From: an uncultured Erysipelotrichaceae bacterium
GTDB taxonomy: Bacteria > Bacillota_I > Bacilli_A > Erysipelotrichales > Erysipelotrichaceae
Reading direction: 5' to 3'
NCBI GenBank assembly: GCA_964369955.1
Contig: CAYJFQ010000006.1
Location: forward strand, 2,763-66,762
Length of the DNA stretch: 64,000 bases
Of the stretch, positions 1 to 64,000 are shown piece after piece; positions within the stretch are counted from its first letter, which is position 1, and each line of letters starts with the position of its first letter. The position numbers and the translations under genes were made by a program. Below the pieces are notes generated by a model that worked only from the letters and a program-made list of their open reading frames with translations, was not told where the DNA came from and ran no database searches.

Positions 1-58
1 AGGTAAAGAATATTTAATGAAAGATGGGGATGTCGTTCATTTCCGTTTTAATGTATAA
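1..58 (+). CDS. ychF: Ribosome-binding ATPase YchF, C-terminal end only (gene enters from the left edge)
   Basis: Reading from position 2 gives GKEYLMKDGDVVHFRFNV followed by TAA (56-58). The DGD-x-x-HFRFNV ending is the conserved C-terminus of YchF/OLA1 proteins. Only 18 codons are visible. Confidence 0.55.
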   Translation, partial: GKEYLMKDGDVVHFRFNV

Positions 59-81
59 TATAGTAAATTATAGGCAAAAAA

Positions 82-1296
82 ATGAAAAAGATAACTATTT
101 TGTTAGTAGCCTTATTAATGTTAACGGGATGTGCTCCCGCAACAAAAGAGGTAAAAATTAGAATCCTAGTAGAGCCAGAGTTAGAAATGGTTCTTTTAGA
201 CTATGTAACTGAATACCAAGAAAAATATAATATTGAGATTGAATTTGTAAAGTGTGATGTAAATGTAAGTGCTTGCGATATTGATTCTCAGTTATCTTAT
301 TTATATAAGGTAGATAACACACCCGATATCGTTCAATTTAATTCAAAAAAAGATTATGAAGTTTGGAGTCATCGCCTAGCTTCATTAAATGGTCAAAATT
401 GGTTAAAAAATACTGAATTTGAATTAGAGGTTGAAGAGAAAATTGTTGGACTACCAGTATCTTATAAAGGTTATGGAGTTTTATACAACAGTGATTTACT
501 GCTTGAGGCTGGAGTTATGCCAACTAGTTTGAATGATATTGATGGATATAAAGCTGCCTTTAAAAAGATCAATACCAAGAAAAAAGATTTAGGGATTAAT
601 TCAGTTGTCTCAATTGCACTAGGACTAGGAAATGTTGACAATGTCGTAGTTAGTACTATTGGAGCTTTATTAGGTAATGGTATTAGTTATTCAGATAATC
701 ACTTTATCGACAGTATTAAAGAAGGATATGTAAGTACCAATAGGTTTGATGAATTTGCGAGCTGGATCAATTTATTATTCACTTACAGTAATAAAGAGGA
801 CTTATTAAATGGTGGCAGAAATGATCAATATGATGCTTGGTTAAATGGCGAAAGTGTCTTTACTATTGGATATTTAGAAGATGAACCAGCCTTCAATTAT
901 GGCGTAGCACCTATGGGGGCTTACTTAAAGAGTGATGATGGTATTTTAGTTGATGTGGAAAGTTATCTTAGTATCTTTGCAGATTCAGAAAATCTAGCGG
1001 CTAGTAATAAGTTCATCAATGACTTATTTGTTGGTGAAACAGGAGTTGATTATTTAAGTAATCAAGATACTTTTAAAATTCCATTTAGAAATATTGGTGA
1101 AAAAAATAATCCAATTGATTTATGGATAAACGATGCCAAGTATTTTAATAATCACACTTATGAGTTTGAAGAAGATTACCTTAGTCAAAATATATGTGAT
1201 TTATATATAAAATTAGCTAATAAAGAAATTAGCACCAGTAAGTTTTCTTCAACTTTAAAGAGTAGATTAACAAAATATTATGAAAGTGAAAATTGA
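82..1296 (+). CDS. Extracellular solute-binding lipoprotein (ABC family-1 type SBP) without adjacent permease or ATPase genes
   Basis: 404-aa ORF. Signal peptide with lipobox LTGC (Cys17). Size and composition are typical of sugar-type binding proteins. The family call is by eye only. Confidence 0.65.
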   Translation: MKKITILLVALLMLTGCAPATKEVKIRILVEPELEMVLLDYVTEYQEKYNIEIEFVKCDVNVSACDIDSQLSYLYKVDNTPDIVQFNSKKDYEVWSHRLASLNGQNWLKNTEFELEVEEKIVGLPVSYKGYGVLYNSDLLLEAGVMPTSLNDIDGYKAAFKKINTKKKDLGINSVVSIALGLGNVDNVVVSTIGALLGNGISYSDNHFIDSIKEGYVSTNRFDEFASWINLLFTYSNKEDLLNGGRNDQYDAWLNGESVFTIGYLEDEPAFNYGVAPMGAYLKSDDGILVDVESYLSIFADSENLAASNKFINDLFVGETGVDYLSNQDTFKIPFRNIGEKNNPIDLWINDAKYFNNHTYEFEEDYLSQNICDLYIKLANKEISTSKFSSTLKSRLTKYYESEN

Positions 1297-1310
1297 GTTA
1301 TAATATAAGT

Positions 1311-2201
1311 ATGAAAAATAAAAAAGTCGTAGTAATTGGAGCTGTTAGCGTTGACATCTTCGGTCAATCTGATAGCCAAATAGTTAATCAAGATTCAAAT
1401 CCTGGAAGGGTTGAATTTTCTTTTGGTGGTGTTGGACGTAATATCGCCAACAATATTGCCAAACTAGGTATTGATGTAGAGTTGATAGCACCAATTGGAG
1501 ATGATTTCTATGCCGACAATATCCAAAAACATTGTCAAAAAGAAGGGATAGGATTGAATCACTGTTTTAAGACAAATGGTAATACTCCAGTATATCTAGC
1601 AATTAATCAACCTAATGGAGAAATGCAATGTGCAATTGCGGACTTTTCTTTAGTTAATAGCATTACTATTGAGTTTTTAAAGTCTAAACTAGATTTCATT
1701 AATAGTTGTGATTTAGTGGTAATTGATACAAATTGGAATAGTGAAATAATGAATTTCCTCTTCAACAATATCACTACAAAAATATTTGTTGACCCAGTCT
1801 CAACAACTAAAGCCAAAAAAATTATTAATTTCTTAGATAAAATTACAGTTTTAAAACCTAATTTAATCGAGGCTAAAACACTGACTAACAGTAATGGAGA
1901 TTGCCATACTTTAGTCAAGAAATTAAATGAATTAGGAGTTAAAGAGGTTTATTTAACTATGAGTCAAGATGGGGTATGCATTGGCGATACTGTCATCGAA
2001 AACTATGTAGGTGAAATAAAAAATACCACAGGATGTGGTGATGCCTTTCTTTCAGGAATTATCTATGGAGATTTATTGGAACTTTCCAACGAAGAAAAAG
2101 CAAAACATGGATTAGCGGCCGCAAGTATTTGCGCAATGTCTTCTAATTCAATAAGTGAACATTTAAATAGTGAATCTATTAAGGAGAAAATATGCAACTA
2201 G
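1311..2201 (+). CDS. psuK: PfkB-family carbohydrate kinase, probable pseudouridine kinase
   Basis: Track ORF 1293..2201. The ATG at 1311 (MKNKKVVVIGAVSVD) matches the usual PfkB N-terminus; the TTG at 1293 is the alternative. C-terminal NTTGCGDAF motif of ribokinase-like kinases. Overlaps psuG by 10 nt. Confidence 0.7.
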   Translation: MKNKKVVVIGAVSVDIFGQSDSQIVNQDSNPGRVEFSFGGVGRNIANNIAKLGIDVELIAPIGDDFYADNIQKHCQKEGIGLNHCFKTNGNTPVYLAINQPNGEMQCAIADFSLVNSITIEFLKSKLDFINSCDLVVIDTNWNSEIMNFLFNNITTKIFVDPVSTTKAKKIINFLDKITVLKPNLIEAKTLTNSNGDCHTLVKKLNELGVKEVYLTMSQDGVCIGDTVIENYVGEIKNTTGCGDAFLSGIIYGDLLELSNEEKAKHGLAAASICAMSSNSISEHLNSESIKEKICN

Positions 2202-3103
2202 AAAAATATTTAGAAGTTAGTGAAGAAGTAAAACAAGCCCTTAAGGAAGGGAAACCAGTTGTTGCGTTAGAATCAACAATAATCTCTCATGGTATGCCTT
2301 ATCCAAAGAATGTTGAAACAGCTTTAAATGTAGAAAAAATCATTCGTGACCAAGGAGTTGTTCCTGCGACTATCGCCATCATTAAAGGAAAAATTAAAGT
2401 TGGATGTAGTGCTGAGGAAGTAGAATATTTAGGAAAAAAAGGACTAGCAGTAACTAAAGTTAGTAGAAGAGACTTACCAGTTGTGTTAGCTAGAGGACTT
2501 GATGGCGCAACTACTGTTGCGACAACAATGATTGGAGCCGCTTTAGCGGGAGTTAATATCTTTGCGACAGGCGGAATCGGTGGTGTGCATCGTAAAGCAG
2601 AAATCACTATGGATATTTCAGCTGACTTAGAAGAATTGGCTAATACAAATGTTTTAGTTGTTTGTGCAGGTGCTAAATCAATTCTTGATATCCCACTTAC
2701 TTTAGAGTATTTGGAAACTAAAGGTGTTCCAGTTCTTGGTTATCAAACTGAACAATTGCCAGCATTCTATACAAGAGAGTCAGGATATAAAGTTGACTAT
2801 CGTGTTGATACTCCAAAAGAAGTTGCAGAAATCTTGAAAACTAAATTAGATTGTGGATTTAATGGAGGAATTGTTTTAGGGAATCCGATACCTGTCGAAT
2901 ACTCAATGGATGCTAACTACATCAATAAAAATATTGAAGAAGCCTTAATTGAGGCTGACAAATTAGGAATTAAAGGTAAAGATACTACACCTTTCTTATT
3001 AGACAAAATTCAAAAGATGACTTCAGGCAAAAGTTTAGATACTAACATTCAAATTGTTTACAACAATGCGCTTGTAGCTGCATTAATTGCGAAAGAAATG
3101 TAG
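2192..3103 (+). CDS. psuG: Pseudouridine-5'-phosphate glycosidase
   Basis: 303-aa ORF with SD AAGGAG 8 nt upstream. The N-terminal PVVALESTIISHGMPYP and central GGIGGVHR segments are characteristic of YeiN/PsuG. Confidence 0.9.
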   Translation: MQLEKYLEVSEEVKQALKEGKPVVALESTIISHGMPYPKNVETALNVEKIIRDQGVVPATIAIIKGKIKVGCSAEEVEYLGKKGLAVTKVSRRDLPVVLARGLDGATTVATTMIGAALAGVNIFATGGIGGVHRKAEITMDISADLEELANTNVLVVCAGAKSILDIPLTLEYLETKGVPVLGYQTEQLPAFYTRESGYKVDYRVDTPKEVAEILKTKLDCGFNGGIVLGNPIPVEYSMDANYINKNIEEALIEADKLGIKGKDTTPFLLDKIQKMTSGKSLDTNIQIVYNNALVAALIAKEM

Positions 3104-3107
3104 GTTG

Positions 3108-4220
3108 ATGAAAGATTTTTATTTAAAAGAATTTTCACTCTTAAAATTAGGAAAAATTAGTATAGAGTATGTTAAGAAGGAAAAGAAGTTTCTGGCAATT
3201 ACCTTTGCGATATATTTGGTAAGTGTTTGTTTTTTAATGAGCAATTTGGTGGATTACTTAATAAGAGTTACTCATTTATTAATGATTGAAAACCAAGAGA
3301 TGGTTAATTCTATTCTTTACAATAATCCAAGTGGAAGTGGTTACTTTGTTTTGATTAAATTTATTCAAATGATAATCATTGAAAGTTTACCTTACTTACT
3401 ATTAGTAATAACTATGGTTTCTCTATTGAGAATAATCTTTAATGTAAGCTTATTTGTAAGACAAGATTTATACGTTAAAGGTATAAGTGTTTCAAAAGAA
3501 AAATTTATTCGTTTGGTTATGCACAAAATATTGCCAGCAGTTAAATTAGACTTCCTGTTTAGTTTTATGGTCTTTACTGGGTGGTTTCTATATTTTATGA
3601 TTCTGTTGGCCGATAACTTTGTCTTTGATAGTGTTAACTTATACTTAACAGTGGGATTTTTATGTTTTGTTGGGACAGTTTGTTTAATGATATCTCCATT
3701 CACATATCAAGCAGCTATTAAATACGGAATGCCTAGCGTTAACGCAATGGGGCATTCATATAGCTTATTTAAAACTAATAAAGTGAATACAACAATCATT
3801 TCATTAGCACTTCCAACATTTATTATGCTTATCATGATCTGGTTTTTATACTTTGGAACATTAGAGAGTACATATAGTTCTTACTACACTTTGAGCATTA
3901 TCTTAGTGATACTTTGGATCATATATTTTAATATCTTCAAAGTTTACAAGAACTTTATGTTTATCAATCTTGATTATCTTTACACTCAAACTTTAGAAGA
4001 GGACGATATTTATATTGATCGTATTGATTTAATAGTCAAAGATCTTAAAATTGATAATAAAGATTTGATTGCAGATTTTAAAGTAATGATACCAACTATC
4101 AAGAAAAAAGCTTTACAACTTCCAGCAATTATTCCAACCATTAATAAGGAAGAAAACAAAGATAAAAAAGTGTTCAAACTTGAGGTTAATAGAATATTTA
4201 AACAATTTAAAAAGAAATAA
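3108..4220 (+). CDS. Uncharacterised polytopic membrane protein (about 6-7 hydrophobic helices plus a charged C-terminal tail)
   Basis: Track ORF 3087..4220. The ATG at 3108 lies just after the psuG stop (3101-3103). Long hydrophobic runs continue through about residue 290, followed by a Lys/Asp-rich tail. No family recognised. Confidence 0.5.
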   Translation: MKDFYLKEFSLLKLGKISIEYVKKEKKFLAITFAIYLVSVCFLMSNLVDYLIRVTHLLMIENQEMVNSILYNNPSGSGYFVLIKFIQMIIIESLPYLLLVITMVSLLRIIFNVSLFVRQDLYVKGISVSKEKFIRLVMHKILPAVKLDFLFSFMVFTGWFLYFMILLADNFVFDSVNLYLTVGFLCFVGTVCLMISPFTYQAAIKYGMPSVNAMGHSYSLFKTNKVNTTIISLALPTFIMLIMIWFLYFGTLESTYSSYYTLSIILVILWIIYFNIFKVYKNFMFINLDYLYTQTLEEDDIYIDRIDLIVKDLKIDNKDLIADFKVMIPTIKKKALQLPAIIPTINKEENKDKKVFKLEVNRIFKQFKKK

Positions 4221-4243
4221 GAGTCGGTTAACGACTCTTATTT
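4215..4243. terminator. Bidirectional intrinsic terminator shared by convergent genes
   Basis: AAATAAGAGTCG (4215-4226) pairs perfectly with CGACTCTTATTT (4232-4243). A/T runs lie on both sides. The hairpin spans the stops of both flanking ORFs. Confidence 0.7.
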
Positions 4244-5451
4244 CTAGTTATTTTAGTTAAGATATCAGCCACAAAACGCAAAGGCTTACTATTTAAATGT
4301 CGATGAGCTTCTTTTAATTTAGCTGGAATATCAATGTATTGTGGACAATGTTTTTTACAAAGGTTGCAATTAGTACATTGATCAGCTCCGGATTTCTTAT
4401 CTCCTAGATAACCTGCAGCCTTACCAATATATTGCATTCTAACAAGACCAGCATTCTTGCCAAAATAGTAAATGCTATTATAATCATTGAAAGTGCCAGG
4501 GATATCAACATTAAAGGGACAGGGCATACAATAATTACAACCAGTACAGGTAACTCTCATCAGTTGATTATAGACACCTTTAACTTCATCAATTACCGCT
4601 AACTGCTCAGAAGTTAAGGAATTAATTTTTGTTTCACTAGCTACTTTCACATTCTCAAGTATATGCTTATCATCATTCATTCCACTTAAAACTGTAAAGA
4701 CTCCGTCATGATTCATAACAAACCTCAAAGCCCAATAAGCTGCACTTAAATGCTCAGAGTCTTGAGCCAATATTTCGTTTACCTTAGTCGGTGCTTTGCT
4801 AGCGAGGGAACCACCTCGTAATGGTTCCATGACTGCAACACCGATCCCTAGTTCTTTCGCTCTATTTAAACCTGCTAAACCAGCTTGATTGTATTCATCA
4901 AGATAATTGAATTGAATTTGCGTAAAGTCCCAAGGATAGCTCTCTAGAATTTTTAAAAATTCTTCAGGTCGACCATGAAAAGAAAAACCAAGATATTTAA
5001 TTTCTCCTTTTTCTTTTTTCTGTTTAAGAAAATCGATGATTCCAAAATCTATTAATTTCTCCCAATCTTTAAGACTACTTAGCATATGCATTAAATAGAA
5101 ATCAATATAGTTGGTATCTAATCTCTTTAATTGATTACTATAATATTTTTCAATTTGTTCAGCTTTATTGATTAGAAAGGTAGGCAATTTATCGGCAATA
5201 TAAATCTTATCACGTAGTTGATATTTTTTAATAAATTCGCCAAGTAAAACTTCACTTTTTCCAGCATGATAATTATATGCAGTATCAAAGTAGTTAACTC
5301 CATTATCATAAGCTAACTTCATTTGTGATAATGCTAATTCTTTATCTAATACTCCATTCTTACTTTTAAAGCGCATGCATCCAAATCCTAGTAGTGATAT
5401 TTCTGGTGATCCCTTTATAAATTGACGATATTGCATAAAACCTCCTTGCAT
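4228..5451 (-). CDS. Aldo/keto reductase fused to a C-terminal 2x[4Fe-4S] ferredoxin-like domain
   Basis: 407 aa. The N-terminal GFGCMRF...NYFDTAYNYH segment is AKR-like. The C-terminus carries CTGCNYCMPCP and CTNCNLCKKHCP cluster motifs. Confidence 0.8.
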   Translation of the reverse strand: MQGGFMQYRQFIKGSPEISLLGFGCMRFKSKNGVLDKELALSQMKLAYDNGVNYFDTAYNYHAGKSEVLLGEFIKKYQLRDKIYIADKLPTFLINKAEQIEKYYSNQLKRLDTNYIDFYLMHMLSSLKDWEKLIDFGIIDFLKQKKEKGEIKYLGFSFHGRPEEFLKILESYPWDFTQIQFNYLDEYNQAGLAGLNRAKELGIGVAVMEPLRGGSLASKAPTKVNEILAQDSEHLSAAYWALRFVMNHDGVFTVLSGMNDDKHILENVKVASETKINSLTSEQLAVIDEVKGVYNQLMRVTCTGCNYCMPCPFNVDIPGTFNDYNSIYYFGKNAGLVRMQYIGKAAGYLGDKKSGADQCTNCNLCKKHCPQYIDIPAKLKEAHRHLNSKPLRFVADILTKITRNKSR

Positions 5452-5589
5452 TTACTCTATTAAATTTTAATACAGAAAGCTAATTAATTATAGAGGCATA
5501 ACAAAATATTATTTTGGATAAAATAAATGGAATATTAAAACTCTAAATTAAATAAAGTATAATAAGTGAAAGAGACTTAGGGGGAAGCT

Positions 5590-6537
5590 ATGAAATTAAT
5601 AAATATTGGAACTAGTATGATTAATGAACGTTTTGTTAGTGCTTTTATTGAAAGTGAAGTTGGAGAATACTTAGGATGTTATTCTCGCAGCGTTAGTAGT
5701 GGTCAGTCATTTATGGACAAGCATAATTTTGAAGGAGTGGTTTACACAGATCTTAATGAAATGTTGAATAGTGAAGTAGATGTAGTGTATATTGGTTCTC
5801 CAAATGGCATTCATTATCAACAAGCAGTTTTAGCCTTAAAAGCAAAGAAAAATGTCATTTGTGAAAAGCCTTTAGTTGGAAGTTTAAAGGAGTTTGATGA
5901 GTTGTTTGATTTAGCTGAAAAGAATGATGTTTTTTTATTTGAGGCAATTACTATCGTTCACTTACCAAATACTAAAGTGATTAAAAAACATCTTGGTGAA
6001 ATTGAGCCTATTAAATTATGTCACATTGATTTAAATCAATATTCAAGTCGCTATGACTTACTTTTAAAAGGAGAAACACCTAATATATTTTCAAAAGAAT
6101 TAGAGGGTGGAGCTTTAAATGACTTAGGGGTTTATAGTTATCACTTAGCTTATAACTTATTTGGTAAACCTAGTGAACAAACAGCCTTTTTTAACTATCA
6201 AAATGGCATTGATGTATCAGGAGTAGGTTTACTAAGATACCCTAATTTAGTTTGCCATTTAACATTTGCGAAAGATTGTAGTTCACGAATGCTAAGTACT
6301 ATTTCTGGCGAAAAAGGATATATAGAGATAGAGGGATCAATTGGAAGAATTCCTAGTGTTTATCTAATTAAAAACGGTGAGCGTAAACTAATTTCTGTTG
6401 AAAACAGAAGTAATCATTTAATTTATGAAGTTGAGAATTTTGCGAGAATCATAAAAGAAAATGATAGAAATGAATACCTTCGATTAAGAGATATTTCAAG
6501 AGCAGTATTAGAATTAATGGTTGAAGCTAGAGATTAA
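5590..6537 (+). CDS. Gfo/Idh/MocA-family NAD(P)-dependent oxidoreductase
   Basis: 315 aa with SD GGGGGA upstream. VVYIGSPNGIHYQQAVLALKAKKNVICEKP matches the family's Rossmann/EKP signature. Confidence 0.75.
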   Translation: MKLINIGTSMINERFVSAFIESEVGEYLGCYSRSVSSGQSFMDKHNFEGVVYTDLNEMLNSEVDVVYIGSPNGIHYQQAVLALKAKKNVICEKPLVGSLKEFDELFDLAEKNDVFLFEAITIVHLPNTKVIKKHLGEIEPIKLCHIDLNQYSSRYDLLLKGETPNIFSKELEGGALNDLGVYSYHLAYNLFGKPSEQTAFFNYQNGIDVSGVGLLRYPNLVCHLTFAKDCSSRMLSTISGEKGYIEIEGSIGRIPSVYLIKNGERKLISVENRSNHLIYEVENFARIIKENDRNEYLRLRDISRAVLELMVEARD

Positions 6538-6539
6538 AT

Positions 6540-6580
6540 AAATATGCCATATAACTAAAATATATGGCATATTTATTTAT
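6540..6580 (+). terminator. Intrinsic terminator after the oxidoreductase gene
   Basis: AAATATGCCATATA (6540-6553) pairs perfectly with TATATGGCATATTT (6561-6574), and T-rich sequence follows. Confidence 0.65.
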
Positions 6581-6586
6581 GATTAA

Positions 6587-6595
6587 TGGTATAAT
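6587..6595 (+). promoter_or_regulatory. Extended -10 promoter element for pgk
   Basis: TGGTATAAT (TG-n-TATAAT) lies about 30 nt upstream of the pgk ATG and downstream of the preceding terminator. Confidence 0.5.
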
Positions 6596-6623
6596 TATTA
6601 CGCAAAACAAAGGAGATAAATTT

Positions 6624-7820
6624 ATGGCAAAAATGATTGTTACAGATTTAGATGTAAAAGGCAAAAAAGTAATTGTCAGAGTTGACTTCAACGTACCTCT
6701 TAAAGATGGTGTTGTAACAAACGACAATAGAATTGTACAAGCTTTACCTACTATCAACTACTTAGTAGAAAACGGAGCTAAAATCATCCTAATGTCACAT
6801 TTAGGGAAAATTGATCACAAAGATCCAGAAAAAACTGAAGCTGGCAAAAAGAAAAACAACATGGCTTATGTAGCTTCTAAATTACAAGAAAAAGTAGACA
6901 CTAAAGTTACATTTGTACCTGTTACTAAAGGCGCAGAACTTGAAGATGCGATCAACACAATGAACGATGGAGAAATCGTTTTAGTTCAAAATACTCGTTA
7001 TGAAAAAGGTGAAAGTAAAAATGATCCTGAGTTAGCTAAGTATTGGGCTTCATTAGGAGATTTATTTGTTTCTGATGCTTTCGGTTCAGTTCATCGTGCA
7101 CATGCGTCTACTGCAGGTGTTGCGGAAATTCTACCTTCAGCTTTAGGTTTCTTAGTTGAAAAAGAAGTTAAAATGTTATCTTCAGCAATTGATAACCCTA
7201 AACGTCCACTAATTGCAGTATTAGGTGGAGCTAAAGTTTCTGATAAAATTGCAGTTATTGAGAATTTACTTGAAATCGCCGATAAGATTATTATAGGTGG
7301 GGGTATGGCTTATACTTTTGCAGTTGCTCAAGGTCATACAATTGGAAATTCTTTATTTGAAGAAGATCGTTTAGAAATGGCTAAAGAATTTTTAGCAAAA
7401 GCTAATGGAAAGATTATCTTGCCTGTTGATAGTGTTGCAAATAATCAATTTGGCAATGAAGGTGATGTTAAAGTTGTTGGAGAAGATGTTCCTGAAGGTT
7501 ATATGGGATTAGATATTGGACCTAAATCAATTGAATTATTTAAAAAAGAATTAGAAGGTGCTAAAACTGTAATTTGGAATGGTCCTATGGGATGTTTTGA
7601 AATGAGTAATTTTGCAGAAGGCACAAAAGCGATTTGTACTGCAATTTCTGAATTACCAGATGTATTTAGTGTAATTGGTGGTGGTGATAGTGCAGCTGCT
7701 GCAATTCAAATGGGATTCCAAGATAAATTCACTCACATCTCTACAGGTGGTGGAGCATCTCTTGAGTTCATGGAAGGAAAAGTGTTACCAGGTATTGATG
7801 TAATACAGGAGAATAAATAA
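6624..7820 (+). CDS. pgk: Phosphoglycerate kinase
   Basis: Track ORF 6564..7820. The ATG at 6624 ([25 protein letters not shown]) has SD AAAGGAGA upstream. The sequence is a classical PGK throughout. Confidence 0.95.
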
Positions 7821-8563
7821 TGAGAAAACCAATTATTGTTGGAAACTGGAAAATGAATAAGACTATCGCAGATGCAAAAGCATTTGTTGAAGCTGTTGAT
7901 GGTAAATTAAATGATAATGCGACTTATGGTATTGGAGCACCGTATTTAGCTTTAGATACTTGTGTTAAGTCTGCTAGTAATTTAATTATTGCGGCTGAGA
8001 ACTGTCACTTTGAGGATGCTGGTGCATATACTGGTGAAGTTTCAGTTGGAATGTTAACTGAACTGGGTGTTAAATGGTGTATCATTGGACATTCTGAAAG
8101 AAGACAAATGTTCAATGAAACTGATGAGACTGTTAATAAAAAGGCTGCTAAATTAATTGCGAATGGTATCACTCCAATTATTTGTGTTGGTGAAACTCTT
8201 GATGAATTTGAAAGTGGAATTACTGCAGATGTTGTTTGTAGTCAAATCGAAGGATGTTTAAAGGGTATTGATGGTAATGATGTTGCCAACTTAGTTATCG
8301 CTTATGAGCCTGTTTGGGCTATCGGCACTGGCAAAAGTGCTACTAAAGAAATCGCTCAAGATACTTGTGCTATCTGTCGTTCTCAAGTTGAAAAGATGTT
8401 TGGCAAAGATGTTGCGGATAAAGTTAGAATCCAATATGGTGGTTCTGTAAATCCGGGCAACATTGCTGAGTATATGGCGATGGAAGATATTGACGGTGCT
8501 TTAATTGGAGGAGCTTCATTAAAAGTTGACTCTTTCTTAGAGATTGCTAACGCTTTAAAATAA
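7820..8563 (+). CDS. tpiA: Triose-phosphate isomerase
   Basis: 247 aa with IVGNWKMNK, IIGHSERR and AYEPVWAIGTG motifs. Its start overlaps the pgk stop (TAATG). Confidence 0.95.
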   Translation: MRKPIIVGNWKMNKTIADAKAFVEAVDGKLNDNATYGIGAPYLALDTCVKSASNLIIAAENCHFEDAGAYTGEVSVGMLTELGVKWCIIGHSERRQMFNETDETVNKKAAKLIANGITPIICVGETLDEFESGITADVVCSQIEGCLKGIDGNDVANLVIAYEPVWAIGTGKSATKEIAQDTCAICRSQVEKMFGKDVADKVRIQYGGSVNPGNIAEYMAMEDIDGALIGGASLKVDSFLEIANALK

Positions 8564-8592
8564 ATCTTACATCACTATGTAATATTTATTTA

Positions 8593-8610
8593 ATAACTCA
8601 ATTGAGTTAT
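8593..8610. repeat. Perfect 18-bp palindrome between tpiA and eno
   Basis: ATAACTCAATTGAGTTAT is self-complementary and overlaps a TATAAT hexamer at 8608-8613. Confidence 0.8.
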
Positions 8611-8643
8611 AATATTTATGGAAAAATTAACAAGGAGGAATAA

Positions 8644-9945
<1,302 letters not shown>

Positions 9946-9956
9946 TTTAGTAATCA

Positions 9957-9985
9957 AAGAGAACAATTTTGTTCTCTTTTTTTCT
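9957..9985 (+). terminator. Intrinsic terminator after eno
   Basis: AAAGAGAAC / GTTCTCTTT stem followed by a T-run. Confidence 0.8.
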
Positions 9986-10007
9986 TCATTAAGGTATAAT
10001 AACTTCA

Positions 10008-10700
10008 ATGAAAAAAAATAAATATAAATATTTAATGTTTGATTTAGACGATACTATTCTTGACTTTAAAAAAGGCGAACAAAAAGCTTTAAAGAAAGTT
10101 TTTAATTATTATGAGTTATCATATGATAAAGAAATATTTAATATATACAAACAGGTAAACAATGAATATTGGAAAAATTTTGAGTTAGGATTGATTGAGA
10201 AGGATCAAATAACAAAAGGAAGATTTACAACCTTTTTTGAAAAAATGAATATCAAATGTGACGGATTAGAAGCAAATCAACTGTTTATAGATGAACTAAG
10301 CAAGTGTGATTACTTAATTGAGGACAGTTATAAATTATTAGAAAAACTAAGTAAAGATTACTATTTAGTGGCTGTAACTAACGGGTTTTCACAAGCACAA
10401 AATGGTAGATTAAAAGTAACAGGATTAGATAAGTATTTTAGAAATATCTATATATCCTCAGAAATAGGCAGTCAAAAACCTCAAAAAGAATTTTTTGACT
10501 TCGTGGTTAAAGATCTAAATTTAAATAATATTAATGAAGTTTTAATCATTGGAGATTCATTAAACTCAGATATTATTGGCGGAATAAACTACGGATTTGA
10601 CACATGTTGGTTAAATCCCAATGATCTAGCCACTAAATTAAATCCAACTTACACCATAACCTCTTTAAAAGAACTTCAAAGAATCTTGGAGGATAATTAA
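10008..10700 (+). CDS. HAD-superfamily hydrolase (YjjG-like nucleotidase subfamily IA)
   Basis: 230 aa with the FDLDDTILDF (DxDxT) motif I and the late GDSLNSDIIGG motif. Confidence 0.75.
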   Translation: MKKNKYKYLMFDLDDTILDFKKGEQKALKKVFNYYELSYDKEIFNIYKQVNNEYWKNFELGLIEKDQITKGRFTTFFEKMNIKCDGLEANQLFIDELSKCDYLIEDSYKLLEKLSKDYYLVAVTNGFSQAQNGRLKVTGLDKYFRNIYISSEIGSQKPQKEFFDFVVKDLNLNNINEVLIIGDSLNSDIIGGINYGFDTCWLNPNDLATKLNPTYTITSLKELQRILEDN

Positions 10701-11206
10701 TGATACATTTATATTATGGATATGGTAAGGGTAAAACAACAGCAGCAGTTGGATTAGCTACTAGAATGTTAGGATCTAGAAAAGCAGTATTATATGTTTC
10801 GTTTCTAAAAGATGGTAGTAGCAATGAGTTCAATATTCTAACAAAATATGTTAATCTTAAATTAATCCAAAATAACTTTAAAGGATTCTACTTTCAGTTA
10901 ACAGAAGATGATAGAGAAAAAGCAAAGTTAGACCAGTTAGAACTATTAAGAGAAGGTTTAAGATTAAGTAAAGAATATGACTTAATTATCTTAGATGAAC
11001 TGTTAGATTTAATTGATTTAGAAATCATTAGTGAACAAGAAACTATTAACTACCTAAAGCAATTTAACGCTAATTGTGAAATAGTTATTACTGGCCATAG
11101 CGAATATATAGAATTAATAGATTTAAGTGACTATTGTGTTGAGTTTAACTCAAAAAAACACCCATATGATAAAGGTGTTACAGCTAGAAAAGGAATAGAA
11201 TATTAA
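10700..11206 (+). CDS. CobA/CobO/BtuR-family P-loop protein (cob(I)alamin adenosyltransferase-like)
   Basis: 168 aa. The N-terminal YYGYGKGKTTAAVGLATR segment is typical of this family. The start overlaps the HAD stop by 1 nt. Confidence 0.6.
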   Translation: MIHLYYGYGKGKTTAAVGLATRMLGSRKAVLYVSFLKDGSSNEFNILTKYVNLKLIQNNFKGFYFQLTEDDREKAKLDQLELLREGLRLSKEYDLIILDELLDLIDLEIISEQETINYLKQFNANCEIVITGHSEYIELIDLSDYCVEFNSKKHPYDKGVTARKGIEY

Positions 11207-11490
11207 TGAACTGTCAAAATTGTAATGAAAATATAAACCCGATGAAATTTAGAAATCTAGGTTTAACTTATCAATGTCCTAAATGTAAAAAAAGAACTAC
11301 ATTTAACCCTTCCATATTTGCGATATTTGCGATATTTATTTTTTCCTATTTTGTTTGGATGTTTATACCGGTATTGCACAATATTATTTTCGATATTATT
11401 TTAAGCTTATCAATTGGATTAATTATAGTCTTTTTAGGCTTTACAATAGTTTTAAAGTTTAACTTAGGGAAGTATGTACTTATCGACTAA
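11206..11490 (+). CDS. Small zinc-ribbon membrane protein
   Basis: 94 aa. N-terminal CQNC...CPKC pairs are followed by two hydrophobic helices. The start overlaps the previous stop. Confidence 0.45.
   Translation: MNCQNCNENINPMKFRNLGLTYQCPKCKKRTTFNPSIFAIFAIFIFSYFVWMFIPVLHNIIFDIILSLSIGLIIVFLGFTIVLKFNLGKYVLID
11314..11337 (+). repeat. In-frame 9-bp tandem repeat (ATATTTGCG, about 2.7 copies) inside the zinc-ribbon gene
   Basis: Read directly: ATATTTGCG ATATTTGCG ATATTT, encoding IFAIFAIF. Confidence 0.8.
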
Positions 11491-11971
11491 TTTCATGAGT
11501 GGATTTACTAATGAAATCTTGAATATATAGTTTATTGGCAATAACTGAAACAGTTATCCTTAAAATTCTGCCATTCTCATCACTACTCTTAACAACGTTC
11601 AAATCTTCATCAGCAGAAGTGGCAGAATTAAGAGCATCTTCAAATTTTTGACAGAAGGAATTATAGCCCTTACTAGATTTGGAAGTTGAGATTTGGAATT
11701 TAATAAGCTTGTTGATCTCTTGAATTGAAAAAGCTTGTTTTAATATACAAACCGCTATTAGGTATCCTAAGTGGTGAGTTGTATATCTTTTATTAACAGG
11801 CGCTTCAATAATTCCAACTTTCACATAATTATTGACCATAGTTTTAGTTAATTTTTCACCAGTTATTTCATTAAGAAACTCTAAGTGATAGTTAATAAAC
11901 TCCAATGTTTGGTCCATATATAAACCAATGGTTGGAAGTTCTTCCCAACGGGGTAAATTTACATTTTTCAT
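11480..11971 (-). CDS. DUF1836-like protein
   Basis: 163 aa. The N-terminal LPRWEELPTIGLYMDQ segment resembles DUF1836 proteins, which commonly sit divergent from degV. Confidence 0.5.
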   Translation of the reverse strand: MKNVNLPRWEELPTIGLYMDQTLEFINYHLEFLNEITGEKLTKTMVNNYVKVGIIEAPVNKRYTTHHLGYLIAVCILKQAFSIQEINKLIKFQISTSKSSKGYNSFCQKFEDALNSATSADEDLNVVKSSDENGRILRITVSVIANKLYIQDFISKSTHEISR

Positions 11972-12097
11972 GTTATAATTATATAATAAAAAATAGGAAA
12001 TTATCTAGTAATTTTTTTATTAGTATTTAATACTATGTGTTGTCATATTTAATACCATATGTTATATTTAATCATAGAGAATGGAGAAATTATAAAA

Positions 12098-12946
12098 ATG
12101 AGAAAAATTGCAGTTGTATGTGATTCAGGCACAAATATTCCACCTGAATACAAAAATGAAGATTTATTTATTTTGCCATTAAAAGTTGTCAGAGAGGGTG
12201 TTGTATTGCTTGATGGTATTGAAATTTCAGGAGATGAAGTAATTAGTGAAATGAGTACAGTTGATTTTAAAACATCTTTAGCATCTCCTGGTGAGATGAT
12301 TGATCTGTATGAAAAAATTAAAAAATTAGGATATAAAGACATATTAGTAGTAGCTATATCTAGCGGACTTTCAGGAACATTTAATGCATTTAGATTAGCG
12401 GCTGATAGTGTTGAAGGTGTCAATTTTGAATTTGTAGATACTTTAAATATAAGTACAGGAGCAGGTTTGTTTGTTTTTGATGCTTTTAAACATATTGATG
12501 CAGGTAAAAGTTTAAAAGAAACAGCGGATATTTTAAAAAGCAAAGTCACAAAATCTCATGTTTATTTTTGCGTTGGTACATTAGAATATTTAATAAAAGG
12601 TGGCAGAATTGGAAAAGTAAGTGGATTTGTTGGTGAGATGTTAAACCTAAAACCTGTTATTACTTGTGACCACGAAGGAATTTATGCGACGGTTACTAAA
12701 GCGCGTGGGAAATTACAAGGCGTTAATAAAATTATTGATCGTTTAGTTGAAGATTTCAAAGATTATAAAAAAGTCGAGTATGCAATAGCTCATTCAAATA
12801 ATTTTGAGGAAGTTGAATATATCGAAGCTAAATTAAGAGAAAAGCTAGACAACATTGTTAACATTAGTAAGGTAACAGTTTCTCCTTCAATGAGTGTTCA
12901 TGCAGGGCCTGATTTAGTGGGTGCTGCCGCCATTCCGGTAGAATAG
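12098..12946 (+). CDS. DegV-family fatty-acid-binding protein
   Basis: Track ORF 12059..12946. The ATG at 12098 (MRKIAVVCDSG) gives the canonical DegV N-terminus. SSGLSGT and a GGRIG-like segment are present. Confidence 0.85.
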   Translation: MRKIAVVCDSGTNIPPEYKNEDLFILPLKVVREGVVLLDGIEISGDEVISEMSTVDFKTSLASPGEMIDLYEKIKKLGYKDILVVAISSGLSGTFNAFRLAADSVEGVNFEFVDTLNISTGAGLFVFDAFKHIDAGKSLKETADILKSKVTKSHVYFCVGTLEYLIKGGRIGKVSGFVGEMLNLKPVITCDHEGIYATVTKARGKLQGVNKIIDRLVEDFKDYKKVEYAIAHSNNFEEVEYIEAKLREKLDNIVNISKVTVSPSMSVHAGPDLVGAAAIPVE

Positions 12947-13039
12947 AAGAAAATATCTAACAAATTGTGTTGGTAATTAACACAGCAATAAAAGATGTAG
13001 TGCTCTATATCAGCAGAATATGACAGAATATTATTACAA

Positions 13040-13070
13040 AAGATAAACATTTAGTGTTTATCTTTTTTTA
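13040..13070. terminator. Hairpin with flanking A/T runs between degV and azlD (convergent)
   Basis: AAAAGATAAACA...TGTTTATCTTTTTTT is visible at about 13040-13070. Confidence 0.55.
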
Positions 13071-13388
13071 TGTTAAGATAGTCTGAATAAGAATCATATA
13101 TAGGATTGTTCCTCCGAAAATACTAAGCAGAGTATTGTGTCTTAGTTTAAAACTTACAACAACAAACAATAAAGAAATAAGTTCAGGTAATCCATAACGA
13201 CCGCTTGAAATATCGGTATCTTTAAGAGAGTAAACAATCAACATTCCAATTATTCCATAACTGAGAGCTGCACTTAGATTTAAGAGATACTGATTAGGTT
13301 TTTTCTTAAAAATGATAAAGGGCAGAGCTCTTAAAGTAAAGGTTGTGACTGAGATGACAACTATTGCACTTAACAAATAATTATCCAT
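13068..13388 (-). CDS. azlD: Branched-chain amino acid exporter small subunit AzlD
   Basis: 106-aa hydrophobic protein that overlaps the azlC stop. The pairing and size are typical of AzlD. Confidence 0.7.
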   Translation of the reverse strand: MDNYLLSAIVVISVTTFTLRALPFIIFKKKPNQYLLNLSAALSYGIIGMLIVYSLKDTDISSGRYGLPELISLLFVVVSFKLRHNTLLSIFGGTILYMILIQTILT

Positions 13389-14067
13389 GATTTCCTCCTT
13401 TAATCAAGTAACAGATATTTAATAAAATAACAATTAAAATCATTGAAGGAATAAGAAAACTTTCCTTACCAAAGATAAGTAAACATCCTAAGGTTGAAAG
13501 AACTCCAATAATGGCGGGCAATCTCCCATCTTTCTTTTCCCATTGAGAAAGAAAGATAACAACAAATAAGGCGGTCATTGAAAATTCAACTCCCATAGTA
13601 TTGAAACTAATTAGTGTTCCAAGTATTGCACCTAGAGTACAGCCAATAATCCAATATGTTTGATTAAGAATTGAAATATAGAAATACTCTTTTTTATTGT
13701 CAGAGTCAATATTACAAACTAAAGAAAAAGTTTCGTCAGTTAAAGAAAAGATTAAATAAGGTTTTAATTTATTAGTATTTAGGTATTTGTCTAACATCGC
13801 AAGACCATAGAATAAATGACGAATATTAACAAGTATTGTCATAATCATAATTGAGGTAAGTGATGTAGCAGTTGATAAGAGGTTAACGGCTAGATACTGC
13901 ATTGAACCTGCATAGATAAAAATCGCCATCAGAGAAGAGTAGTACCAAGCAAAACCATAGTCATTCATCAGTATTCCAAATCCTATTCCTAGTACCAAGT
14001 AGCCGCTCATTACAGGGAGAGTTTTAATTATAGAGTCTATTAGTAGTCGTTTATTAATTAATTTCAT
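13381..14067 (-). CDS. azlC: Branched-chain amino acid exporter subunit AzlC
   Basis: 228-aa polytopic protein. The N-terminal PVMSGYLVLGIGFG and AGSMQY segments match the AzlC family. Confidence 0.8.
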   Translation of the reverse strand: MKLINKRLLIDSIIKTLPVMSGYLVLGIGFGILMNDYGFAWYYSSLMAIFIYAGSMQYLAVNLLSTATSLTSIMIMTILVNIRHLFYGLAMLDKYLNTNKLKPYLIFSLTDETFSLVCNIDSDNKKEYFYISILNQTYWIIGCTLGAILGTLISFNTMGVEFSMTALFVVIFLSQWEKKDGRLPAIIGVLSTLGCLLIFGKESFLIPSMILIVILLNICYLIKGGNHG

Positions 14068-14174
14068 TTTTTAATGTTATCATGAATTAGAAGTGGTGTA
14101 TATATTTCTTGTTGCATATCTATAATGTCAATGATATAATGTATAGGCGTTAAAGAATGGAGGAGAAAATTTAT

Positions 14175-14399
14175 ATGTTAGATATGATTTTAATGTTTGT
14201 GGCGATTGTTTTAATTCTCCTTACTTTACTACAAGGTGGAAAATCAGAGGGTATATCTAGCGCTTTTACAGGAAGCGGCGGAATTAACTTATTCAAGAAT
14301 GCTAAAGAGCGTGGTCCAGAAAGGATTATCGCAAATATTACTTTAGTATTTGGTATCCTATTTTTTGTACTAGTACTAGTAATTAGAGTTATGAACTAA
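14175..14399 (+). CDS. secG: Preprotein translocase subunit SecG
   Basis: Track ORF 14157..14399. The ATG at 14175 lies 9 nt after SD GGAGGAG. Two TM helices flank the LLQGGKSEG...GG segment typical of SecG. Confidence 0.85.
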   Translation: MLDMILMFVAIVLILLTLLQGGKSEGISSAFTGSGGINLFKNAKERGPERIIANITLVFGILFFVLVLVIRVMN

Positions 14400-14420
14400 A
14401 AGGCGCAAAAGCCTTTTTTT
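14398..14420 (+). terminator. Intrinsic terminator after secG
   Basis: AAAAGGC / GCCTTTT stem followed by a T-run. Confidence 0.6.
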
Positions 14421-14438
14421 ATTTTATGTGGAGTGTAT

Positions 14439-16577
14439 ATGAATAAACAAGAAATATTAGCTTTTATTGAAAAGAAATACCCAACGACTGTAAAACATTT
14501 AACAGTTGCTTTTAAGGCTGATATGGCTGATGATTTTGTTGGAATAATGAAGATCTTGAACCAATTAGAAGAAGAATATTTAATTGCTAGAGATGAAGAT
14601 GATAATTACTTACCTTTTAAGAAATCTAATTATCGCATTGGCACTTTCAAATTAAATCCTAAAGGATTTGGTTTTGTAGATATGGTTGAAGGATCTTATT
14701 TCGTTGGCAAAGATTATACTAAGAAAGCCATGAATGGAGATGAGGTTTTAATCTTAATTGATGGTGATGAAGCTGAAGTTATCAAAGTATTAAATCACAA
14801 GAAAAGAAAGTTAGTTTTAGAAGTGTGTCGCTATCACGACAAATTTCAACTTGTGAGCTTAGATCAAACAATTAATCAAAAGATTACTGCTATCAATCTT
14901 AAAGATTTTAAACTTGCAATCGGCAGTTATTTAGACTGCAAGATAGTAGAATACTTCCCGGAGTTAAGTGTTAGAATAGTAGAAATTATTGGTCATAAAA
15001 ATGATCCAGGTTTAGATATTCAAGCAATTCTGTTAAGTCATAATATTATTAGTGAATTTCCTGATGAAGTGATGCAAGAAGTGAATAATATGGACTTTGG
15101 AATAAGTGATGAAGAATTAAATGGACGTACTGATCATGTTTGTTTGCCAACGGTTACTATCGATGGTGATGATGCAAAAGATTTGGATGACGCTATTAGC
15201 ATTGAAAAGTTAGATGATGGTTACCTGCTTTATGTTCACATTGCAGATGTTTCTCACTATGTAAGAGAGGGTTCGTTATTGGACCAAGAAGCTTATAAAA
15301 GAGGCACTTCTGTTTATGTAGTTAACAAGGTTGTGCCTATGTTGCCACACAGTCTATCAAATAACATTTGTTCATTAAACCCTAAAAGTTTAAGACTAAC
15401 ATTAACCTGTAAGATGAAAATTGATATAAATGGAGAAGTGGTAGATTATGATATCTATCCATCATACATTCAAACTATAGCCAGATTAACTTATAACAAT
15501 GTAAATAAAATGTTAGAAGGCAACAAGAAAGTTATTTCAGATTTTGAACATCTAATGCCAATGGTTCAAGATATGTCTAAATGCGCTGGATTGATTCGTA
15601 AGAATCGAGTTAGTAAAGGGGTAATCGATTTTAATCGGGTTGAGTCTAAAGTTATAGTTGGTGACAATGGCAAGGTTAAAGAAATAGTTCTAAGAGAAAC
15701 TAAAGAAGCTGAGGCTATTATTGAAGACTTTATGATAAGCGCAAATGTCACAGTAGCCAAACAAATGAAGTATCTAGAATTACCAGCCCTATATCGTGTT
15801 CATGATGAACCAAGAGAAAAAAAGATTAAAGATTTTGGAATGTTGGCCACTAACCTCGGTTTTGGGTTTTCAAGTGGAAAACACGGAATCACACCATTAA
15901 TGTTACAAGCTGCCTTAAAAAAATCTGAAGGTACTGATGCTTTTCCGGTTTTAAGTACTGCTTTATTAAGAAGTATGAGTAAAGCCATTTATAGCCCAAC
16001 TTGTACTGGACATTTTGGCCTGGCATTAGAAGAATATCTACACTTTACTAGCCCTATCAGGAGATATCCAGATTTAATAGTTCACCGTAATTTAAGGAAG
16101 TATCTATTCAATCAAAACTATCAAACTGAAGAAATAAGAAATGACGAATCAAAAATGGAGGAAATGGCACAACAAACTTCATTTTTAGAAAGAAATGCTG
16201 CAGAAGCCGAGTTTGAAGTTTCTGATATGAAAAAAGCCGAATATATGAATCGTTATATCGGACATCCGGTTAGTGGAGTTATCACTAGTGTAAATAAATT
16301 TGGTTTCTATGTAGAACTACCTAACACAGTGGAAGGATTAGTACATATCTCTAGTTTAAGAGGTTACTACGATTATGAAAAAGATAACTTTTGTTTAGTT
16401 AATAAAAAAACAAGTAAAGTTTATAAGCTAGGACAAAAAGTTAATTGTGTTGTAAAATATGTAAATAAGGATCAAAGAATTATTGAATTTGAAGTAGTAG
16501 AGGAAAGTAAAAAGAAAGATGGAAAAAATAATCGCCGTAAACCGACAGGCAAGTCACGAGTATTTTCTAAGCGATAA
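14439..16577 (+). CDS. rnr: Ribonuclease R
   Basis: Track ORF 14433..16577 (GTG); ATG at 14439. Contains the RNB catalytic region (DGDDAKDLDDAIS), a C-terminal S1 domain and a Lys/Arg-rich tail. The last 59 nt overlap smpB. Confidence 0.9.
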   Translation: MNKQEILAFIEKKYPTTVKHLTVAFKADMADDFVGIMKILNQLEEEYLIARDEDDNYLPFKKSNYRIGTFKLNPKGFGFVDMVEGSYFVGKDYTKKAMNGDEVLILIDGDEAEVIKVLNHKKRKLVLEVCRYHDKFQLVSLDQTINQKITAINLKDFKLAIGSYLDCKIVEYFPELSVRIVEIIGHKNDPGLDIQAILLSHNIISEFPDEVMQEVNNMDFGISDEELNGRTDHVCLPTVTIDGDDAKDLDDAISIEKLDDGYLLYVHIADVSHYVREGSLLDQEAYKRGTSVYVVNKVVPMLPHSLSNNICSLNPKSLRLTLTCKMKIDINGEVVDYDIYPSYIQTIARLTYNNVNKMLEGNKKVISDFEHLMPMVQDMSKCAGLIRKNRVSKGVIDFNRVESKVIVGDNGKVKEIVLRETKEAEAIIEDFMISANVTVAKQMKYLELPALYRVHDEPREKKIKDFGMLATNLGFGFSSGKHGITPLMLQAALKKSEGTDAFPVLSTALLRSMSKAIYSPTCTGHFGLALEEYLHFTSPIRRYPDLIVHRNLRKYLFNQNYQTEEIRNDESKMEEMAQQTSFLERNAAEAEFEVSDMKKAEYMNRYIGHPVSGVITSVNKFGFYVELPNTVEGLVHISSLRGYYDYEKDNFCLVNKKTSKVYKLGQKVNCVVKYVNKDQRIIEFEVVEESKKKDGKNNRRKPTGKSRVFSKR

Positions 16578-16968
16578 ACTAGAAGCTGGGTTGGTACTCA
16601 TGGGTACTGAGATCAAATCAATTAGAAAAGGCAATTGTAATTTAAAAGGATCATATATCGATATTAAAGGACACGAAGCCTTTATTAATGACATGCATAT
16701 AGCAGAGTTTGAACAAGGTAATCGTTTCAACCATGAAATGAAAAGACCACGCAAATTATTGCTTCACAGAAAAGAAATTATTAAATTAGCTCAACAAGTT
16801 AAAATAAAAGGCTTCACTATTGTACCAACTAAGTTATATTTTTCTAGAGGTCGTGTTAAAATAGAGATAGCCCTTGCGAAAGGGAAAGAACTTCATGACA
16901 AACGCAACTCTTTGAAAGAAAAGGAAATGAAAAGAGAGATGGATAAAGCTATGAAGATCAGGTATTAA
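16519..16968 (+). CDS. smpB: SsrA-binding protein SmpB
   Basis: 149 aa. The IAVNRQASHEYFL N-terminus and RPRKLLLHRKEI segment are canonical SmpB. Confidence 0.95.
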   Translation: MEKIIAVNRQASHEYFLSDKLEAGLVLMGTEIKSIRKGNCNLKGSYIDIKGHEAFINDMHIAEFEQGNRFNHEMKRPRKLLLHRKEIIKLAQQVKIKGFTIVPTKLYFSRGRVKIEIALAKGKELHDKRNSLKEKEMKREMDKAMKIRY

Positions 16969-16969
16969 T

Positions 16970-17322
16970 GGGGGTGTAATGGATTTCGACAGGTAGTGAT
17001 TGGATTTTAAGTGCAGTGGTCTGGTAGACCTTAATACCGAAACAAAAAAATAAACGGAAACAATAGATTAAGTTTCGCTGCTTAATTACTCGACACAGAG
17101 TTAGTAGCTGCTAGTTAAAGTTTTAGTCTTTGGGCTTTAAACTAGTACCAGAAACAAAGAATAAGCAAGTATGAAGTTTGTGAATACTTGACGAAAAACA
17201 TACAAACAACTCATAAGTATTCTTGTCTATTAGTAACTTATGAGTACCATAATAGACTAAACTGTAGTACTTAAAATGGGGATCCTATTTGGACAGGGGT
17301 TCGACTCCCCTCACCTCCACCA
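16970..17322 (+). ncRNA. ssrA: tmRNA (SsrA)
   Basis: The 5' GGGGGTG pairs with the 3' CACCTCC-ACCA, giving a G3-U70 alanine identity pair. GGATTTCGACAGG is present near the 5' end and a T-arm GGGGTTCGACTCCCC near the 3' end. Length is 353 nt. The tag frame GGA AAC AAT AGA TTA AGT TTC GCT GCT TAA (17056-17085) encodes ...GNNRLSFAA. The exact resume codon is not certain. Confidence 0.9.
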
Positions 17323-17332
17323 AAAAAAACAA

Positions 17333-17350
17333 AAACCTATTAGGTTTAAA
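17333..17350 (+). terminator. Short hairpin plus A/T tract after ssrA
   Basis: AAACCT-ATT-AGGTTT. Confidence 0.4.
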
Positions 17351-17796
17351 ATAGAATGCAAAAGAAAGCAGATTGATTTAAAAAACACAAAGATAAAATT
17401 GATTCATTTGGTAAAACTGTTAAATCAGCTATTGATAATACTAAAAAATGTTTCGAAAAAACTGATAATAAATCAATTGAAAATTCTGCATTATTTGCAC
17501 TAAAACTCAAGGCACACATATCGACCTAAGATTTGTTATACTGTTTAATTACACAAGAGTTGACTGAACAAATATTGAAAATATTAACATTAGATATAGA
17601 TGCTAAAAAATAACAGAAATTTGTAGAAGCAATGACGTTTTTTATACTAAAAATACTCACATTGACTACTAAAGTAAATAACTATTGCAAGAATATAATT
17701 TATGTTATAATCAATTGAAATATAAATTAGCTATACAGTTAGTTGTTTATATTTTGTCAAAATTAAAAAATAATTTGCAGTACAAAGGAGTGTAAA

Positions 17797-18549
17797 ATGA
17801 AGAAAAAATTAGTGATCATATTATTGTTATTAGTGATTTTATACTGTATTTTTATGATATATAGTGAATTGTCACAAAGGCTGAAAGAAGAAAATGAATT
17901 TGCAAATCTACGAGACTTAGTGAGCGAAGAAGATAATAATCCTGATGATAACTCATTTGATGAAGATACAGTAATTATGAAAAAAATGGAAGAACTATAT
18001 AAAAAGAATGATGATTTTGTTGGATGGGTAGAGATAGAAAACACAAGAATAAGCTATCCAGTAATGCATACACCTAGTGATGAAGAGTACTATATTCACA
18101 GAAATTTTGATAAAGAATATTCATTCAGTGGAACGCCATTTTTAGCTGCTAATAGTGACGTAGATGAAGAAAATCAACAATTAATTATTTACGGTCATAA
18201 CATGATAAATGACACCTTATTTAGTGATTTAGTAAAATATAAGAAAAAATCTTTCTGGGAAGAGCATCCAACTATTTCATTTGACACATTAAACGAAAGC
18301 AAAGAGTATGAAATATATGCTGCATTTGAAATCGATGTGCAATCAGGAACAAACCACTTTATGTTTTATCAAGAAAACTCATTTAATAATGAAGATGATT
18401 TTAATAACTTTATCAATGAGACAAAATCATTATCGGTGTATAACACTAACATCACACCAGAATACGGTGAAACATTATTAACACTAGTTACATGCAGTGA
18501 TTATAATGAAACTGGAAGAGTGGCTGTGTTTGCTGTAGAAAAGCAATGA
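17797..18549 (+). CDS. srtB: Class B sortase
   Basis: 250 aa with SD AAAGGAG and an N-terminal TM anchor. Contains NDDFVGWVEI, the catalytic His in IIYGHNM, the catalytic Cys in TLVTCS and a C-terminal Arg (GRVAVFA). Confidence 0.85.
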   Translation: MKKKLVIILLLLVILYCIFMIYSELSQRLKEENEFANLRDLVSEEDNNPDDNSFDEDTVIMKKMEELYKKNDDFVGWVEIENTRISYPVMHTPSDEEYYIHRNFDKEYSFSGTPFLAANSDVDEENQQLIIYGHNMINDTLFSDLVKYKKKSFWEEHPTISFDTLNESKEYEIYAAFEIDVQSGTNHFMFYQENSFNNEDDFNNFINETKSLSVYNTNITPEYGETLLTLVTCSDYNETGRVAVFAVEKQ

Positions 18550-18606
18550 GTTCATATATAATTTAAAAATAATTCCAGATATCGAATATTAATGTAGATT
18601 TTGTAT

Positions 18607-18637
18607 AAAATAATGTAGCATAAAGCTACATTATTTT
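18607..18637 (+). terminator. Intrinsic terminator after srtB
   Basis: AAAATAATGTAGC / GCTACATTATTTT perfect stem. Confidence 0.75.
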
Positions 18638-18937
18638 ATGTCAACATGAATTTTAGTATCTAATATATTATGTCATTTATAGGAACACTTTTTATTTTTA
18701 CATCTTAAGTTATCATTATTAAAATTTTAAATAGATATGTAGTTGTCTTGGTTAGTAACTGAATAACTGTAGTATTTGATACAAAATGAGTGTAGATAAT
18801 AAACGTTTAACTAAAATATAACTAATTGTTAACATTTTTAATTGTCTTTATTGGCTAATTGACTTTTATTTAAAAAAAAGTATACTTATAATGAAATTGA
18901 TAATAAACGAAAAGAAAAATAAGGGAAGGTATAAAAT

Positions 18938-20617
18938 TTGTATAAAGATTCAATAAAATCATACTCAGCAGTATTTGCTATTTTAGCATTGGCTTTATTT
19001 GCAAATCATATTAATAATTTATTTTATGACCCTACAAAATATGGATTTATAAATTCATTCTTTTTTATTATATCAACATCTATATATTTCGGGATCATAA
19101 TGTATTGGATTATAAGTGTCCACCGTCGAATCATGGATCAGAATATAAAAAATCAATTAATTGTCATAGGAGTACTTTTATTTTTTTGGATGTCAGTTAG
19201 ATCATTGAGGTACCGTGCATTTGAGTTCATGCCAAATGAAGGGAGTACATTGTGGTATTGTTTTTATATACCACTAATTCTAATTCCATTAATCTTTTTT
19301 TATATATCTATGGTCATTGGCAGGAAATCCAATCATGAAATTAATAAAAAATGGTATTTGCTTTACATTCCTGCGGTTATATTGATAGGTTTAATTTTAA
19401 CTAATGATTCTCATAATCTATTCTTTATTGTGGATAGAAATGTGGGAAGTAGTTCTCAAGCATATACGTATGCTAATGGATATTTTGTTGTCGTTACCTT
19501 TATTTGTGGACTACTTATTGCGTCATTTTATAACCTAATTAAGAACTTCAACTCAGTTGACGGCAAGGTGCCTATTATGCCAGTTTTTGTGCTGGCAATA
19601 TTATTTGTCTATTCGATAATATACACTGGATATTTCAAAAACGAAAGTTTAGCAATTGATTTTACTAGTTTTTCTTGCATAATAGGAATTGTTTTTTGGG
19701 AGGTCAGTATTCGATCAAGATTGATACGTTCAAACAGTCATCATCAAGAGATATTTGCAGCTACAGATTGTGGGGCACAAATTCTAGATCACGCTGGCAA
19801 TGTATTTGACATGTCAATTTCTAGCACTCCACTTAAAGAAGATGAGTTTGAAAAGTTGAAATTAGAAGGACATTTATATCTAGACAACAAAATCAAGCAC
19901 ATTGCTAAGATTTATGGTGGATATGTCGTCTGGAAAGATGATATTACTATATTGAATGCGCATATTGATGAATTAAATAATTTAAGCAAGAAATTATTTA
20001 ACGATATCGAAATTTTAGAGAAAGAGTATAAAGAGAATGAAAAGCGAGAGTATTTAGAAAGAAAAACTAAGCTCCTTAAAATAATCTTCGATGAGTTAGT
20101 TCCGCATAGTGAGCATATAATGCACTTAACAAAAAAATGTAAAAAATCAAAGTATGAAGTTAAAAATAATTTACTATACGAAATAGCGGTTGAATCGGTA
20201 TTCATTAAACGCAAAATCAATTTATTATTAAGCAAAGAAACAACTAATTTGATTTCATCTTTAGAAGTTAGTTATTGCTTTAAAGAACTATTTCAAATAT
20301 TGAGATTCTCAGGAACGGTTTGTGAGATAAATATTGTTAAAGAATTTGATATGCCAATTATTTTTGGAGAGTGTTCATATGATTTATTTTTAGAAATTAT
20401 CAAAATGTATGACTATCGAGCTAGCCATGTTTTAATTAGCTATGATATTAATAATGACAATATAAGGTTTAATATTCAAATCAGCGGAGATTCATTAACT
20501 GATGTAATTTCAATATTAGATAATGATAATCTGCTAGATAACAGCAGTATTAGTGTGGTCGATGAAATTGATAACTATCACATCTCATTAGTCCTACCTG
20601 TAGAAGGGAGAGCGTGA
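18938..20617 (+). CDS. Multi-pass membrane sensor, kinase-like but lacking the phospho-accepting His (pseudo-histidine kinase)
   Basis: 559 aa with a TTG start and a purine-rich SD. Seven or eight N-terminal TM segments resemble the 7TM N-terminal module of some histidine kinases. A coiled-coil follows, and IIFDELV sits where the downstream paralogous kinase has RFHDDLG. No G1/G2 ATP-lid glycine motifs are visible. Confidence 0.55.
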   Translation: MYKDSIKSYSAVFAILALALFANHINNLFYDPTKYGFINSFFFIISTSIYFGIIMYWIISVHRRIMDQNIKNQLIVIGVLLFFWMSVRSLRYRAFEFMPNEGSTLWYCFYIPLILIPLIFFYISMVIGRKSNHEINKKWYLLYIPAVILIGLILTNDSHNLFFIVDRNVGSSSQAYTYANGYFVVVTFICGLLIASFYNLIKNFNSVDGKVPIMPVFVLAILFVYSIIYTGYFKNESLAIDFTSFSCIIGIVFWEVSIRSRLIRSNSHHQEIFAATDCGAQILDHAGNVFDMSISSTPLKEDEFEKLKLEGHLYLDNKIKHIAKIYGGYVVWKDDITILNAHIDELNNLSKKLFNDIEILEKEYKENEKREYLERKTKLLKIIFDELVPHSEHIMHLTKKCKKSKYEVKNNLLYEIAVESVFIKRKINLLLSKETTNLISSLEVSYCFKELFQILRFSGTVCEINIVKEFDMPIIFGECSYDLFLEIIKMYDYRASHVLISYDINNDNIRFNIQISGDSLTDVISILDNDNLLDNSSISVVDEIDNYHISLVLPVEGRA

Positions 20618-21924
20618 TGAGTTTCATAGAACTTAGTTTAAATGCAAGAGGATATTTACTTGCCTTTATGATGTTGAGCTATCTTATTCTTTTAGTATGT
20701 TTTTTATGGAATTTACTGATTAAAAAAAATCTTAGTAGAATCATTGTTTTAGGAATTTTGGTATTTTTAACAATTATTGTGTTGGCAGTTTTGATGGAGT
20801 TAAATAGATATGCTATTGATCCAGCGAAAATGCAATTGTCATTATTAGGAACATATCTCGCAAAGACCCATGTTGCAGTATATGTAGCAATACCATCTGT
20901 CATGACACTTTTTGTAATATTAATTACTGCTTATGTATATAAAGATCATTTTAGTAAATTAGGAAATTTATCTGTAAAAGCAGCTATTGAAAATCTCCCT
21001 ACAGGAATTCTAATTACAACTGAAAAAGATTATTTAGTTCTAAGTAATCAAGTAATTAATAAATTGGCAATCACTTTAACAGGCCACCAAATATATGATA
21101 AAAGTAATTTCTGGGGCGTTATTATTGATAAGGCAGTTGATTATTTACAAGGTCAGAATGAAAATGTGTATAGTGTTTTGATTAATGAAAATGAGATGTG
21201 GCAATTTTCCAGAAGAACAATCACAGTTAGTGGAGAAAATTACATAGAAATTTTGGCAACGAATGTAAGTGATATTCATAAATATAGTGATAGCATTCAT
21301 AAAACAAATATTAAGTTGAAAAAACAACATCATAAGTTAGAAGAGATAAATAAGAATATTGAAAGAAATGTGCTTGAAGAAACAACAGCTAACATCAAAA
21401 CTAGATTTCATGATGATTTAGGAAGTATCTTAACTTTAACTAAGAAAAGTCTGAAAGAAAGTGATAATGAAAAAGATATTGATTTAAGTATTCAGTCATG
21501 GGAAAGATATGCTGATAACATAATAACTTTTATTCAAAGTGAGCGCTCATATCTGAATTCATTAGAAGAACTGATAAAATTTGCAAATCGTTTAGGTTGT
21601 GAATTGAAATTAGAAGGACAATTACCTAATAATCCAGAATCAAGTAGAATTATGGTTCTGGCAATTAGCGAAACTTTAAAGAACGCGGTGATTCATTCGT
21701 CAGCTAAAGAACTCAAAGTCAAACTGCAAGAATGCGATGATTACTATAGGTTAAGCTTAGAAAATGAATTAACCGAAGGTGATAAGTTAATAGTTGAAGG
21801 TGGAGGACTTTCAAATTTACGAAAAAAAGTATCAAGAGTCAATGGATCGATGGAAATAATTAGTGACAAAAATCTGGTTTTAACAATTAAGCTACCTAAA
21901 GAATTAGAAAGTGAAGGAAATTAA
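20617..21924 (+). CDS. Membrane sensor histidine kinase, HisKA_3 (NarX/LiaS-like) type
   Basis: Starts at ATG 20617 (GTG 20614 is the alternative) and overlaps the upstream stop. Three TM helices. H-box RFHDDLGSIL (His codon at 21409-21411), N-box ETLKNAVIHS and G-box EGGGLSNLRKKV. Confidence 0.75.
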   Translation: MSFIELSLNARGYLLAFMMLSYLILLVCFLWNLLIKKNLSRIIVLGILVFLTIIVLAVLMELNRYAIDPAKMQLSLLGTYLAKTHVAVYVAIPSVMTLFVILITAYVYKDHFSKLGNLSVKAAIENLPTGILITTEKDYLVLSNQVINKLAITLTGHQIYDKSNFWGVIIDKAVDYLQGQNENVYSVLINENEMWQFSRRTITVSGENYIEILATNVSDIHKYSDSIHKTNIKLKKQHHKLEEINKNIERNVLEETTANIKTRFHDDLGSILTLTKKSLKESDNEKDIDLSIQSWERYADNIITFIQSERSYLNSLEELIKFANRLGCELKLEGQLPNNPESSRIMVLAISETLKNAVIHSSAKELKVKLQECDDYYRLSLENELTEGDKLIVEGGGLSNLRKKVSRVNGSMEIISDKNLVLTIKLPKELESEGN

Positions 21925-22566
21925 ATGTATAATGTAATAATTGTAGATGACCAAAAAACATCTCAAGATTTTATGAAATATCATGTTGATAGAGGAATTA
22001 ATAAATATACTCTTACAGGAGTCTTTTCTGATGCAGACGATGTTTTATCCGCTAGTTTAAAAGATGTTGATTTAGTATTGTTAGATATATTTACTGGTGA
22101 TAAAGAAAATGGATTAAAGGTTGGTAAATACATCAAAGAAAACTATCCTAACATTAAAATCATAGTTTTAACTTTTTTGGTACAACAAAAACACATTGAT
22201 GAAGCTAAAAAAATAGGATGTGAAGGTTTTTGGTACAAGGATTATACTGAGGGTGATTTACTCGAGATTATGGATAAGATTATGGCGGGTGAAAAACACT
22301 ACCCTAATGATGTGCCAATAGTAACTATTGGAATGGCAAAAAGTAGTGATTTTACAAGGCGTGAAATAGAGGTTCTACAACTTAAAGCTGATGGAATGTC
22401 TAATGCGGAAGTTTGTAGCAGAATGAATATTGGGACCAGTACTTTGAATGGCTACATTAGTAGTTTAAAAGAAAAAACAGGCTACGACAGCATGATTAAA
22501 TTATTAGTAGATTTGACTTCGAAAAAGTTTATTATTTCAGATATCAACCAAGAAAAAGAAGAATAA
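21925..22566 (+). CDS. Response regulator, NarL/LuxR family
   Basis: 213 aa. The start abuts the kinase stop. The receiver domain has VDDQ and LVLLDIF. The C-terminus carries a LuxR HTH (TRREIEVLQLKADGMSNAEVCSRMNIGTSTLNGYISSL). Confidence 0.9.
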   Translation: MYNVIIVDDQKTSQDFMKYHVDRGINKYTLTGVFSDADDVLSASLKDVDLVLLDIFTGDKENGLKVGKYIKENYPNIKIIVLTFLVQQKHIDEAKKIGCEGFWYKDYTEGDLLEIMDKIMAGEKHYPNDVPIVTIGMAKSSDFTRREIEVLQLKADGMSNAEVCSRMNIGTSTLNGYISSLKEKTGYDSMIKLLVDLTSKKFIISDINQEKEE

Positions 22567-22710
22567 GCAGTAATTGAAAGGGAATCAATAATATCAATTT
22601 TTATAAGTTTGGATTGCATCAAATCTTACAACCAATCACTGTGAAGTAGAAAACTATATAAAGTAGTTAATAATTGTTTCAAGAGTTAATTATTTCCTAA
22701 GAAATAATAC

Positions 22711-22741
22711 AAAAAAAGTATGACATTAGGTCATACTTTTT
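22711..22741. terminator. Bidirectional intrinsic terminator
   Basis: AAAAGTATGAC / GTCATACTTTT stem flanked by an A-run and a T-run. It sits between convergent genes. Confidence 0.75.
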
Positions 22742-22746
22742 AAATG

Positions 22747-23064
22747 CTAGTAACTAGGAAAATTTTCTATAATTGTATTTTTAACTTTCCACTTTTCTAA
22801 GGCAATAAATAACCAGAATGAATAGATGCCAAGAGTGATAATACACAAAAATAGCCATTTAATCCATTGACCAAACAATCCAATTGGGGAACCAATAAAC
22901 TTTAATCTATAGCCATTAATTACAGTGTGGTTTATTTTCCATCCATATTGTAGGCACAAAGCCCATGGGAAAGCTAATCCGAATGTAAGAATAGTAATTA
23001 AACCTCCAATAATAGTAAGCCCAATATACTCCAATAATCCTCCGTCAAAATATGAATCTCTCAT
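22747..23064 (-). CDS. Small membrane protein, DUF898/YjgN-like
   Basis: 105 aa. SYFDGGLLEYIG, ITILTFGLAFPW, NGYRLKFIG and ITLGIYSFW resemble the DUF898 repeat. Confidence 0.5.
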   Translation of the reverse strand: MRDSYFDGGLLEYIGLTIIGGLITILTFGLAFPWALCLQYGWKINHTVINGYRLKFIGSPIGLFGQWIKWLFLCIITLGIYSFWLFIALEKWKVKNTIIENFPSY

Positions 23065-23074
23065 TTTATTCTCC

Positions 23075-24373
23075 TTATTTAGTTAATTTATAACATTCTT
23101 CATTTTCTTTGACAATATGAGTTTGATAGAATGCTCTAAGTCCATCAATCATATAATCAACATCTTTTACACCAGCAGTTTCAAGGGTTGAATGCATTGC
23201 GATTTGTGCTAAACCGATATCTACAGATAAAATAGATACTTGTGCTGTACTAACATATCCAAGAGTGCCACCACCCAACATATCGCTTCTATTTGTGTAG
23301 TATTGATACGGAACTTTACTATCTTTAATACTATCGATAAATAAAGCAGCGCTTAGGGCATCGCTGGTATAGCTTTGATTCGCATTGTATTTTATGACAA
23401 TCCCTTGATTCATTTTTACATTATTTGTACTATCTGATTTTTCTGGATGGTTTGGATGAATTGCATGTGCATTATCTGCAGACACCATCATTGAAGATGC
23501 TAGAGCATTATTTAAGTCAAATTCTAAATCGTTAGATATCTTATCAAGGATATCATTTAGGAATTTAGAAGCTGCACCTTGTCTTGTGCGACTTCCTACT
23601 TCTTCGTTATCGAAACAAGCATAAACATTAATATTATCTTTATGGAAAGTGTTGGTGAAAGCTTCTAACGAAGTAAATCCGCACTCTAAATTATCTAAGT
23701 GATAAGAACTAATATAATCTCCCCAAACATATCCATTAATCACCGGATATAAATAAAGATCAAAACTAATAATTGCTTGGTTATCAATATTTAAATATTG
23801 TGATAGAAATTTTTTGAAGTCAAAATCTTGATCACCATTGATCAGTGGCAACATATCTATTTGTTGATTTAAAGACTTAGCTTCTTCGCCTCTTGTTAAG
23901 TGTGGCGCAACATTAGGAATTATCATTAAATTCTCTTCAATGTTTAATAATCTAGAAACAACTTTGTCACCTTCCTTAAGAATTACCCTACCAGCTAATG
24001 ACAAAGGCTTATCTAACCAAGTGTGTTTAATAACTCCGCCATAAGCTTCAGTATTCAACTTAATATAATTTTTATCTTTAATAACTGCGTTAGGTTTTAC
24101 CTTATAACTAGGACAATCAGAATGACTTGCAACAATATTAAAGCTAGGACTTTCTAAACTATCTCCAATATTGAAGGCGATAATACTTGTTTGATTTCTT
24201 GTAACAAAGTACTTTTTACCTTTCTCAAATTTAACATTACTTGATTCATTGAACTCAAGATATCCATTGTCTTGCAACTCTTTAACAATATTCTCAATCG
24301 CTTGAAAACTTGTAGGACTTTTTCTAATAAACTCTAACATCTTATTTACATTATTATTCATTTTTACCACCAT
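23075..24373 (-). CDS. M18-family aminopeptidase
   Basis: 432 aa (an alternative ATG lies 12 nt downstream). ASHSDCPSYKVKP, CFDNEEVGS and SADNAHAIHPN motifs are typical of M18 (aspartyl) aminopeptidases. Confidence 0.85.
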   Translation of the reverse strand: MVVKMNNNVNKMLEFIRKSPTSFQAIENIVKELQDNGYLEFNESSNVKFEKGKKYFVTRNQTSIIAFNIGDSLESPSFNIVASHSDCPSYKVKPNAVIKDKNYIKLNTEAYGGVIKHTWLDKPLSLAGRVILKEGDKVVSRLLNIEENLMIIPNVAPHLTRGEEAKSLNQQIDMLPLINGDQDFDFKKFLSQYLNIDNQAIISFDLYLYPVINGYVWGDYISSYHLDNLECGFTSLEAFTNTFHKDNINVYACFDNEEVGSRTRQGAASKFLNDILDKISNDLEFDLNNALASSMMVSADNAHAIHPNHPEKSDSTNNVKMNQGIVIKYNANQSYTSDALSAALFIDSIKDSKVPYQYYTNRSDMLGGGTLGYVSTAQVSILSVDIGLAQIAMHSTLETAGVKDVDYMIDGLRAFYQTHIVKENEECYKLTK

Positions 24374-24546
24374 ATTCTTATCAATTATTTTACCATAAGA
24401 TATAATATTTTTCTAAATATCTTTATTTTGAAGCAATAGCTAATACTTAAAGTAATTTAAATCAAAAAATCATAACAAGTTAAGATAGACCATAAGTTTA
24501 ATGGTTATATTTAAATTTGTGAATTAAATTTGCTATACTTATTAAG

Positions 24547-25716
24547 ATGATAGATAAATTAATAAAGACATTTATAAAAAATAGTGAAGATATCAATAAC
24601 TCAAAAGTTAGAGAAAGTTATGGGTTTTTTAGTGGTTGCATTGGTATTTTTATTAATATCTTTCTGGCGATGGGCAAAATAATATTAGGACTAATATCTG
24701 GTAGTATTTCTATTTTGGCTGATGGTATGAATAATATCTCGGATATTGGTAGTTCATTAGTTACCTTGATTGGATTCAAACTATCGGGCATTCCTGCTGA
24801 TAAAGAACATCCTTATGGTCATGCAAGAATCGAGTACATTTCAGGATTAATTGTATCTTTCTTGATTATGATATTAGGATTTAACTTGGCCGTAGAATCT
24901 ATTGGAAAGATTCTAGAACCAGAAACATTGGTGATCAATAGTGCGGTTGTATTGATGCTAGTGGTAGCTGTGATTATGAAGGTATTTTTGTATCATTTAT
25001 ATTATAAAATCGCAAAACGCATTTCTTCAGTAGCATTGATGGCGACTGCTAAAGATAGTATAAATGATGTTATTAGCACTAGTGGAGTATTGTTATCGTT
25101 AGCTATTAATCATTTCTTTAAAATAAATTTAGATGGTGCAATGGGTTTGGTTATAGCTGCTATGATTGTAATCTCAGGTGTAGGTATCCTAAAAGATATC
25201 TTAAATCCTTTATTGGGCGAAAGTGCTTCTGAGGAATTAATAGATACGATTGATAAGAAGTTAAATAGTTATGATGGAGTTATCGAATATCACGATTTGT
25301 TAGTTCATAGTTATGGACCTAATAAATGTTTTGCGACTGTTTATATTGAGGTTGATGCAAGTGTCGACATTATGAAAAGCCACGCAATTATCGAAGGAAT
25401 AGAAAAAGATTTTGATGAAGAACTAGGAATAAATTTGGTAATTCATTTAGAGCCAGTAATCATTAATGATCAAAGCGATTTAGTAAGGGATGACTTATTG
25501 AGAATTTTAAAAGAACTACCTATTGAATGTCAGTTATCTAGCTTAAGAGTTACTGAAGCTTTAACACACTTCAATATTGTAATGATTGTTGAGGTTTTAG
25601 AAAGACATCACAATAAACATAGTTTTATTATTGAAAAAATAAGTGAAGAGTTAAAAAATATCAATTCTAAGTACTACTCATCCATTGAGATAGAGTACCT
25701 TAGTGATTTTAAATAA
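24547..25716 (+). CDS. Cation diffusion facilitator (CDF) family metal efflux transporter
   Basis: 389 aa. SILADGMNNISD and HPYGHARIE motifs, six TM helices and a C-terminal cytoplasmic domain. Confidence 0.85.
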   Translation: MIDKLIKTFIKNSEDINNSKVRESYGFFSGCIGIFINIFLAMGKIILGLISGSISILADGMNNISDIGSSLVTLIGFKLSGIPADKEHPYGHARIEYISGLIVSFLIMILGFNLAVESIGKILEPETLVINSAVVLMLVVAVIMKVFLYHLYYKIAKRISSVALMATAKDSINDVISTSGVLLSLAINHFFKINLDGAMGLVIAAMIVISGVGILKDILNPLLGESASEELIDTIDKKLNSYDGVIEYHDLLVHSYGPNKCFATVYIEVDASVDIMKSHAIIEGIEKDFDEELGINLVIHLEPVIINDQSDLVRDDLLRILKELPIECQLSSLRVTEALTHFNIVMIVEVLERHHNKHSFIIEKISEELKNINSKYYSSIEIEYLSDFK

Positions 25717-26516
25717 TGGTGAATATGAAAAAGTTAAAATGTCCAAATTGTGAGTTGTCTTTGAATAAATTTGAGAATAGTTATAAATGTGCGAAAGGAC
25801 ATTGTTTCGATGTAGCTAAACAAGGCTATTTAAACTTGTATCTAAATAAAGGTTTAGTTCACGGTGACGATAAGTTAATGGTTAATGCCCGCAACAACTT
25901 TTTAAATGAAGGATATTATTTAAAGTTTAGAGATCAGTTAACAAAAGTCTTAAAAAAATATAGTAGTAATGAATCTTATATTTTAGATAGTGGTTGCGGA
26001 GAAGGTTATTACACTAATCACTTTTCTCATGGTTTAGATGTTGTTGGTTTGGACCTATCTAAGAATGCAATTATTAAGGCTTGTAAGAATAGTGATAATG
26101 TAGATTATATAGTAGGTAGCTGTTATTATTTACCTTTTGAAGATCAAACTTTTGAGGTGGTGGTGTCAATATTTTCGCCTCTAGCTGATAGTGAATATTT
26201 AAGAGTGTTAAAGAGCGAAGGAAAGTTAATTGTTGGAGTTCCATTGGCGGATCATCTATGGGAGTTGAAAGAGTTAATTTATGATAATCCTTATAAGAAT
26301 GATGACACTAGAATAGAGATACCCGGCTTTAAAGAAATAGATTACTTTGAAGTAAAAGATAAAATCCTAATTAAAAACAATCAATTAATAAATGATTTGT
26401 TTTCAATGACGCCTTATTACTATAAAACTTCACTAAAAGATAAAGAAAAATTAGTAGGTGTCAAAGAACTAGAAGTAAACATACAATTTGGAATAGTTGT
26501 CTATCAAAAATTATAA
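25716..26516 (+). CDS. rlmA: 23S rRNA (guanine-N1)-methyltransferase RlmA
   Basis: 266 aa. N-terminal zinc ribbon CPNC...YKCAKGHCFDVAKQGYLNL followed by the SAM motif LDSGCGEGYYT. This matches the RrmA/RlmA layout. Confidence 0.8.
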   Translation: MVNMKKLKCPNCELSLNKFENSYKCAKGHCFDVAKQGYLNLYLNKGLVHGDDKLMVNARNNFLNEGYYLKFRDQLTKVLKKYSSNESYILDSGCGEGYYTNHFSHGLDVVGLDLSKNAIIKACKNSDNVDYIVGSCYYLPFEDQTFEVVVSIFSPLADSEYLRVLKSEGKLIVGVPLADHLWELKELIYDNPYKNDDTRIEIPGFKEIDYFEVKDKILIKNNQLINDLFSMTPYYYKTSLKDKEKLVGVKELEVNIQFGIVVYQKL

Positions 26517-26521
26517 AAGTG

Positions 26522-26550
26522 TTGAAAATAAAGGGAATAATCCTTATAAT
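26522..26550 (+). promoter_or_regulatory. Sigma-A type promoter for the riboswitch and ATPase transcript
   Basis: TTGAAA (26522-27), a 17-nt spacer and TATAAT (26545-50). Confidence 0.6.
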
Positions 26551-26573
26551 TATATAGTCATTAAATAGTAGAA

Positions 26574-26733
26574 TAAATAGGTATGAGGGAGTAGTCACAC
26601 ACTGGTGTCTATTGGTCAACAACACGATTATTAATTAATCTGGCCAATAGTTAAAGACAAGACTTGTAGCAAGCAGTTAATACTGCTAAAAGTTTGTCAA
26701 TAGCTGCTTAGATAATTAAAAAGAGACTATTGA
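26574..26733 (+). promoter_or_regulatory. Candidate yybP-ykoY (Mn2+) riboswitch in the 5' leader of the P-type ATPase gene
   Basis: GGGAGTAG at 26587-94, TTTGTCAATAG at 26693-703 and AAGAGAC at 26721-27 resemble the conserved L1/L3 blocks. The closing helix is AATAG (26576-80) / CTATT (26727-31). Internal hairpins: ATTGGTCA/TGGCCAAT and AGCAGT/ACTGCT. It is longer than typical members and has not been folded. Confidence 0.5.
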
Positions 26734-26769
26734 TTAGTTTATTTTTTATTTTAAAGAGATGGAGGAAAT

Positions 26770-29343
26770 ATGAACAAAGAGTATTTACAAAGTAAAGAAG
26801 AAGTTCTAAAACAGCACAAAAGTAGTTTAGAAGGCCTTAGTTCAAAAGCAGCAGCAGAGCTGTTGGAGAAAAATGGCTTTAATAAGTTAGAAGAAGGAAA
26901 AAAGAAAACCCTAATTCAAAAATGCCTTGATCAAATTAAAGATCCAATGATTATTGTTCTAATTGTAGCAGGATTAGTATCAGGCATATTTGGTGAAGTG
27001 GTAGATATGGCAATTATTTTGATTGTTGTTATCTTAAATGGTATCCTAGGTATTTTCCAAGAAGGTAAAGCGGAAAAAGCCATTGAATCTTTGCAAAATA
27101 TGTCAGCTCCAACTAGCAAGGTAAGAAGAGATGGAAAAATCTTAGTAATCCCTTCTAAAGAGATTGTAATTGGAGATATTGTTATCTTAGAAGCTGGGGA
27201 CTCAATTCCAGCTGATATCAGATTATTGTCTTCAGCAAGTATGAAAGTGGAAGAAGCAGCTTTAACAGGGGAGAGTGTACCTGTTGACAAACAAGTTGAG
27301 GCTTTAAAAGATACTAATAGTGAAGTTCCTTTAGGGGATCGTACTAATATGGCCTATTTAGGAACAAATGTAACCTATGGTCGTGGTGAAGGCGTTGTTG
27401 TTGGTACGGCCATGAATACTGAAATGGGTAAAATTGCAAATATCTTAACGGAATCTAAAGAAGAAAAAACTCCTTTGCAAAAACGTTTAGCTGACTTAAG
27501 TAAAATCTTATCAGCAGGAGTATTAGGAATCTGTGTATTTATTTTCATCTTTACATTATGGCGTACAAATGATTACTCAAGTGTTAATATCTTTGAATCA
27601 TTATTGATTGCGGTTAGTTTGGCTGTTGCAGCTATTCCAGAAGGACTAGTAGTAGTAGTTACAGTATTGTTATCAATCGGTGTTACAAAGATGAGTACAA
27701 AGAATGCAATCATTAGAAGATTAACAGCTGTTGAGACTCTTGGCTGTACAGAGGTTATTTGTTCAGATAAAACAGGAACATTAACCCAAAATAAGATGAC
27801 TGTTGTTGATAACTATGGTGATCAAAAATTATTAGCTCTAGTATTAAGTAATTGTAATGATACTCAAGTTGACCCTAATGGAAAACTAATTGGAGACCCA
27901 ACAGAAACTGCATTAGTAGACTATGCGAATAAATTAAACATCATAGATAGACCTGAAAGAATTGAAGAAGCACCATTTGACTCAGATCGTAAAATGATGT
28001 CTACAATTCACAATGTTGGAAAAACAATAACTCAATACACAAAAGGTGCACCAGACGAAGTACTAAAGAAATGTACAAGTGCATTAATCGATGGAAAAAT
28101 AGTTAAAATTACTGACAAAGTTAAAAATGAAATCATTCAAGCTAATAAATCAATGGCAGATAAAGCATTAAGAGTTTTAGCTGGCGCTTATAAGGAATAT
28201 AGTAAACTTCCTGCCGACAACACTCCAAGCACTTTAGAAAAAGATCTAATATTTGTAGGACTTGTAGGAATGATTGACCCAATAAGACCTGAGGTTAAGC
28301 TTGCTATTGAAGAATGCAAAACTGCAGGAATTCGTGCGGTTATGATTACAGGTGATCACAAAGATACAGCGATTGCAATTGCAAAAGACTTAGGAATTTT
28401 AACAGATGTAAATCAAGCAATCACAGGAGCTGAATTATCAGAACTTAGTGATGAAGAATTTGAAAAAAGAATTCATAATTTAGTAGTATATGCTAGAGTT
28501 CAACCAGAACACAAAGTCCGTATTGTTAAAATGTGGAGAAAAATTGGTAAAATTACAGCTATGACTGGTGACGGAGTAAATGATGCGCCTGCTTTAAAAT
28601 CTGCAGATATTGGCGTTGGAATGGGGATAACGGGCACTGATGTTACTAAAAATGTTTCAGATATGGTATTGGCTGATGACAACTTTGCATCTATTGTTTA
28701 CGCAGTAGAAGAAGGCAGAAGAATTTATGAAAATATTCGAAAAGCTATTCAATTCTTATTAGCTTCTAACTTATCTGAAGTTATCTCAATCTTTATAGCT
28801 ACAATATTAGGATGGAAATTATTTGCACCTATTCACATTTTATGGATTAACTTAGTTACAGATACTTTCCCAGCAATGGCATTAGGTATGGAAGAAGCTG
28901 AAGAAGATATAATGGAAGAAAAGCCACGTAGCCCTAAAGAAAGCATTTTTGCAGACGGTTTAGGAATTGCGGTCATTTGGCAAGGTATTGTAGTAGGTAT
29001 TCTAACACTAATTAGCTTCAGCATTGGCTTCCAAGTTGATGGAATTACAGGTATGACAATGGCTTTCTTTACATTGTCAATGTGTGAGATCTTCCATTCA
29101 ATAAATTTAAGATCAAGAACTAAATCAATCTTTAAAATGCATACACATAATCGTTATTTAACTGTTGCAATGCTTGTAAGTTTTGTTTTAACACTAATTG
29201 TTATTTATACTCCTGGAATTAATACTGCATTTCAATTAACGCCATTATCAATTGAAATGTTAGCAATAGCAATCGTTATTTCAGTTTCAATCATTCCAAT
29301 TGTAGAAATTGTTAAGGCTATTCAAAGAAAAATTAATGGTTAA
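26770..29343 (+). CDS. Cation-transporting P-type ATPase (Ca2+/Mn2+, SERCA/PMCA-like, type IIA)
   Basis: 857 aa with SD GGAGG. Contains the TGES, CSDKTGTLT and TGDGVNDAPALK motifs and ten TM segments. Confidence 0.9.
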   Translation: MNKEYLQSKEEVLKQHKSSLEGLSSKAAAELLEKNGFNKLEEGKKKTLIQKCLDQIKDPMIIVLIVAGLVSGIFGEVVDMAIILIVVILNGILGIFQEGKAEKAIESLQNMSAPTSKVRRDGKILVIPSKEIVIGDIVILEAGDSIPADIRLLSSASMKVEEAALTGESVPVDKQVEALKDTNSEVPLGDRTNMAYLGTNVTYGRGEGVVVGTAMNTEMGKIANILTESKEEKTPLQKRLADLSKILSAGVLGICVFIFIFTLWRTNDYSSVNIFESLLIAVSLAVAAIPEGLVVVVTVLLSIGVTKMSTKNAIIRRLTAVETLGCTEVICSDKTGTLTQNKMTVVDNYGDQKLLALVLSNCNDTQVDPNGKLIGDPTETALVDYANKLNIIDRPERIEEAPFDSDRKMMSTIHNVGKTITQYTKGAPDEVLKKCTSALIDGKIVKITDKVKNEIIQANKSMADKALRVLAGAYKEYSKLPADNTPSTLEKDLIFVGLVGMIDPIRPEVKLAIEECKTAGIRAVMITGDHKDTAIAIAKDLGILTDVNQAITGAELSELSDEEFEKRIHNLVVYARVQPEHKVRIVKMWRKIGKITAMTGDGVNDAPALKSADIGVGMGITGTDVTKNVSDMVLADDNFASIVYAVEEGRRIYENIRKAIQFLLASNLSEVISIFIATILGWKLFAPIHILWINLVTDTFPAMALGMEEAEEDIMEEKPRSPKESIFADGLGIAVIWQGIVVGILTLISFSIGFQVDGITGMTMAFFTLSMCEIFHSINLRSRTKSIFKMHTHNRYLTVAMLVSFVLTLIVIYTPGINTAFQLTPLSIEMLAIAIVISVSIIPIVEIVKAIQRKING

Positions 29344-29911
29344 TAGCAAGATTACAAAAACAGGATTATTAATTGCGATTATTATATTACTTGCATTTAC
29401 TCCCCTCGGATATTTAAAGTTAGGAATTATAGAAATAACTTTAATCACTATCCCGGTTGTGGTAGGCGCGATAATAATGGGTCCTAAAATTGGCGCATTA
29501 CTTGGGTTTATTTTTGGATTAACCAGCTTCATTCAATGCTTTGGAATGAGTCCATTTGGTGCTGTATTATTAGGAATTAATCCTATCTTTACTTTTATCT
29601 TATGCTTAATACCAAGAACATTGATGGGGTACTTAGTAGGGATAATAAGTGAGAATGTATTCAAAGATAAATATTGGCTAAATTGTTTAATTGGAGCATT
29701 GTTAAATACAATTTTATTTACTCTGAGTTTAATACTATTATTTGGAGGAACTCCATTTATCCAAGATTTAATGAGAAGTCTATTTGTTGACAATTTCTTT
29801 AGTTTCGCGATTGCATTTGTCGGTTTAAATGGTTTATTGGAAGCCGGATTTACAAGTGTAGGTGGACATTATGTTATAACAGCGCTTAATAAAAAATTTA
29901 AAAATATTTAA
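29336..29911 (+). CDS. ECF-transporter S component-like membrane protein (PanT/folate-type fold)
   Basis: Track ORF 29309..29911 (TTG). The ATG at 29336 overlaps the ATPase stop by 8 nt. ITLITIPVVVGAIIMGPKIGALLGFIFGLTSF matches the conserved S-component signature. The start codon is uncertain. Confidence 0.55.
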   Translation: MVNSKITKTGLLIAIIILLAFTPLGYLKLGIIEITLITIPVVVGAIIMGPKIGALLGFIFGLTSFIQCFGMSPFGAVLLGINPIFTFILCLIPRTLMGYLVGIISENVFKDKYWLNCLIGALLNTILFTLSLILLFGGTPFIQDLMRSLFVDNFFSFAIAFVGLNGLLEAGFTSVGGHYVITALNKKFKNI

Positions 29912-29942
29912 AAAAATCACACCCTCAAGTGTGATTTTTTTA
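29912..29942 (+). terminator. Intrinsic terminator
   Basis: AAAAATCACAC / GTGTGATTTTT stem followed by a T-run. Confidence 0.8.
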
Positions 29943-30170
29943 AATTCTAAAACAATTATAGTTTTTGTCATATTACAAATAAACATAGAACAGCAAAACA
30001 GCAATCTTTATTAACTAGACAACTTGATAAAATGTAAACAAAGTAGTATTATAAATACATAACAAACAATAAATACAAATATAATATTAACTTTAAAGCA
30101 AAAATATATTTTATTAGATAAATTCATAGAATATTATCCAATAAAATGAATTATATAGGGGAAAAGTTTT

Positions 30171-31190
30171 ATGCTAAAAAAAGAGACAACTTATTTAGAA
30201 GATGTATTAGAAGATATTTTTACTATAGAGAATTTTAATTTGGACCGAATTATTTTGAACGGTCTATCAATTAGGCCAGCCCCTTCTGGCGTCAAAGAAA
30301 AAATTAATAGGATTAAAGATGTTGTATTAAACAGGGAATCACTAGAAAGCCTATTTAATGATATTCGGAATGATGAATACCAATTGTTATTAAAAGTTGC
30401 GAATGAAGGAATAGTTGAAGTGTTTGACACTACTGACGCATATTACTTTCTCGCAAAAGGTATATTGTTTCCGTTAAATTTCAATCTTTCAACTTTAAAC
30501 TATTTCATGCCGGAAGATGTCAGGAATACTATTAAGAGTTTAAATTTTGAACTAATCCAAAAACAAGCGAATGAAAATGATAGTTTTTATAATCTGGTAT
30601 GTGCTCAATGTGGCTTCTACGGAGTTGTGAAAGTGCAAGATGTATTCAAATTGCTTCATGATGAAAAAAAGGTTGAATTTAATGAAGAAAGAAAAGCCAA
30701 ATTAATTAAAAAATCACAGAAAATAGACGGAGTGATGTTAAAGGTATTTAATGGAATTAAATATTTCCAATATACAGACCCATTATTAAAAGAAGTATAT
30801 GATGAAATCTTCTTTAAAATAGTCAATGATCATAAAAAAGTCGAAAAGAAACCAATGAAATATCAAGAATTATTAGATTTTCATCATAAAGATATAGATA
30901 GTTATATTAATCAAAGCGAAATATTCCAACAAATGAAAAAAGAATTAATAAAGCATGGGTTTGAAGAAAATAGTTGTGCTATTATAGCAAAAATGCATCT
31001 AGAATCTTTTAATTTATCCAAATATTGTGAGTGTAATTATAATAATCTTGAAAAGTTAATGGAATCAAAAAATATTGAGTTAACATCACGTCAAAAAGAA
31101 ATTATTAAGGAATATAGTTATCTTGCGTATCGAAACTACCCGCTGTGGTTAAACCATGGATGGACACTTGAGGAACTAGATAATCTATAA
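30171..31190 (+). CDS. Hypothetical cytoplasmic protein with no recognisable family
   Basis: 339-aa uninterrupted ORF with a purine-rich SD (GGGGAAAAG). It sits alone between two terminators behind a 230-bp AT-rich spacer. No motif recognised. Confidence 0.6.
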   Translation: MLKKETTYLEDVLEDIFTIENFNLDRIILNGLSIRPAPSGVKEKINRIKDVVLNRESLESLFNDIRNDEYQLLLKVANEGIVEVFDTTDAYYFLAKGILFPLNFNLSTLNYFMPEDVRNTIKSLNFELIQKQANENDSFYNLVCAQCGFYGVVKVQDVFKLLHDEKKVEFNEERKAKLIKKSQKIDGVMLKVFNGIKYFQYTDPLLKEVYDEIFFKIVNDHKKVEKKPMKYQELLDFHHKDIDSYINQSEIFQQMKKELIKHGFEENSCAIIAKMHLESFNLSKYCECNYNNLEKLMESKNIELTSRQKEIIKEYSYLAYRNYPLWLNHGWTLEELDNL

Positions 31191-31197
31191 CTACAAT

Positions 31198-31225
31198 AAA
31201 AAAGCTCGTTAAATTGAGCTTTTTT
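31198..31225. terminator. Bidirectional intrinsic terminator (end of the hypothetical gene and end of the aromatic operon)
   Basis: AAAAAAGCTC / GAGCTTTTTT stem. Confidence 0.8.
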
Positions 31226-31227
31226 CT

Positions 31228-32256
31228 TTATAAATCATTTGCAATATCTAAGATTAATTTTTCTGTTGTTTCCCATCCGATACAAGGGTCAGTAATAGAT
31301 TTGCCATAACAATATTCTTCTTTCTCAATATTATGAGTGCCATCAATCAAGTAACTTTCAATCATCAATCCCTTAACAAGAGTTTTGATTTCTTGATTTT
31401 GTTTTCTTGAGTGAAGAACATCCTTTGCGATTCTCACTTGTTGAGTGTGATCTTTATTGGCATTGGCGTGGCTTGTGTCAATAATTACTGCAGGATTTTG
31501 TAAATTATATTCTTTGTATAGTTGGTTAACTTTCATGATATCTTCATAATGATAATTAGGCCTATTGTTGCCATGACTATCTGTGAAACCTCGAAGAATC
31601 GCATGTGCATATGGGTTGCCAGTTGTTTTTACTTCCCATCCTCTATAAATAAATGTATGAGGACTTTGTGCTGCCTTGATAGAATTCATCATTATTTTAA
31701 ACCCGCCCTCTGTAGGGTTCTTCATCCCTACCGGCACATCTATACCACTTGAAGTAAGTCTGTGTTGTTGATTCTCTACCGAGCGAGCTCCTATTGCTGT
31801 ATAGCCTAGCAAATCAGAGATATAACGGTAGTTCTCAGGATATAACATTTCATCAGCGCAAGAGAAATTGAATTGAGTTAAGATGTCTCTATGAAGATTT
31901 CTAATGGCGATAATACCTCTTAACATATCTTCACTTTCCATAGGATTAGGTTGGTGTAACATCCCTTTATATCCTTGTCCTGTAGTTCTTGGTTTATTTG
32001 TATATACTCTAGGCACTATCAATATTTTATCTTTAACTTTTTGTTGAATTTTAGAAAGTCGTGACATGTATTCTAGTACTGACTCAACATTATCAGCTGA
32101 ACACGGACCAATAATTAATAGAAACTTATCTGATTTACCTGATATGATATCTTTCATTTCTTGATCCACTTGTTTTCTAATTGCTTGTTTTTCTGGGAAT
32201 ATAGGGTATTCCTCTTTAATGTCTCTTGGTATTGGTAATTTTCTGATAAATTCCAT
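31228..32256 (-). CDS. aroG: 3-deoxy-7-phosphoheptulonate (DAHP) synthase, class I-alpha (AroF/G/H type)
   Basis: 342 aa. IIGPCSADN, KPRTT, IGARSVENQQHR, IDTSHANA and GKSITDPCIGWE align with E. coli AroG-type enzymes. The isozyme and its feedback specificity are unknown. Confidence 0.9.
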   Translation of the reverse strand: MEFIRKLPIPRDIKEEYPIFPEKQAIRKQVDQEMKDIISGKSDKFLLIIGPCSADNVESVLEYMSRLSKIQQKVKDKILIVPRVYTNKPRTTGQGYKGMLHQPNPMESEDMLRGIIAIRNLHRDILTQFNFSCADEMLYPENYRYISDLLGYTAIGARSVENQQHRLTSSGIDVPVGMKNPTEGGFKIMMNSIKAAQSPHTFIYRGWEVKTTGNPYAHAILRGFTDSHGNNRPNYHYEDIMKVNQLYKEYNLQNPAVIIDTSHANANKDHTQQVRIAKDVLHSRKQNQEIKTLVKGLMIESYLIDGTHNIEKEEYCYGKSITDPCIGWETTEKLILDIANDL

Positions 32257-32257
32257 G

Positions 32258-33121
32258 CTAATTCTCGCTTTCTATTTTGTCAAATCGCTTTCTTCTTCTT
32301 GTTGAAGTAATCATCATTTCTTTGATTAGTTCAGCGTTATCCTTGGTTAGATAATCTTCCATTCTAATTAGTTGTGTTTTAAAATTACTAATTTGTGTAA
32401 GAAGATCTTCCTTGTTTAATAAGAATAATTCTGTCCACATTTCCTCATTTAATGAGGCAATTCTTGTCAAATCTCTAAATGAATCTCCCGTATAATCTTC
32501 CATATTTGGTTGATCGATGGAATTCATTAAACTAATTGCTATGACATGTGTTAATTGTGAGAGAAAGGCTATCATCTTATCATGTTTATCTGGTGTGATA
32601 ACTGAGATAGTCTTAAAGCCTAAGATTCTTCCTAATTGTTTACAAACACTAATCGCATGTTGGCTATTTTCTTCTGTTGGAACTACTAAGTAGTTAGCTC
32701 CTTTAAATATATTATGGTCACTATAAGTGATTCCTGAATACTCTCTACCAGCCATAGGGTGGGCAGAAATAAATTCAACACCTTCTGGTAGACTGCTATT
32801 TATTTCTTGAAGGATGGCTTTTTTAATGCCACTGACATCAGTAACGATAGTATTAGGGGTAATAAGGTGCCCATTTTCTTTAATCCATTTAACTAATGTT
32901 GTTGGGTATAAACCAAAGATTATTAAATCAGCTTCTTCGATTAATTGCTTATCAACTTCACTACTTCCTTTTTGAATAAAATTGTTCTCAAGGGCATAGT
33001 CTATTGCTTTGTGGTCATTATCGATGGCATTGACTAGATATTGTTTTTTTGTTAATGCTTGTGCGTAACTACCTCCTAACAGCCCCAGACCTACAATTAA
33101 GATATTAGTTTCAATTTTCAT
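32258..33121 (-). CDS. tyrA: Prephenate dehydrogenase
   Basis: 287 aa with an N-terminal Rossmann motif IVGLGLLGGS and the SAHPMAG motif. Confidence 0.85.
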   Translation of the reverse strand: MKIETNILIVGLGLLGGSYAQALTKKQYLVNAIDNDHKAIDYALENNFIQKGSSEVDKQLIEEADLIIFGLYPTTLVKWIKENGHLITPNTIVTDVSGIKKAILQEINSSLPEGVEFISAHPMAGREYSGITYSDHNIFKGANYLVVPTEENSQHAISVCKQLGRILGFKTISVITPDKHDKMIAFLSQLTHVIAISLMNSIDQPNMEDYTGDSFRDLTRIASLNEEMWTELFLLNKEDLLTQISNFKTQLIRMEDYLTKDNAELIKEMMITSTRRRKRFDKIESEN

Positions 33122-34316
33122 TTGTGACCTTCAATCCAAGGGTTTCCATTAATTCAAAGAAGTTAGGAAAACTTTTGTTTACTGCTTGAATATTACTAAT
33201 AATACCACCTGTCAAACTAAGCAAGATACTAAGACTCATTACCAAGCGATGATCATTGTGAGTATTAATTATTTCTTGTGGTTTTTTTATTTTTGTTTGG
33301 TGAACAATTATTTTATTCTCAAAGATTTCCACTTTGACTCCAAACTTAATCAACTCTTCAGCCATACAAGCACCACGATCACTCTCTTTAATCTTTAAAC
33401 GCTGAGTATTGATAAATGTAGCCCCGTTATTAACAGCTGCTACAACAAATAATATTGGCCCTAAATCAGGGCAATCAGCTAAATCCAAGATTGGATGACC
33501 ACTAGCTAGTAAAGGAAAATAATCTAAATAAACTTTATCACCCTGTAAAGAATCATTAGTCAACCCATCAACAACAACATCACCACCCAGATAATTAATC
33601 GCCTCGAAGAAAGCCCCGTTAGAATAATCTTTCTCCACAACTAACTCTCTTGAGGAATAAATCTGATTACCCTTAACTATTAAGTTATCACCATCCCAAT
33701 CAATCTTTACCCCAAAATCAGCTAAAGATTTAATCGTTAAGTTGATGTAAGATCTACTTTCAACTTTTGTAGTAAAACTAATAACACTATCCCCATCCAA
33801 AATCGGTAGAACAAAAAGTAGACCACTAATAAACTGACTACTAACATCACCTTTTAATGAGTATTTACCACTAGCAAGTTTACCCTTAACAGTTAATTCA
33901 TTATCTGTTTGTTTAAATTCAAAGTTATGAGTTTTAGCCAAATCTTGATAGATATCCATCGGTCTCTCTAATAAACGCTTAGCTCCAGTTAACTTATACT
34001 TTTGATTGTTTAATAAACAAAGAGGAACTAAGAATCTAATTGTACTTCCACTCTCATGACAATCTAGAGCTAAACTGCTTAAAGGATTATCCCTAAACCC
34101 TCTAACTTTTAACATATCACCATCTTTAGTAAAAGTGGCCCCAAGCTTCTCTAAACAATTAATAGTAGCTAAGATATCCATCGACTCTTGAATTCCAATC
34201 AAACCACTTTCACCATCAGAAAGGGCAGCGCAAATCAAGGCTCTATGAGCCATACTCTTGCTAGTAGGAGCGCTAACTTTACCAGCAAGTTTACTTATCG
34301 CAATTGAGATATCCAT
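33111..34316 (-). CDS. aroA: 3-phosphoshikimate 1-carboxyvinyltransferase (EPSP synthase)
   Basis: 401 aa. PTSKSMAHRALI, LERPM and HNDHRLVMS motifs are present. The protein is rather short for the family. Confidence 0.9.
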   Translation of the reverse strand: MDISIAISKLAGKVSAPTSKSMAHRALICAALSDGESGLIGIQESMDILATINCLEKLGATFTKDGDMLKVRGFRDNPLSSLALDCHESGSTIRFLVPLCLLNNQKYKLTGAKRLLERPMDIYQDLAKTHNFEFKQTDNELTVKGKLASGKYSLKGDVSSQFISGLLFVLPILDGDSVISFTTKVESRSYINLTIKSLADFGVKIDWDGDNLIVKGNQIYSSRELVVEKDYSNGAFFEAINYLGGDVVVDGLTNDSLQGDKVYLDYFPLLASGHPILDLADCPDLGPILFVVAAVNNGATFINTQRLKIKESDRGACMAEELIKFGVKVEIFENKIIVHQTKIKKPQEIINTHNDHRLVMSLSILLSLTGGIISNIQAVNKSFPNFFELMETLGLKVTNEN

Positions 34317-34756
34317 TAATTATCACCTAAGTAATCAACTAGTTTATCTAAAGCAATTACATAACCTTGTAACCCTTGCCCAACAACTGAACAAAGACAA
34401 GCATCTTTAATATAGTTAATCTTTCTAAACTCTTCACGATTATTAACATCACTAATATGAACTTCAATAGTCGGTAAGTTAACAGCTTTTAAAGCATCAT
34501 AAATTGCAACACTTGTATGAGTATAAGCAGCTGGGTTAATAATTAGACCATCATACTTTTCAAAATAGGCCTCTTGTATTTTATCGACAAGTGCTCCTTC
34601 ATGATTAGACTGATAAAACTCAACTTTTACATTCTTGAATACACTATGTTCATTAATAATTTTTAAAAGGGTTGAGTAATTGCTGTTACCATAGACTTCA
34701 ACTTCTCTAATTCCTAACATATTCAAGTTAGGACCATTAATCACTAATATTTTCAT
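34316..34756 (-). CDS. aroQ: Type II 3-dehydroquinate dehydratase
   Basis: 146 aa with INGPNLNMLGIRE and NPAAYTHTSVA motifs. Confidence 0.9.
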   Translation of the reverse strand: MKILVINGPNLNMLGIREVEVYGNSNYSTLLKIINEHSVFKNVKVEFYQSNHEGALVDKIQEAYFEKYDGLIINPAAYTHTSVAIYDALKAVNLPTIEVHISDVNNREEFRKINYIKDACLCSVVGQGLQGYVIALDKLVDYLGDN

Positions 34757-35979
34757 TTATAATCACGCTTAATTTCACTAACAATCGCTCTTGTAGTTTT
34801 ATCTCCATCAATAATTTTGTCAGCTGAATTCTTATATAATGGCAATCTTTCATTAAACCTTTCTTTCAACATTTGAACATTAGCAGTTAACGGGCGATCA
34901 AAAGCAGCTACTAAGTTCTCAAGACTACGATCAATAAAATAGAGACGCCCATTTCTTTTTAGAGCTGCTACATTAGAAGGATCAATAATAGTCCCGCCGC
35001 CTGTCGCAATAACTGCACCAGTAATTGCCGAAAGACGTTCAATAGTCGTAGCCTCAATTTTTCTAAACTCAACTTCACCAAAATAAACAATTATATCGGC
35101 AGGAGTCATTCCTTTTTCTTTCATTACTTCATCATCTAAATCAAAGAAAGGGCGCTTTAGTTTTTCAGCCAATGCCTTCCCAATCGTTGTCTTACCAGAA
35201 GTCGGCATACCAACTAAAATGATACTTTCTTTCTCTTTCATCATCTCATCATAAACTCTTTCGATTTCTTGATGACTAACTTTAATGTCCATAAATTGCT
35301 CTAAGGCATAAGCTGCTTGAGCTACTAACATGTATAAACCACCAATTGATTTAATTCCTATATTTTGAGCTTCAACAACAATATTGGTTCTTAATGGATT
35401 GTAGATTACATCAACCAAAGCTTCTAAACCTCTAAATCTATTAATATTGATAGGTCTTGTATAATGATTAGGATACATTCCACAAGGTGTTGTATTGATG
35501 ATAATGTCAACATCTTTGTGAGTGGTTAATAAGTCTAAATAACTAGGATCTTTTGAACGAGAGATAATTAAAGTCTCTTCTGCATGCAATTGTTTTGTAA
35601 CGGCTTTTGCCGTTTTACTTGTTCCACCGCTTCCTAAGATTGCGACTTTCTTTCCAGCGACTGAAACATTATTCTTTTCAAGTAAAGCTTTTAATCCCAA
35701 ATGGTCAGTATTATATCCATATAATTTACCATCACGATTAACAATAGTATTAACTGCTCCAATCTCTTCAGCCATTGGATCAACAACATCTAAGTACTGC
35801 ATTACCGTTTGTTTGTAAGGGATTGTAACATTTATACCTAGGAAATTTCGTTTAGTAAGAAAAGCTTCTAATTTTTCAGGTTTAACTTCGTGTAGTTTAT
35901 AATCAATATTTGTAAACTTTCCCAAAATTTCTTTTGAATAACTATGTTCTAATTTCCTTCCTATTAATCCATATTTCAT
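34753..35979 (-). CDS. aroE: Bifunctional shikimate dehydrogenase / shikimate kinase fusion
   Basis: 408 aa. Residues up to about 260 are AroE-like (LEHSYSKEI, ILGSGGTSKTA). The C-terminal ~140 aa are AroK-like, with P-loop GMPTSGKTTIGK and a GGG lid. Confidence 0.85.
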   Translation of the reverse strand: MKYGLIGRKLEHSYSKEILGKFTNIDYKLHEVKPEKLEAFLTKRNFLGINVTIPYKQTVMQYLDVVDPMAEEIGAVNTIVNRDGKLYGYNTDHLGLKALLEKNNVSVAGKKVAILGSGGTSKTAKAVTKQLHAEETLIISRSKDPSYLDLLTTHKDVDIIINTTPCGMYPNHYTRPININRFRGLEALVDVIYNPLRTNIVVEAQNIGIKSIGGLYMLVAQAAYALEQFMDIKVSHQEIERVYDEMMKEKESIILVGMPTSGKTTIGKALAEKLKRPFFDLDDEVMKEKGMTPADIIVYFGEVEFRKIEATTIERLSAITGAVIATGGGTIIDPSNVAALKRNGRLYFIDRSLENLVAAFDRPLTANVQMLKERFNERLPLYKNSADKIIDGDKTTRAIVSEIKRDYK

Positions 35980-37082
35980 TTTCCTGCCTCCATTAAATAA
36001 TCATTGCCATACTTTGTAATTAATAAATCCGCCAAAACAATGGCAATAATACTATCAAGGACAATTCTTCCGCGATGAGCAATGCAAGGATCATGCCTTC
36101 CTACTAATTGATGAGTAACATTTGTCATCTCTAAGTAGTTGATTGTATCTTGACACTTGAATATTGAAGGAGTTGGCTTCATTGCTGTATTAATAATAAT
36201 AGGCATTCCGTTACTAATTCCACCATTTATTCCACCACTATTATTAGTAGTTGTTATCACTTTACCATCGATTAAGCGTATTTGATCATTAGCTTGACTA
36301 CCCTTAATAAGCGCAATCTCAAAACCTGCCCCAAACTCAACTCCTTTAACACCAGGGATACTAAAGATAGCACCAGCTAACATCCCCTCTAAAGTTCCAA
36401 ACCAAGGCTCGCCAACACCGGCAGGTAAACCATAAACAACAGATTCTAAAGTACCACCTACACTGTCTCCTTGTTCTCTAGCATAAAGAATAACTTCTTG
36501 ATATAGTTCGCTAATTTTTGGATCTAAAACTGGAAATTCTTGGACACTTAAGGCTTTAATATCTTCCAAGTAATCACCAAACTCACGATCATAGATCCCG
36601 CCACAACTTTTAAGATGAGTACCAATCATTATATTTTTAGTTTTTAAAGCACTAATTAAGATTGCTCCAGCTGCCACTAAAGCAGCAGTAACTCTTCCAC
36701 TAAAATGACCGCCACCACGATAATCTTGGAAACCGTGGTACTTAACATTAGCCGTATAATCCGAATGACTAGGACGAGCAATTCCGCTAGATTTACTATA
36801 GTCACTGGAATTTTGTTTATTATTGTCGATTGTAATTGTTATTGGAGTACCTGTTGAAAATCCATTAAATACACCACTATGAATTACAAAATTATCTTCT
36901 TCAACTCTGCTTGTTGATAGTTTATTGCTAGGCCTTCTTAAGTTAAGTTGGTGTCTTATAAAATCTAAGTCAATTTTAACTCCACTAGAAATTCCATCAA
37001 TAACTACACCCACAGAAGTTCCATGACTCTCACCAAATAAAGTAACTATTAAATTATTACCAATTGTATTTCTATTCATCAC
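35976..37082 (-). CDS. aroC: Chorismate synthase
   Basis: 368 aa with FGESHG, RPSHSD and GRHDPC motifs. Confidence 0.95.
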   Translation of the reverse strand: MMNRNTIGNNLIVTLFGESHGTSVGVVIDGISSGVKIDLDFIRHQLNLRRPSNKLSTSRVEEDNFVIHSGVFNGFSTGTPITITIDNNKQNSSDYSKSSGIARPSHSDYTANVKYHGFQDYRGGGHFSGRVTAALVAAGAILISALKTKNIMIGTHLKSCGGIYDREFGDYLEDIKALSVQEFPVLDPKISELYQEVILYAREQGDSVGGTLESVVYGLPAGVGEPWFGTLEGMLAGAIFSIPGVKGVEFGAGFEIALIKGSQANDQIRLIDGKVITTTNNSGGINGGISNGMPIIINTAMKPTPSIFKCQDTINYLEMTNVTHQLVGRHDPCIAHRGRIVLDSIIAIVLADLLITKYGNDYLMEAGK

Positions 37083-38079
37083 TAACTCCTTTAATTAACT
37101 CTTCTAATTCAGTTAACTTAATTTTAATAAAATCATACTTACCAAGTTCAGACACTTTGACAATAGTGATAGAATCACCACTAGCTTTTTTATCATGTGT
37201 AGCCGCTTGATAGATAGTTTGATAATCAAAATCTTTATAACTAGTTGGGATTCCTAATCTTTGAAGGATCTTAATTAAACGTGGTTTTAATGAAGTATTA
37301 ATCATTGGAATCATCCCTAATCCTACACACTCACCATGGTATAACTTACCAAGATTAGTGCTTTCAATTCCGTGTCCAATCGTATGCCCGAAGTTTAAAA
37401 CTTTACGAACATTTTGTTCCTTCTCATCAACTACAACAATATCTCTTTTAATTTTAATAGATTCAATAATAATCTTTTGAATATCTAAATGTAATTTCTC
37501 AAACTCTTCAAATAACAAACTATCACAAGTGGTGGCCATCTTTAAGCCTTCCACTAAACCATTATTAATCTGCCTTTTATCTAAAGTATTTAAAACCATA
37601 AAATCTATTAAAACACCCTTAGGTTGATAGAAAGCTCCAACTATATTCTTGTAAGATTGATAATCAATGGCTGTTTTTCCACCAATTGAAGAATCAATTT
37701 GAGACAAAACAGTAGTAGGAACATTATAGAAATCAATTCCACGCATATAAGTAGCACTCACAAAACCAGCTAAATCTCCAACAACTCCACCGCCAACTGC
37801 CACAACACAATCACTCCTTGTGAAGTTACTTTCAATTAACTTTTCAATAATTAATTGATAAGTCTCAATATTTTTATTCTCTTCACCTTCATCAATAGTC
37901 ACAATTATAGAGTTCAATGATTTATCCTTAACCATTTGACTATATATAGCAGGTACACCAGTGTCAGTAACAATACACACTTTACGCTGTAAATTAAAAT
38001 AATGATCAATATTTTTAAGAATATTTTCCCCAAGATGAATAGGGTAACTGTTCTCTGTTAGATTTACTTCAATCTTCAT
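37072..38079 (-). CDS. aroB: 3-dehydroquinate synthase
   Basis: Track ORF 37072..38124. The ATG at 38079 (MKIEVNL) lies 1 nt after the pheA stop. GGGVVGDLAGF and NFGHTIGH motifs are present. Confidence 0.9.
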   Translation of the reverse strand: MKIEVNLTENSYPIHLGENILKNIDHYFNLQRKVCIVTDTGVPAIYSQMVKDKSLNSIIVTIDEGEENKNIETYQLIIEKLIESNFTRSDCVVAVGGGVVGDLAGFVSATYMRGIDFYNVPTTVLSQIDSSIGGKTAIDYQSYKNIVGAFYQPKGVLIDFMVLNTLDKRQINNGLVEGLKMATTCDSLLFEEFEKLHLDIQKIIIESIKIKRDIVVVDEKEQNVRKVLNFGHTIGHGIESTNLGKLYHGECVGLGMIPMINTSLKPRLIKILQRLGIPTSYKDFDYQTIYQAATHDKKASGDSITIVKVSELGKYDFIKIKLTELEELIKGVSDE

Positions 38080-38080
38080 A

Positions 38081-39184
38081 TTATTCACCACTTTCCAAAA
38101 TCGGTTTATTAATATACGAACCAATCACCTTTACACTTAAACACTCTTTATCAAGTTCTTTTAACATCTTAGCGCCTTTTTTACCATTGATGTTACCAAT
38201 GCCTTCGATAATAAAATAATATTCCCAATTATTATCTTTTGTAGGGCGACTTTTTAAGGCTTGAAGATTAAAACCGTTATTCCCAATAATTGAAACAGCT
38301 TTACTTAATGAGCCAGCTTTATTTTTGACGATAAAGAACATAAAAAAACGATCATCATTTTTATTAAGTTGGTTACTAGTTCTAGAGAAGACTGCAAATC
38401 TTGTAGTGTTAGTACTACTTTGATTTATGTTTCTTTCTAACACTTCTAAATTATAAAGCTTCGCAGTTTCACTACTAGCGATTACCGCGGCATCTTTAGC
38501 TAGACTTTCAGACAATTGTTTACCTGCAACTGCAGTGTTGATTGCTTCTATTTCTTGCCAATCTTTATCTTTTAAATAATCACGACATTGAGCTAAAGCT
38601 TGAGGATGGCTAATTACTTTTTTTAGATTTTTGTAGCTTACACCCTTATTAACTAGTAGACAATGGTTAATTGAGAAGCTATAGATGCCATTAATAAATA
38701 ATGAACCCTCAAAAGCTAAATCAATTACATTAGTCACATCGCCATTAGTACTATTTTCAATTGGCAAGACAACACAATCACAATCTCCATCCACAACACT
38801 TTGATAAGCACTGTGAAAGTTAGGGTAATTTAAATGTTGGCCATCTGGAAATATTCTACTACTTGCGATTTGTGCAAATGAACCTTCGACCCCAGAATAG
38901 CTAATTTTCATACCCTCTAAAATATGGTGTTGGTAGCTTTTTGAAAGCTCCATCTTATTTTTTAAGAAGTTTACATAATAACTTCTAAGTGTGACATCGT
39001 CGATATATTGAGAGTTTCTTTCAATAATCTCTAATTCCCTTTGACTATCAAAAACTGGTATTCCATTTTCTTGTTTATATTGAGCTACATTTCTAACTTC
39101 CTTCATGCGAGCTACAAATAAATCAGCCATTTCTTTGTCGATATTATTAATATTTATTCTTGAGTTTTCTAATTTGTTTTTCAT
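38081..39184 (-). CDS. pheA: Bifunctional chorismate mutase / prephenate dehydratase (P-protein)
   Basis: Track ORF 38081..39232. The ATG at 39184 (MKNKLEN) lies 8 nt after SD AAGGGG. AroQ-type CM N-terminus, PDT core (TRF motif) and a C-terminal ACT-like domain. Confidence 0.85.
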   Translation of the reverse strand: MKNKLENSRININNIDKEMADLFVARMKEVRNVAQYKQENGIPVFDSQRELEIIERNSQYIDDVTLRSYYVNFLKNKMELSKSYQHHILEGMKISYSGVEGSFAQIASSRIFPDGQHLNYPNFHSAYQSVVDGDCDCVVLPIENSTNGDVTNVIDLAFEGSLFINGIYSFSINHCLLVNKGVSYKNLKKVISHPQALAQCRDYLKDKDWQEIEAINTAVAGKQLSESLAKDAAVIASSETAKLYNLEVLERNINQSSTNTTRFAVFSRTSNQLNKNDDRFFMFFIVKNKAGSLSKAVSIIGNNGFNLQALKSRPTKDNNWEYYFIIEGIGNINGKKGAKMLKELDKECLSVKVIGSYINKPILESGE

Positions 39185-39200
39185 TTCATACCCCTTATTT

Positions 39201-39246
39201 AAAAAAATAAAGCCTGTTATCAAAATAGTCATCGATAACAGGCTTT
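39201..39246 (-). terminator. Intrinsic terminator (attenuator) immediately upstream of pheA
   Basis: On the minus strand, AAAGCCTGTTATC pairs perfectly with GATAACAGGCTTT and is followed by ATTTTTTT. It ends about 17 nt before the pheA start. Confidence 0.75.
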
Positions 39247-39302
39247 CATCACATTATTTACAAGATATTACATACACACAGCAGCCATTATAACTGTTGG
39301 GT

Positions 39303-39374
39303 TTAGACAATCTTCTTACAAATATTAAGTAAGCCCATATCACAGTAATAATAGAATTTTTCTAGGTTGTTCAT
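39303..39374 (-). CDS. Candidate leader peptide of the aromatic operon (MNNLEKFYYYCDMGLLNICKKIV)
   Basis: 23-codon ORF with SD-like GGAAGGA 8 nt upstream. It contains the consecutive codons TTC TAT TAT TAC (F-Y-Y-Y) and sits between the promoter and the terminator. It is too short for the ORF track. Confidence 0.4.
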   Translation of the reverse strand: MNNLEKFYYYCDMGLLNICKKIV

Positions 39375-39406
39375 ATAAGCTTTCCTTCCATTTTTTAAAC
39401 ATTGAT

Positions 39407-39435
39407 ATTATACATTTTAGTAACCCAATAGTCAA
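39407..39435 (-). promoter_or_regulatory. Near-consensus sigma-A promoter of the aromatic operon
   Basis: On the minus strand: TTGACT (39435-39430), a 17-nt spacer and an extended -10 TGTATAAT (39414-39407). Confidence 0.6.
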
Positions 39436-39475
39436 TAAACTAAAAATAAGTTAAAATAAAAAAAAGTAGGTGCTT

Positions 39476-40429
39476 ATGAAGGAAAAAATATTCAACAGAA
39501 AAGGATTAATATTTAAATCATTAATAGGGTTAATGATTATCATTATCCTTTTTAATCCTCAATGGATTCCATTTTTAAATGATGAAGTTGTTAAAGATAT
39601 ACAAATAGCTTTAAAAAAGAATTTCTCAATCTTAAGAGGCAGTGATCAATCACTTAGCGCCGCACTTCCAATGGCTTTCTCATTATTGTCAATGGTTATT
39701 GGAGTGATGATTGCGACATGGTTTGTTAAATACCTGATCAGTAAGATTAAAGTTAAAGATAAACATAGTCTAACTATCGTTGTATTAATTGATAGTTTTG
39801 TTCGTTATGTATCAGTTATTATTATCGGAGTATGGGGCTTAACCATTTTAGGTGTTAACATCATAGGAATATTTGCGAGTTTAGGAATCATGGGGCTAGT
39901 AATTGGTTTTGGAGCTCAAAGTTTAATCCAGGATATTATTACAGGTATCTTTATTATTTTAGAGGGTCAATATGTAATTGATGATATTATTGAGATTGAT
40001 AATTTTAGAGGAGTTGTTAAAAAAATTGGAGTCAGAACTACAACTTTTGAGGACGCTTCTGGAAATTTAAAGATTATAAATAATTCAGATATTCGCAACT
40101 TAATAAATCGTTCAAAAGACGAATCTTTAGTTTATTGTGCAGTAGGGGTTAGTTATGAAGATGATTTCTTAGTTATTGAAAAGAAAATCCAAGAGAAGGT
40201 ATTACCTTATATTATTAAGGAGGGACTTGTTTATGGTATTAAGAATATTGAATACCAAGGAGTGGACTCATTAGGCGATAGTTCAATCAATTTGAAGTTT
40301 ACAGGCTTTGTCAAAGAGTCAAATTACTTTGTTGGTTATCGTCAACTAAATCGTTTAATTTTAATAGCTTTCAGTGAAAATAAGATCTCAATTCCATATC
40401 CACAATTAGATGTCCACAGTAAAGATTAG
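39476..40429 (+). CDS. Small-conductance mechanosensitive channel (MscS family)
   Basis: Track ORF 39470 (GTG); ATG at 39476 after AGGTG. GFGAQSLIQDIITGIFIILEGQY is the MscS pore-helix/beta-domain signature. Confidence 0.8.
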   Translation: MKEKIFNRKGLIFKSLIGLMIIIILFNPQWIPFLNDEVVKDIQIALKKNFSILRGSDQSLSAALPMAFSLLSMVIGVMIATWFVKYLISKIKVKDKHSLTIVVLIDSFVRYVSVIIIGVWGLTILGVNIIGIFASLGIMGLVIGFGAQSLIQDIITGIFIILEGQYVIDDIIEIDNFRGVVKKIGVRTTTFEDASGNLKIINNSDIRNLINRSKDESLVYCAVGVSYEDDFLVIEKKIQEKVLPYIIKEGLVYGIKNIEYQGVDSLGDSSINLKFTGFVKESNYFVGYRQLNRLILIAFSENKISIPYPQLDVHSKD

Positions 40430-40977
40430 TATGAATAAACAGTAATAATAACTACAAGCTGGCTTAATGATTTTAGCGCTGAATGATGCGTTAATGGGAT
40501 TAAGTAGAACTTTAATCGAGCTAACCTTTGCCTTGGAAAATAATTTACCAGTAGTGTTTATTGGTTTTATTTCTTCATTATGACGATCTCGAGTGAGCAT
40601 CTTTCTGGAAACTTAATGATAAAGGTAATGTTTTGAAGTCAGTAGTGTAGATATGATAATGTATTTAGTGACGCTTAGTTATAGTTAGCAACAGCTATCT
40701 TTTTGTTTTTAGGTTAATATTAATAATGGTTATTATCATTATTTTATTATTACCTATAATATATCTTTAGTTTTAAATCTTGATTTTAAAAGTCGGTTCA
40801 AAGAAATTACCGCAACTAGTTTAGGTGTTGTGGATTTAACTCTTGTGATTGGTTATTGTTAAGGTGTAAAAATATAGCTATTTACTATTAATTGATTTGG
40901 TTTTTAAAAAATAATTAAAATACTATCTATTTTAAGGAAAAAAGATTACACTATGCTTAACAAAGGAGATAATCATT

Positions 40978-41100
40978 ATGAGCTATGTATGCAAAGTATG
41001 TGGATACGTCTATGATGGGAGTGTGCCGTTTGAGTCATTACCAGATGATTGGGTTTGTCCATTGTGCGGTGTAGGGAAAGAAGATTTTATTAAGGAGTAA
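40978..41100 (+). CDS. Rubredoxin (shortened, 40 aa)
   Basis: Not in the ORF track. SD AAAGGAGA lies 8 nt upstream. [40 protein letters not shown] carries both CxxCG knuckles and the LPDDWVCP motif. Confidence 0.85.
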
Positions 41101-41107
41101 AAATAGG

Positions 41108-41133
41108 GGATAACTTTTAAGAGTTATCCTTTT
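41108..41133 (+). terminator. Intrinsic terminator after rubredoxin
   Basis: GGATAACT / AGTTATCC stem followed by TTTT. Confidence 0.6.
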
Positions 41134-41186
41134 GTATCTTATTTAAAAAATGTTAAAATATTAACGGAAAGTGGTGATGATTTATA

Positions 41187-41756
41187 ATGAAGAAAGATAT
41201 ATTGATGGTTGTCGATATGATTAATGGTTTTACTAATACTGGGGCAATGCACGATAAAAATATTGAGAGTATTATTCCTAATTGTGTAAAGTATATTGAG
41301 TATTTTTTAGAAAAAGGAATGGAAGTTATAGCCTTTAGAGATTATCATCAGATATATGATAAAGAATTTGAATTGTTTCCGACCCATTGTTTGGCTGGTA
41401 GTTTTGAGTCTGAATTAGTTGAGGAAATAAAGATTTTTCAGGACCAATTAAAAATAGTTAAAAAAAACACATTTAATGGTTTTGTAGCGGAAGAGTTTCA
41501 GGAAATTATTTCAAAGTTAAATGATTATCGAAATATTGTTGTGACCGGATGTTGTACCGACATTTGTGTAATTGAGTTAGTTAAATCATTAATGGAACAT
41601 AAGAAGGTTAATAATCTTGAGTACCAAGTGATTGTTGTTTCTAGTGCTTGTGATACTTATGATGCGATTAATCATAATCGAAAGATTTATCACAGCAATG
41701 CCTTGCAGCTAATGAACAGTATGGGGGCGGTGATTGTAGAGGAATATCATGAATAA
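41187..41756 (+). CDS. pncA: Isochorismatase-family hydrolase, probable nicotinamidase
   Basis: 189 aa. The catalytic Asp (VVDMINGF), Lys (VKKNTFNGF) and Cys (TGCCTDICV) are in the usual order. Overlaps pncB by 8 nt. Confidence 0.7.
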   Translation: MKKDILMVVDMINGFTNTGAMHDKNIESIIPNCVKYIEYFLEKGMEVIAFRDYHQIYDKEFELFPTHCLAGSFESELVEEIKIFQDQLKIVKKNTFNGFVAEEFQEIISKLNDYRNIVVTGCCTDICVIELVKSLMEHKKVNNLEYQVIVVSSACDTYDAINHNRKIYHSNALQLMNSMGAVIVEEYHE

Positions 41757-43179
41757 AATAATGTTGATGGATTTATATGAATTGACAATGGCTTACACTT
41801 ATTTTAAAGAGGGCAAACATAATGATGTTGCCTATTTTGATATGTTTATTCGTCGCACTCCTGATAAGAATGGGTATGTTGTTTTTAATGGCTTACATAG
41901 TTTTATTGAAGAGTTGAAGGATTTTAAATTTGCTGAAGAGGACTTATGTTACTTAAAGAGTTTAAAATTATTTGATGAAGAGTTCATTTCTTATTTAAGA
42001 GAGTTAGAGTTGGATATTGATGTTTATAGTTTAAAAGAGGGCACTATAGCTTTCCCTAATCAACCATTTGTGACAGTGAGTGGTAGTTTAATTTGTTGCC
42101 AGATTATTGAGACTTTATTGTTGGTGAGTATTAATTATGCGACTTTGGTTACTACCAAGGCTAGTCGTATTGTTTATAGTGCTCGTGATAAAGGAATTTT
42201 AGAGTTTGGTGCAAGAAGGGCTCAGGGCATTGACGCCTCTGTTGAGGGTGCTCGTGGTGCTGTGATTGCTGGTTGTGTTGGAACTTCTAATACTTTAGCT
42301 GGTTTAAAGTATGGATTACCTGTTTCTGGTACAATGGCTCATAGTTATATTCAAACATATAGTGATGAGTACTTAGCTTTTATGGATTATGCGAAAACAC
42401 AACCTAATAATTGTGTATTTTTAATTGATACTTACGACACTATTAATAGTGGACTTGTTAATGCGATAAGGGTCGCAAAAGAATATTTAATCCCTAATGG
42501 TTATAACTTAAAAGGAGTAAGACTAGATAGTGGTGATTTAGCTTATCTTTCAAAAAAAGTTCGTAGTAAATTAGATGCTGAAGGATTGTATGATACTAAA
42601 ATTATTGTCTCTAATTCTTTAGATGAATATTTGATTGAAGACCTACTTGCACAAAATGCGCCTATTGATCTTTTTGGAGTAGGAGAGAATTTAATTACCT
42701 CTGCTAGTTGTCCAGTTATTGGTGGAGTCTATAAAGTTGTTGCTGCAGAAAACTGTGGTATAATAGAGCCGAAAATTAAGATTAGTGAGAACAATGAGAA
42801 AATTACTAATCCTGGTTATAAAAAAGTATATCGTTTTTACGACAAAGATAATGGCAAGGCTTTAGCAGATTTGGTCGCTTTAGCGGATGAGGTAATTAAT
42901 CCTGATGAATATGAATTGTTTGACCCAGTTAGTCCTTGGAAGAAAAAGATCATTAACAATTATGTAGTCAGAGAACTTCAAGTTAAAATCTTTGAAAAAG
43001 GAAAACTTATCTACAAAGTACCAACTACTGAAGAGGTGAGAAACTACCATTTAGAAGAGTTAGAGAGTATTTGGGAAGAAGTCAGAAGACTTAGAAATCC
43101 ACATAAATACTATGTAGACTTATCACTAAAATTGTTTAATTTAAAAAATCAATTAATTGAAGCTAATCATAAAAAATAG
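41749..43179 (+). CDS. pncB: Nicotinate phosphoribosyltransferase
   Basis: 476 aa. DLYELTMAYTYF N-terminus, GTMAHSY and RLDSGDL motifs. Confidence 0.9.
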   Translation: MNKIMLMDLYELTMAYTYFKEGKHNDVAYFDMFIRRTPDKNGYVVFNGLHSFIEELKDFKFAEEDLCYLKSLKLFDEEFISYLRELELDIDVYSLKEGTIAFPNQPFVTVSGSLICCQIIETLLLVSINYATLVTTKASRIVYSARDKGILEFGARRAQGIDASVEGARGAVIAGCVGTSNTLAGLKYGLPVSGTMAHSYIQTYSDEYLAFMDYAKTQPNNCVFLIDTYDTINSGLVNAIRVAKEYLIPNGYNLKGVRLDSGDLAYLSKKVRSKLDAEGLYDTKIIVSNSLDEYLIEDLLAQNAPIDLFGVGENLITSASCPVIGGVYKVVAAENCGIIEPKIKISENNEKITNPGYKKVYRFYDKDNGKALADLVALADEVINPDEYELFDPVSPWKKKIINNYVVRELQVKIFEKGKLIYKVPTTEEVRNYHLEELESIWEEVRRLRNPHKYYVDLSLKLFNLKNQLIEANHKK

Positions 43180-43188
43180 GAGGTTATT

Positions 43189-44694
43189 ATGTCAGAAATA
43201 ACAAAAATAGTTGAGGATACAGGACTTACATATTATCAGCAATTATTAGCCCTTGCGAAAGTGGCAGAAAATAGTGACACAACAATTGTCAACAGCAATA
43301 AATTTGTAAAAGCTAAAGAGGAAAAGAGATTGTGTGATTTAAATGAAGGAGCGCTCCCTTATCGTCCACGTTACATTATTCCTAATTATCAAATCTTAAT
43401 GGATAAGGGTTCTAAATTTTTACAGTTAGCTCCACCTAAAGATATTTGGGAAGCTACATCTGCTTTGATGATCATGTATCATCATGTTCCATCTATTACT
43501 TCTTTCCCTGTTTACTTAGGAAACTTAGATACATTACTTGAGAGATTTGATGTTGATGAGAAAGAAACTAGAAAAGCTTTAACTTTATTCTTAAATCATA
43601 TCGACAAAACTTTAACTGATTCATTCGTCCATGCGAATATTGGTCCAAAAGATACGCGCATTGGTCGTATCATTCTGGAACTAACAGAAGAAATGCAGTT
43701 GGCTATTCCGAATATTACTTTAAAGTATGATCAAGATCTTACTAGTGATGAGTTTGCGAAGTTAGCTGCTGACTGCATGTTAAGGACTGCAAAGCCAAGT
43801 TTTGCCAACTACAAGATGTATACACATGATCATGGAGATTTTGCGATCGCTTCTTGTTACAATGGGTTTAGAATTGGTGGAGGAGGTTACACTCTTCCAA
43901 GGATGCGTTTATCTAATCAAACATCAGATGCGACTAGTGTTGAAGATTTTATGGATCGTGTTCTGCCTTATTATGTTAACTTACAGTTAGAATACATGGA
44001 TAAGCGTATTGTGTATATGGTAGAAAAATCAGCTTTCTTTAAGAGTAATTTCTTAGTTACTGAAGGATTCTTAAACCAAAAAGATTTTATTGGAATGTTT
44101 GGCCTAGTTGGTTTAGCTGAGTGTTGCAACAATTTATTGGGTATTACTGATAAAGCTCAAGGTTTCGGCCATAATAAATCAGCTGATGATTTAGGTGTTA
44201 AAATAATTGAGAGAATTGAAGAGTTAGTAGCAAAACACAAAGCTCCTTATAGTGAGAATAATGATGACCGTTATTACCTGCATGCGCAAGTAGGTTTAGA
44301 TACTGATGGAACCGATTCAGCTCCTGGTTGTCGTATCCCTATTGGTTTTGAACCTGACTTTGTCAACCAATTAAAACAATCGGCTAAATATCATAAGTAT
44401 TTTACAACAGGTATTGGAGATGTCTTTAAGTTTGACGATACTTGGTTTAATAATTTAGATGCTTTACTTGATGTAATCAAGGGTGCCTTTAATAATGGTA
44501 TTAGATATCTTTCTGGATATAATGCAGATTGCGATGTAATCAGAGTTACAGGCTATCTAGTTAAGAAGAGTGAAGTTGCGAAATTAGATGCTGGAGAAGC
44601 TGTCCTAAATCAAGTAACAACTTTTGGTAGGGGTGCACGTGATGGAGCTAAATCTTTTGATCGTACGGTAAATCATGGAAGCTCTAGTAAATAA
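43189..44694 (+). CDS. yjjI: Short glycyl-radical enzyme, YjjI family (DUF3029-like), function unknown
   Basis: 501 aa with SD AGGAGG. The C-terminal radical motif is IRVTGYLV (Gly codon GGC at 44551-44553) and a candidate Cys loop is SAPGCRIPIG. It is about 500 aa rather than about 800 aa, and a YjjW-type activase is coupled directly downstream. Confidence 0.65.
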   Translation: MSEITKIVEDTGLTYYQQLLALAKVAENSDTTIVNSNKFVKAKEEKRLCDLNEGALPYRPRYIIPNYQILMDKGSKFLQLAPPKDIWEATSALMIMYHHVPSITSFPVYLGNLDTLLERFDVDEKETRKALTLFLNHIDKTLTDSFVHANIGPKDTRIGRIILELTEEMQLAIPNITLKYDQDLTSDEFAKLAADCMLRTAKPSFANYKMYTHDHGDFAIASCYNGFRIGGGGYTLPRMRLSNQTSDATSVEDFMDRVLPYYVNLQLEYMDKRIVYMVEKSAFFKSNFLVTEGFLNQKDFIGMFGLVGLAECCNNLLGITDKAQGFGHNKSADDLGVKIIERIEELVAKHKAPYSENNDDRYYLHAQVGLDTDGTDSAPGCRIPIGFEPDFVNQLKQSAKYHKYFTTGIGDVFKFDDTWFNNLDALLDVIKGAFNNGIRYLSGYNADCDVIRVTGYLVKKSEVAKLDAGEAVLNQVTTFGRGARDGAKSFDRTVNHGSSSK

Positions 44695-45511
44695 AATAAT
44701 TGAATTTTCAAATGTGGATGGACCGGGCAATCGCCTATCCATCTTTTTTCAAGGATGTCCTTTTAATTGTTTGTACTGTCATAATCCAGAAACAATTAAT
44801 CGCTGTATTAGTTGTGGAGATTGTTTGAAAGTTTGTCCAACTAATTCTTTAAAAATAATTGATGGCAAAATGACTTATAATAGTTTAACTTGCGTTAATT
44901 GCGATAAGTGTATTATTGCATGTGCGCATAATAGTAGTCCAAAAGTAACTAACTATGAAGTTTCACAATTAATCGAAATAATCAAAGATAATAAATTATT
45001 TATTCGCGGAATTACTGTAAGTGGTGGAGAATGCATGGAATACCCAGAGTTTCTACTAGAATTATTTAAGGAAGCGAAAAAATTAGGACTATCTTGTTTG
45101 ATTGATTCTAATGGTGCTTATGACTTTTCTAAGCACCAAGAATTAGTAATGTTGTCAGATGGAGTAATGCTGGATGTTAAGGCTGGAGATTCAAAGTTTC
45201 ATCAATTATTGACAGGGTGTGATAATCAAACAGTCTTTAATAATCTAAAGTATTTATTAGAAGTTAATCGTCTATTTGAAGTAAGAACAGTTTTGTTACC
45301 AAACTTTGACCAAGAGAACCTAATAACCATTAAAAAAGTAGTAAAAGTAATTAATGATCATTGTCAATACAAACTAATTAAATATCGCGGATATGGCGTA
45401 AGAGGGATTGGAGTTGAAGAATTTGGCTCTAAAATTTTAGATGAAAAACTGTACAAAAAATATCTTGATTATTGTCGCCAGTTAGGACAAACTAAAATCA
45501 TTGAAATTTAA
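44675..45511 (+). CDS. yjjW: Glycyl-radical enzyme activating protein (radical SAM), YjjW-like
   Basis: 278 aa. Radical-SAM CPFNCLYC motif plus two ferredoxin-like motifs (CISCGDCLKVCP and CVNCDKCIIAC). Overlaps yjjI by 20 nt. Confidence 0.8.
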   Translation: MEALVNKIIEFSNVDGPGNRLSIFFQGCPFNCLYCHNPETINRCISCGDCLKVCPTNSLKIIDGKMTYNSLTCVNCDKCIIACAHNSSPKVTNYEVSQLIEIIKDNKLFIRGITVSGGECMEYPEFLLELFKEAKKLGLSCLIDSNGAYDFSKHQELVMLSDGVMLDVKAGDSKFHQLLTGCDNQTVFNNLKYLLEVNRLFEVRTVLLPNFDQENLITIKKVVKVINDHCQYKLIKYRGYGVRGIGVEEFGSKILDEKLYKKYLDYCRQLGQTKIIEI

Positions 45512-45523
45512 CACTTACTAAAT

Positions 45524-45552
45524 AAAAAACTATCAAATATTGATAGTTTTTT
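45524..45552. terminator. Bidirectional intrinsic terminator
   Basis: AAAAACTATCA / TGATAGTTTTT stem between convergent genes. Confidence 0.8.
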
Positions 45553-45568
45553 GAGTTATTTTGTGTCA

Positions 45569-46240
45569 TTAATTTTTACGATAAGAGATAGCAGAAACCG
45601 GACAATTAATAAAACAATCTCCACATTCATCACAACGATATTCATCAATTGAATAGATGTTATCCTCTTCTTTTATCGCAAGAAAAGAGCACTTATTTTT
45701 ACATAAGCCACAAGCAATACAAAGTTCACGGTTAATATTTAGCCCTTTGCGTTTTTCTTTCGCACCACCGTAGGCAAAATATTCTCTTTGGATTTTATTT
45801 TCACGACTCACCTTTTCAAAATCATAATCAAAAACATCTCCATAGCCTTCTGTAATGCAGAAGATAACCATCGCATTATATTTTTCATAGTCTTTTATAC
45901 ATAAGTCAAATAGAGAGTTATTTTTCTCTTTAATTTTTTGAATAGATACTTCTTTAACTTTACCAGTCATTCTGATGGCATAACCATTCTCAAATATAGG
46001 CAGTCCATTATCATCGTGTTTAACTTGAGTATTAGCATTTAGACCGCAAATAGATAACCAAGTAGTCTTCTTTAGTTGAGAATAAAAATCTTTAGTAAAC
46101 ATAGTCATGAAATAAATGCCTTGATCATCATAGGCTCTTAAGTGGGCAATTCTTGATTCTGGTATTCCGTTTCCATCGACTGTAGTAAATGAAAGACAAC
46201 CAATATTTTCAAACTTCTCATAAATTTCTTTAATAGTCAT
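45569..46240 (-). CDS. PNPOx-like FMN-binding split-barrel protein fused to a 2x[4Fe-4S] ferredoxin domain
   Basis: 223 aa. The N-terminal ~160 aa resemble pyridoxamine-5'-phosphate-oxidase-family proteins. The C-terminus carries CIACGLCKNKC and CDECGDCFINCP. Confidence 0.6.
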   Translation of the reverse strand: MTIKEIYEKFENIGCLSFTTVDGNGIPESRIAHLRAYDDQGIYFMTMFTKDFYSQLKKTTWLSICGLNANTQVKHDDNGLPIFENGYAIRMTGKVKEVSIQKIKEKNNSLFDLCIKDYEKYNAMVIFCITEGYGDVFDYDFEKVSRENKIQREYFAYGGAKEKRKGLNINRELCIACGLCKNKCSFLAIKEEDNIYSIDEYRCDECGDCFINCPVSAISYRKN

Positions 46241-46451
46241 CCAATCCCTCCTATCAACTGTTTTGTTTATTTAATTTTACACAATAATTTAAGATATTAC
46301 GACTATCATTGAAGTGCTACAAAATTTATTAACTGTTTTAGTTACAATTAGAAAAAAAGATTAAATTTTGAATCATGGATAAAAATAATCAAACGTTTTC
46401 AAAGAAACTGCAATTAATTGTTTTGTTTATGGTTTTGGGTCGTAATATTGA

Positions 46452-46480
46452 TTGACTAGTATAGTTAAACTTGTTAAAAT
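46452..46480 (+). promoter_or_regulatory. Sigma-A promoter of the nucleoside ABC operon
   Basis: TTGACT (46452-57), a 17-nt spacer and TAAAAT (46475-80). Confidence 0.5.
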
Positions 46481-46513
46481 AACCTTGACAATATGTCACA
46501 AACGGAGGGAATT

Positions 46514-47575
46514 ATGAAAAAGATTTTAGGTGTATTACTTGTCGTTCTTATGTCTCTTTCAATGGTTGCTTGTACAAGCGCACCTGCTGGAGATGCAATT
46601 TCTATCGGTTTTGTTACTGACGTTGGAGGAATTGATGACAAATCATTCAACCAAACTAGTTGGTCTGGAATCGATAAATATGCTGAAGAAGCTGGCTTAA
46701 CTGAGGATGATGTTAAATATTTACAATCTACTGTAGATGCTGATTACATTCCTAATTTAACTGAGTTTGCGGAAGCACAAGTTGATTTAATCGTAGCTGC
46801 TGGTTTCTTATTTGCGGATGCAATTTCTGAAGTGGTTGCTAACTATCCTGATCAAAAAACATTAATTATCGATGTTGACTGGTTAGAAGGTGAAAATCTT
46901 CAACAAGCTGTATTTGCTGAGCATGAAGGCTCTTTCTTAGTAGGTGTTACTGTTGGTTTAGCTGCAAAAGCTGCTGGACAAGATACTGTTGGATTTATTA
47001 TGGGTATGGAATCTGCAGTTATGGCTAAATTCTATGCTGGATTTGAAGCTGGTGTATTAGCTGTTTATCCAGAATGTGAAATTCTTTATGATAATGCTAA
47101 TAGCTTTGTTTCTCCAGAAGTAGGAAAAACTTTGGCTGCAAAACAATATAATGCTGGCGCTTATATCGTTTATCATGCTGCTGGTGGTACAGGTAATGGA
47201 GTAATCCAAGAAGCTGCTGACCGTCGTGCAAATGGTGAAGATGTTTGGGTATGTGGTGTTGATACTAACCAATACGATCAAGGTATCTATGATGGTACAA
47301 ACTCTGCAGTATTTACTTCAATGTTAAAAAGAGTAGATGTTGCTGCTTACAATGCTGCTAAAGCTGTTGCTGAAGGCACATTCGAAGGTGGAGTTGTAGT
47401 TTATGACCTTAAATCTGATGGTGTAGGTTTACCTGCTGAAAACCCTAACTTCGCTAATGAAGCTTTCGCTGGTGTAGATTTTGATGCTGCTGTTAAAGAG
47501 TATACTGATAAAATCATTTCTGGTGAAATCGTTGTTCCTGTTGTAGGACAAAATAATGTTGGTTTAGGCGGTTAA
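46514..47575 (+). CDS. BMP-family (PnrA/Med/TmpC-like) nucleoside-binding lipoprotein
   Basis: Track ORF 46493. The ATG at 46514 follows SD GGAGGG. Lipobox SMVAC. VTDVGGIDDKSFNQ is the BMP-family signature. Confidence 0.85.
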   Translation: MKKILGVLLVVLMSLSMVACTSAPAGDAISIGFVTDVGGIDDKSFNQTSWSGIDKYAEEAGLTEDDVKYLQSTVDADYIPNLTEFAEAQVDLIVAAGFLFADAISEVVANYPDQKTLIIDVDWLEGENLQQAVFAEHEGSFLVGVTVGLAAKAAGQDTVGFIMGMESAVMAKFYAGFEAGVLAVYPECEILYDNANSFVSPEVGKTLAAKQYNAGAYIVYHAAGGTGNGVIQEAADRRANGEDVWVCGVDTNQYDQGIYDGTNSAVFTSMLKRVDVAAYNAAKAVAEGTFEGGVVVYDLKSDGVGLPAENPNFANEAFAGVDFDAAVKEYTDKIISGEIVVPVVGQNNVGLGG

Positions 47576-47595
47576 TTTTAACTAAATAAAACCTT

Positions 47596-47628
47596 AAAGT
47601 AGACACTTAATGTGTCTACTTTTTTTAT
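47596..47628 (+). terminator. Intra-operon terminator/attenuator after the binding-protein gene
   Basis: AAAGTAGACAC / GTGTCTACTTT stem followed by a T-run. A TATAAT follows before the ATPase gene. Confidence 0.7.
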
Positions 47629-47669
47629 TCTTTATATAGTATAATTAACCTAGATTAAGGAGCGAGAAT

Positions 47670-49196
47670 ATGACATATGCAATTGAAATGCTTAACATAA
47701 CTAAAGATTTTCCGGGTATCCGTGCTAATGATGATGTTACTTTGATGGTTAAAGAACAATCGATTCATGCGCTACTAGGAGAAAATGGCGCTGGTAAGTC
47801 AACTTTAATGTCTATTCTTTTTGGTTTATATCAACCTACTAAAGGGAAGATTAAAGTAAAAGGAAAAGAGGTTTTGATAAACAATCCAAATATTGCTAAT
47901 GATTTAGGAATAGGGATGGTTCATCAACATTTTAAATTAGTTGATAGTTTTACAGTCACTGAGAATATTATATTAGGCAATGAACCTAAAACTGCTTTTG
48001 GTACCATTGATATCAAGGGTGCAGCTAAGAAGGTTAAAGAAATATCAGAAAGATACGGTTTAAATGTTGACCCTAATGCTAAGATTAGTGATATTAGTGT
48101 CGGTATGCAACAAAGAGTTGAAATTTTAAAAATGTTATATCGCAATTCAGATATATTAATTTTTGATGAACCAACAGCAGTATTAACCCCTCAAGAGATT
48201 CATGAGTTAATGAAGATCATGAAAAATATGATTAGTGAGGGCAAAACAATTTTACTGATCACTCATAAGTTAAATGAAATTAAGGAAGTAGCTGACTATT
48301 GTACAGTTCTTCGAAAAGGTAAGGGTATTGGCACAGTTGAAGTAAAAGATACTAGTGAAAAAGAGATGGCTGAAATGATGGTGGGGCGTCAAATTAACTT
48401 CAATATAGAAAAAGCCGATATTACTCCTGGCGAAGTGGTGCTTAAGGTTGATAATTTAAATGTTAAAGATTCTCAAGGATTAATGGCGGTTAAGAATTTA
48501 TCTCTTGAGGTTAGAGCTGGTGAAATCTTAGGGATTGCCGGTATTGATGGTAATGGACAGACTGAACTTGTTTATGCCTTGACTGGGCTAAGACATTGTG
48601 AGAGCGGCCATATTCACCTAAATGGAAACAACATTACTAATTATAAAGTTAAAAAACGTTTTGAAGCAGGGATGGCTCACATTCCTGAAGATCGTCATAA
48701 ACATGGGTTAGTTTTAGATTTTCCACTTGAGTATAATTATATTCTACATTGTTATAATGACCAACCATTTAGTGTATCTAGCATCTTGCAACCAACTGTA
48801 ATAAGTGATTATGCAGATAAACTAATTGAACAGTTTGATGTCCGTAGTGGTCAGGGCAAGGATTCTATTGTTCGCACAATGTCTGGTGGAAATCAACAGA
48901 AAGCAATTATTGCTAGAGAAATTGATCGCTCTGCAGATTTACTAGTTGTTGTTCAACCTACTAGAGGATTAGATGTAGGAGCTATTGAATATATCCATGG
49001 TCGCATAGTAGCTGAAAGAGATAAAGGCAAAGCGGTTTTGTTAGTATCTTTAGAATTGGATGAGGTAATGCAGTTATCTGATCGTATTGCAGTTATTCAT
49101 AATGGGGAAATTACAGGTCTTCTTGATAGTAAAGATGCTAATGAGAATGAGATTGGACTAATGATGTCTGGTTCGTTAAAGAAGGTAGAGGTGTAG
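47670..49196 (+). CDS. ABC transporter ATP-binding protein with duplicated ATPase domains (nucleoside/sugar type)
   Basis: 508 aa. Walker A GENGAGKST and signature-like VGMQQRVEIL in the first half. The second half is degenerate, with SGGNQQK. Confidence 0.9.
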   Translation: MTYAIEMLNITKDFPGIRANDDVTLMVKEQSIHALLGENGAGKSTLMSILFGLYQPTKGKIKVKGKEVLINNPNIANDLGIGMVHQHFKLVDSFTVTENIILGNEPKTAFGTIDIKGAAKKVKEISERYGLNVDPNAKISDISVGMQQRVEILKMLYRNSDILIFDEPTAVLTPQEIHELMKIMKNMISEGKTILLITHKLNEIKEVADYCTVLRKGKGIGTVEVKDTSEKEMAEMMVGRQINFNIEKADITPGEVVLKVDNLNVKDSQGLMAVKNLSLEVRAGEILGIAGIDGNGQTELVYALTGLRHCESGHIHLNGNNITNYKVKKRFEAGMAHIPEDRHKHGLVLDFPLEYNYILHCYNDQPFSVSSILQPTVISDYADKLIEQFDVRSGQGKDSIVRTMSGGNQQKAIIAREIDRSADLLVVVQPTRGLDVGAIEYIHGRIVAERDKGKAVLLVSLELDEVMQLSDRIAVIHNGEITGLLDSKDANENEIGLMMSGSLKKVEV

Positions 49197-50297
49197 ATGA
49201 TGAAGAATAATCGTGCTGTAACTGTATCTTTGATATCTGTTGCCTTAGGTTTATTGTTAGGTTTAGTTGTAGTAATAATTACAGGTCGCAGTCCTGTTGA
49301 TATGTTATTGGCTATTTTAAAGTCAATGACAGGAATTAATGTTACTGCTAGAGGTGTTAACTATAACATAGTATATGTCTTAAATTGGTTTACTGAGGTT
49401 ATGCCTCTAATCTTAACTGGTTTATCTGTAGCATTTGCATATCGTACTGGATTGTTTAATATTGGGGCTGATGGACAATATATGATGGGAGCTACTGCAG
49501 CTTCTGCTGTTGCTTTATTTGTAGATTTGCCACCCGTTATTCATCCAATAGCTTGTATCTTAGCTGCGATGGTGGCTGGTGCTGCGTGGGGATTCTTCCC
49601 AGGTTTCTTAAAGGCTACTCGAAATATACATGAGGTTGTTATTTGTATTATGTTTAACTATATTGGATTACATTTTTCTAACTACTTAGTTAGATATCAT
49701 ATGCCGATTGATGTTAAAACTAACCAAAGAACAATTGCATTTCCTGAGAGCGCTCATGTTGGAAAAGTTGTTGAATCTTTAACTTCACAGTTTAACTGGG
49801 GATTCTTAGTTTGTGTGATTGCAGTTTTTGTTGTTTGGTTCATTATTGAGAAAACTTCATTCGGCTATTCTTTGAAAGCTACTGGTTTTAATAAGGATGC
49901 TGCTAATTTTGCAGGAATGAAAGTTAAGCGTAATATTGTTTTATCGATGATGATATCTGGTGCTCTTGCAGGAGCCGCTGGAGCAGTTGTTGTCTTAGGT
50001 GTTTTCCGTTACGGAAGAATCTATGCGTCATTTGATAACTATGGTTTTAATGGCATACCAGTTGCTTTAGTTGGGGCAGCAAATGCCTTTGGGGTAGCTC
50101 TTGCTAGCTTACTATTTGGTTTACTTAAAGCTTGTAGCACTACTTTCCAAACTTATGGAATTCCAAAAGAAATTTCTGATTTAATTCAAGCAAGTATCAT
50201 CTATTTAGTAGCTATCCAATATGGAATTCTAATAGTGATTGATAAGTTAAAAGTTCGAAAAGAAAAAAAATTAGAAGCAGTAGGAGGTGACAAATAA
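49197..50297 (+). CDS. ABC transporter permease (BMP/nucleoside system)
   Basis: 366-aa polytopic protein whose start abuts the ATPase stop. Confidence 0.85.
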   Translation: MMKNNRAVTVSLISVALGLLLGLVVVIITGRSPVDMLLAILKSMTGINVTARGVNYNIVYVLNWFTEVMPLILTGLSVAFAYRTGLFNIGADGQYMMGATAASAVALFVDLPPVIHPIACILAAMVAGAAWGFFPGFLKATRNIHEVVICIMFNYIGLHFSNYLVRYHMPIDVKTNQRTIAFPESAHVGKVVESLTSQFNWGFLVCVIAVFVVWFIIEKTSFGYSLKATGFNKDAANFAGMKVKRNIVLSMMISGALAGAAGAVVVLGVFRYGRIYASFDNYGFNGIPVALVGAANAFGVALASLLFGLLKACSTTFQTYGIPKEISDLIQASIIYLVAIQYGILIVIDKLKVRKEKKLEAVGGDK

Positions 50298-51253
50298 TGG
50301 ATATTATTATTGAAATGTTTCCGATAGCTTTAGTCTTAGCTACTCCTTTAATTATTGCAGCGCTAGGCGGATTCTTCTCAGAAAGGTCTGGAGTTGTAAA
50401 TATCGCTTTAGAAGGCACGATGTTAGTTGGAGCATATGTGGCAGCTGGTACATTATATGGATTAAGTAATGCTAATGTTCCAGGGGCTCTTTATATTTCG
50501 GTTATTGCAGCTATTGTTTGTGGTATTTTGTTCAGTGCATTGTTAGCTTTTGCAGCTATTCATATGAAAGCTGATCAAACGATTGCTGGCACTGCTTTAA
50601 ATATCTTATCTGGTGGTTTAGCTATTTATATTTGTGAAATTATTTATGGCAGTAAAAGTACACCGGCTTTCTCGTTTGACGCAACTTTCTCAAGAGTATC
50701 AATTCCGATTTTAAAGGATATACCAATTATCGGACCAATGCTATTTACTGATAACTATCCAACAATTTATATTGCGGTAGTTCTAGTCTTTGTGACATGG
50801 TTTGTTGCTTATAAAACACCATTTGGATTGAAGTTAAGATCTTGTGGTGAATATCCACAAGCAAGTGCCTCAATGGGTATAAATGTTGTTAAGATGAGAT
50901 GGATTGGCGTTTTAACCTCAGGTGCATTTGCAGGACTTGCAGGCGCGAGTATTGTATTGACTACTGCAACTTATGCATATGCTGGTTCTATTCATGGTCT
51001 AGGGTTCATTTCTATTGCCACTCTAATCTTTGGTGGATATAAGCCTTGGGGTGTATTATTTGCAGGCTTATTCTTTGGATTTACTCAAACTCTTGGATTG
51101 TATTCAAGTAGTATTGAGATGTTCGCGACATGGCCTTCTGAATTCTTCACTATGTTTCCATATATTGCGACAGTAATTGCCTTAATATTATTTAGTGGTA
51201 GAGCTGTTGCGCCAAAAGCATCTGGTCAAATTTATGATGCAGGCAAACGTTAA
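50297..51253 (+). CDS. ABC transporter permease (BMP/nucleoside system)
   Basis: 318-aa polytopic protein with SD GGAGGTG and a 1-nt overlap with the previous gene. Confidence 0.85.
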   Translation: MDIIIEMFPIALVLATPLIIAALGGFFSERSGVVNIALEGTMLVGAYVAAGTLYGLSNANVPGALYISVIAAIVCGILFSALLAFAAIHMKADQTIAGTALNILSGGLAIYICEIIYGSKSTPAFSFDATFSRVSIPILKDIPIIGPMLFTDNYPTIYIAVVLVFVTWFVAYKTPFGLKLRSCGEYPQASASMGINVVKMRWIGVLTSGAFAGLAGASIVLTTATYAYAGSIHGLGFISIATLIFGGYKPWGVLFAGLFFGFTQTLGLYSSSIEMFATWPSEFFTMFPYIATVIALILFSGRAVAPKASGQIYDAGKR

Positions 51254-51260
51254 TATTCAA

Positions 51261-51287
51261 AAAACCACTATCATTGATAGTGGTTTT
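51261..51287 (+). terminator. Intrinsic terminator after the ABC operon
   Basis: AAAACCACTATCA / TGATAGTGGTTTT stem. Confidence 0.8.
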
Positions 51288-51357
51288 CTTAGTTCTAATA
51301 GCTTAATTTTACATCTGTTTAATTATATTTTATAATATTAAGACACTAGGAGGAATT

Positions 51358-51663
51358 ATGGCTAGAAAAAGAAAGAGATTAAATCGCAGATTATTTACTT
51401 ATATCTTTTCTGGAGTAGGAATAACTTTATCACTATACTTCATTATACAAGCAGTAAATGATATCTTGGTAAGTGCAGATCTTAGCGACAAGGTTAAAGT
51501 AACTGAAGAAGAGCTGGCTCGTCTACAAAGTCAAAACGAATCTTTAATAAATCAACGTGCAAAACTTGAAGATCCAGAATATATTAAAAACTACGCAAGA
51601 GCAGTCCACCTATTAACTAAAGATGGTGAACAAATCTTCCACATTACAAGTAACGACGAATAA
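51358..51663 (+). CDS. Septum formation initiator family protein (FtsB/DivIC-like)
   Basis: 101 aa with SD AGGAGG. Basic N-terminus, a single TM, then a coiled coil (EEELARLQSQNESLINQRAKLEDPEYI). Confidence 0.7.
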   Translation: MARKRKRLNRRLFTYIFSGVGITLSLYFIIQAVNDILVSADLSDKVKVTEEELARLQSQNESLINQRAKLEDPEYIKNYARAVHLLTKDGEQIFHITSNDE

Positions 51664-51665
51664 AT

Positions 51666-51690
51666 AAAGCTCTATCCATGATAGAGCTTT
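51666..51690. terminator. Bidirectional intrinsic terminator
   Basis: AAAGCTCTAT / ATAGAGCTTT stem. Confidence 0.75.
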
Positions 51691-53578
51691 ATTCTTTTAG
51701 TAGGTAAGCTTCAACACTATTATCTTGATATGTAATGTAGATAACTTTTGTCGGAACTTCAGAAAGAGTTGTATAAGTTAAAGTATTTACAACTTCTTTC
51801 CATTTATCAGTTGGAATTAATTGATTATCTGTTGACTGGGAGTAAGTACGTTTTAATGAATCGCAGTTTTTAAATAGCTGACTGACCTCTAGTCCGACAG
51901 TCATTTCTTTAATGTTCGCAAAATCGCTAGTCAAACCAGTCAAACCAATTGATTTTATTGTATTTGTGAATTGTTGGTAGACAGGAACATTGATTCTTTC
52001 GCCATTACCATTGGCAAGTTGAATAAAATAAAGAGGCATTGAATTTGTTTGATAGATATCTTGGTAGTCTAAAGCTAGGACATCAATAACAAGATTACTT
52101 ATTACTTCTTGAGAATGTTCATAAGAATAATTAATATGATGTCTAGTAGTTTTTAAGTTATCTTGAACACTATAAATTAACCAAGCTGCTTGATTTTCGA
52201 GTATAGGTTGATAGATAGGGTTATAAATCTTACTAGCAAGAATTTCTTGGTAAAATGAGTAAGGGATCAAAGATTGGTCAAAAGTATATTTTCTCTTATG
52301 ATTCATAATTTGATTATCATAAATGAAGTTTAAGTGAATAGGAATATCCACCTTGCTTTTTTTCTGATCAATAATCGCTTTATGTAAATCATTGATTGCG
52401 AGAATTGCTGAGGAATCAACAATTTCTATAGCGCTAGATAAACTATGAGGATTATTAATTGCAGAATAATTGTTAAAGACATTGTCAAAGAAATTAGAAT
52501 TAACTTCGATAGTGGTATATTCATTAGCGACTGGTAAATAATATGCATAACCATAACCACCGGTCATCTGTAAAGAAATAACTACTACAAGACAAGCTGA
52601 TATATAAGCCACAAAGTTCCCAACAGTTTTTTTAAGGTAATTAAATCCACGCTTACTTAAAGCATCAATCGTCAGGTAAGTAACTAATGAAAAACCAATC
52701 GCAAAGATATACTTGCCTAATACTCCAAAATTATTAGAAAGCGCAATAACTAAACACCCCATAAAAACTGTAAAAGTCGCAACATATTTTATTAATGGAT
52801 AAATCATTTTAGAAACAGAAGCCTCAGAACTTTGTTCAGCCCTTTTTGTGTAGAAGAGAATCGAAGCAAAAATTGGTATTAAAATCATTAAAATTAGATA
52901 AAACAAATAAACATAAAAACTAACATTAGTTGTCCAAATCGCAAAAATTCCATAAATCGGAGATAACATCACTAACAAGTCTTGATAGTAGTAATTAGGA
53001 AAGCCATAAATTGAATTCTCTAAGAATATAACAATTGAGTAATAAATAACCACAGGAATATTAATTAGAATTAAACTAGCTGTATAGCTATCGGTTAAGT
53101 TATTACATTTTTGAATCACAAAAGTCACAATATTATAAATAGCAAGAAAAACTAAAACAATGCTTAGGTAAATCAATAAATACTCAACAAAGAAAGAGGA
53201 GCCTTTAATTATTAACGAGAATATCCCTAATAAAGTTGAAATAGTTATTGGAACTAAGATAAAAATTAATCCCAACACATATTGTTGTAAAAAAATGGTT
53301 TGTCTTTTAACAGGTAGTGAATAATAGAAATCAGCCGACTTCTTATGATTTGTAAAATCAAATAATATAATTGGGAAAACAAAACCAGAAACCAATAAGA
53401 TAACAGAAATGAAAATAAAGAAGGGATAACTAGATTCGATAGTTAGAAACTCTGAGTTAATCGCTAAAACAATAAGAGGGAAAGTAGAAATACCTAAAGC
53501 AAATAAAAATATTAGAGTACTAATATGCTTAGAGAGTTGGAACTTTAAATAATTTGAAAGAGTTTTATTTTTTTTCAT
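51689..53578 (-). CDS. Large ABC-2-like permease with a C-terminal extracytoplasmic domain of about 290 aa
   Basis: Track ORF to 53617. The ATG at 53578 (MKKNKTL) overlaps the ATPase stop. About ten hydrophobic helices are followed by a long non-hydrophobic domain. No family recognised. Confidence 0.5.
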   Translation of the reverse strand: MKKNKTLSNYLKFQLSKHISTLIFLFALGISTFPLIVLAINSEFLTIESSYPFFIFISVILLVSGFVFPIILFDFTNHKKSADFYYSLPVKRQTIFLQQYVLGLIFILVPITISTLLGIFSLIIKGSSFFVEYLLIYLSIVLVFLAIYNIVTFVIQKCNNLTDSYTASLILINIPVVIYYSIVIFLENSIYGFPNYYYQDLLVMLSPIYGIFAIWTTNVSFYVYLFYLILMILIPIFASILFYTKRAEQSSEASVSKMIYPLIKYVATFTVFMGCLVIALSNNFGVLGKYIFAIGFSLVTYLTIDALSKRGFNYLKKTVGNFVAYISACLVVVISLQMTGGYGYAYYLPVANEYTTIEVNSNFFDNVFNNYSAINNPHSLSSAIEIVDSSAILAINDLHKAIIDQKKSKVDIPIHLNFIYDNQIMNHKRKYTFDQSLIPYSFYQEILASKIYNPIYQPILENQAAWLIYSVQDNLKTTRHHINYSYEHSQEVISNLVIDVLALDYQDIYQTNSMPLYFIQLANGNGERINVPVYQQFTNTIKSIGLTGLTSDFANIKEMTVGLEVSQLFKNCDSLKRTYSQSTDNQLIPTDKWKEVVNTLTYTTLSEVPTKVIYITYQDNSVEAYLLKE

Positions 53579-54449
53579 TGTGATCCTCACTTTCTTGATA
53601 GATATATTTTTCCTCAAGGTTTAATTCTTGTTGATTAAGAATCAATGGATTTAATTTTTTCAGTTGATTTTGGATTGTCGATAGTTTGCCACCTACCAAT
53701 ATTTTAATTATTTGCCCTTCTGTTTTATAACTTAAAATATTTAATTCTTTAAAATCAGCTTCAGAAACTTCAAAGTCGAATGCTAATTGAAACTTATGGG
53801 TGTTTTTAAATTTATGGTTAATTAAATCTAACGAGATATTGCCATCATTGATTAAGACAACTTTGTCACATAGATCTTGAAGCTCATTGAGATTATTTGA
53901 ACAAACGATAATCGTTTGAGTATTGTTTTTAGCATTATCTTTCAGCATCTTTTTTAAATTTAATGAGATGCTAGGATCTAGTCCCTGAAAAGTTTCATCC
54001 AGTAAAAGATATTTTGTCTTAATTGAAAGAGCTAAAATCAATGATGCTAATCTTTTCTTTCCTTGTGAAAATTTTCTTAATTCACTATTTTCTTTAATTG
54101 GAAAGATGTCTAAAAGACGATGATAGGTTTTATCGTCAAAGTTTGAGTAATAGATTTTATAAAATCTTCGCATTTCTGCTAGGGTACTTAATGGTAGAAA
54201 ATAAGCTTGTTCACTTACTAAGACAATTTCATTTTTTAAACTATTGTTTTCATAGATTGGTATGCCCCCAACTTTTAGATATCCGCTATCTGAATGGTAG
54301 ATACCGCTAATCAATCTTAAAAGAGTTGATTTACCAGAACCATCTGACCCTAAGATTCCAAGTATTTCTCCATCGTTGACATTTAAGGTCAAATCGGAAA
54401 TGATTTTCTTTCCGTGAAATGACTTATTTACTTTTATTAGTTCGATCAT
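53565..54449 (-). CDS. ABC transporter ATP-binding protein
   Basis: 294 aa with Walker A GSDGSGKST, signature-like FSQGKKR and Walker B LLLDE. Confidence 0.85.
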   Translation of the reverse strand: MIELIKVNKSFHGKKIISDLTLNVNDGEILGILGSDGSGKSTLLRLISGIYHSDSGYLKVGGIPIYENNSLKNEIVLVSEQAYFLPLSTLAEMRRFYKIYYSNFDDKTYHRLLDIFPIKENSELRKFSQGKKRLASLILALSIKTKYLLLDETFQGLDPSISLNLKKMLKDNAKNNTQTIIVCSNNLNELQDLCDKVVLINDGNISLDLINHKFKNTHKFQLAFDFEVSEADFKELNILSYKTEGQIIKILVGGKLSTIQNQLKKLNPLILNQQELNLEEKYIYQESEDHNEKK

Positions 54450-54529
54450 TTATATATCCTCATGTATTTATATTATAGGAAATTTGTGGGTAATATGCTA
54501 TATTATCATATGTAAAGAGGTAGATAATA

Positions 54530-56098
54530 ATGAAAAAAAGACCAGTAGTATTAGTTGTTATGGATGGGATTGGTATTTCTGCAAATAAATTAGGAAATGC
54601 AGTTGAGAATGCTTACACTCCAACTTTAGACTATTTATTAGCTAATTGTCCAAATCTTCCAATCAAGGCACACGGTGTAGCTGTTGGATTACCTAGTGAT
54701 GATGATATGGGTAACTCAGAAGTAGGGCATAACGCATTAGGTTGTGGACAGATTTATTCACAAGGTGCAAAACTTGTAGGAGAATCTATTTCGACTAAAG
54801 AGATTTATAATAGTGACACTTGGAAGGCTTTAATTAAAAATGCTAAAAACTCAACTCTTCATTTTATGGGGCTATTATCAGATGGAAATGTCCATTCACA
54901 CATTAGCCATTTACTTGCGATGTTAGACCAAGCAAAGGCAGAAGAAATCAAAAAAGTAAGAGTTCATATTATGTTAGATGGTAGAGATGTGCCTGAAACT
55001 TCAGGACTAATCTATGTAGATATGTTAGAAAGTAAAATCAAAGAATTAAATGATGATAACTTTGATTGTAAAATTGCTAGTGGTGGTGGACGCATGAAAA
55101 TCACTATGGATCGTTATGAAGCAAACTGGAACATGGTTGAAGAGGGATGGAAACACCATGTATTAGGAGAAGGCAGACAATTTGAGAATGCCACTAAGGC
55201 AATTAAGACTTACCGTGAAGAATTGAAAATTGATGATCAAAATCTTCCTGGTTTTGTGATTGTAGAGAATGGTGAACCAGTTGGTAAAATTGTTGACGGT
55301 GACAGTGTTATTCTATTTAACTTTAGAGGTGACCGCGCTTTAGAAATTTCAAAAGCATTCGATGATGAAAATTTTGATAAGTTTAATCGTGGCCCCAAAT
55401 TAGATGTAATGTATGCGGGAATGTTAGAATATGACGGAGACTTAAAAATACCTAGTCGTTACTTAGTAAGTCCACCAAGTATAAAAAACACTTTAACAGA
55501 ATATTTAGTTAGTCATAATATTAATGAATATGCAATCAGTGAAACTCAAAAATTTGGACATGTAACTTATTTCTGGAATGGCAACAAATCTGAGAAAATT
55601 TCAAACGAATTAGAAACATGGGTAGAAATCACTTCTGACTTATGCCCATTCAACCAAAGACCTTGGATGAAAGTTGGAGAAATTACCGACACTCTAGTTG
55701 AGGCAATTGAGTCTGAAAAATATGACTTCTTAAGAACTAATTATCCTAACGGAGATATGGTTGGTCATACAGGCGATTACCAAGCGACGATTATTGGAGT
55801 TGAAGCAGTTGATTTAGCACTTAAACGTGTTATGCAAGCTGTAGACAAAGTTAATGGCATCTTAGTATTGACTGCAGATCACGGGAATGCTGATGAGATG
55901 TATGAAAAAAGCAAAGATCCTAACGCAAAGCCAAAACCAAAGACAGCTCATACATTAAATCCAGTACCATTTATTGTTTATGGTAAAGATGTAGAACTAA
56001 ATAATGGAGATTTTGGATTGGCAAATGTTGCCTCTAGTGTTGTTAGGTTGCTTGAGCTTCCGGAAAATTCTAATTGGTTACCAAGTATCATTAAATAA
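54530..56098 (+). CDS. gpmI: 2,3-bisphosphoglycerate-independent phosphoglycerate mutase
   Basis: 522 aa with VLVVMDGIG, GNSEVGHN and TADHGNAD motifs. Confidence 0.95.
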   Translation: MKKRPVVLVVMDGIGISANKLGNAVENAYTPTLDYLLANCPNLPIKAHGVAVGLPSDDDMGNSEVGHNALGCGQIYSQGAKLVGESISTKEIYNSDTWKALIKNAKNSTLHFMGLLSDGNVHSHISHLLAMLDQAKAEEIKKVRVHIMLDGRDVPETSGLIYVDMLESKIKELNDDNFDCKIASGGGRMKITMDRYEANWNMVEEGWKHHVLGEGRQFENATKAIKTYREELKIDDQNLPGFVIVENGEPVGKIVDGDSVILFNFRGDRALEISKAFDDENFDKFNRGPKLDVMYAGMLEYDGDLKIPSRYLVSPPSIKNTLTEYLVSHNINEYAISETQKFGHVTYFWNGNKSEKISNELETWVEITSDLCPFNQRPWMKVGEITDTLVEAIESEKYDFLRTNYPNGDMVGHTGDYQATIIGVEAVDLALKRVMQAVDKVNGILVLTADHGNADEMYEKSKDPNAKPKPKTAHTLNPVPFIVYGKDVELNNGDFGLANVASSVVRLLELPENSNWLPSIIK

Positions 56099-56103
56099 AC
56101 TAT

Positions 56104-56133
56104 AATGAGACAATTTCCTTGTCTCATTTTTTT
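56104..56133 (+). terminator. Intrinsic terminator after gpmI
   Basis: AATGAGACAA / TTGTCTCATT stem followed by a T-run. Confidence 0.75.
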
Positions 56134-56150
56134 ATGCTATAATTTGAGGG

Positions 56151-56777
56151 ATGAAAAAAGGTAAATTTATAGTATTTGAAGGACCGGATGGCAGTGGTAA
56201 ATCTACTGTTAGTCAGGCGGTATATGAATATTTAGTTAAAGAAAATGATAGTTTTATTTTAACTAGAGAACCAGGAGGAATAAGAATCTCTGAAGATATT
56301 AGGGATATTATTTTATCTCCAACTAATGTTGAGATGGATCCAAGAACTGAGGCTCTACTTTATGCAGCTAGTCGTAGACAACACTTAGTAGAAAAAGTTC
56401 TGCCAGCCATCAATAATCAAAAGCATGTTATTTGTGACCGTTTTGTTGATAGTTCACTTGCTTATCAAAGTTATGGTCGCCAATTAAGTTTAGATGATAT
56501 TATTCAAATTAATGATTTTGCGATTCAAGGATACTATCCAGATTTAACAATCTTTTTAAATATTAGTGCTGAATCAGGACTGAAACGACTTGAGAATCGC
56601 AAGACTTTGGATCGTTTAGATAGTGAAGGACTAGACTTTCACAATCGTGTATTCAATGGTTATCAAGAAATCTTGAGCAACACTAGCCGTCAATATATTA
56701 TTGTCGATGCTAGTAAACCTCTAGATGAAGTTGTTAGAGAGTCAATTAAAATTATTAGAGAATATTTATATGGATAG
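56151..56777 (+). CDS. tmk: Thymidylate kinase
   Basis: 208 aa with P-loop FEGPDGSGKST and the DRF motif. Confidence 0.9.
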   Translation: MKKGKFIVFEGPDGSGKSTVSQAVYEYLVKENDSFILTREPGGIRISEDIRDIILSPTNVEMDPRTEALLYAASRRQHLVEKVLPAINNQKHVICDRFVDSSLAYQSYGRQLSLDDIIQINDFAIQGYYPDLTIFLNISAESGLKRLENRKTLDRLDSEGLDFHNRVFNGYQEILSNTSRQYIIVDASKPLDEVVRESIKIIREYLYG

Positions 56778-57750
56778 TCAAACTTTTAAGAAGAACCAAC
56801 TTATAGCCTATCAAACAATTATCAATAGCATTAAGAATAATCGTTTATCTCATGCATATCTATTTCATGGCCCTAACGGACTGGCACTAGAGACTTATGT
56901 TGAATATTTTGCAAAATGTTTGTTGTGTGAAAACAAGGAAGATGGATTAGCTTGTGGAGTTTGTAGTAATTGTCAGAGAGTAGACAATGGATTATATGCT
57001 GATATCATCACAATGTCAAAAGGCGATAAATCAATTGGCAAAGCTGATATTATTGAAATGATTAGTAGATTTAATAAAACAGCACTAGAAAAAACAGGCT
57101 TAAAATTTTATTTTATCTATCAGATAGAGCACGCGACTGTTGAGGCTTTAAATAGTTTATTAAAATTCTTAGAAGAACCAGGTAATGATAATACTTATGC
57201 GATATTAACTACTAATCAAATTGACAAGGTATTACCAACTATTGTCTCTAGATGTTTAGCGGTTCCTTTTAGGAATCATAGTTTGAGTGAAATCAATGAA
57301 CTATTAGCAGACAAGATGTATGATAAGGTTAAGTTACATTTATTAAGTGGATGTTATAAAGATCCTACTTACATTAGCGAATTGATTGATGACTCTATTT
57401 TTGAAAGAGCTTATTCATTATTTAAACAAGGGTTAAGAAATATTCGACTTGATTATCAGTTAGCTTATTTAGAGATGTTTAGTCAAGGATTAATAGATAA
57501 GAAAGAAGACAAACAGTTTTTAACTATATGGCTAGATTTAAATATTCAATTTCTTAAAGACTTAGAAGGTAGTAAAAACAATGATTTAGATTGGTACTTT
57601 GAAGAAGTAAACAATTACCAAGGTTTTTATAAAAATAATTATCAAGCACTACAAATATTACTAGCAATTAAAGATCGAATAATTAGTTCAGCTAACATTC
57701 CAATGGTAGTTGATAGTTTATTCTACCAATTAAAGGGGGCAATAAAATGA
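56770..57750 (+). CDS. holB: DNA polymerase III subunit delta'
   Basis: Track ORF 56725. The ATG at 56770 (MDSQTF) overlaps the tmk stop. HAYLFHGPNG and the zinc module CGVCSNCQRV are present. Confidence 0.85.
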   Translation: MDSQTFKKNQLIAYQTIINSIKNNRLSHAYLFHGPNGLALETYVEYFAKCLLCENKEDGLACGVCSNCQRVDNGLYADIITMSKGDKSIGKADIIEMISRFNKTALEKTGLKFYFIYQIEHATVEALNSLLKFLEEPGNDNTYAILTTNQIDKVLPTIVSRCLAVPFRNHSLSEINELLADKMYDKVKLHLLSGCYKDPTYISELIDDSIFERAYSLFKQGLRNIRLDYQLAYLEMFSQGLIDKKEDKQFLTIWLDLNIQFLKDLEGSKNNDLDWYFEEVNNYQGFYKNNYQALQILLAIKDRIISSANIPMVVDSLFYQLKGAIK

Positions 57751-58616
57751 GTGATTATAAGTTTATAATTCAGGTTAGATTTAAAAGCACAAAGAAATCA
57801 TATTCATTTGGAACAAATGTTGAAATATGGACAGAAGGAGACTACGCCGTAGTTGAAAGTCTTCATGGTTTAGAATTAGCGCGTGTAGTGACAATGGCTA
57901 GACCTATTGGGGAAGTGGAAGTGAATGATGATTTAAAGGGTATAGTGCGTAAAGCGAGTCCTAAAGATGTAGATACAGACCTAGAGAATATTAAACACTC
58001 TAAAGAGGCGTGGACTGTTTGTCAAAAGATTATTAAAAAATTGAATTTAAATATGAATTTAATTGACGCAAGTTACAATTTAGATCGCTCTAAAATTTTG
58101 TTTGTTTATGTCTCAGAAGAACGTGTGGACTTTAGAGAACTACTTAAAGAATTATCTAGTGCTTTAAGATGTCGCATTGAATTAAGACAAGTAGGACCAC
58201 GTGATAAAGCTAAGATGGTAGGAGGTCTAGGTACTTGTGGTAATGAAACTTGTTGTTCAAGGTTTATGAAAGACTTTGATGTTATTTCAATCAACATGGC
58301 TAAAAACCAATTACTTGCGTTAAATATACAAAAATTATCGGGACAGTGCGGAAAGTTAATGTGTTGTTTAAAAAATGAGGATGATATTTATTCGGAATTA
58401 AGAAAGGGACTCCCTAAACTTAATGCTCAAATTAAATATAAAGATAAGAAATTTAGAATGACAGGGCTAAACCTTTTAACCAATCAAGTAAAACTTGATA
58501 GTAGAGATGAGATCATCATGATTACAGTCGACGACTTAAGAGAAATTCTAAAAGAATATAGCGATGTCAAAGTGGTAGAAAACAATGATCAAGAGACAAC
58601 AAAGCTTCCAAAATAA
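57747..58616 (+). CDS. ricT: PSP1-domain protein RicT (YaaT)
   Basis: 289 aa with a PSP1 C-terminal region carrying the Cys cluster GTCGNETCCSRF...CGKLMCC. Confidence 0.8.
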   Translation: MSDYKFIIQVRFKSTKKSYSFGTNVEIWTEGDYAVVESLHGLELARVVTMARPIGEVEVNDDLKGIVRKASPKDVDTDLENIKHSKEAWTVCQKIIKKLNLNMNLIDASYNLDRSKILFVYVSEERVDFRELLKELSSALRCRIELRQVGPRDKAKMVGGLGTCGNETCCSRFMKDFDVISINMAKNQLLALNIQKLSGQCGKLMCCLKNEDDIYSELRKGLPKLNAQIKYKDKKFRMTGLNLLTNQVKLDSRDEIIMITVDDLREILKEYSDVKVVENNDQETTKLPK

Positions 58617-59433
58617 GAAAGCTACTTTATTTTTAGTAGCCACACCAATTGGAAATCTAAACGAACTAAATCCTAGAGCTATCCAAACTTTAAAAGATGT
58701 AGAAGTGATAGCGGCCGAGGATACTCGCAATACAATTAAGCTATTACGACATTTTGAGATACCAACAAAACTAATTGCACATCACCAACATAATGAAAAA
58801 GATTCAACTAATGGTCTTCTAAAATATCTAGAAGAAGATAAAGATGTTGCGATAGTCTCAGATGCTGGATATCCATTATTATGTGACCCAGGATATGTAA
58901 TGGTTCAAGAAGTAATTAAAGAAGGTTATAATGTCGTAGTTATTAGTGGAAGCAATGCTTTATTAAATGGATTAGTCGCAAGTGGCATTGTTCCTTCACC
59001 ATTTTATTTCCATGGCTTTTTAAGTCATAGTGATAAAACATGTGAAAATGAATTACTGGATATGGTTGACTACCCAATGACACTAGTTTTTTATGAATCG
59101 GTATATCGTGTTACCAGAACATTGGAATTAATGTTAGAAGTTTTTGGAGATCGTCAAATTTGCGTCGCTAGAGAATTAACAAAACTCTATGAAGAGTATA
59201 TTAGAGGAAGTATCTCAGAAGTGTTAGAATCAATTGGTCAATGCAAAGGAGAATTTGTCCTAATCGTTGAAGGAAAAATAAACATCAAACCCGACATTGA
59301 TATCAAGGATTTAATGGTCGAAGTTGAAAACTATTTAAGTCAAGGATTAACAACTAATCAAGCTATTAAGAAAGTGGCCAGTGAAAATAATGTTTCTAAA
59401 AATAAACTATACCAAATATTTCACCAAGCTTAA
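58585..59433 (+). CDS. rsmI: 16S rRNA (cytidine1402-2'-O)-methyltransferase
   Basis: 282 aa. LFLVATPIGNL and EDTR motifs are present. The start overlaps ricT by 32 nt. Confidence 0.9.
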   Translation: MIKRQQSFQNKKATLFLVATPIGNLNELNPRAIQTLKDVEVIAAEDTRNTIKLLRHFEIPTKLIAHHQHNEKDSTNGLLKYLEEDKDVAIVSDAGYPLLCDPGYVMVQEVIKEGYNVVVISGSNALLNGLVASGIVPSPFYFHGFLSHSDKTCENELLDMVDYPMTLVFYESVYRVTRTLELMLEVFGDRQICVARELTKLYEEYIRGSISEVLESIGQCKGEFVLIVEGKINIKPDIDIKDLMVEVENYLSQGLTTNQAIKKVASENNVSKNKLYQIFHQA

Positions 59434-59436
59434 AAT

Positions 59437-60510
59437 ATGAAAAGAAAATTAAATATCGGAAGACTGTTACTATTTATTGGATGCATTATAGCTTGCCTAG
59501 CCATACTAGGTTTTTTAGTTGTTAACATTCATCAATTCATTCTACAATCACAAATTACTATAAAATTCAAAGATGAAATCACAACAGTCGAAGTATTAGA
59601 CTCAACATTTAAAACATCAGATGCAGTGGAAAGCAGTTCTGGAGCTGTGACTTACCCAACCCTATCAACTGACAAAACAGGCGAGTTCCAAGTAATCTAT
59701 ACAGTTACAGATGAAAATCAAAACACTAAAGAATTTGAACATACTATTAAAGTAATTGATAGTATTCCTCCAACAGTAAATATTAACTCAAGAGTAGTAT
59801 TCATCCAACAACAAGACTATGACCTATCACTGAATTTAATAGGAGATTCACAAGACCAATACGATGGACTAATAGAGACGGAAATTACCGGGGAAATAAA
59901 AGAATTACCAGGAGTTTATGTTGTGTCCTATAGTGCAACAGACTCAAGTGGAAACAAGAGTGTTGAGGAAGTCTACTATCTTTACAACATCACTCCAGAA
60001 ACAATACTAGAACCTTTTATGATTGATGAGGTAATAGTGGTAAACCATAAAATACCACTTCCAAAAGATTACGATCCAGGAAGAAGTATCGAGGCTGACC
60101 AATTAATGAGATCGTTAATTGATGCAGGCAAAGAAGAAGGTTATCATTTTATTGAGAAAGCGAGTTATCGTAGTTATGACACTCAACAACAAATATACGA
60201 CTTAGAAAAACCAAACTATACAATTCACGAATTTGAAATGTATGTCGCAAAACCTGGATACTCTGAATACCAAACAGGATTAACCTTCAGCATCACAGAT
60301 GGATCTACAGACTTTTCAAACTCACCAGCTTATCAATGGTTAATTGATAACTGTGCAGAATACGGATTTATCCTTAGATATCCAGAAGGAAAAGAAGATA
60401 TAACTGGCTTTGCCTACGATCCTACAACCCTTAGATATGTAGGCGCAAAGATAGCTCCAGAAATAATGGAAAGTAATCTCACATTAGAAGAATACTTGAA
60501 TATCGATTAA
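59437..60510 (+). CDS. Membrane-anchored LdcB/VanY (M15B)-like protein with an Ig-like (DUF5011-type) domain; zinc ligands substituted
   Basis: 357 aa. N-terminal TM, an Ig-like segment (PPTVNIN...GVYVVSYSATDSSGN) and a C-terminal M15B fold (SYRSYDTQQQIY, GFILRYPEGKEDITG). It reads SEYQTGLTFS where the family has SxHxxGxAxD, and DPTTLRY where the family has EPWHxRY. Confidence 0.75.
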   Translation: MKRKLNIGRLLLFIGCIIACLAILGFLVVNIHQFILQSQITIKFKDEITTVEVLDSTFKTSDAVESSSGAVTYPTLSTDKTGEFQVIYTVTDENQNTKEFEHTIKVIDSIPPTVNINSRVVFIQQQDYDLSLNLIGDSQDQYDGLIETEITGEIKELPGVYVVSYSATDSSGNKSVEEVYYLYNITPETILEPFMIDEVIVVNHKIPLPKDYDPGRSIEADQLMRSLIDAGKEEGYHFIEKASYRSYDTQQQIYDLEKPNYTIHEFEMYVAKPGYSEYQTGLTFSITDGSTDFSNSPAYQWLIDNCAEYGFILRYPEGKEDITGFAYDPTTLRYVGAKIAPEIMESNLTLEEYLNID

Positions 60511-60515
60511 ATTTT

Positions 60516-60590
60516 GCCCCCATAGTAAAAGGGATATTACAAGCCCCTCCTAAGGGTTAGTTGTAGGTTCGAGTCCTACTGGGGGTGCCA
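60516..60590 (+). tRNA. tRNA-Arg (anticodon CCT)
   Basis: A 75-nt cloverleaf was built by hand. Acceptor GCCCCCA/TGGGGGT (G1-U72). D arm GTAA-AAGGGATA-TTAC. Anticodon arm AGCCC-CTCCTAA-GGGTT. T arm GTAGG-TTCGAGT-CCTAC. Discriminator G with an encoded CCA. Confidence 0.9.
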
Positions 60591-60630
60591 TTTTTTGAAA
60601 TTTAAGCTAAGTAGAAATAGGTAGTTTTTA

Positions 60631-61113
60631 TTGTATAATTACATATTGATTATTGTGGAGGTCTTTAAAATAAAAAAAAGAATTAGTTCTAGAGGTGTTA
60701 TAATAGAAAATAATAATGTATATGCTATATTTAGAAGAAAATTAAAAGACGATGGGACAAAAAAGGAATATTATGTTATACCAGGTGGTGGCATCAATGA
60801 AAATGAAACATTAGAAGATAATGTAATTAGAGAAATGAAAGAAGAATTATCTGTTGATGTTAAAATTAAAGGATATTTGGGAAAAGATGAAAATAAAGAT
60901 TCAATAGCCTATTTTTTTAGTTGTGAAATTATAGGTGGCATTCCAAAACTAAGTGGAGAAGAACTTGAACGATGTTCAGAATCTAATTATTATGAAATCA
61001 GGAAAATTTCGATAAATGATTTAAATAAAATAGATATATTATCTATAGATATGATTTTAAAAGCCATTGATATTGAATATACAGAAAAAGAAGTTGTAAA
61101 AAAATACTTATAA
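60631..61113 (+). CDS. NUDIX hydrolase (start codon unresolved)
   Basis: The Nudix box GGGINENETLEDNVIREMKEELSV is present. The ORF opens at TTG 60631, but an extended -10 (TGTATAAT, 60632-39) and SD GGAGG (60657-61) lie inside it. The in-frame codon at the right distance from the SD is ATA (60670). Confidence 0.7.
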   Translation: MYNYILIIVEVFKIKKRISSRGVIIENNNVYAIFRRKLKDDGTKKEYYVIPGGGINENETLEDNVIREMKEELSVDVKIKGYLGKDENKDSIAYFFSCEIIGGIPKLSGEELERCSESNYYEIRKISINDLNKIDILSIDMILKAIDIEYTEKEVVKKYL

Positions 61114-61272
61114 GTATGAGAAATATAAAATGAAAAATTTTATTATAAAATAATAAATTATTCTAAAAAATCAAATAAAACCATATTTTAATAAAAATTT
61201 ATAACCTGTTTATAATACGTGCCATTTGTTTAATGGCAAATAAAAGATAGCAAACCAAAATTATATAAGAAC

Positions 61273-61313
61273 AAGACTCCAGAAATTTAAACACTTTAAA
61301 TTTGTGGAGTCTT
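61273..61313 (+). repeat. 19-bp-arm inverted repeat (hairpin, possible terminator)
   Basis: AAGACTCCAGAAATTTAAA-CAC-TTTAAATTTGTGGAGTCTT with a single mismatch, followed by TATTGTT. Confidence 0.7.
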
Positions 61314-61381
61314 TATTGTTAAAGGGCAACTACCTCAATATAGATTTTAATAACATACTCTTCAATACTATTAATTGATAA

Positions 61382-62112
61382 CTAATCTAAAATCATATAC
61401 TCAAAAAAGTATTTGCCAAGTGTTAGTTTATTTTCATTTGCATAGTCAATTATGTTATGATAAGCATCTTCAATTGTAAAGTAACCATCTTGATGATAAT
61501 AGTTTAAATAATTACCAACTTTTTTATAAGAGTAGAATTGCCTTTGTTTTTGTTTTACTGAAATGGTAATCAAAAAAAGTTATGTTCTCAAAGTCCTCAT
61601 TCTTAATGATATGACCAACTGCACAAGATAGATTTAAGGCACTATCACTAGAGTTTCTAATATGTTGAGAAAATGTTTTGTAGTAACCGTCATCCTCACT
61701 TTTAGTTATGTATAAAATTTCTTTTTCTTCAAAAATTATTTGAAATTTATTATCATAACTGTTGAAGTAAGTTTCAATAGCATTTTCTTTTTCTTTGATT
61801 AAGTTAATCGTGCAATTTGTTTTGCTAACTTCATTTTCTAATTTTATTTTGTGTTATTTTAATAAGTTCAAAAAAGTTATCATGGTTTCAGCAATTCATG
61901 TAATTCTTTATTGCATTTAAAGTGAGATCTATATTTTTTAAGGATTTTATTAGAAAAAACGATTAGACTTGAAAAGTAGATTAAGCACGAAAACCATTAG
62001 CTGATTTTTCTTTAGGAGAAAATGCTCCTTCCTTATCATAGTAAAATAAAGTATGTTTAGAAACTCCTACTAATCTTGCAAATTCACTTGTTGAGATTAA
62101 ATTCTTAAAAAT
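61382..62112 (-). pseudogene. Decayed MerR-family regulator (HTH plus GyrI-like effector domain) with multiple stops and frameshifts
   Basis: The minus strand reads ...LISTSEFARLVGVSKHTLFYYDKEGAFSPKEKSANGFRA-stop. The same frame continues STFQV-stop-SFFLIKSLKNIDLTLNAIKNYMNC-stop. The effector-domain part lies in another frame (NLIKEKENAIETYF...GYYKTF...). The last 63 aa are the track ORF 61382..61573. Confidence 0.75.
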
Positions 62113-62123
62113 GTTATTTCCCC

Positions 62124-62154
62124 TTGCATATAGAGTAACTCTATAATGTATACT
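62124..62154 (+). promoter_or_regulatory. MerR-type promoter/operator driving the GNAT gene
   Basis: TTGCAT (62124-29), a 19-nt spacer and TATACT (62149-54). The spacer contains the perfect dyad ATAGAGT-A-ACTCTAT (62130-44). Confidence 0.6.
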
Positions 62155-62183
62155 ACTATTGTACTGAAATAAGGAGTAATAAT

Positions 62184-62726
62184 ATGCAATTAATTGAAAA
62201 AAATATCACTAAAAAATTAAAGGATTATGATGAAATTGGAGAATTTATGAAAAGAGTTTTCCCAAAAGAAGAACTAATGCCGATGTGGTTAATATGTTTA
62301 GTTTCTAAAATGAAGAACTATAACTTTAAAGCCTACTATGATGGCGAAATGTTTGTCGGGTTACTGTTCACTATTAATTCTAAAGATTCACTATTTGTTT
62401 TCTATATCGCAGTTAATGATGAAGTTCAATCAAAAGGATATGGCACTAAGCTATTAGCAGAACTATTTAGACAATATCCAGATAAACCAATATCACTATT
62501 CATCGAGACAATGGATGATACACAAGCAACTAACTATCAACAAAGAGTAAAAAGACTTACTTTTTATAAACGTAATGGATTTTATCATACAGGAATAAAA
62601 GCAGGAACTAAAACACCGTTTATCGATATTCTTTCTACGAATGAAAACTTCAGTGTTAAAGAAGCTAAGAAATTACTTAGAATGATGCCAATGAAGATAT
62701 TTACTTCAGAACTAAACAATCAGTAA
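62184..62726 (+). CDS. GNAT-family N-acetyltransferase
   Basis: 180 aa with SD AAGGAG. The acetyl-CoA motif is VNDEVQSKGYGTKLL (Q/RxxGxG/A). Confidence 0.8.
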   Translation: MQLIEKNITKKLKDYDEIGEFMKRVFPKEELMPMWLICLVSKMKNYNFKAYYDGEMFVGLLFTINSKDSLFVFYIAVNDEVQSKGYGTKLLAELFRQYPDKPISLFIETMDDTQATNYQQRVKRLTFYKRNGFYHTGIKAGTKTPFIDILSTNENFSVKEAKKLLRMMPMKIFTSELNNQ

Positions 62727-62807
62727 CTTTATTTTTGTTAAATATTGTAACTAAGTGTAATATAAGTAATAATTAAAGATAGATTTATACAAACGGAGGA
62801 GTATAGT

Positions 62808-63809
62808 ATGCCCTTAATAATAGTAAGAAATGATATTACAAAAATGGAAGTGGATGCAATTGTCAATGCCGCTAACAATTCTTTATTAGGCGGTGGTGGA
62901 GTTAATGGTGCAATCCATGCGGCTGCCGGACCTAGATTATTAACTGAGTGTAGAACTTTAGGTGGATGCGAAACGGGTCAAGCAAAAATTACTAAAGCTT
63001 ATAACTTAAAATCTAAATATGTTATTCATACCGTAGGACCAGTTTGGAATAGAGGTAATAAAGAAGAAGAAAAGTTATTGGCTGATAGTTATAAAAACTC
63101 ATTGCAATTAGCTATTGATAATAACTTAGAAAGCGTTGCCTTCCCATTAATTTCTACTGGAGCTTTTAAGCTACCAATAGATAATGCTATAAATATCGCG
63201 ACAACTGTCATTAGAAATTTCTTAATAGAACATGAGATGACAATTTATTTAGTTGTATATGATAGAAAATCTTTAATAATTTCCCAAGATTTATTTGAAG
63301 ATGTATCACAATATATCGATGATAATTATGTTGACCAACACACAAGTCCAAGCAGAATTACTTTATTGAATAGTGAACATAGAAATTCTTACAGCATACC
63401 CCCAATCAGAAAAAAACCTGATAGCTCAATAACTGAACGGAACTTAGAAAATATGCTTCTAGATATTGAAGATACATTCTCAGAAAGGTTATTAAAGTTA
63501 ATTGATATAAAAGGCTATACTGATGTAGAAACCTATAAGAAGGCAAATATAGATCGAAGATTATTCTCAAAAATAAAAGGAAGTAAAAACTATCGACCTA
63601 AAAAACAAACAGTCATTGCTTTTTGTTTGGCTCTAGAATTAAACATTGACGAAACTAAAGATTTCTTATTAACTGCTGGTTATGCTCTTTCGAATAGTAG
63701 TCAGTTTGATTTAATAATTCGATACCATATTGATAATGAGATTTATGATGTCTATGAGGTAAATCAATCTCTATTCCACTTTAATCAAAATCTATTAGGG
63801 GTAGAATAA
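62808..63809 (+). CDS. Macrodomain (ADP-ribose / O-acetyl-ADP-ribose hydrolase-like) fused to a C-terminal HTH-like module
   Basis: 333 aa with SD GGAGGAG. The N-terminus DAIVNAANNSLLGGGGVNGAIH...FPLISTG is a canonical macrodomain. The C-terminal ~120 aa (FSERLLKLIDIKGYTDVETYKKANIDRRLFSKIK...AFCLALELNIDETKDFLLTAGYALS) resemble an XRE-like HTH module common in Clostridia. Confidence 0.85.
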   Translation: MPLIIVRNDITKMEVDAIVNAANNSLLGGGGVNGAIHAAAGPRLLTECRTLGGCETGQAKITKAYNLKSKYVIHTVGPVWNRGNKEEEKLLADSYKNSLQLAIDNNLESVAFPLISTGAFKLPIDNAINIATTVIRNFLIEHEMTIYLVVYDRKSLIISQDLFEDVSQYIDDNYVDQHTSPSRITLLNSEHRNSYSIPPIRKKPDSSITERNLENMLLDIEDTFSERLLKLIDIKGYTDVETYKKANIDRRLFSKIKGSKNYRPKKQTVIAFCLALELNIDETKDFLLTAGYALSNSSQFDLIIRYHIDNEIYDVYEVNQSLFHFNQNLLGVE

Positions 63810-63816
63810 TAAAAAC

Positions 63817-63845
63817 AAAGATAACTATCAATAGTTATCTTTTAA
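63817..63845 (+). terminator. Intrinsic terminator after the macrodomain gene
   Basis: AAAGATAACTAT / ATAGTTATCTTT inverted repeat followed by T residues. Confidence 0.7.
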
Positions 63846-63952
63846 ATTATTCATTTAAATTTATTACTAGTTAGATAAATTACTATGCTTGTTTATTGAA
63901 TAGAAACAAAAGATAGTGCATAATTATAAGGTTAAATTATGGGAGATAAATT

Positions 63953-64000
63953 ATGGACAATACTAAACAAAAAACTGATAAAGATGTGATTAAAAGATTT
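63953..64000 (+). CDS. Start of an unidentified ORF that runs off the right edge
   Basis: ATG at 63953 after SD GGGAGA. Only MDNTKQKTDKDVIKRF is visible. Confidence 0.3.
   Translation, partial: MDNTKQKTDKDVIKRF

Follow-up and report, generated by a model that had tools for sequence, protein, structure and literature searches.

A probable Phe/Tyr leader-peptide attenuator ahead of a shikimate and pheA/tyrA operon in an uncultured Erysipelotrichaceae bacterium

The DNA analysed here (the window, a stretch of 64,000 nucleotides of contig CAYJFQ010000006.1 from an uncultured Erysipelotrichaceae bacterium) likely harbours, at positions 39185-39435, a ribosome-mediated transcription attenuator that would sense charged tRNA-Phe and/or tRNA-Tyr and control an eight-gene shikimate and pheA/tyrA operon. 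Attenuation rather than T-box control, as the original prediction proposed, is the best-supported reading: no T-box was matched, the predicted antiterminator lies 3' of the Phe/Tyr (F/Y) codons, and leaders of homologous operons in Clostridia follow the same helix logic.

In Firmicutes, the regulation of aromatic amino-acid synthesis is usually credited to T-boxes, TRAP or protein repressors. The mechanism proposed here is that of the textbook trp/phe attenuator and, thus, nothing categorically new; the new part is the lineage and the operon, for which such control has not yet been catalogued and for which the window holds a probable Phe/Tyr attenuator. The whole eight-gene aromatic pathway appears to hang on one leader peptide with both Phe and Tyr codons.

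The leader region, its terminator and the operon

The operon, delimited by Pfam scans and the ORF map (Table 1), has pheA and tyrA and, according to the Pfam scans, no trp genes, as originally described, with the correction that it also ends with aroF. The products of its branch points are exactly Phe and Tyr, which match the codons of the leader peptide.

Table 1. Coordinates of the features of the leader and of the operon behind it (positions in the window)
Feature	Position	Strand	Description
Sigma-70-type promoter	39407-39435	-	-35 TTGACT 39435-39430, 17-nt spacer, -10 TATAAT 39412-39407
Shine-Dalgarno (SD) of leader ORF	39383-39389	-	GGAAGGA, 8-nt gap to ATG at 39374
Leader ORF	39303-39374	-	23 codons and TAA stop, peptide MNNLEKFYYYCDMGLLNICKKIV
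Region 1	39371-39386	-	AGGAAAGCUUAUAUGA; 3' part of SD and leader AUG; pairs with region 2 when no ribosome lies between (predicted)
Regulatory codons	39345-39356	-	TTC TAT TAT TAC (Phe-Tyr-Tyr-Tyr), codons 7-10, proposed ribosome stall site
Region 2	39326-39342	-	UGAUAUGGGCUUACUUA; codons C-D-M-G-L-L; common strand for region 1 or region 3 (predicted)
P2 hairpin	39255-39324	-	11-bp outer stem UAUUUGUAAGA / UCUUGUAAAUA and inner stems (predicted)
Region 3	39233-39251	-	UGAUGAAAGCCUGUUAUCG; antiterminator 3' strand, 16 bp with region 2 (predicted)
Intrinsic terminator (regions 3:4)	39201-39246	-	Stem 39246-39232 / 39223-39209, 8-nt loop, then A and U7 39208-39201
Regulated operon	31228-39184	-	pheA-aroB-aroC-aroE/aroK fusion-aroQ-aroA-tyrA-aroF, eight genes
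pheA, first gene	39184-38081	-	Domains CM_2, PDT and ACT
aroQ	within operon	-	Type II dehydroquinase
aroF, eighth and last gene	32256-31228	-	DAHP synthase (Pfam scan)

The promoter put forward in the original prediction was recovered with a score of 11 out of 12 as the top promoter-like site within 38500-40000. Its supposed extended -10 element did not withstand inspection, since the TG abuts TATAAT directly and so falls outside the TGnTATAAT register, and the promoter scan reports no TG. From the promoter sequence we infer a transcription start near 39400, which would give a leader of about 216 nt, in agreement with the 215 nt or so first estimated. The small ORF is present with the SD and spacing described for it, and its Phe-Tyr-Tyr-Tyr codons lie where they had been read, ahead of an operon with pheA and tyrA. 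When both strands of the 64-kb window (128 kb) were surveyed for small ORFs with an SD, an ATG and at least four consecutive F/Y codons, exactly one was obtained, namely this leader ORF, and the find exceeds chance: in 215 nt the expected number of runs with at least four F/Y codons is 0.044. The regulatory codons number just four, a single Phe among them. Folding of the whole leader gave z = -3.55.

The perfect 13-bp terminator hairpin and its U-tract were confirmed, the stem being extendable to 15 bp and the tract containing seven U. Its fold has an energy of -20.6 kcal/mol (z = -9.2), equalled by 0 of 200 shuffles, and no other terminator-like hairpin in the noncoding parts of the window is as strong. 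The distance to pheA, first given as about 17 nt, holds for the end of the U-tract, 16 nt upstream of the ATG at 39184, and not for the end of the stem, 24 nt upstream. The longest mechanical ORF for pheA begins at 39232, a position inside the terminator loop, and was rejected as the real start. No minus-strand promoter-like site was found between the terminator and pheA, so that the entire eight-gene operon must be transcribed through the terminator.

Alternative helices and the position of the ribosome

In the folding model the layout of the leader is the classical 1:2 / 2:3 / 3:4 arrangement. The onset of region 2 is only 3 nt past the last Tyr codon. The 1:2 helix (14 bp, 39386-39371 with 39342-39327) belongs to the minimum free energy (MFE) structure of the free leader, where it partly occludes the SD and the AUG; as an isolated hairpin it has -10.8 kcal/mol and z = -1.9, marginally better than shuffles. 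Region 3 and the terminator 5' arm, which is 15 nt long, have 14 nt in common. The P2 hairpin encloses the leader stop codon and is nested inside the antiterminator; alone it reaches -12.1 kcal/mol and is not significant (z = -1.2).

The effect of the ribosome was modelled by restricting the fold to RNA downstream of the stalled ribosome; a footprint-masked fold in which the upstream RNA was left free was dropped because of sterically implausible pairings across the ribosome. With the ribosome on F, Y1 or Y2 and prior to the terminator 3' arm, the MFE structure of the downstream RNA is the 2:3 antiterminator, with a stabilisation of -9.8 kcal/mol that compares with a shuffle mean of -3.6 and was reached by 0.75% of 400 shuffles; the z-score of the antiterminator complex is -2.2. 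Taken singly, the non-terminator helices (1:2, antiterminator and P2) only modestly beat shuffles. The terminator arm (15 nt) had 12 of its nucleotides sequestered when the A site was set at or before F (or up to Y1 with an additional 9 nt of protection). Placing the A site on Y1-Y3 left 4-8 of them sequestered, and 2 remained so from about one or two codons beyond Y3 until near the stop codon. Thus, in the folding of downstream RNA the antiterminator is lost when the ribosome is shifted 2-3 codons past the F/Y stall, and another pairing of the terminator arm, a weak one (-6 to -9 kcal/mol), arises when the ribosome is near the stop codon. The mutually exclusive terminator and antiterminator structures that the original prediction envisaged, with a choice dependent on the position of the ribosome at the FYYY codons, were therefore found in silico as 2:3 versus 3:4.

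The strand first suspected of acting as antiterminator, CAACAG...GGCUG (39283-39298), had to be rejected in that role, as it forms the apical stem of P2 in every fold; its pairing with the terminator arm is the weak one just mentioned and occurs only in an artificial state, with P2 melted by a ribosome at the stop codon. The main antiterminator is located directly 3' of the F/Y codons, as the classical model requires, is far better than that candidate and shares its 5' strand with the 1:2 helix.

According to the proposed mechanism, transcription would begin at the strong promoter and the leader RNA would carry the 23-codon ORF, which is predicted to be translatable. With ample Phe and Tyr, the ribosome would pass the F/Y codons and clear region 2, upon which the 1:2 helix would form because both of its strands have already been made; region 3 would then be free, the terminator would fold and transcription would halt about 16 nt before pheA. 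If Phe-tRNA or Tyr-tRNA were scarce, the ribosome would stall while its A site holds the codon F, Y1 or Y2. Regions 1 and 2 are separated by a 28-nt loop, which the stalled ribosome would fill, keeping the 1:2 helix from closing; the exposed region 2 would capture the newly made region 3 around the nested P2, the terminator would not form and read-through into pheA...aroF would follow. Without translation both 1:2 and 3:4 would form and, as a consequence, the default state would be off. A ribosome at the stop codon would leave region 2, 20 nt upstream, uncovered, which means that the off state would rely on the re-forming of 1:2 or on trailing ribosomes.

Thermodynamically the terminator, with a contribution of about -20 kcal/mol, is far stronger than the antiterminator (-9.8 kcal/mol). 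The energy balance of the E. coli trp attenuator is comparable, and there the antiterminator prevails kinetically, not thermodynamically. In B. subtilis, RNA polymerase has been reported to be faster than the ribosomes; by analogy, the timing of the attenuator would be tight if RNA polymerase outruns ribosomes in this lineage too. If the proposed mechanism is true, ribosomes must reach the stall site, about 20 nt in, before RNA polymerase advances about 140 nt more, and the leader would constitute a natural test of transcription-translation coordination outside Proteobacteria. Leaders of this kind may thus serve as compact systems for asking whether ribosomes keep pace with the RNA polymerase of Firmicutes.

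Related leaders in Clostridia and rival explanations

A search of 5.8 billion proteins returned no close ortholog of PheA, the best match having 58% identity, and scans of a genome collection and of metagenomes with PheA yielded relatives at 56% identity or less. The best match of the RNase R encoded in the window is 60% identical; named homologs of this protein are few and belong for the most part to the order Erysipelotrichales.

Twelve distinct homologous aro operons from metagenome loci of Clostridia/Oscillospirales carry F/Y-rich, W-free leader ORFs (for example MFVKSYFRFYYYMNADCLYTCEA and MFNKKFYFYYFNQGCPFTEICR), and all 12 have a terminator and a position-dependent antiterminator of the same type. 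The operon order, (aminotransferase-)pheA-aroB-aroC-aroE/K-aroQ..., is like that of the window. The leader ORFs of the family have 12-25 codons, with an F/Y cluster that is often [KR]-F-Y-Y and without W; as in the window, region 2 comes right after the cluster and is predicted to pair with the SD region and with the terminator 5' arm, and an inner hairpin surrounds the stop codon. The window leader differs in that it lacks the conserved strings of the family (GGUGGACAG, GGACUGUC and ACAGCCCGC) and has four aromatic codons against 5-9.

The pairing of the Clostridia antiterminator was specified by hand and then tested by pair counts: 76% of it is paired, in comparison with 27-37% in slid registers, and compensatory changes occur in 8 of the 15 pairs, with a score that was reached by 0 of 500 shuffles. 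RNAalifold, run on the family alignment, recovered only the base of the terminator and a spurious small stem. The 1:2 helix is 73% paired in the family, with zero compensatory changes. A covariance model built here (R1) gave scores of 88-139 bits for all loci of the family and of 110 bits for an unseen locus (L030); the window leader obtained 5.5 bits in an alignment that skips the structured core, and is not a match. The window leader therefore works, in the folding model, like the family and has no demonstrable sequence membership in it, its homology being unproven.

At least 12 distinct Clostridia loci thus have the same solution and represent a covarying family that is absent from the RNA databases searched, and no description of a Phe/Tyr leader in Clostridia or Erysipelotrichales was found in the openly accessible literature. 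It can be hypothesized, with arguments for and against evenly balanced in our view, that dual Phe/Tyr leader-peptide attenuators, which neither Rfam nor the searchable literature contains, are a common control of complete shikimate, Phe and Tyr operons in gut and rumen Clostridia, and that the version in the window, from an Erysipelotrichales-like lineage of Bacillota without a sequenced close relative, has either diverged deeply or evolved independently. Were the Clostridia family annotated, aromatic amino-acid prototrophy and its control could be predicted better for bacteria of the gut and rumen.

Several other readings of the leader have to be weighed. As background, T-boxes are the commonest amino-acid sensors before such Firmicutes genes, and a leader of about 216 nt falls within their size range; a highly divergent T-box that reads uncharged tRNA-Phe or tRNA-Tyr is, even so, essentially refuted. 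The absence of a T-box claimed in the original prediction was borne out by every search performed: Rfam at gathering thresholds gave neither a T-box nor any other cis-regulatory family over the whole window, and in the 421-nt region 39100-39520, searched at E <= 10, no T-box (RF00230) was found and all matches were far below threshold, such as PyrG_leader, whose 19.8 bits fall short of the gathering score of 65, a chance match that spans the terminator hairpin only. The 14-nt T-box core AGGGUGGNACCGCG does not occur in the window, even when 3 mismatches are tolerated. In addition, the antiterminator as predicted consists simply of a long-range helix, and no UGGN bulge was seen in it. The original prediction had singled out a known riboswitch or a divergent T-box as findings that would speak against it, and the covariance search matched neither of them. 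Furthermore, Rfam, run at gathering thresholds over the window and three related loci and at E <= 10 over the leader, returned just tmRNA, tRNA and chance matches to the terminator hairpin.

It seems unlikely, on the whole, that the leader is a terminator switched by an RNA-binding protein, a small-molecule riboswitch or an sRNA acting on 2:3, with an FYYY ORF that is fortuitous or untranslated. The terminator and its alternative helices hold irrespective of the sensor, F/Y codons are common in this AT-rich genome (31% GC, with 26 runs of at least four in the window, whatever their ORF status) and the SD and AUG are partly hidden by the 1:2 helix; however, the ORF has a good SD, a proper spacing and an ATG, is the sole such F/Y-run ORF in the window, and places its aromatic codons exactly where a stalled ribosome would part region 1 from region 2 and keep the latter exposed. 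Besides, related operons repeatedly carry F/Y-rich ORFs at the same site, with F/Y kept while the codons vary, no riboswitch or protein-binding leader of Rfam was matched, and no TRAP-type array of repeated triplets was seen on reading the leader sequence. The balance between the terminator and the weaker antiterminator could also suit an element without regulatory function. It might be a small transcription unit of its own, either an independent transcript or a micropeptide gene, that ends at the terminator, or else the terminator might be constitutively leaky and simply set the operon level. We regard this as quite improbable: no promoter-like site was found in the 24 nt between the terminator and pheA and the operon must be read through the terminator, the strands shared by 1:2 / 2:3 / 3:4 and the match between codons and products are left unexplained, and the same arrangement recurs in related operons.

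Comparison with known attenuators

The original prediction considered that a Phe/Tyr leader-peptide attenuator would be unusual for Firmicutes, a claim that is only partly true. Leader-peptide attenuators of his operons occur in the Bacillus cereus group, Peptostreptococcaceae and Erysipelotrichales (PMC9413887; also PMC2965389), and a Leu-rich attenuator peptide precedes ilv-leu in S. aureus (PMC5794164). These leaders evidence classical leader-peptide attenuation operating in Firmicutes, and differ from that of the window in the amino acids, the operons and their unrelated sequences. Closer in pathway is the uORFC-13-1 motif of Acholeplasma (PMC8632094, Breaker lab), which comprises a promoter, an RBS, a start codon and a U-run specifying one Phe or more, lies next to an intrinsic terminator, is described exclusively upstream of aroF and was proposed as a Phe-sensing uORF attenuator in aromatic amino-acid biosynthesis. 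Compared by description only, it shares with the window a low-GC lineage and an aromatic-pathway uORF with a terminator; in the window, pheA is the first gene and aroF the last, and Tyr codons dominate. No Rfam family corresponding to uORFC-13-1 surfaced in the leader search at E <= 10.

In Corynebacterium glutamicum, the leader peptide aroR, upstream of aroF, has a Phe-Tyr-Phe motif and controls the shikimate pathway by ribosome stalling, with a reported response to Phe and not to Tyr limitation (Neshat et al. 2014, summarised in PMC11802643). By description, both systems have a mixed Phe/Tyr leader peptide over shikimate-pathway genes; aroR belongs to an Actinobacteria host and aroF comes first there, in contrast to pheA in the window. 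Leaders such as the one described here would be suited for asking whether a mixed F/Y leader integrates two amino-acid signals; for aroR, Phe limitation alone was effective (PMC11802643).

The closest counterparts in layout are pheL-pheA and trpL of E. coli, which like the window leader have a promoter, a short ORF with codons for the end product, the 1:2 / 2:3 / 3:4 helices and an intrinsic terminator, which in the case of pheL precedes the chorismate mutase-prephenate dehydratase gene; in both, as predicted for the window, the terminator is the stronger of the two competing helices, and the antiterminator has to win kinetically. There is no sequence or covariance-model similarity to Phe_leader or Trp_leader, and none of Phe_leader, Trp_leader, His_leader, Leu_leader, Thr_leader and the leu/phe leader appeared in the Rfam search at E <= 10. 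The codons of the window are a mixture of one F and three Y and not a Phe run as in pheL. Unlike in pheL and trpL, region 1 consists of the SD/AUG region and not of the regulatory codons, the stop codon comes 20 nt past region 2, within a separate inner hairpin, the host is a low-GC member of the Bacillota, and the unit under control would be the whole shikimate, Phe and Tyr pathway.

The leader and its operon

The minus-strand leader at 39185-39435 quite likely represents a ribosome-mediated Phe/Tyr attenuator, a reading already put forward in the original prediction and now backed by modelling of the RNA structure and, independently, by analogous leaders in other organisms. Sequence reading found the promoter, Shine-Dalgarno sequence (SD), short ORF, terminator and pheA start, all on the minus strand as predicted. 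The terminator cannot belong to the upstream gene, because this MscS-like neighbor (Pfam) is transcribed divergently, and the promoter scan detected no promoter-like site between terminator and pheA. Based on Pfam assignments the operon includes pheA (CM_2, PDT and ACT domains), aroB, aroC, an aroE/aroK fusion, a type II dehydroquinase, aroA, tyrA and a DAHP synthase; it spans the whole common pathway and both the Phe and the Tyr branch, without trp genes. The predicted occurrence of pheA and tyrA without trp genes was thus borne out, while the DAHP synthase had been overlooked.

Features of the leader and of homologous operons (L numbers, metagenome loci from Clostridia/Oscillospirales, for which positions refer to the leader region as a whole)
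Feature	Position	Strand	Remarks
Promoter TTGACT-17-TATAAT	39435-39407	minus	11/12; top promoter-like site within 38500-40000
SD GGAAGGA	39389-39383	minus	8 nt ahead of leader ATG
Region 1, AGGAAAGCUUAUAUGA	39386-39371	minus	3' part of SD plus leader AUG
Leader ORF, MNNLEKFYYYCDMGLLNICKKIV	ATG 39374, stop 39305-39303	minus	23 codons; sequence reading 39000-39700
Region 2, UGAUAUGGGCUUACUUA	39342-39326	minus	begins 3 nt past last Tyr codon
Hairpin P2	39324-39255	minus	includes leader stop codon
Region 3, UGAUGAAAGCCUGUUAUCG	39251-39233	minus	covers 14/15 nt of terminator 5' arm
Terminator	stem 39246-39232 / 39223-39209, then A + U7	minus	-20.6 kcal/mol, z = -9.2
pheA start ATG	39184	minus	AGGGG SD 6 nt upstream
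L001 leader peptide MMNVAVVRFYYCRQSGFSAFAEMR	2571-2757
L003 leader peptide MFFISYYFYYFKKGCPFSHACCVR	2602-2781
L004 leader peptide MFNKKFYFYYFNQGCPFTEICR	386-552
L005 leader peptide MFMNYFYFYFFKKDCLCSYASK	2602-2776
L012 leader peptide MFFSGYRFYRCSTDCLNSFKAIGK	2114-2289
L013 leader peptide MFFSFYFRYFIN	2123-2283
L017 leader peptide MFVKSYFRFYYYMNADCLYTCEA	2104-2274
L019 leader peptide MFVNNSFYFYFTMADCMCTETN	1620-1778
L021 leader peptide MFKSYFINFFYFIITDCLYPIKASI	1628-1782
L024 leader peptide MFVKSYFRFYYFNNTDCLYTIKA	1630-1797
L027 leader peptide MFYYIDYRFYFYNTDCLCPCEA	1619-1782
L030 leader peptide MFGYIAYRFYYYGTDCLCAHKA	1632-1790
L002 leaderless upstream region	~2730-2815
L006 leaderless upstream region	~2730-2805
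L008 leaderless upstream region	~1240-1308

The pheA start is favoured by Pfam domain positions and homolog alignments. An upstream extension of the pheA ORF to an ATG in the terminator loop (39185-39232, minus) and a 62-aa plus-strand ORF (39105-39293) that runs opposite to the terminator and to the start of pheA are mechanical artefacts. A six-codon mini-ORF (39371-39391, minus; AUG GAA GGA AAG CUU AUA UGA, MEGKLI) lies in a frame different from that of the leader ORF, whose ATG its stop overlaps as AUGA; since it is preceded only by an A-run, without an SD, it is probably untranslated.

A chance origin of the aromatic codons, of which the leader has four only (FYYY, codons 7-10), has to be weighed, because at 31% GC F and Y codons are common in random frames: the window contains 26 runs of at least four F/Y codons on both strands, and therefore 0.044 would be expected per 215-nt leader. 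The leader ORF is the only ORF in the window that combines an ATG, an SD, a length of 8-45 codons and such a run, and the complete leader fold (z = -3.55) was equalled by 0 of 200 shuffles. As regards a known sensor, Rfam at gathering thresholds retrieved from the window a tmRNA and one tRNA and nothing else, and at E <= 10 the interval 39100-39520 gave sub-threshold matches only, aligning to the terminator hairpin. The conserved T-box sequence was not matched with up to three mismatches allowed, so that on both searches the earlier observation that there is no T-box holds.

Elsewhere in the window, the tmRNA (16970-17322; 139.5 bits) adjoins the genes for RNase R (14433-16577) and SmpB (16519-16968) on the plus strand, all of them ribosome-rescue components. 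Terminator-like hairpins of lower stability (-10 to -11 kcal/mol) closely precede RNase R (14361, plus) and the gene at 47670-49196 (47620, plus); they may terminate the genes before them or serve as additional attenuators. Within the plus-strand segment 41187-45511, the gene for a YjjI-like glycyl-radical enzyme (Pfam E = 8e-202), with an adjoining ORF (44675-45511), comes after genes for a nicotinate phosphoribosyltransferase and a nicotinamidase-like protein that has an isochorismatase domain.

Predicted competing structures and ribosome position

In the folding model the leader adopts mutually exclusive terminator and antiterminator structures, the choice depending on ribosome position. 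In the free RNA region 2 is predicted to form a 14-bp helix with region 1, which would block the antiterminator; alternatively, it pairs over 16 bp with region 3, with P2 nested within this antiterminator helix. Regions 1 and 3 have similar sequences, which fits their sharing a pairing partner. The antiterminator suggested originally, CAACAG...GGCUG, was rejected as the main one, as it forms the tip of P2 and region 2 is the better candidate.

In the ribosome-position model the transcript stopped short of the terminator 3' arm, and folding was confined to nucleotides lying beyond +9 or +12 nt 3' of the A site. As long as the A site had not passed F (or Y1, if +9 nt were protected), the MFE structure was the antiterminator, sequestering 12 of the 15 arm nt; this dropped to 4-8 nt across Y1-Y3, and from about the codon after Y3 the antiterminator was gone (2 nt sequestered). 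The antiterminator contributes -9.8 kcal/mol, compared with a mean of -3.6 for dinucleotide shuffles of the upstream segment, 0.75% of which match it. At about -20 kcal/mol the terminator is the more stable of the two, and the antiterminator can prevail only if it forms earlier, as is also the case for E. coli trp. For the off state the 1:2 helix would have to re-form, since region 2 is left uncovered by a ribosome that has reached the stop codon. Taken individually, the non-terminator helices are just modestly above shuffles (1:2, z = -1.9; antiterminator complex, z = -2.2; P2, z = -1.2), and what carries the argument is how they are arranged rather than how stable any one of them is.

A ribosome on the leader stop codon melts P2 in the model, and the freed ACAGUUAUAAUGGCUG, the element originally proposed, can then pair weakly with the terminator 5' arm (39276-39302 with 39233-39250, minus; -6 to -9 kcal/mol). 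This pairing runs counter to the expected logic and is probably irrelevant, or could raise basal read-through.

Leaders of homologous operons and known systems

PheA matches reached at most 56% identity in genome and metagenome scans, and in a search of 5.8 billion proteins the best identities were 58% (PheA) and 60% (RNase R), with no relative above 60% for any protein checked. The closest PheA relatives (53-58%) belong to Clostridia/Oscillospirales metagenome assemblies; the few named RNase R relatives (~47-50%) are mostly from Erysipelotrichaceae (Breznakia, Longicatena), so that the host probably belongs to an Erysipelotrichales-like lineage of Bacillota. The difference could reflect horizontal acquisition of the aro operon (31228-39184) or no more than a lack of sampling in the host lineage. 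The Clostridia/Oscillospirales operons keep the gene order of the window operon, usually with an aminotransferase gene first.

Twelve distinct loci carry a short F/Y-rich ORF without W ahead of the first gene, with conserved strings in the SD region (GGUGGACAG), past the aromatic run (GGACUGUC) and at the terminator arm (ACAG(C/U)CCGC). In a ribosome-position scan of 11 of these leaders (all but L030, which was detected with the covariance model) the antiterminator formed while the A site had not yet moved past the aromatic run, and collapsed 1-3 codons later. When the same 11 were aligned, the antiterminator helix was 76% paired versus 27-37% with a slid register, showed compensatory changes in 8 of 15 pairs, and its covariation was reached by 0 of 500 shuffles; the terminator base was 93% paired (3 compensated pairs) and the helix between SD region and region 2 73% paired but invariant, and so without a covariation signal for or against it. 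Rfam, run on three related loci, gave no match. Based on this modelling, these form a conserved, apparently uncatalogued family of putative F/Y-rich leader-peptide attenuators ahead of (aminotransferase-)pheA-aro operons. Three homologous operons (L002, L006 and L008) have neither leader ORF nor terminator, and show promoter-like sequence some tens of nt ahead of the first gene; therefore the attenuator was gained or lost within the operon family.

The window leader has gene context and helix logic in common with this family, and shares a [KR]-F-Y-Y(-Y) motif with some members. When these 11 leaders were made into a covariance model, the family loci all scored 88-139 bits and the unseen L030 110 bits; the window leader reached 5.5 bits, in an alignment that skipped the structured core, and no other part of the window gave a significant score. 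A family relationship is not demonstrable by sequence, and the window leader may be deeply diverged within an AT-rich genome or of independent origin.

Searches of the open-access literature turned up no Phe/Tyr leader ahead of pheA/aro operons in Clostridia or Erysipelotrichales and, as far as could be told, the window instance and the Clostridia family are uncatalogued examples of a mechanism already known. Gamma-proteobacteria offer a classical case of leader-peptide attenuation at pheA (PMC3082878), and in C. glutamicum aroF is controlled by aroR, a mixed Phe-Tyr-Phe leader that senses limitation of Phe but not of Tyr (PMC11802643). For low-GC lineages, published predictions place His leaders in the B. 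cereus group, Peptostreptococcaceae and Erysipelotrichales (PMC9413887, PMC2965389), a Leu-rich attenuator peptide has been reported for branched-chain amino-acid genes in S. aureus (PMC5794164), and in Acholeplasma the uORFC-13-1 motif, a uORF that has Phe codons and is accompanied by a terminator, sits upstream of aroF (PMC8632094).

Follow-up and report, generated by a model that had tools for sequence, protein, structure and literature searches.

A block of four + strand genes in the window (the whole stretch of DNA analyzed, 64,000 nt, from a low-GC [31%], Erysipelotrichaceae-like genome) consists of two nicotinamide salvage genes, a gene for a glycyl radical enzyme, and the gene for its activase, namely, pncA (41187-41756), pncB (41749-43179), yjjI (43189-44694), and yjjW (44675-45511). 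All four are new members of known families. We cautiously favor the reading that this operon is a variant of an anaerobic nucleoside/ribosyl scavenging island, in which YjjI performs radical chemistry on a ribosyl compound. The broad signal of yjjIW neighborhoods is nucleoside and ribosyl metabolism, and a link of YjjI to nucleoside uptake and breakdown shortens the list of candidate substrates.

An earlier note, made from the sequence alone, had described a single four-gene operon, and this reading fits the sequence, with hairpins on both sides of the block. The junctions were as described: pncA and pncB overlap by 8 nt, a 9-nt gap separates the pncB stop from the yjjI start, and yjjI and yjjW overlap by 20 nt. 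The AGGAGG ribosome-binding site of yjjI (43179-43184, + strand) overlaps the pncB stop codon. Upstream of the operon lies the gene for a 40-aa mini-rubredoxin (40978-41100, + strand; Pfam Rubredoxin, 47.7 bits), which also precedes pncA in the relatives L002 and L094. It is closed by its own terminator-like hairpin (41105-41132, + strand; 12 pairs and then a T-rich tail), as had been claimed, and this hairpin marks the upstream boundary of the pncA-yjjW unit. A candidate operon promoter was picked out by eye directly behind it (41133-41160, + strand; TTGTAT, 16 nt, and TGtTAAAAT as an extended -10); the match of the promoter scan itself (41161-41188) overlaps the pncA start codon and is less plausible. 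Promoter-like matches inside the block were all weak (9 of 12 positions), and the whole region had fewer of them than shuffled sequence (38 versus 46.3).

A consensus scan of the + strand from 41133 to 47596 found no terminator-like site. It missed an A+T-rich perfect hairpin at about 45523-45552 (no strand assigned), which is flanked on each side by runs of A and U and has a folding energy of -14.7 kcal/mol (z = -3.96; none of 200 shuffled sequences folded as stably). These results agree with the claim that there is no terminator until 45524. The hairpin sits between yjjW and a convergent gene (45569-46240) and is, judging by its sequence, a probable bidirectional terminator common to both.

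The assignment of pncA and pncB to nicotinamide salvage was borne out by profile scores and active-site residues. PncA (189 aa; PF00857, 97.5 bits) has the isochorismatase fold and belongs to the nicotinamidase-type cysteine hydrolases. When it was aligned residue by residue with the nicotinamidase of Pyrococcus horikoshii (1ILW), the catalytic residues D10, K93, and C127 and the metal ligands D52, H54, and H67 were all present; each is invariant in five orthologues. PncB (476 aa) is a nicotinate phosphoribosyltransferase (NF006695, 648.9 bits; cutoff, 469) with three NAPRTase Pfam domains.

The 501-aa protein is a YjjI-family glycyl radical enzyme, as the note had proposed: it matched PF11230 (671 bits) and TIGR04040 (654 bits), the latter above the curated cutoff of 498. 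The IRVTGY motif reported there is present; its G455 (GGC codon, 44551-44553) is the radical glycine and aligns with Gly465 of Escherichia coli YjjI, which has been labelled in vivo by a radical probe. C223, within an S-C-Y-N motif, is the candidate for the thiyl cysteine. Alignments of 22 and of 60 diverse sequences (A1 and A3) show no variation at G455, C223, R452, and some other positions. According to its AlphaFold (AF2) model (pLDDT, 91.8), YjjI most resembles class III ribonucleotide reductase in fold, with NrdD structures as the best Foldseek matches in the PDB (TM-score, 0.70 to 0.75; probability, 1.0). Comparison with E. coli NrdD by hhalign gave 91% probability, with C223 not aligned to the catalytic cysteine of NrdD, and a sequence search of PDB chains returned no match at E ≤ 1. 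YjjI is still uncharacterized in the literature to August 2026; an older coexpression study of E. coli and Salmonella connected yjjI with regulation by nitrate and FNR rather than with nucleosides.

YjjW (278 aa) is a radical-SAM activase (TIGR04041, 339.9 bits; cutoff, 250) with a CX3CX2C motif at residue 28 and two motifs of the ferredoxin type (CX2CX2CX3C), which start at residues 44 and 73. The note was thus right about the two extra ferredoxin motifs but not in calling them a YjjW hallmark, because they are common to many glycyl radical activases; the next-best HMM matches of YjjW are activases of PFL-class enzymes.

Our favored reading divides the operon into two modules. The first would be Preiss-Handler salvage, in which PncA deamidates nicotinamide to nicotinate, from which PncB makes nicotinate mononucleotide with PRPP as the second substrate. 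In the second, YjjW, which is predicted to carry two auxiliary [4Fe-4S] clusters besides its radical-SAM cluster, would cleave S-adenosylmethionine and take a hydrogen from Gly455 of YjjI; by analogy with glycyl radical enzyme chemistry, the radical would then pass to the invariant Cys223, and this residue would attack the substrate. This substrate, we infer, is most probably a ribosyl compound, either a nucleoside (nicotinamide riboside being one possibility) or a ribose phosphate released from a nucleoside; the pyridine ring itself is probably not the target. Within this bacterial family, the conserved core would consist of yjjI-yjjW and, behind it, a PnrA-type nucleoside ABC importer, and the position just upstream of yjjI would be a variable slot, filled once by pncA-pncB in this clade.

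The nucleoside importer that the note had placed about 1 kb downstream is indeed PnrA-like and starts 982 nt past the yjjW stop. All of its genes are on the + strand and encode a Bmp/PnrA-type substrate-binding protein (46493-47575; PF02608, 204 bits), a double ATPase (47670-49196), and permeases (49197-50297 and 50297-51253). The best solved relative of the binding protein is Treponema pallidum TmpC/PnrA (2FQW, 305 bits). Bmp-type importers recur as yjjIW neighbors across lineages, with a Bmp gene within 3 kb in 21 of 94 loci.

The slot upstream of yjjI is occupied in sister lineages, on the same strand and with equally tight packing, by deoD-deoB (L011 and L096; equivalog scores above cutoff), ribokinase (L008), or ftsK. 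In L009, the gene immediately upstream of yjjI, also on its strand, encodes a nucleoside hydrolase, while nucleoside hydrolase and ADP-ribosylglycohydrolase genes are divergent from yjjI in L030, L035, L042, and L043; L095 has genes for an esterase and an ADP-ribosylglycohydrolase downstream of yjjW. At least one nucleoside, ribosyl, or NAD salvage gene was present within 3 kb of yjjIW in 33 of the 94 loci, and none within 6 kb in 58. Such genes numbered 57 at 0 to 3 kb, 14 at 3 to 6 kb, and 5 at 6 to 9.5 kb (491, 414, and 370 kb of available sequence, respectively), i.e., their density within 3 kb was about 9-fold that at 6 to 9.5 kb, for gene families picked after being seen near yjjI (an ascertainment bias) and for loci of related species, whose counts are not independent events. 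The note's statement that E. coli yjjI-yjjW adjoin deoCABD is true, with divergent transcription, and in Haemophilus influenzae a NupC transporter gene is contiguous with yjjIW. The suggestion of a nucleoside- or pyridine-derived substrate is clearly strengthened in its nucleoside part by the 94-locus neighborhoods, E. coli, and Haemophilus; its pyridine part is weakly indicated.

It is possible, although we consider it unlikely, that pncAB and yjjIW were merely packed together in a compact A+T-rich genome, with no common pathway and with a YjjI substrate unrelated to nucleosides or NAD. The gene for the housekeeping DNA translocase FtsK abuts yjjI (-8 to +3 nt) in eight sister species, packed as tightly as pncB; genes can therefore be cotranscribed without having a function in common, close packing is no sign of one, and the tight coupling stressed in the note carries little weight. 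Most loci have no informative neighbors, the yjjIW pair stands alone among unrelated genes in all four distant lineages sampled (Anoxybacter, Ferrimonas, a possibly actinobacterial contig, and Marinifilaceae), and the region upstream of pncA yielded no shared regulatory motif. Chance packing fits poorly, however, with nucleoside-related neighbors that recur in at least eight different architectures, across different Bmp paralogues (30 to 75% identity) and both strands, with two unrelated transporter families near yjjIW across phyla, with the steep drop in gene density with distance, and with a locus (L078) in which a bmp transporter operon encloses yjjIW.

A role for YjjI in NAD/nicotinamide metabolism, with pncAB as true pathway partners and, for example, nicotinamide riboside, NMN, or an intermediate with a pyridine ring as the substrate, appears more doubtful still. 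The pncAB-yjjIW adjacency is not unique to the source genome: the order pncA-pncB-yjjI-yjjW was found in five related sequences, including L002, L005, L091, and L094 (pncB-yjjI gaps, 1 to 53 nt), and was kept despite divergence of the YjjI proteins to 65% identity. These loci form one clade (monophyletic in an NJ tree), and the junction therefore arose once, which also accords with incidental packing. A separate, independent unit in Caloramator (L075; yjjI-yjjW-pncA-like, 4-nt overlap) encodes a PncA-like protein with all catalytic residues but lacks pncB. Among the yjjIW neighbors at other loci, ADP-ribosylglycohydrolase and an esterase could handle NAD-derived ribosyl compounds. Against a pyridine-specific role, only 6 of 94 loci have pncA or a pncA-like gene within 3 kb (four scored with pncB; L091, whose contig is short; and L075, which has pncA without pncB), a 20-kb stretch around E. 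coli yjjIW contains neither pncA nor pncB, and deoD-deoB or ftsK takes the same upstream slot in sister lineages. As a general property of the YjjI family, the pncAB link does not hold; it is one event in one small Erysipelotrichaceae-like clade, plus the L075 pncA.

Among known systems, Firmicutes Preiss-Handler operons resemble the first module in their overlapping pncA-pncB pair, equivalog-level PncB, and complete nicotinamidase catalytic and metal site, but here yjjI and yjjW continue the operon without interruption. E. coli YjjI/YjjW (b4380/b4379; PF11230 "YjjI-like," formerly DUF3029; TIGR04040 and TIGR04041) form the same overlapping two-gene module: the two YjjI proteins (516 aa in E. 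coli versus 501 aa; 36% identity) share the RVTGY glycine loop and the S-C-Y-N cysteine loop, three cluster motifs occur in the activase, and both pairs adjoin nucleoside catabolism genes. The E. coli pair is divergent from deoC, whereas the pair described here is codirectional with and translationally packed behind pncA-pncB and has a Bmp-type importer downstream. NrdD, the closest solved fold, resembles YjjI in having its glycyl radical loop at the C terminus, in a weak Pfam NRDD match (YjjI residues 174 to 353), and possibly in radical chemistry on the ribose ring, which would fit the nucleoside context of YjjI. However, identity is only 13 to 14%, YjjI is 100 to 200 residues shorter, its activase is of the three-cluster type rather than NrdG-like, and the catalytic cysteines did not align cleanly. 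Membership of YjjI in the NrdD family was rejected (NrdD HMMs, 21 bits; cutoff, 326). The PFL-class enzymes (PflB, PflD, HypD, CutC, and glycerol and propanediol dehydratases, with PflA/CutD-type activases) share the ten-stranded barrel and the Gly and Cys loops with YjjI (Foldseek matches ranked 15 to 50), but its PFL-like Pfam score (19.8) is under the gathering threshold (24.3), and YjjI is, as the note had remarked, far shorter, by about 250 to 300 residues.

The four ORFs of the block are all on the forward strand and are closely packed: pncA (41187-41756) overlaps pncB (41749-43179) by 8 nt; yjjI (43189-44694; 501 amino acids [aa]), the glycyl radical enzyme gene, starts 9 nt after pncB, behind an AGGAGG motif (43179-43184) that spans the pncB stop codon; and yjjW (44675-45511; 278 aa), the radical-SAM activase gene, overlaps yjjI by 20 nt. 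The ORF list and the sequence bear out this arrangement as described in an earlier note based on the sequence alone. The boundaries given in that note also held. A terminator-like hairpin (41105-41132, + strand) directly follows the rubredoxin gene upstream of pncA, and a consensus scan detected no terminator-like sites on the + strand within the block. The end of the unit, placed by the note at about position 45524, coincides with an A+T-rich perfect hairpin 3' of yjjW (approximately 45523-45552; -14.7 kcal/mol; z = -3.96) that the consensus scan had overlooked. Promoter-like matches within the block were all weak (9/12) and were fewer than in shuffled sequence (38 versus 46.3), while TTGTAT-16-TGtTAAAAT at 41133-41160, as read from the sequence, is a plausible extended -10 promoter candidate. 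By these sequence criteria, pncA-pncB-yjjI-yjjW is predicted to be a single transcription unit. The GC and GC3 contents were even over the four genes and therefore gave no indication of recent horizontal insertion.

No riboswitch was found near the operon by Rfam at gathering thresholds; the only Rfam matches were a transfer-messenger RNA gene (16970-17322, + strand; 139.5 bits) and a single tRNA gene (60516-60587, + strand). Likewise, there was no FNR/Crp-type box (TTGAT-N4-ATCAA) near pncA or the rubredoxin gene, and no conserved operator emerged when the sequences preceding pncA in four relatives were aligned. The rubredoxin gene (40978-41100, + strand) is unusually short (40 aa); a 40-aa rubredoxin is also encoded just upstream of pncA in L002 (handles of this form denote the yjjI loci of related genomes compared with the window), and in L094 a flavodiiron-type (ODP plus flavodoxin) gene and degV come after the rubredoxin gene. 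The roughly 550 nt that separate mscS from the rubredoxin gene (40430-40977) are very A+T-rich; they contain no convincing ORF and matched no Rfam family at the gathering threshold.

Downstream, the hairpin at 45523-45552 lies between yjjW and a convergent gene (45569-46240, - strand), and it probably ends transcription of both. The convergent gene encodes a protein of 223 aa in which a PNPOx-like FMN-binding domain is fused to a 2×[4Fe-4S] ferredoxin domain and which could be an electron carrier. It sits where L002 and L091 pass directly from yjjW to the bmp transporter genes. We rejected it as a conserved yjjIW partner given that no homologue was present in the 85 other loci screened. Further along the window, a 642-aa ORF with no Pfam match (51689-53617, - strand) overlaps the start of an ABC ATPase gene (53565-54449). 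The gene at 62808-63809 (+ strand), 17 kb from the operon, encodes a protein of 333 aa whose N terminus carries a Macro (ADP-ribose-binding) domain; its presence there is probably coincidental.

All four genes of the block belong to described families. The second is unambiguously assigned by profile searches to PncB, nicotinate phosphoribosyltransferase (NF006695, 648.9 bits, cutoff 469; TIGR01513, 544.6 bits, cutoff 297.4), and carries three Pfam domains corresponding to the N-terminal, catalytic, and C-terminal parts of NAPRTase. PncA has an isochorismatase fold (PF00857, 97.5 bits) but scored below the cutoff of the curated equivalog NF008623 for the E. coli type (34.9 bits, cutoff 174; match confined to the first 61 residues), a model based on the longer enterobacterial PncA type. 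In an alignment with the Pyrococcus horikoshii nicotinamidase (1ILW), D10, K93, and C127 of PncA match D10, K94, and C133, and D52, H54, and H67 match D52, H54, and H71; we take these positions of 1ILW to be the Asp-Lys-Cys catalytic triad and the Asp/His/His metal site, respectively. Because these residues match 1ILW and stay invariant in five orthologues, the prediction that the first gene encodes a nicotinamidase is sound.

The 501-aa product of the third gene was assigned to the YjjI family by both TIGR04040 (654.1 bits, cutoff 498.3; residues 3 to 494) and PF11230 (671.3 bits, cutoff 23), in agreement with the earlier note. The C-terminal motif proposed there as the radical site (IRVTGY, Gly codon at 44551-44553) was recovered as DVIRVTGY, with Gly455 encoded by GGC. 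G455 is in register with Gly465 of E. coli YjjI, which has been labelled in vivo by a radical probe. Residue conservation was assessed in two alignments, one of 22 and one of 60 diverse members of the family. G455, R452, and C223 were invariant in both, as were S222 and N225 of the S-C-Y-N loop that contains C223 (Y224 was nearly so) and several basic residues; T454 was invariant in the 60-sequence set. Further invariant positions include R61, K202, R238, R273, R382, H148, and H365. YjjW matched TIGR04041 (339.9 bits, cutoff 250.2) and contains the radical-SAM motif C28-X3-C32-X2-C35 and two CX2CX2CX3C (auxiliary 4Fe-4S) motifs at residues 44 and 73, which are the two extra ferredoxin motifs that the note had reported for a YjjW-like activase. 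By analogy with this enzyme class, YjjW would cleave SAM to place a radical on G455, from which it would be relayed to C223. [quoted passage not shown] A search of the literature and the PDB found no substrate, reaction, or structure for any YjjI-family member. Functional characterization of YjjI/YjjW was likewise not found in the literature, where expression tables are accompanied by a single functional proposal, i.e., a 2011 guess of "nitrogen metabolism" for yjjI from its coexpression with nar genes.

We next consider whether pncAB-yjjIW adjacency is unique to this genome. It is not: close relatives, obtained by exact-protein look-ups, have the order pncA>pncB>yjjI>yjjW in L094 (74% YjjI identity; 1-nt gap), L091 (71%), L002, L003, and L004 (70%; 8-nt gap), and L005 (65%; 53-nt gap). 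The adjacency is nevertheless narrow. A neighbor-joining tree of 94 YjjI sequences placed the five pncAB-yjjIW loci, including the window, in one clade, and the junction therefore arose once. Relatives at 62 to 65% identity lack the pncAB junction: L092, L093, and L095 have yjjI>yjjW>esterase>ADP-ribosylglycohydrolase>bmp instead, and L096 has crp< deoD>deoB>yjjI>yjjW>bmp-ABC. Among 80 GTDB species representatives (50 to 61% identity; no relative above 61% among the matches listed), none had pncB within 6 kb of yjjI; at least 594 yjjI loci were confirmed in GTDB. A metagenome scan yielded 3 loci. In L029, pncAB lies 8.5 to 10 kb from yjjIW on the opposite strand. The Caloramator metagenome-assembled genome (MAG) L075 is one independent yjjIW-pncA case, in which the end of yjjW overlaps by 4 nt a gene for a PncA-like protein that has all the catalytic residues. 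The pncAB-yjjIW fusion is an operon variant specific to its lineage.

What lies upstream of yjjI varies among the loci. The co-directional occupants of this slot are pncAB; deoD-deoB in L011 (Breznakia pachnodae; 2-nt gap) and L096 (DeoD and DeoB equivalogs above cutoff); a nucleoside hydrolase gene in L009; a ribokinase gene in L008 (TIGR02152 above cutoff); a Crp/Fnr-family regulator gene in Romboutsia and Terrisporobacter; and ftsK. In L030, L035, L042, and L043, ADP-ribosylglycohydrolase and nucleoside hydrolase genes lie just upstream of yjjI in divergent orientation. The ftsK gene ends -8 to +3 nt from the yjjI start in eight sister species (L007, L010, L012, L013, L017, L029, L032, and L036); tight packing by itself thus says very little about function, because a housekeeping gene abuts yjjI just as closely. 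This junction (approximately 9990-10005 in each locus) is part of a conserved miaB-rnj-ftsK-yjjI-yjjW order. Genes for Crp/Fnr-family regulators recur by the cluster (L002, 4372-5043; L005, 5208-5858; L094, 270-962; L096, 4179-4916; L011, 7194-7946; L051 to L060, approximately 9285-9974). Where the cluster is of the pncAB or deoDB type, the regulator gene usually lies upstream in divergent orientation; in Romboutsia/Terrisporobacter, it is co-directional and directly upstream. None is close to the operon in the window.

To rank neighbors without bias, all ORFs within 6 kb of yjjI were clustered for 83 loci. YjjW ranked highest (adjoining yjjI in 74 loci), followed by the components of the Bmp transporter (binding protein, 21; ATPase, 20; permeases, 19). 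Syntenic housekeeping genes (ftsK, rnj, and miaB) came next, and then a Crp-type regulator (8); PfkB kinases, ADP-ribosylglycohydrolase, and IU-nucleoside hydrolase (5 each); and PsuG (3). DeoD, DeoB, and cytidine and adenosine deaminases were recognized on further annotation. The nucleoside ABC importer that the earlier note had recognized downstream of yjjW is predicted to be a Bmp/PnrA-type system (46493-51253, + strand). Its genes encode a binding protein of the Bmp family, a double-ATPase, and two BPD_transp_2 permeases, a four-gene set shared by the orthologous operons of relatives. Its binding protein (PF02608, 204 bits) is closest to 2FQW, TmpC/PnrA of Treponema pallidum (305 bits), a lipoprotein that is a purine nucleoside receptor. 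Bmp paralogues near yjjIW share 30% to 75% identity with that of the window and are encoded on the same strand as yjjIW, either downstream or, in an eight-gene co-directional cluster (L009), upstream, or else divergently (rumen Clostridia). In an Anaerosporobacter MAG (L078, 8282-15944), yjjI-yjjW is inserted between the bmp binding-protein gene and the ATPase/permease genes of the same transporter. Outside Firmicutes, deoCABD adjoins yjjI in E. coli, as the note had stated, in divergent orientation, and a published Haemophilus influenzae region contains contiguous genes for YjjI, a radical-SAM protein, and the NupC nucleoside transporter. Large proteins of 650 to 700 aa are also encoded repeatedly beside yjjIW (L009, 2110-4050; L030, 4113-6146; L042, 7836-9830; L095, 10258-12354). 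They begin with an ADP-ribosylglycohydrolase domain, their C-terminal half matched nothing in Pfam or NCBIfam, and an IU-nucleoside hydrolase or BD-FAE esterase is often encoded alongside.

In 33 of the 94 loci compared, yjjIW has one or more nucleoside, ribosyl, or NAD-salvage genes within 3 kb. The density of such genes fell from 57 per 491 kb (0 to 3 kb) to 14 per 414 kb (3 to 6 kb) and 5 per 370 kb (6 to 9.5 kb), in families that were picked after being seen near yjjIW and in related species whose counts are not independent events. No such neighbor was found within 6 kb in 58 of the 94 loci, and yjjIW is an isolated pair in four sampled distant lineages (Anoxybacter, Ferrimonas, a possibly actinobacterial contig, and Marinifilaceae).

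An AlphaFold (AF2) model of YjjI built from the 60-sequence alignment (pLDDT, 91.8; pTM, 0.91) predicts the glycyl-radical-enzyme barrel fold. Foldseek matched the model with a probability of 1.0 to structures of class III ribonucleotide reductase (NrdD), pyruvate formate-lyase (PFL), PflD, and HypD-type enzymes. The best matches were NrdD of Prevotella copri, phage T4, and S. thermophilus (TM-score, 0.70 to 0.75; 13 to 14% identity), followed by PflD, hydroxyproline dehydratases, and PFL. No PDB chain matched YjjI by sequence at an E value of ≤1.

On this evidence, the operon joins a Preiss-Handler salvage pair to a self-contained glycyl-radical module, which in this bacterial family is probably part of a nucleoside-scavenging island (yjjIW plus the PnrA-type importer). 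We lean, with some reserve, toward a ribosyl compound as the YjjI substrate, because the products of the recurrent neighbors converge on ribose, ribose phosphate, or free base and because the fold is closest to that of an enzyme that performs radical chemistry on ribose. More tentatively, YjjI might be a slimmed-down NrdD relative whose oxygen-independent radical chemistry (e.g., 2'-dehydration or reduction) targets the ribose moiety of nucleosides taken up by salvage, of nicotinamide riboside, or of a ribose phosphate. If so, it would represent an unrecognized radical step in anaerobic nucleoside or NAD-precursor catabolism, and the presence of yjjIW beside bmp, nupC, deo, rih, rbsK, and pnc genes in unrelated bacteria would be accounted for. 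A role specific to nicotinamide riboside or NAD draws some support from the independent Caloramator pncA link and from the ADP-ribosylglycohydrolase neighbors, but we regard it as improbable. The sceptical reading, that pncAB is packed with yjjIW incidentally, is easy to reconcile with the ftsK junctions and the 58 loci lacking such neighbors, and less so with the concentration of nucleoside-type genes within 3 kb; we consider it rather unlikely, though less so than the NAD-specific role.

The suggestion of the earlier note that YjjI acts on a nucleoside- or pyridine-derived substrate is thus strengthened in its nucleoside part by the neighborhoods of the 94 loci; the NAD-salvage coupling that the note put first is a single-clade event. 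The window alone points to NAD; the comparison yields a sharper, testable statement, namely, that yjjIW is found again and again beside genes for nucleoside importers and for enzymes that free ribose or ribose phosphate from N-glycosides. This pattern provides a short list of candidate substrates and a reason to phenotype E. coli yjjI mutants on nucleosides. If YjjI acts on a ribosyl compound, the nucleoside catabolism of gut and rumen anaerobes would include a new radical reaction; if it does not, the operon would reflect compact-genome packing of unrelated genes.

In its predicted fold, YjjI is closest to NrdD. An hhalign comparison with E. coli NrdD (91% probability) supports homology, with the catalytic cysteines not cleanly aligned (C223 is not placed on the NrdD catalytic cysteine). 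Membership in the NrdD family was rejected on the basis of scores far below the cutoffs (TIGR02487, 21.2 bits versus 326; NF005497, 22.6 versus 764), and the Pfam NRDD match is limited to residues 174 to 353. YjjI is predicted to be like NrdD in its fold but not in its family membership.
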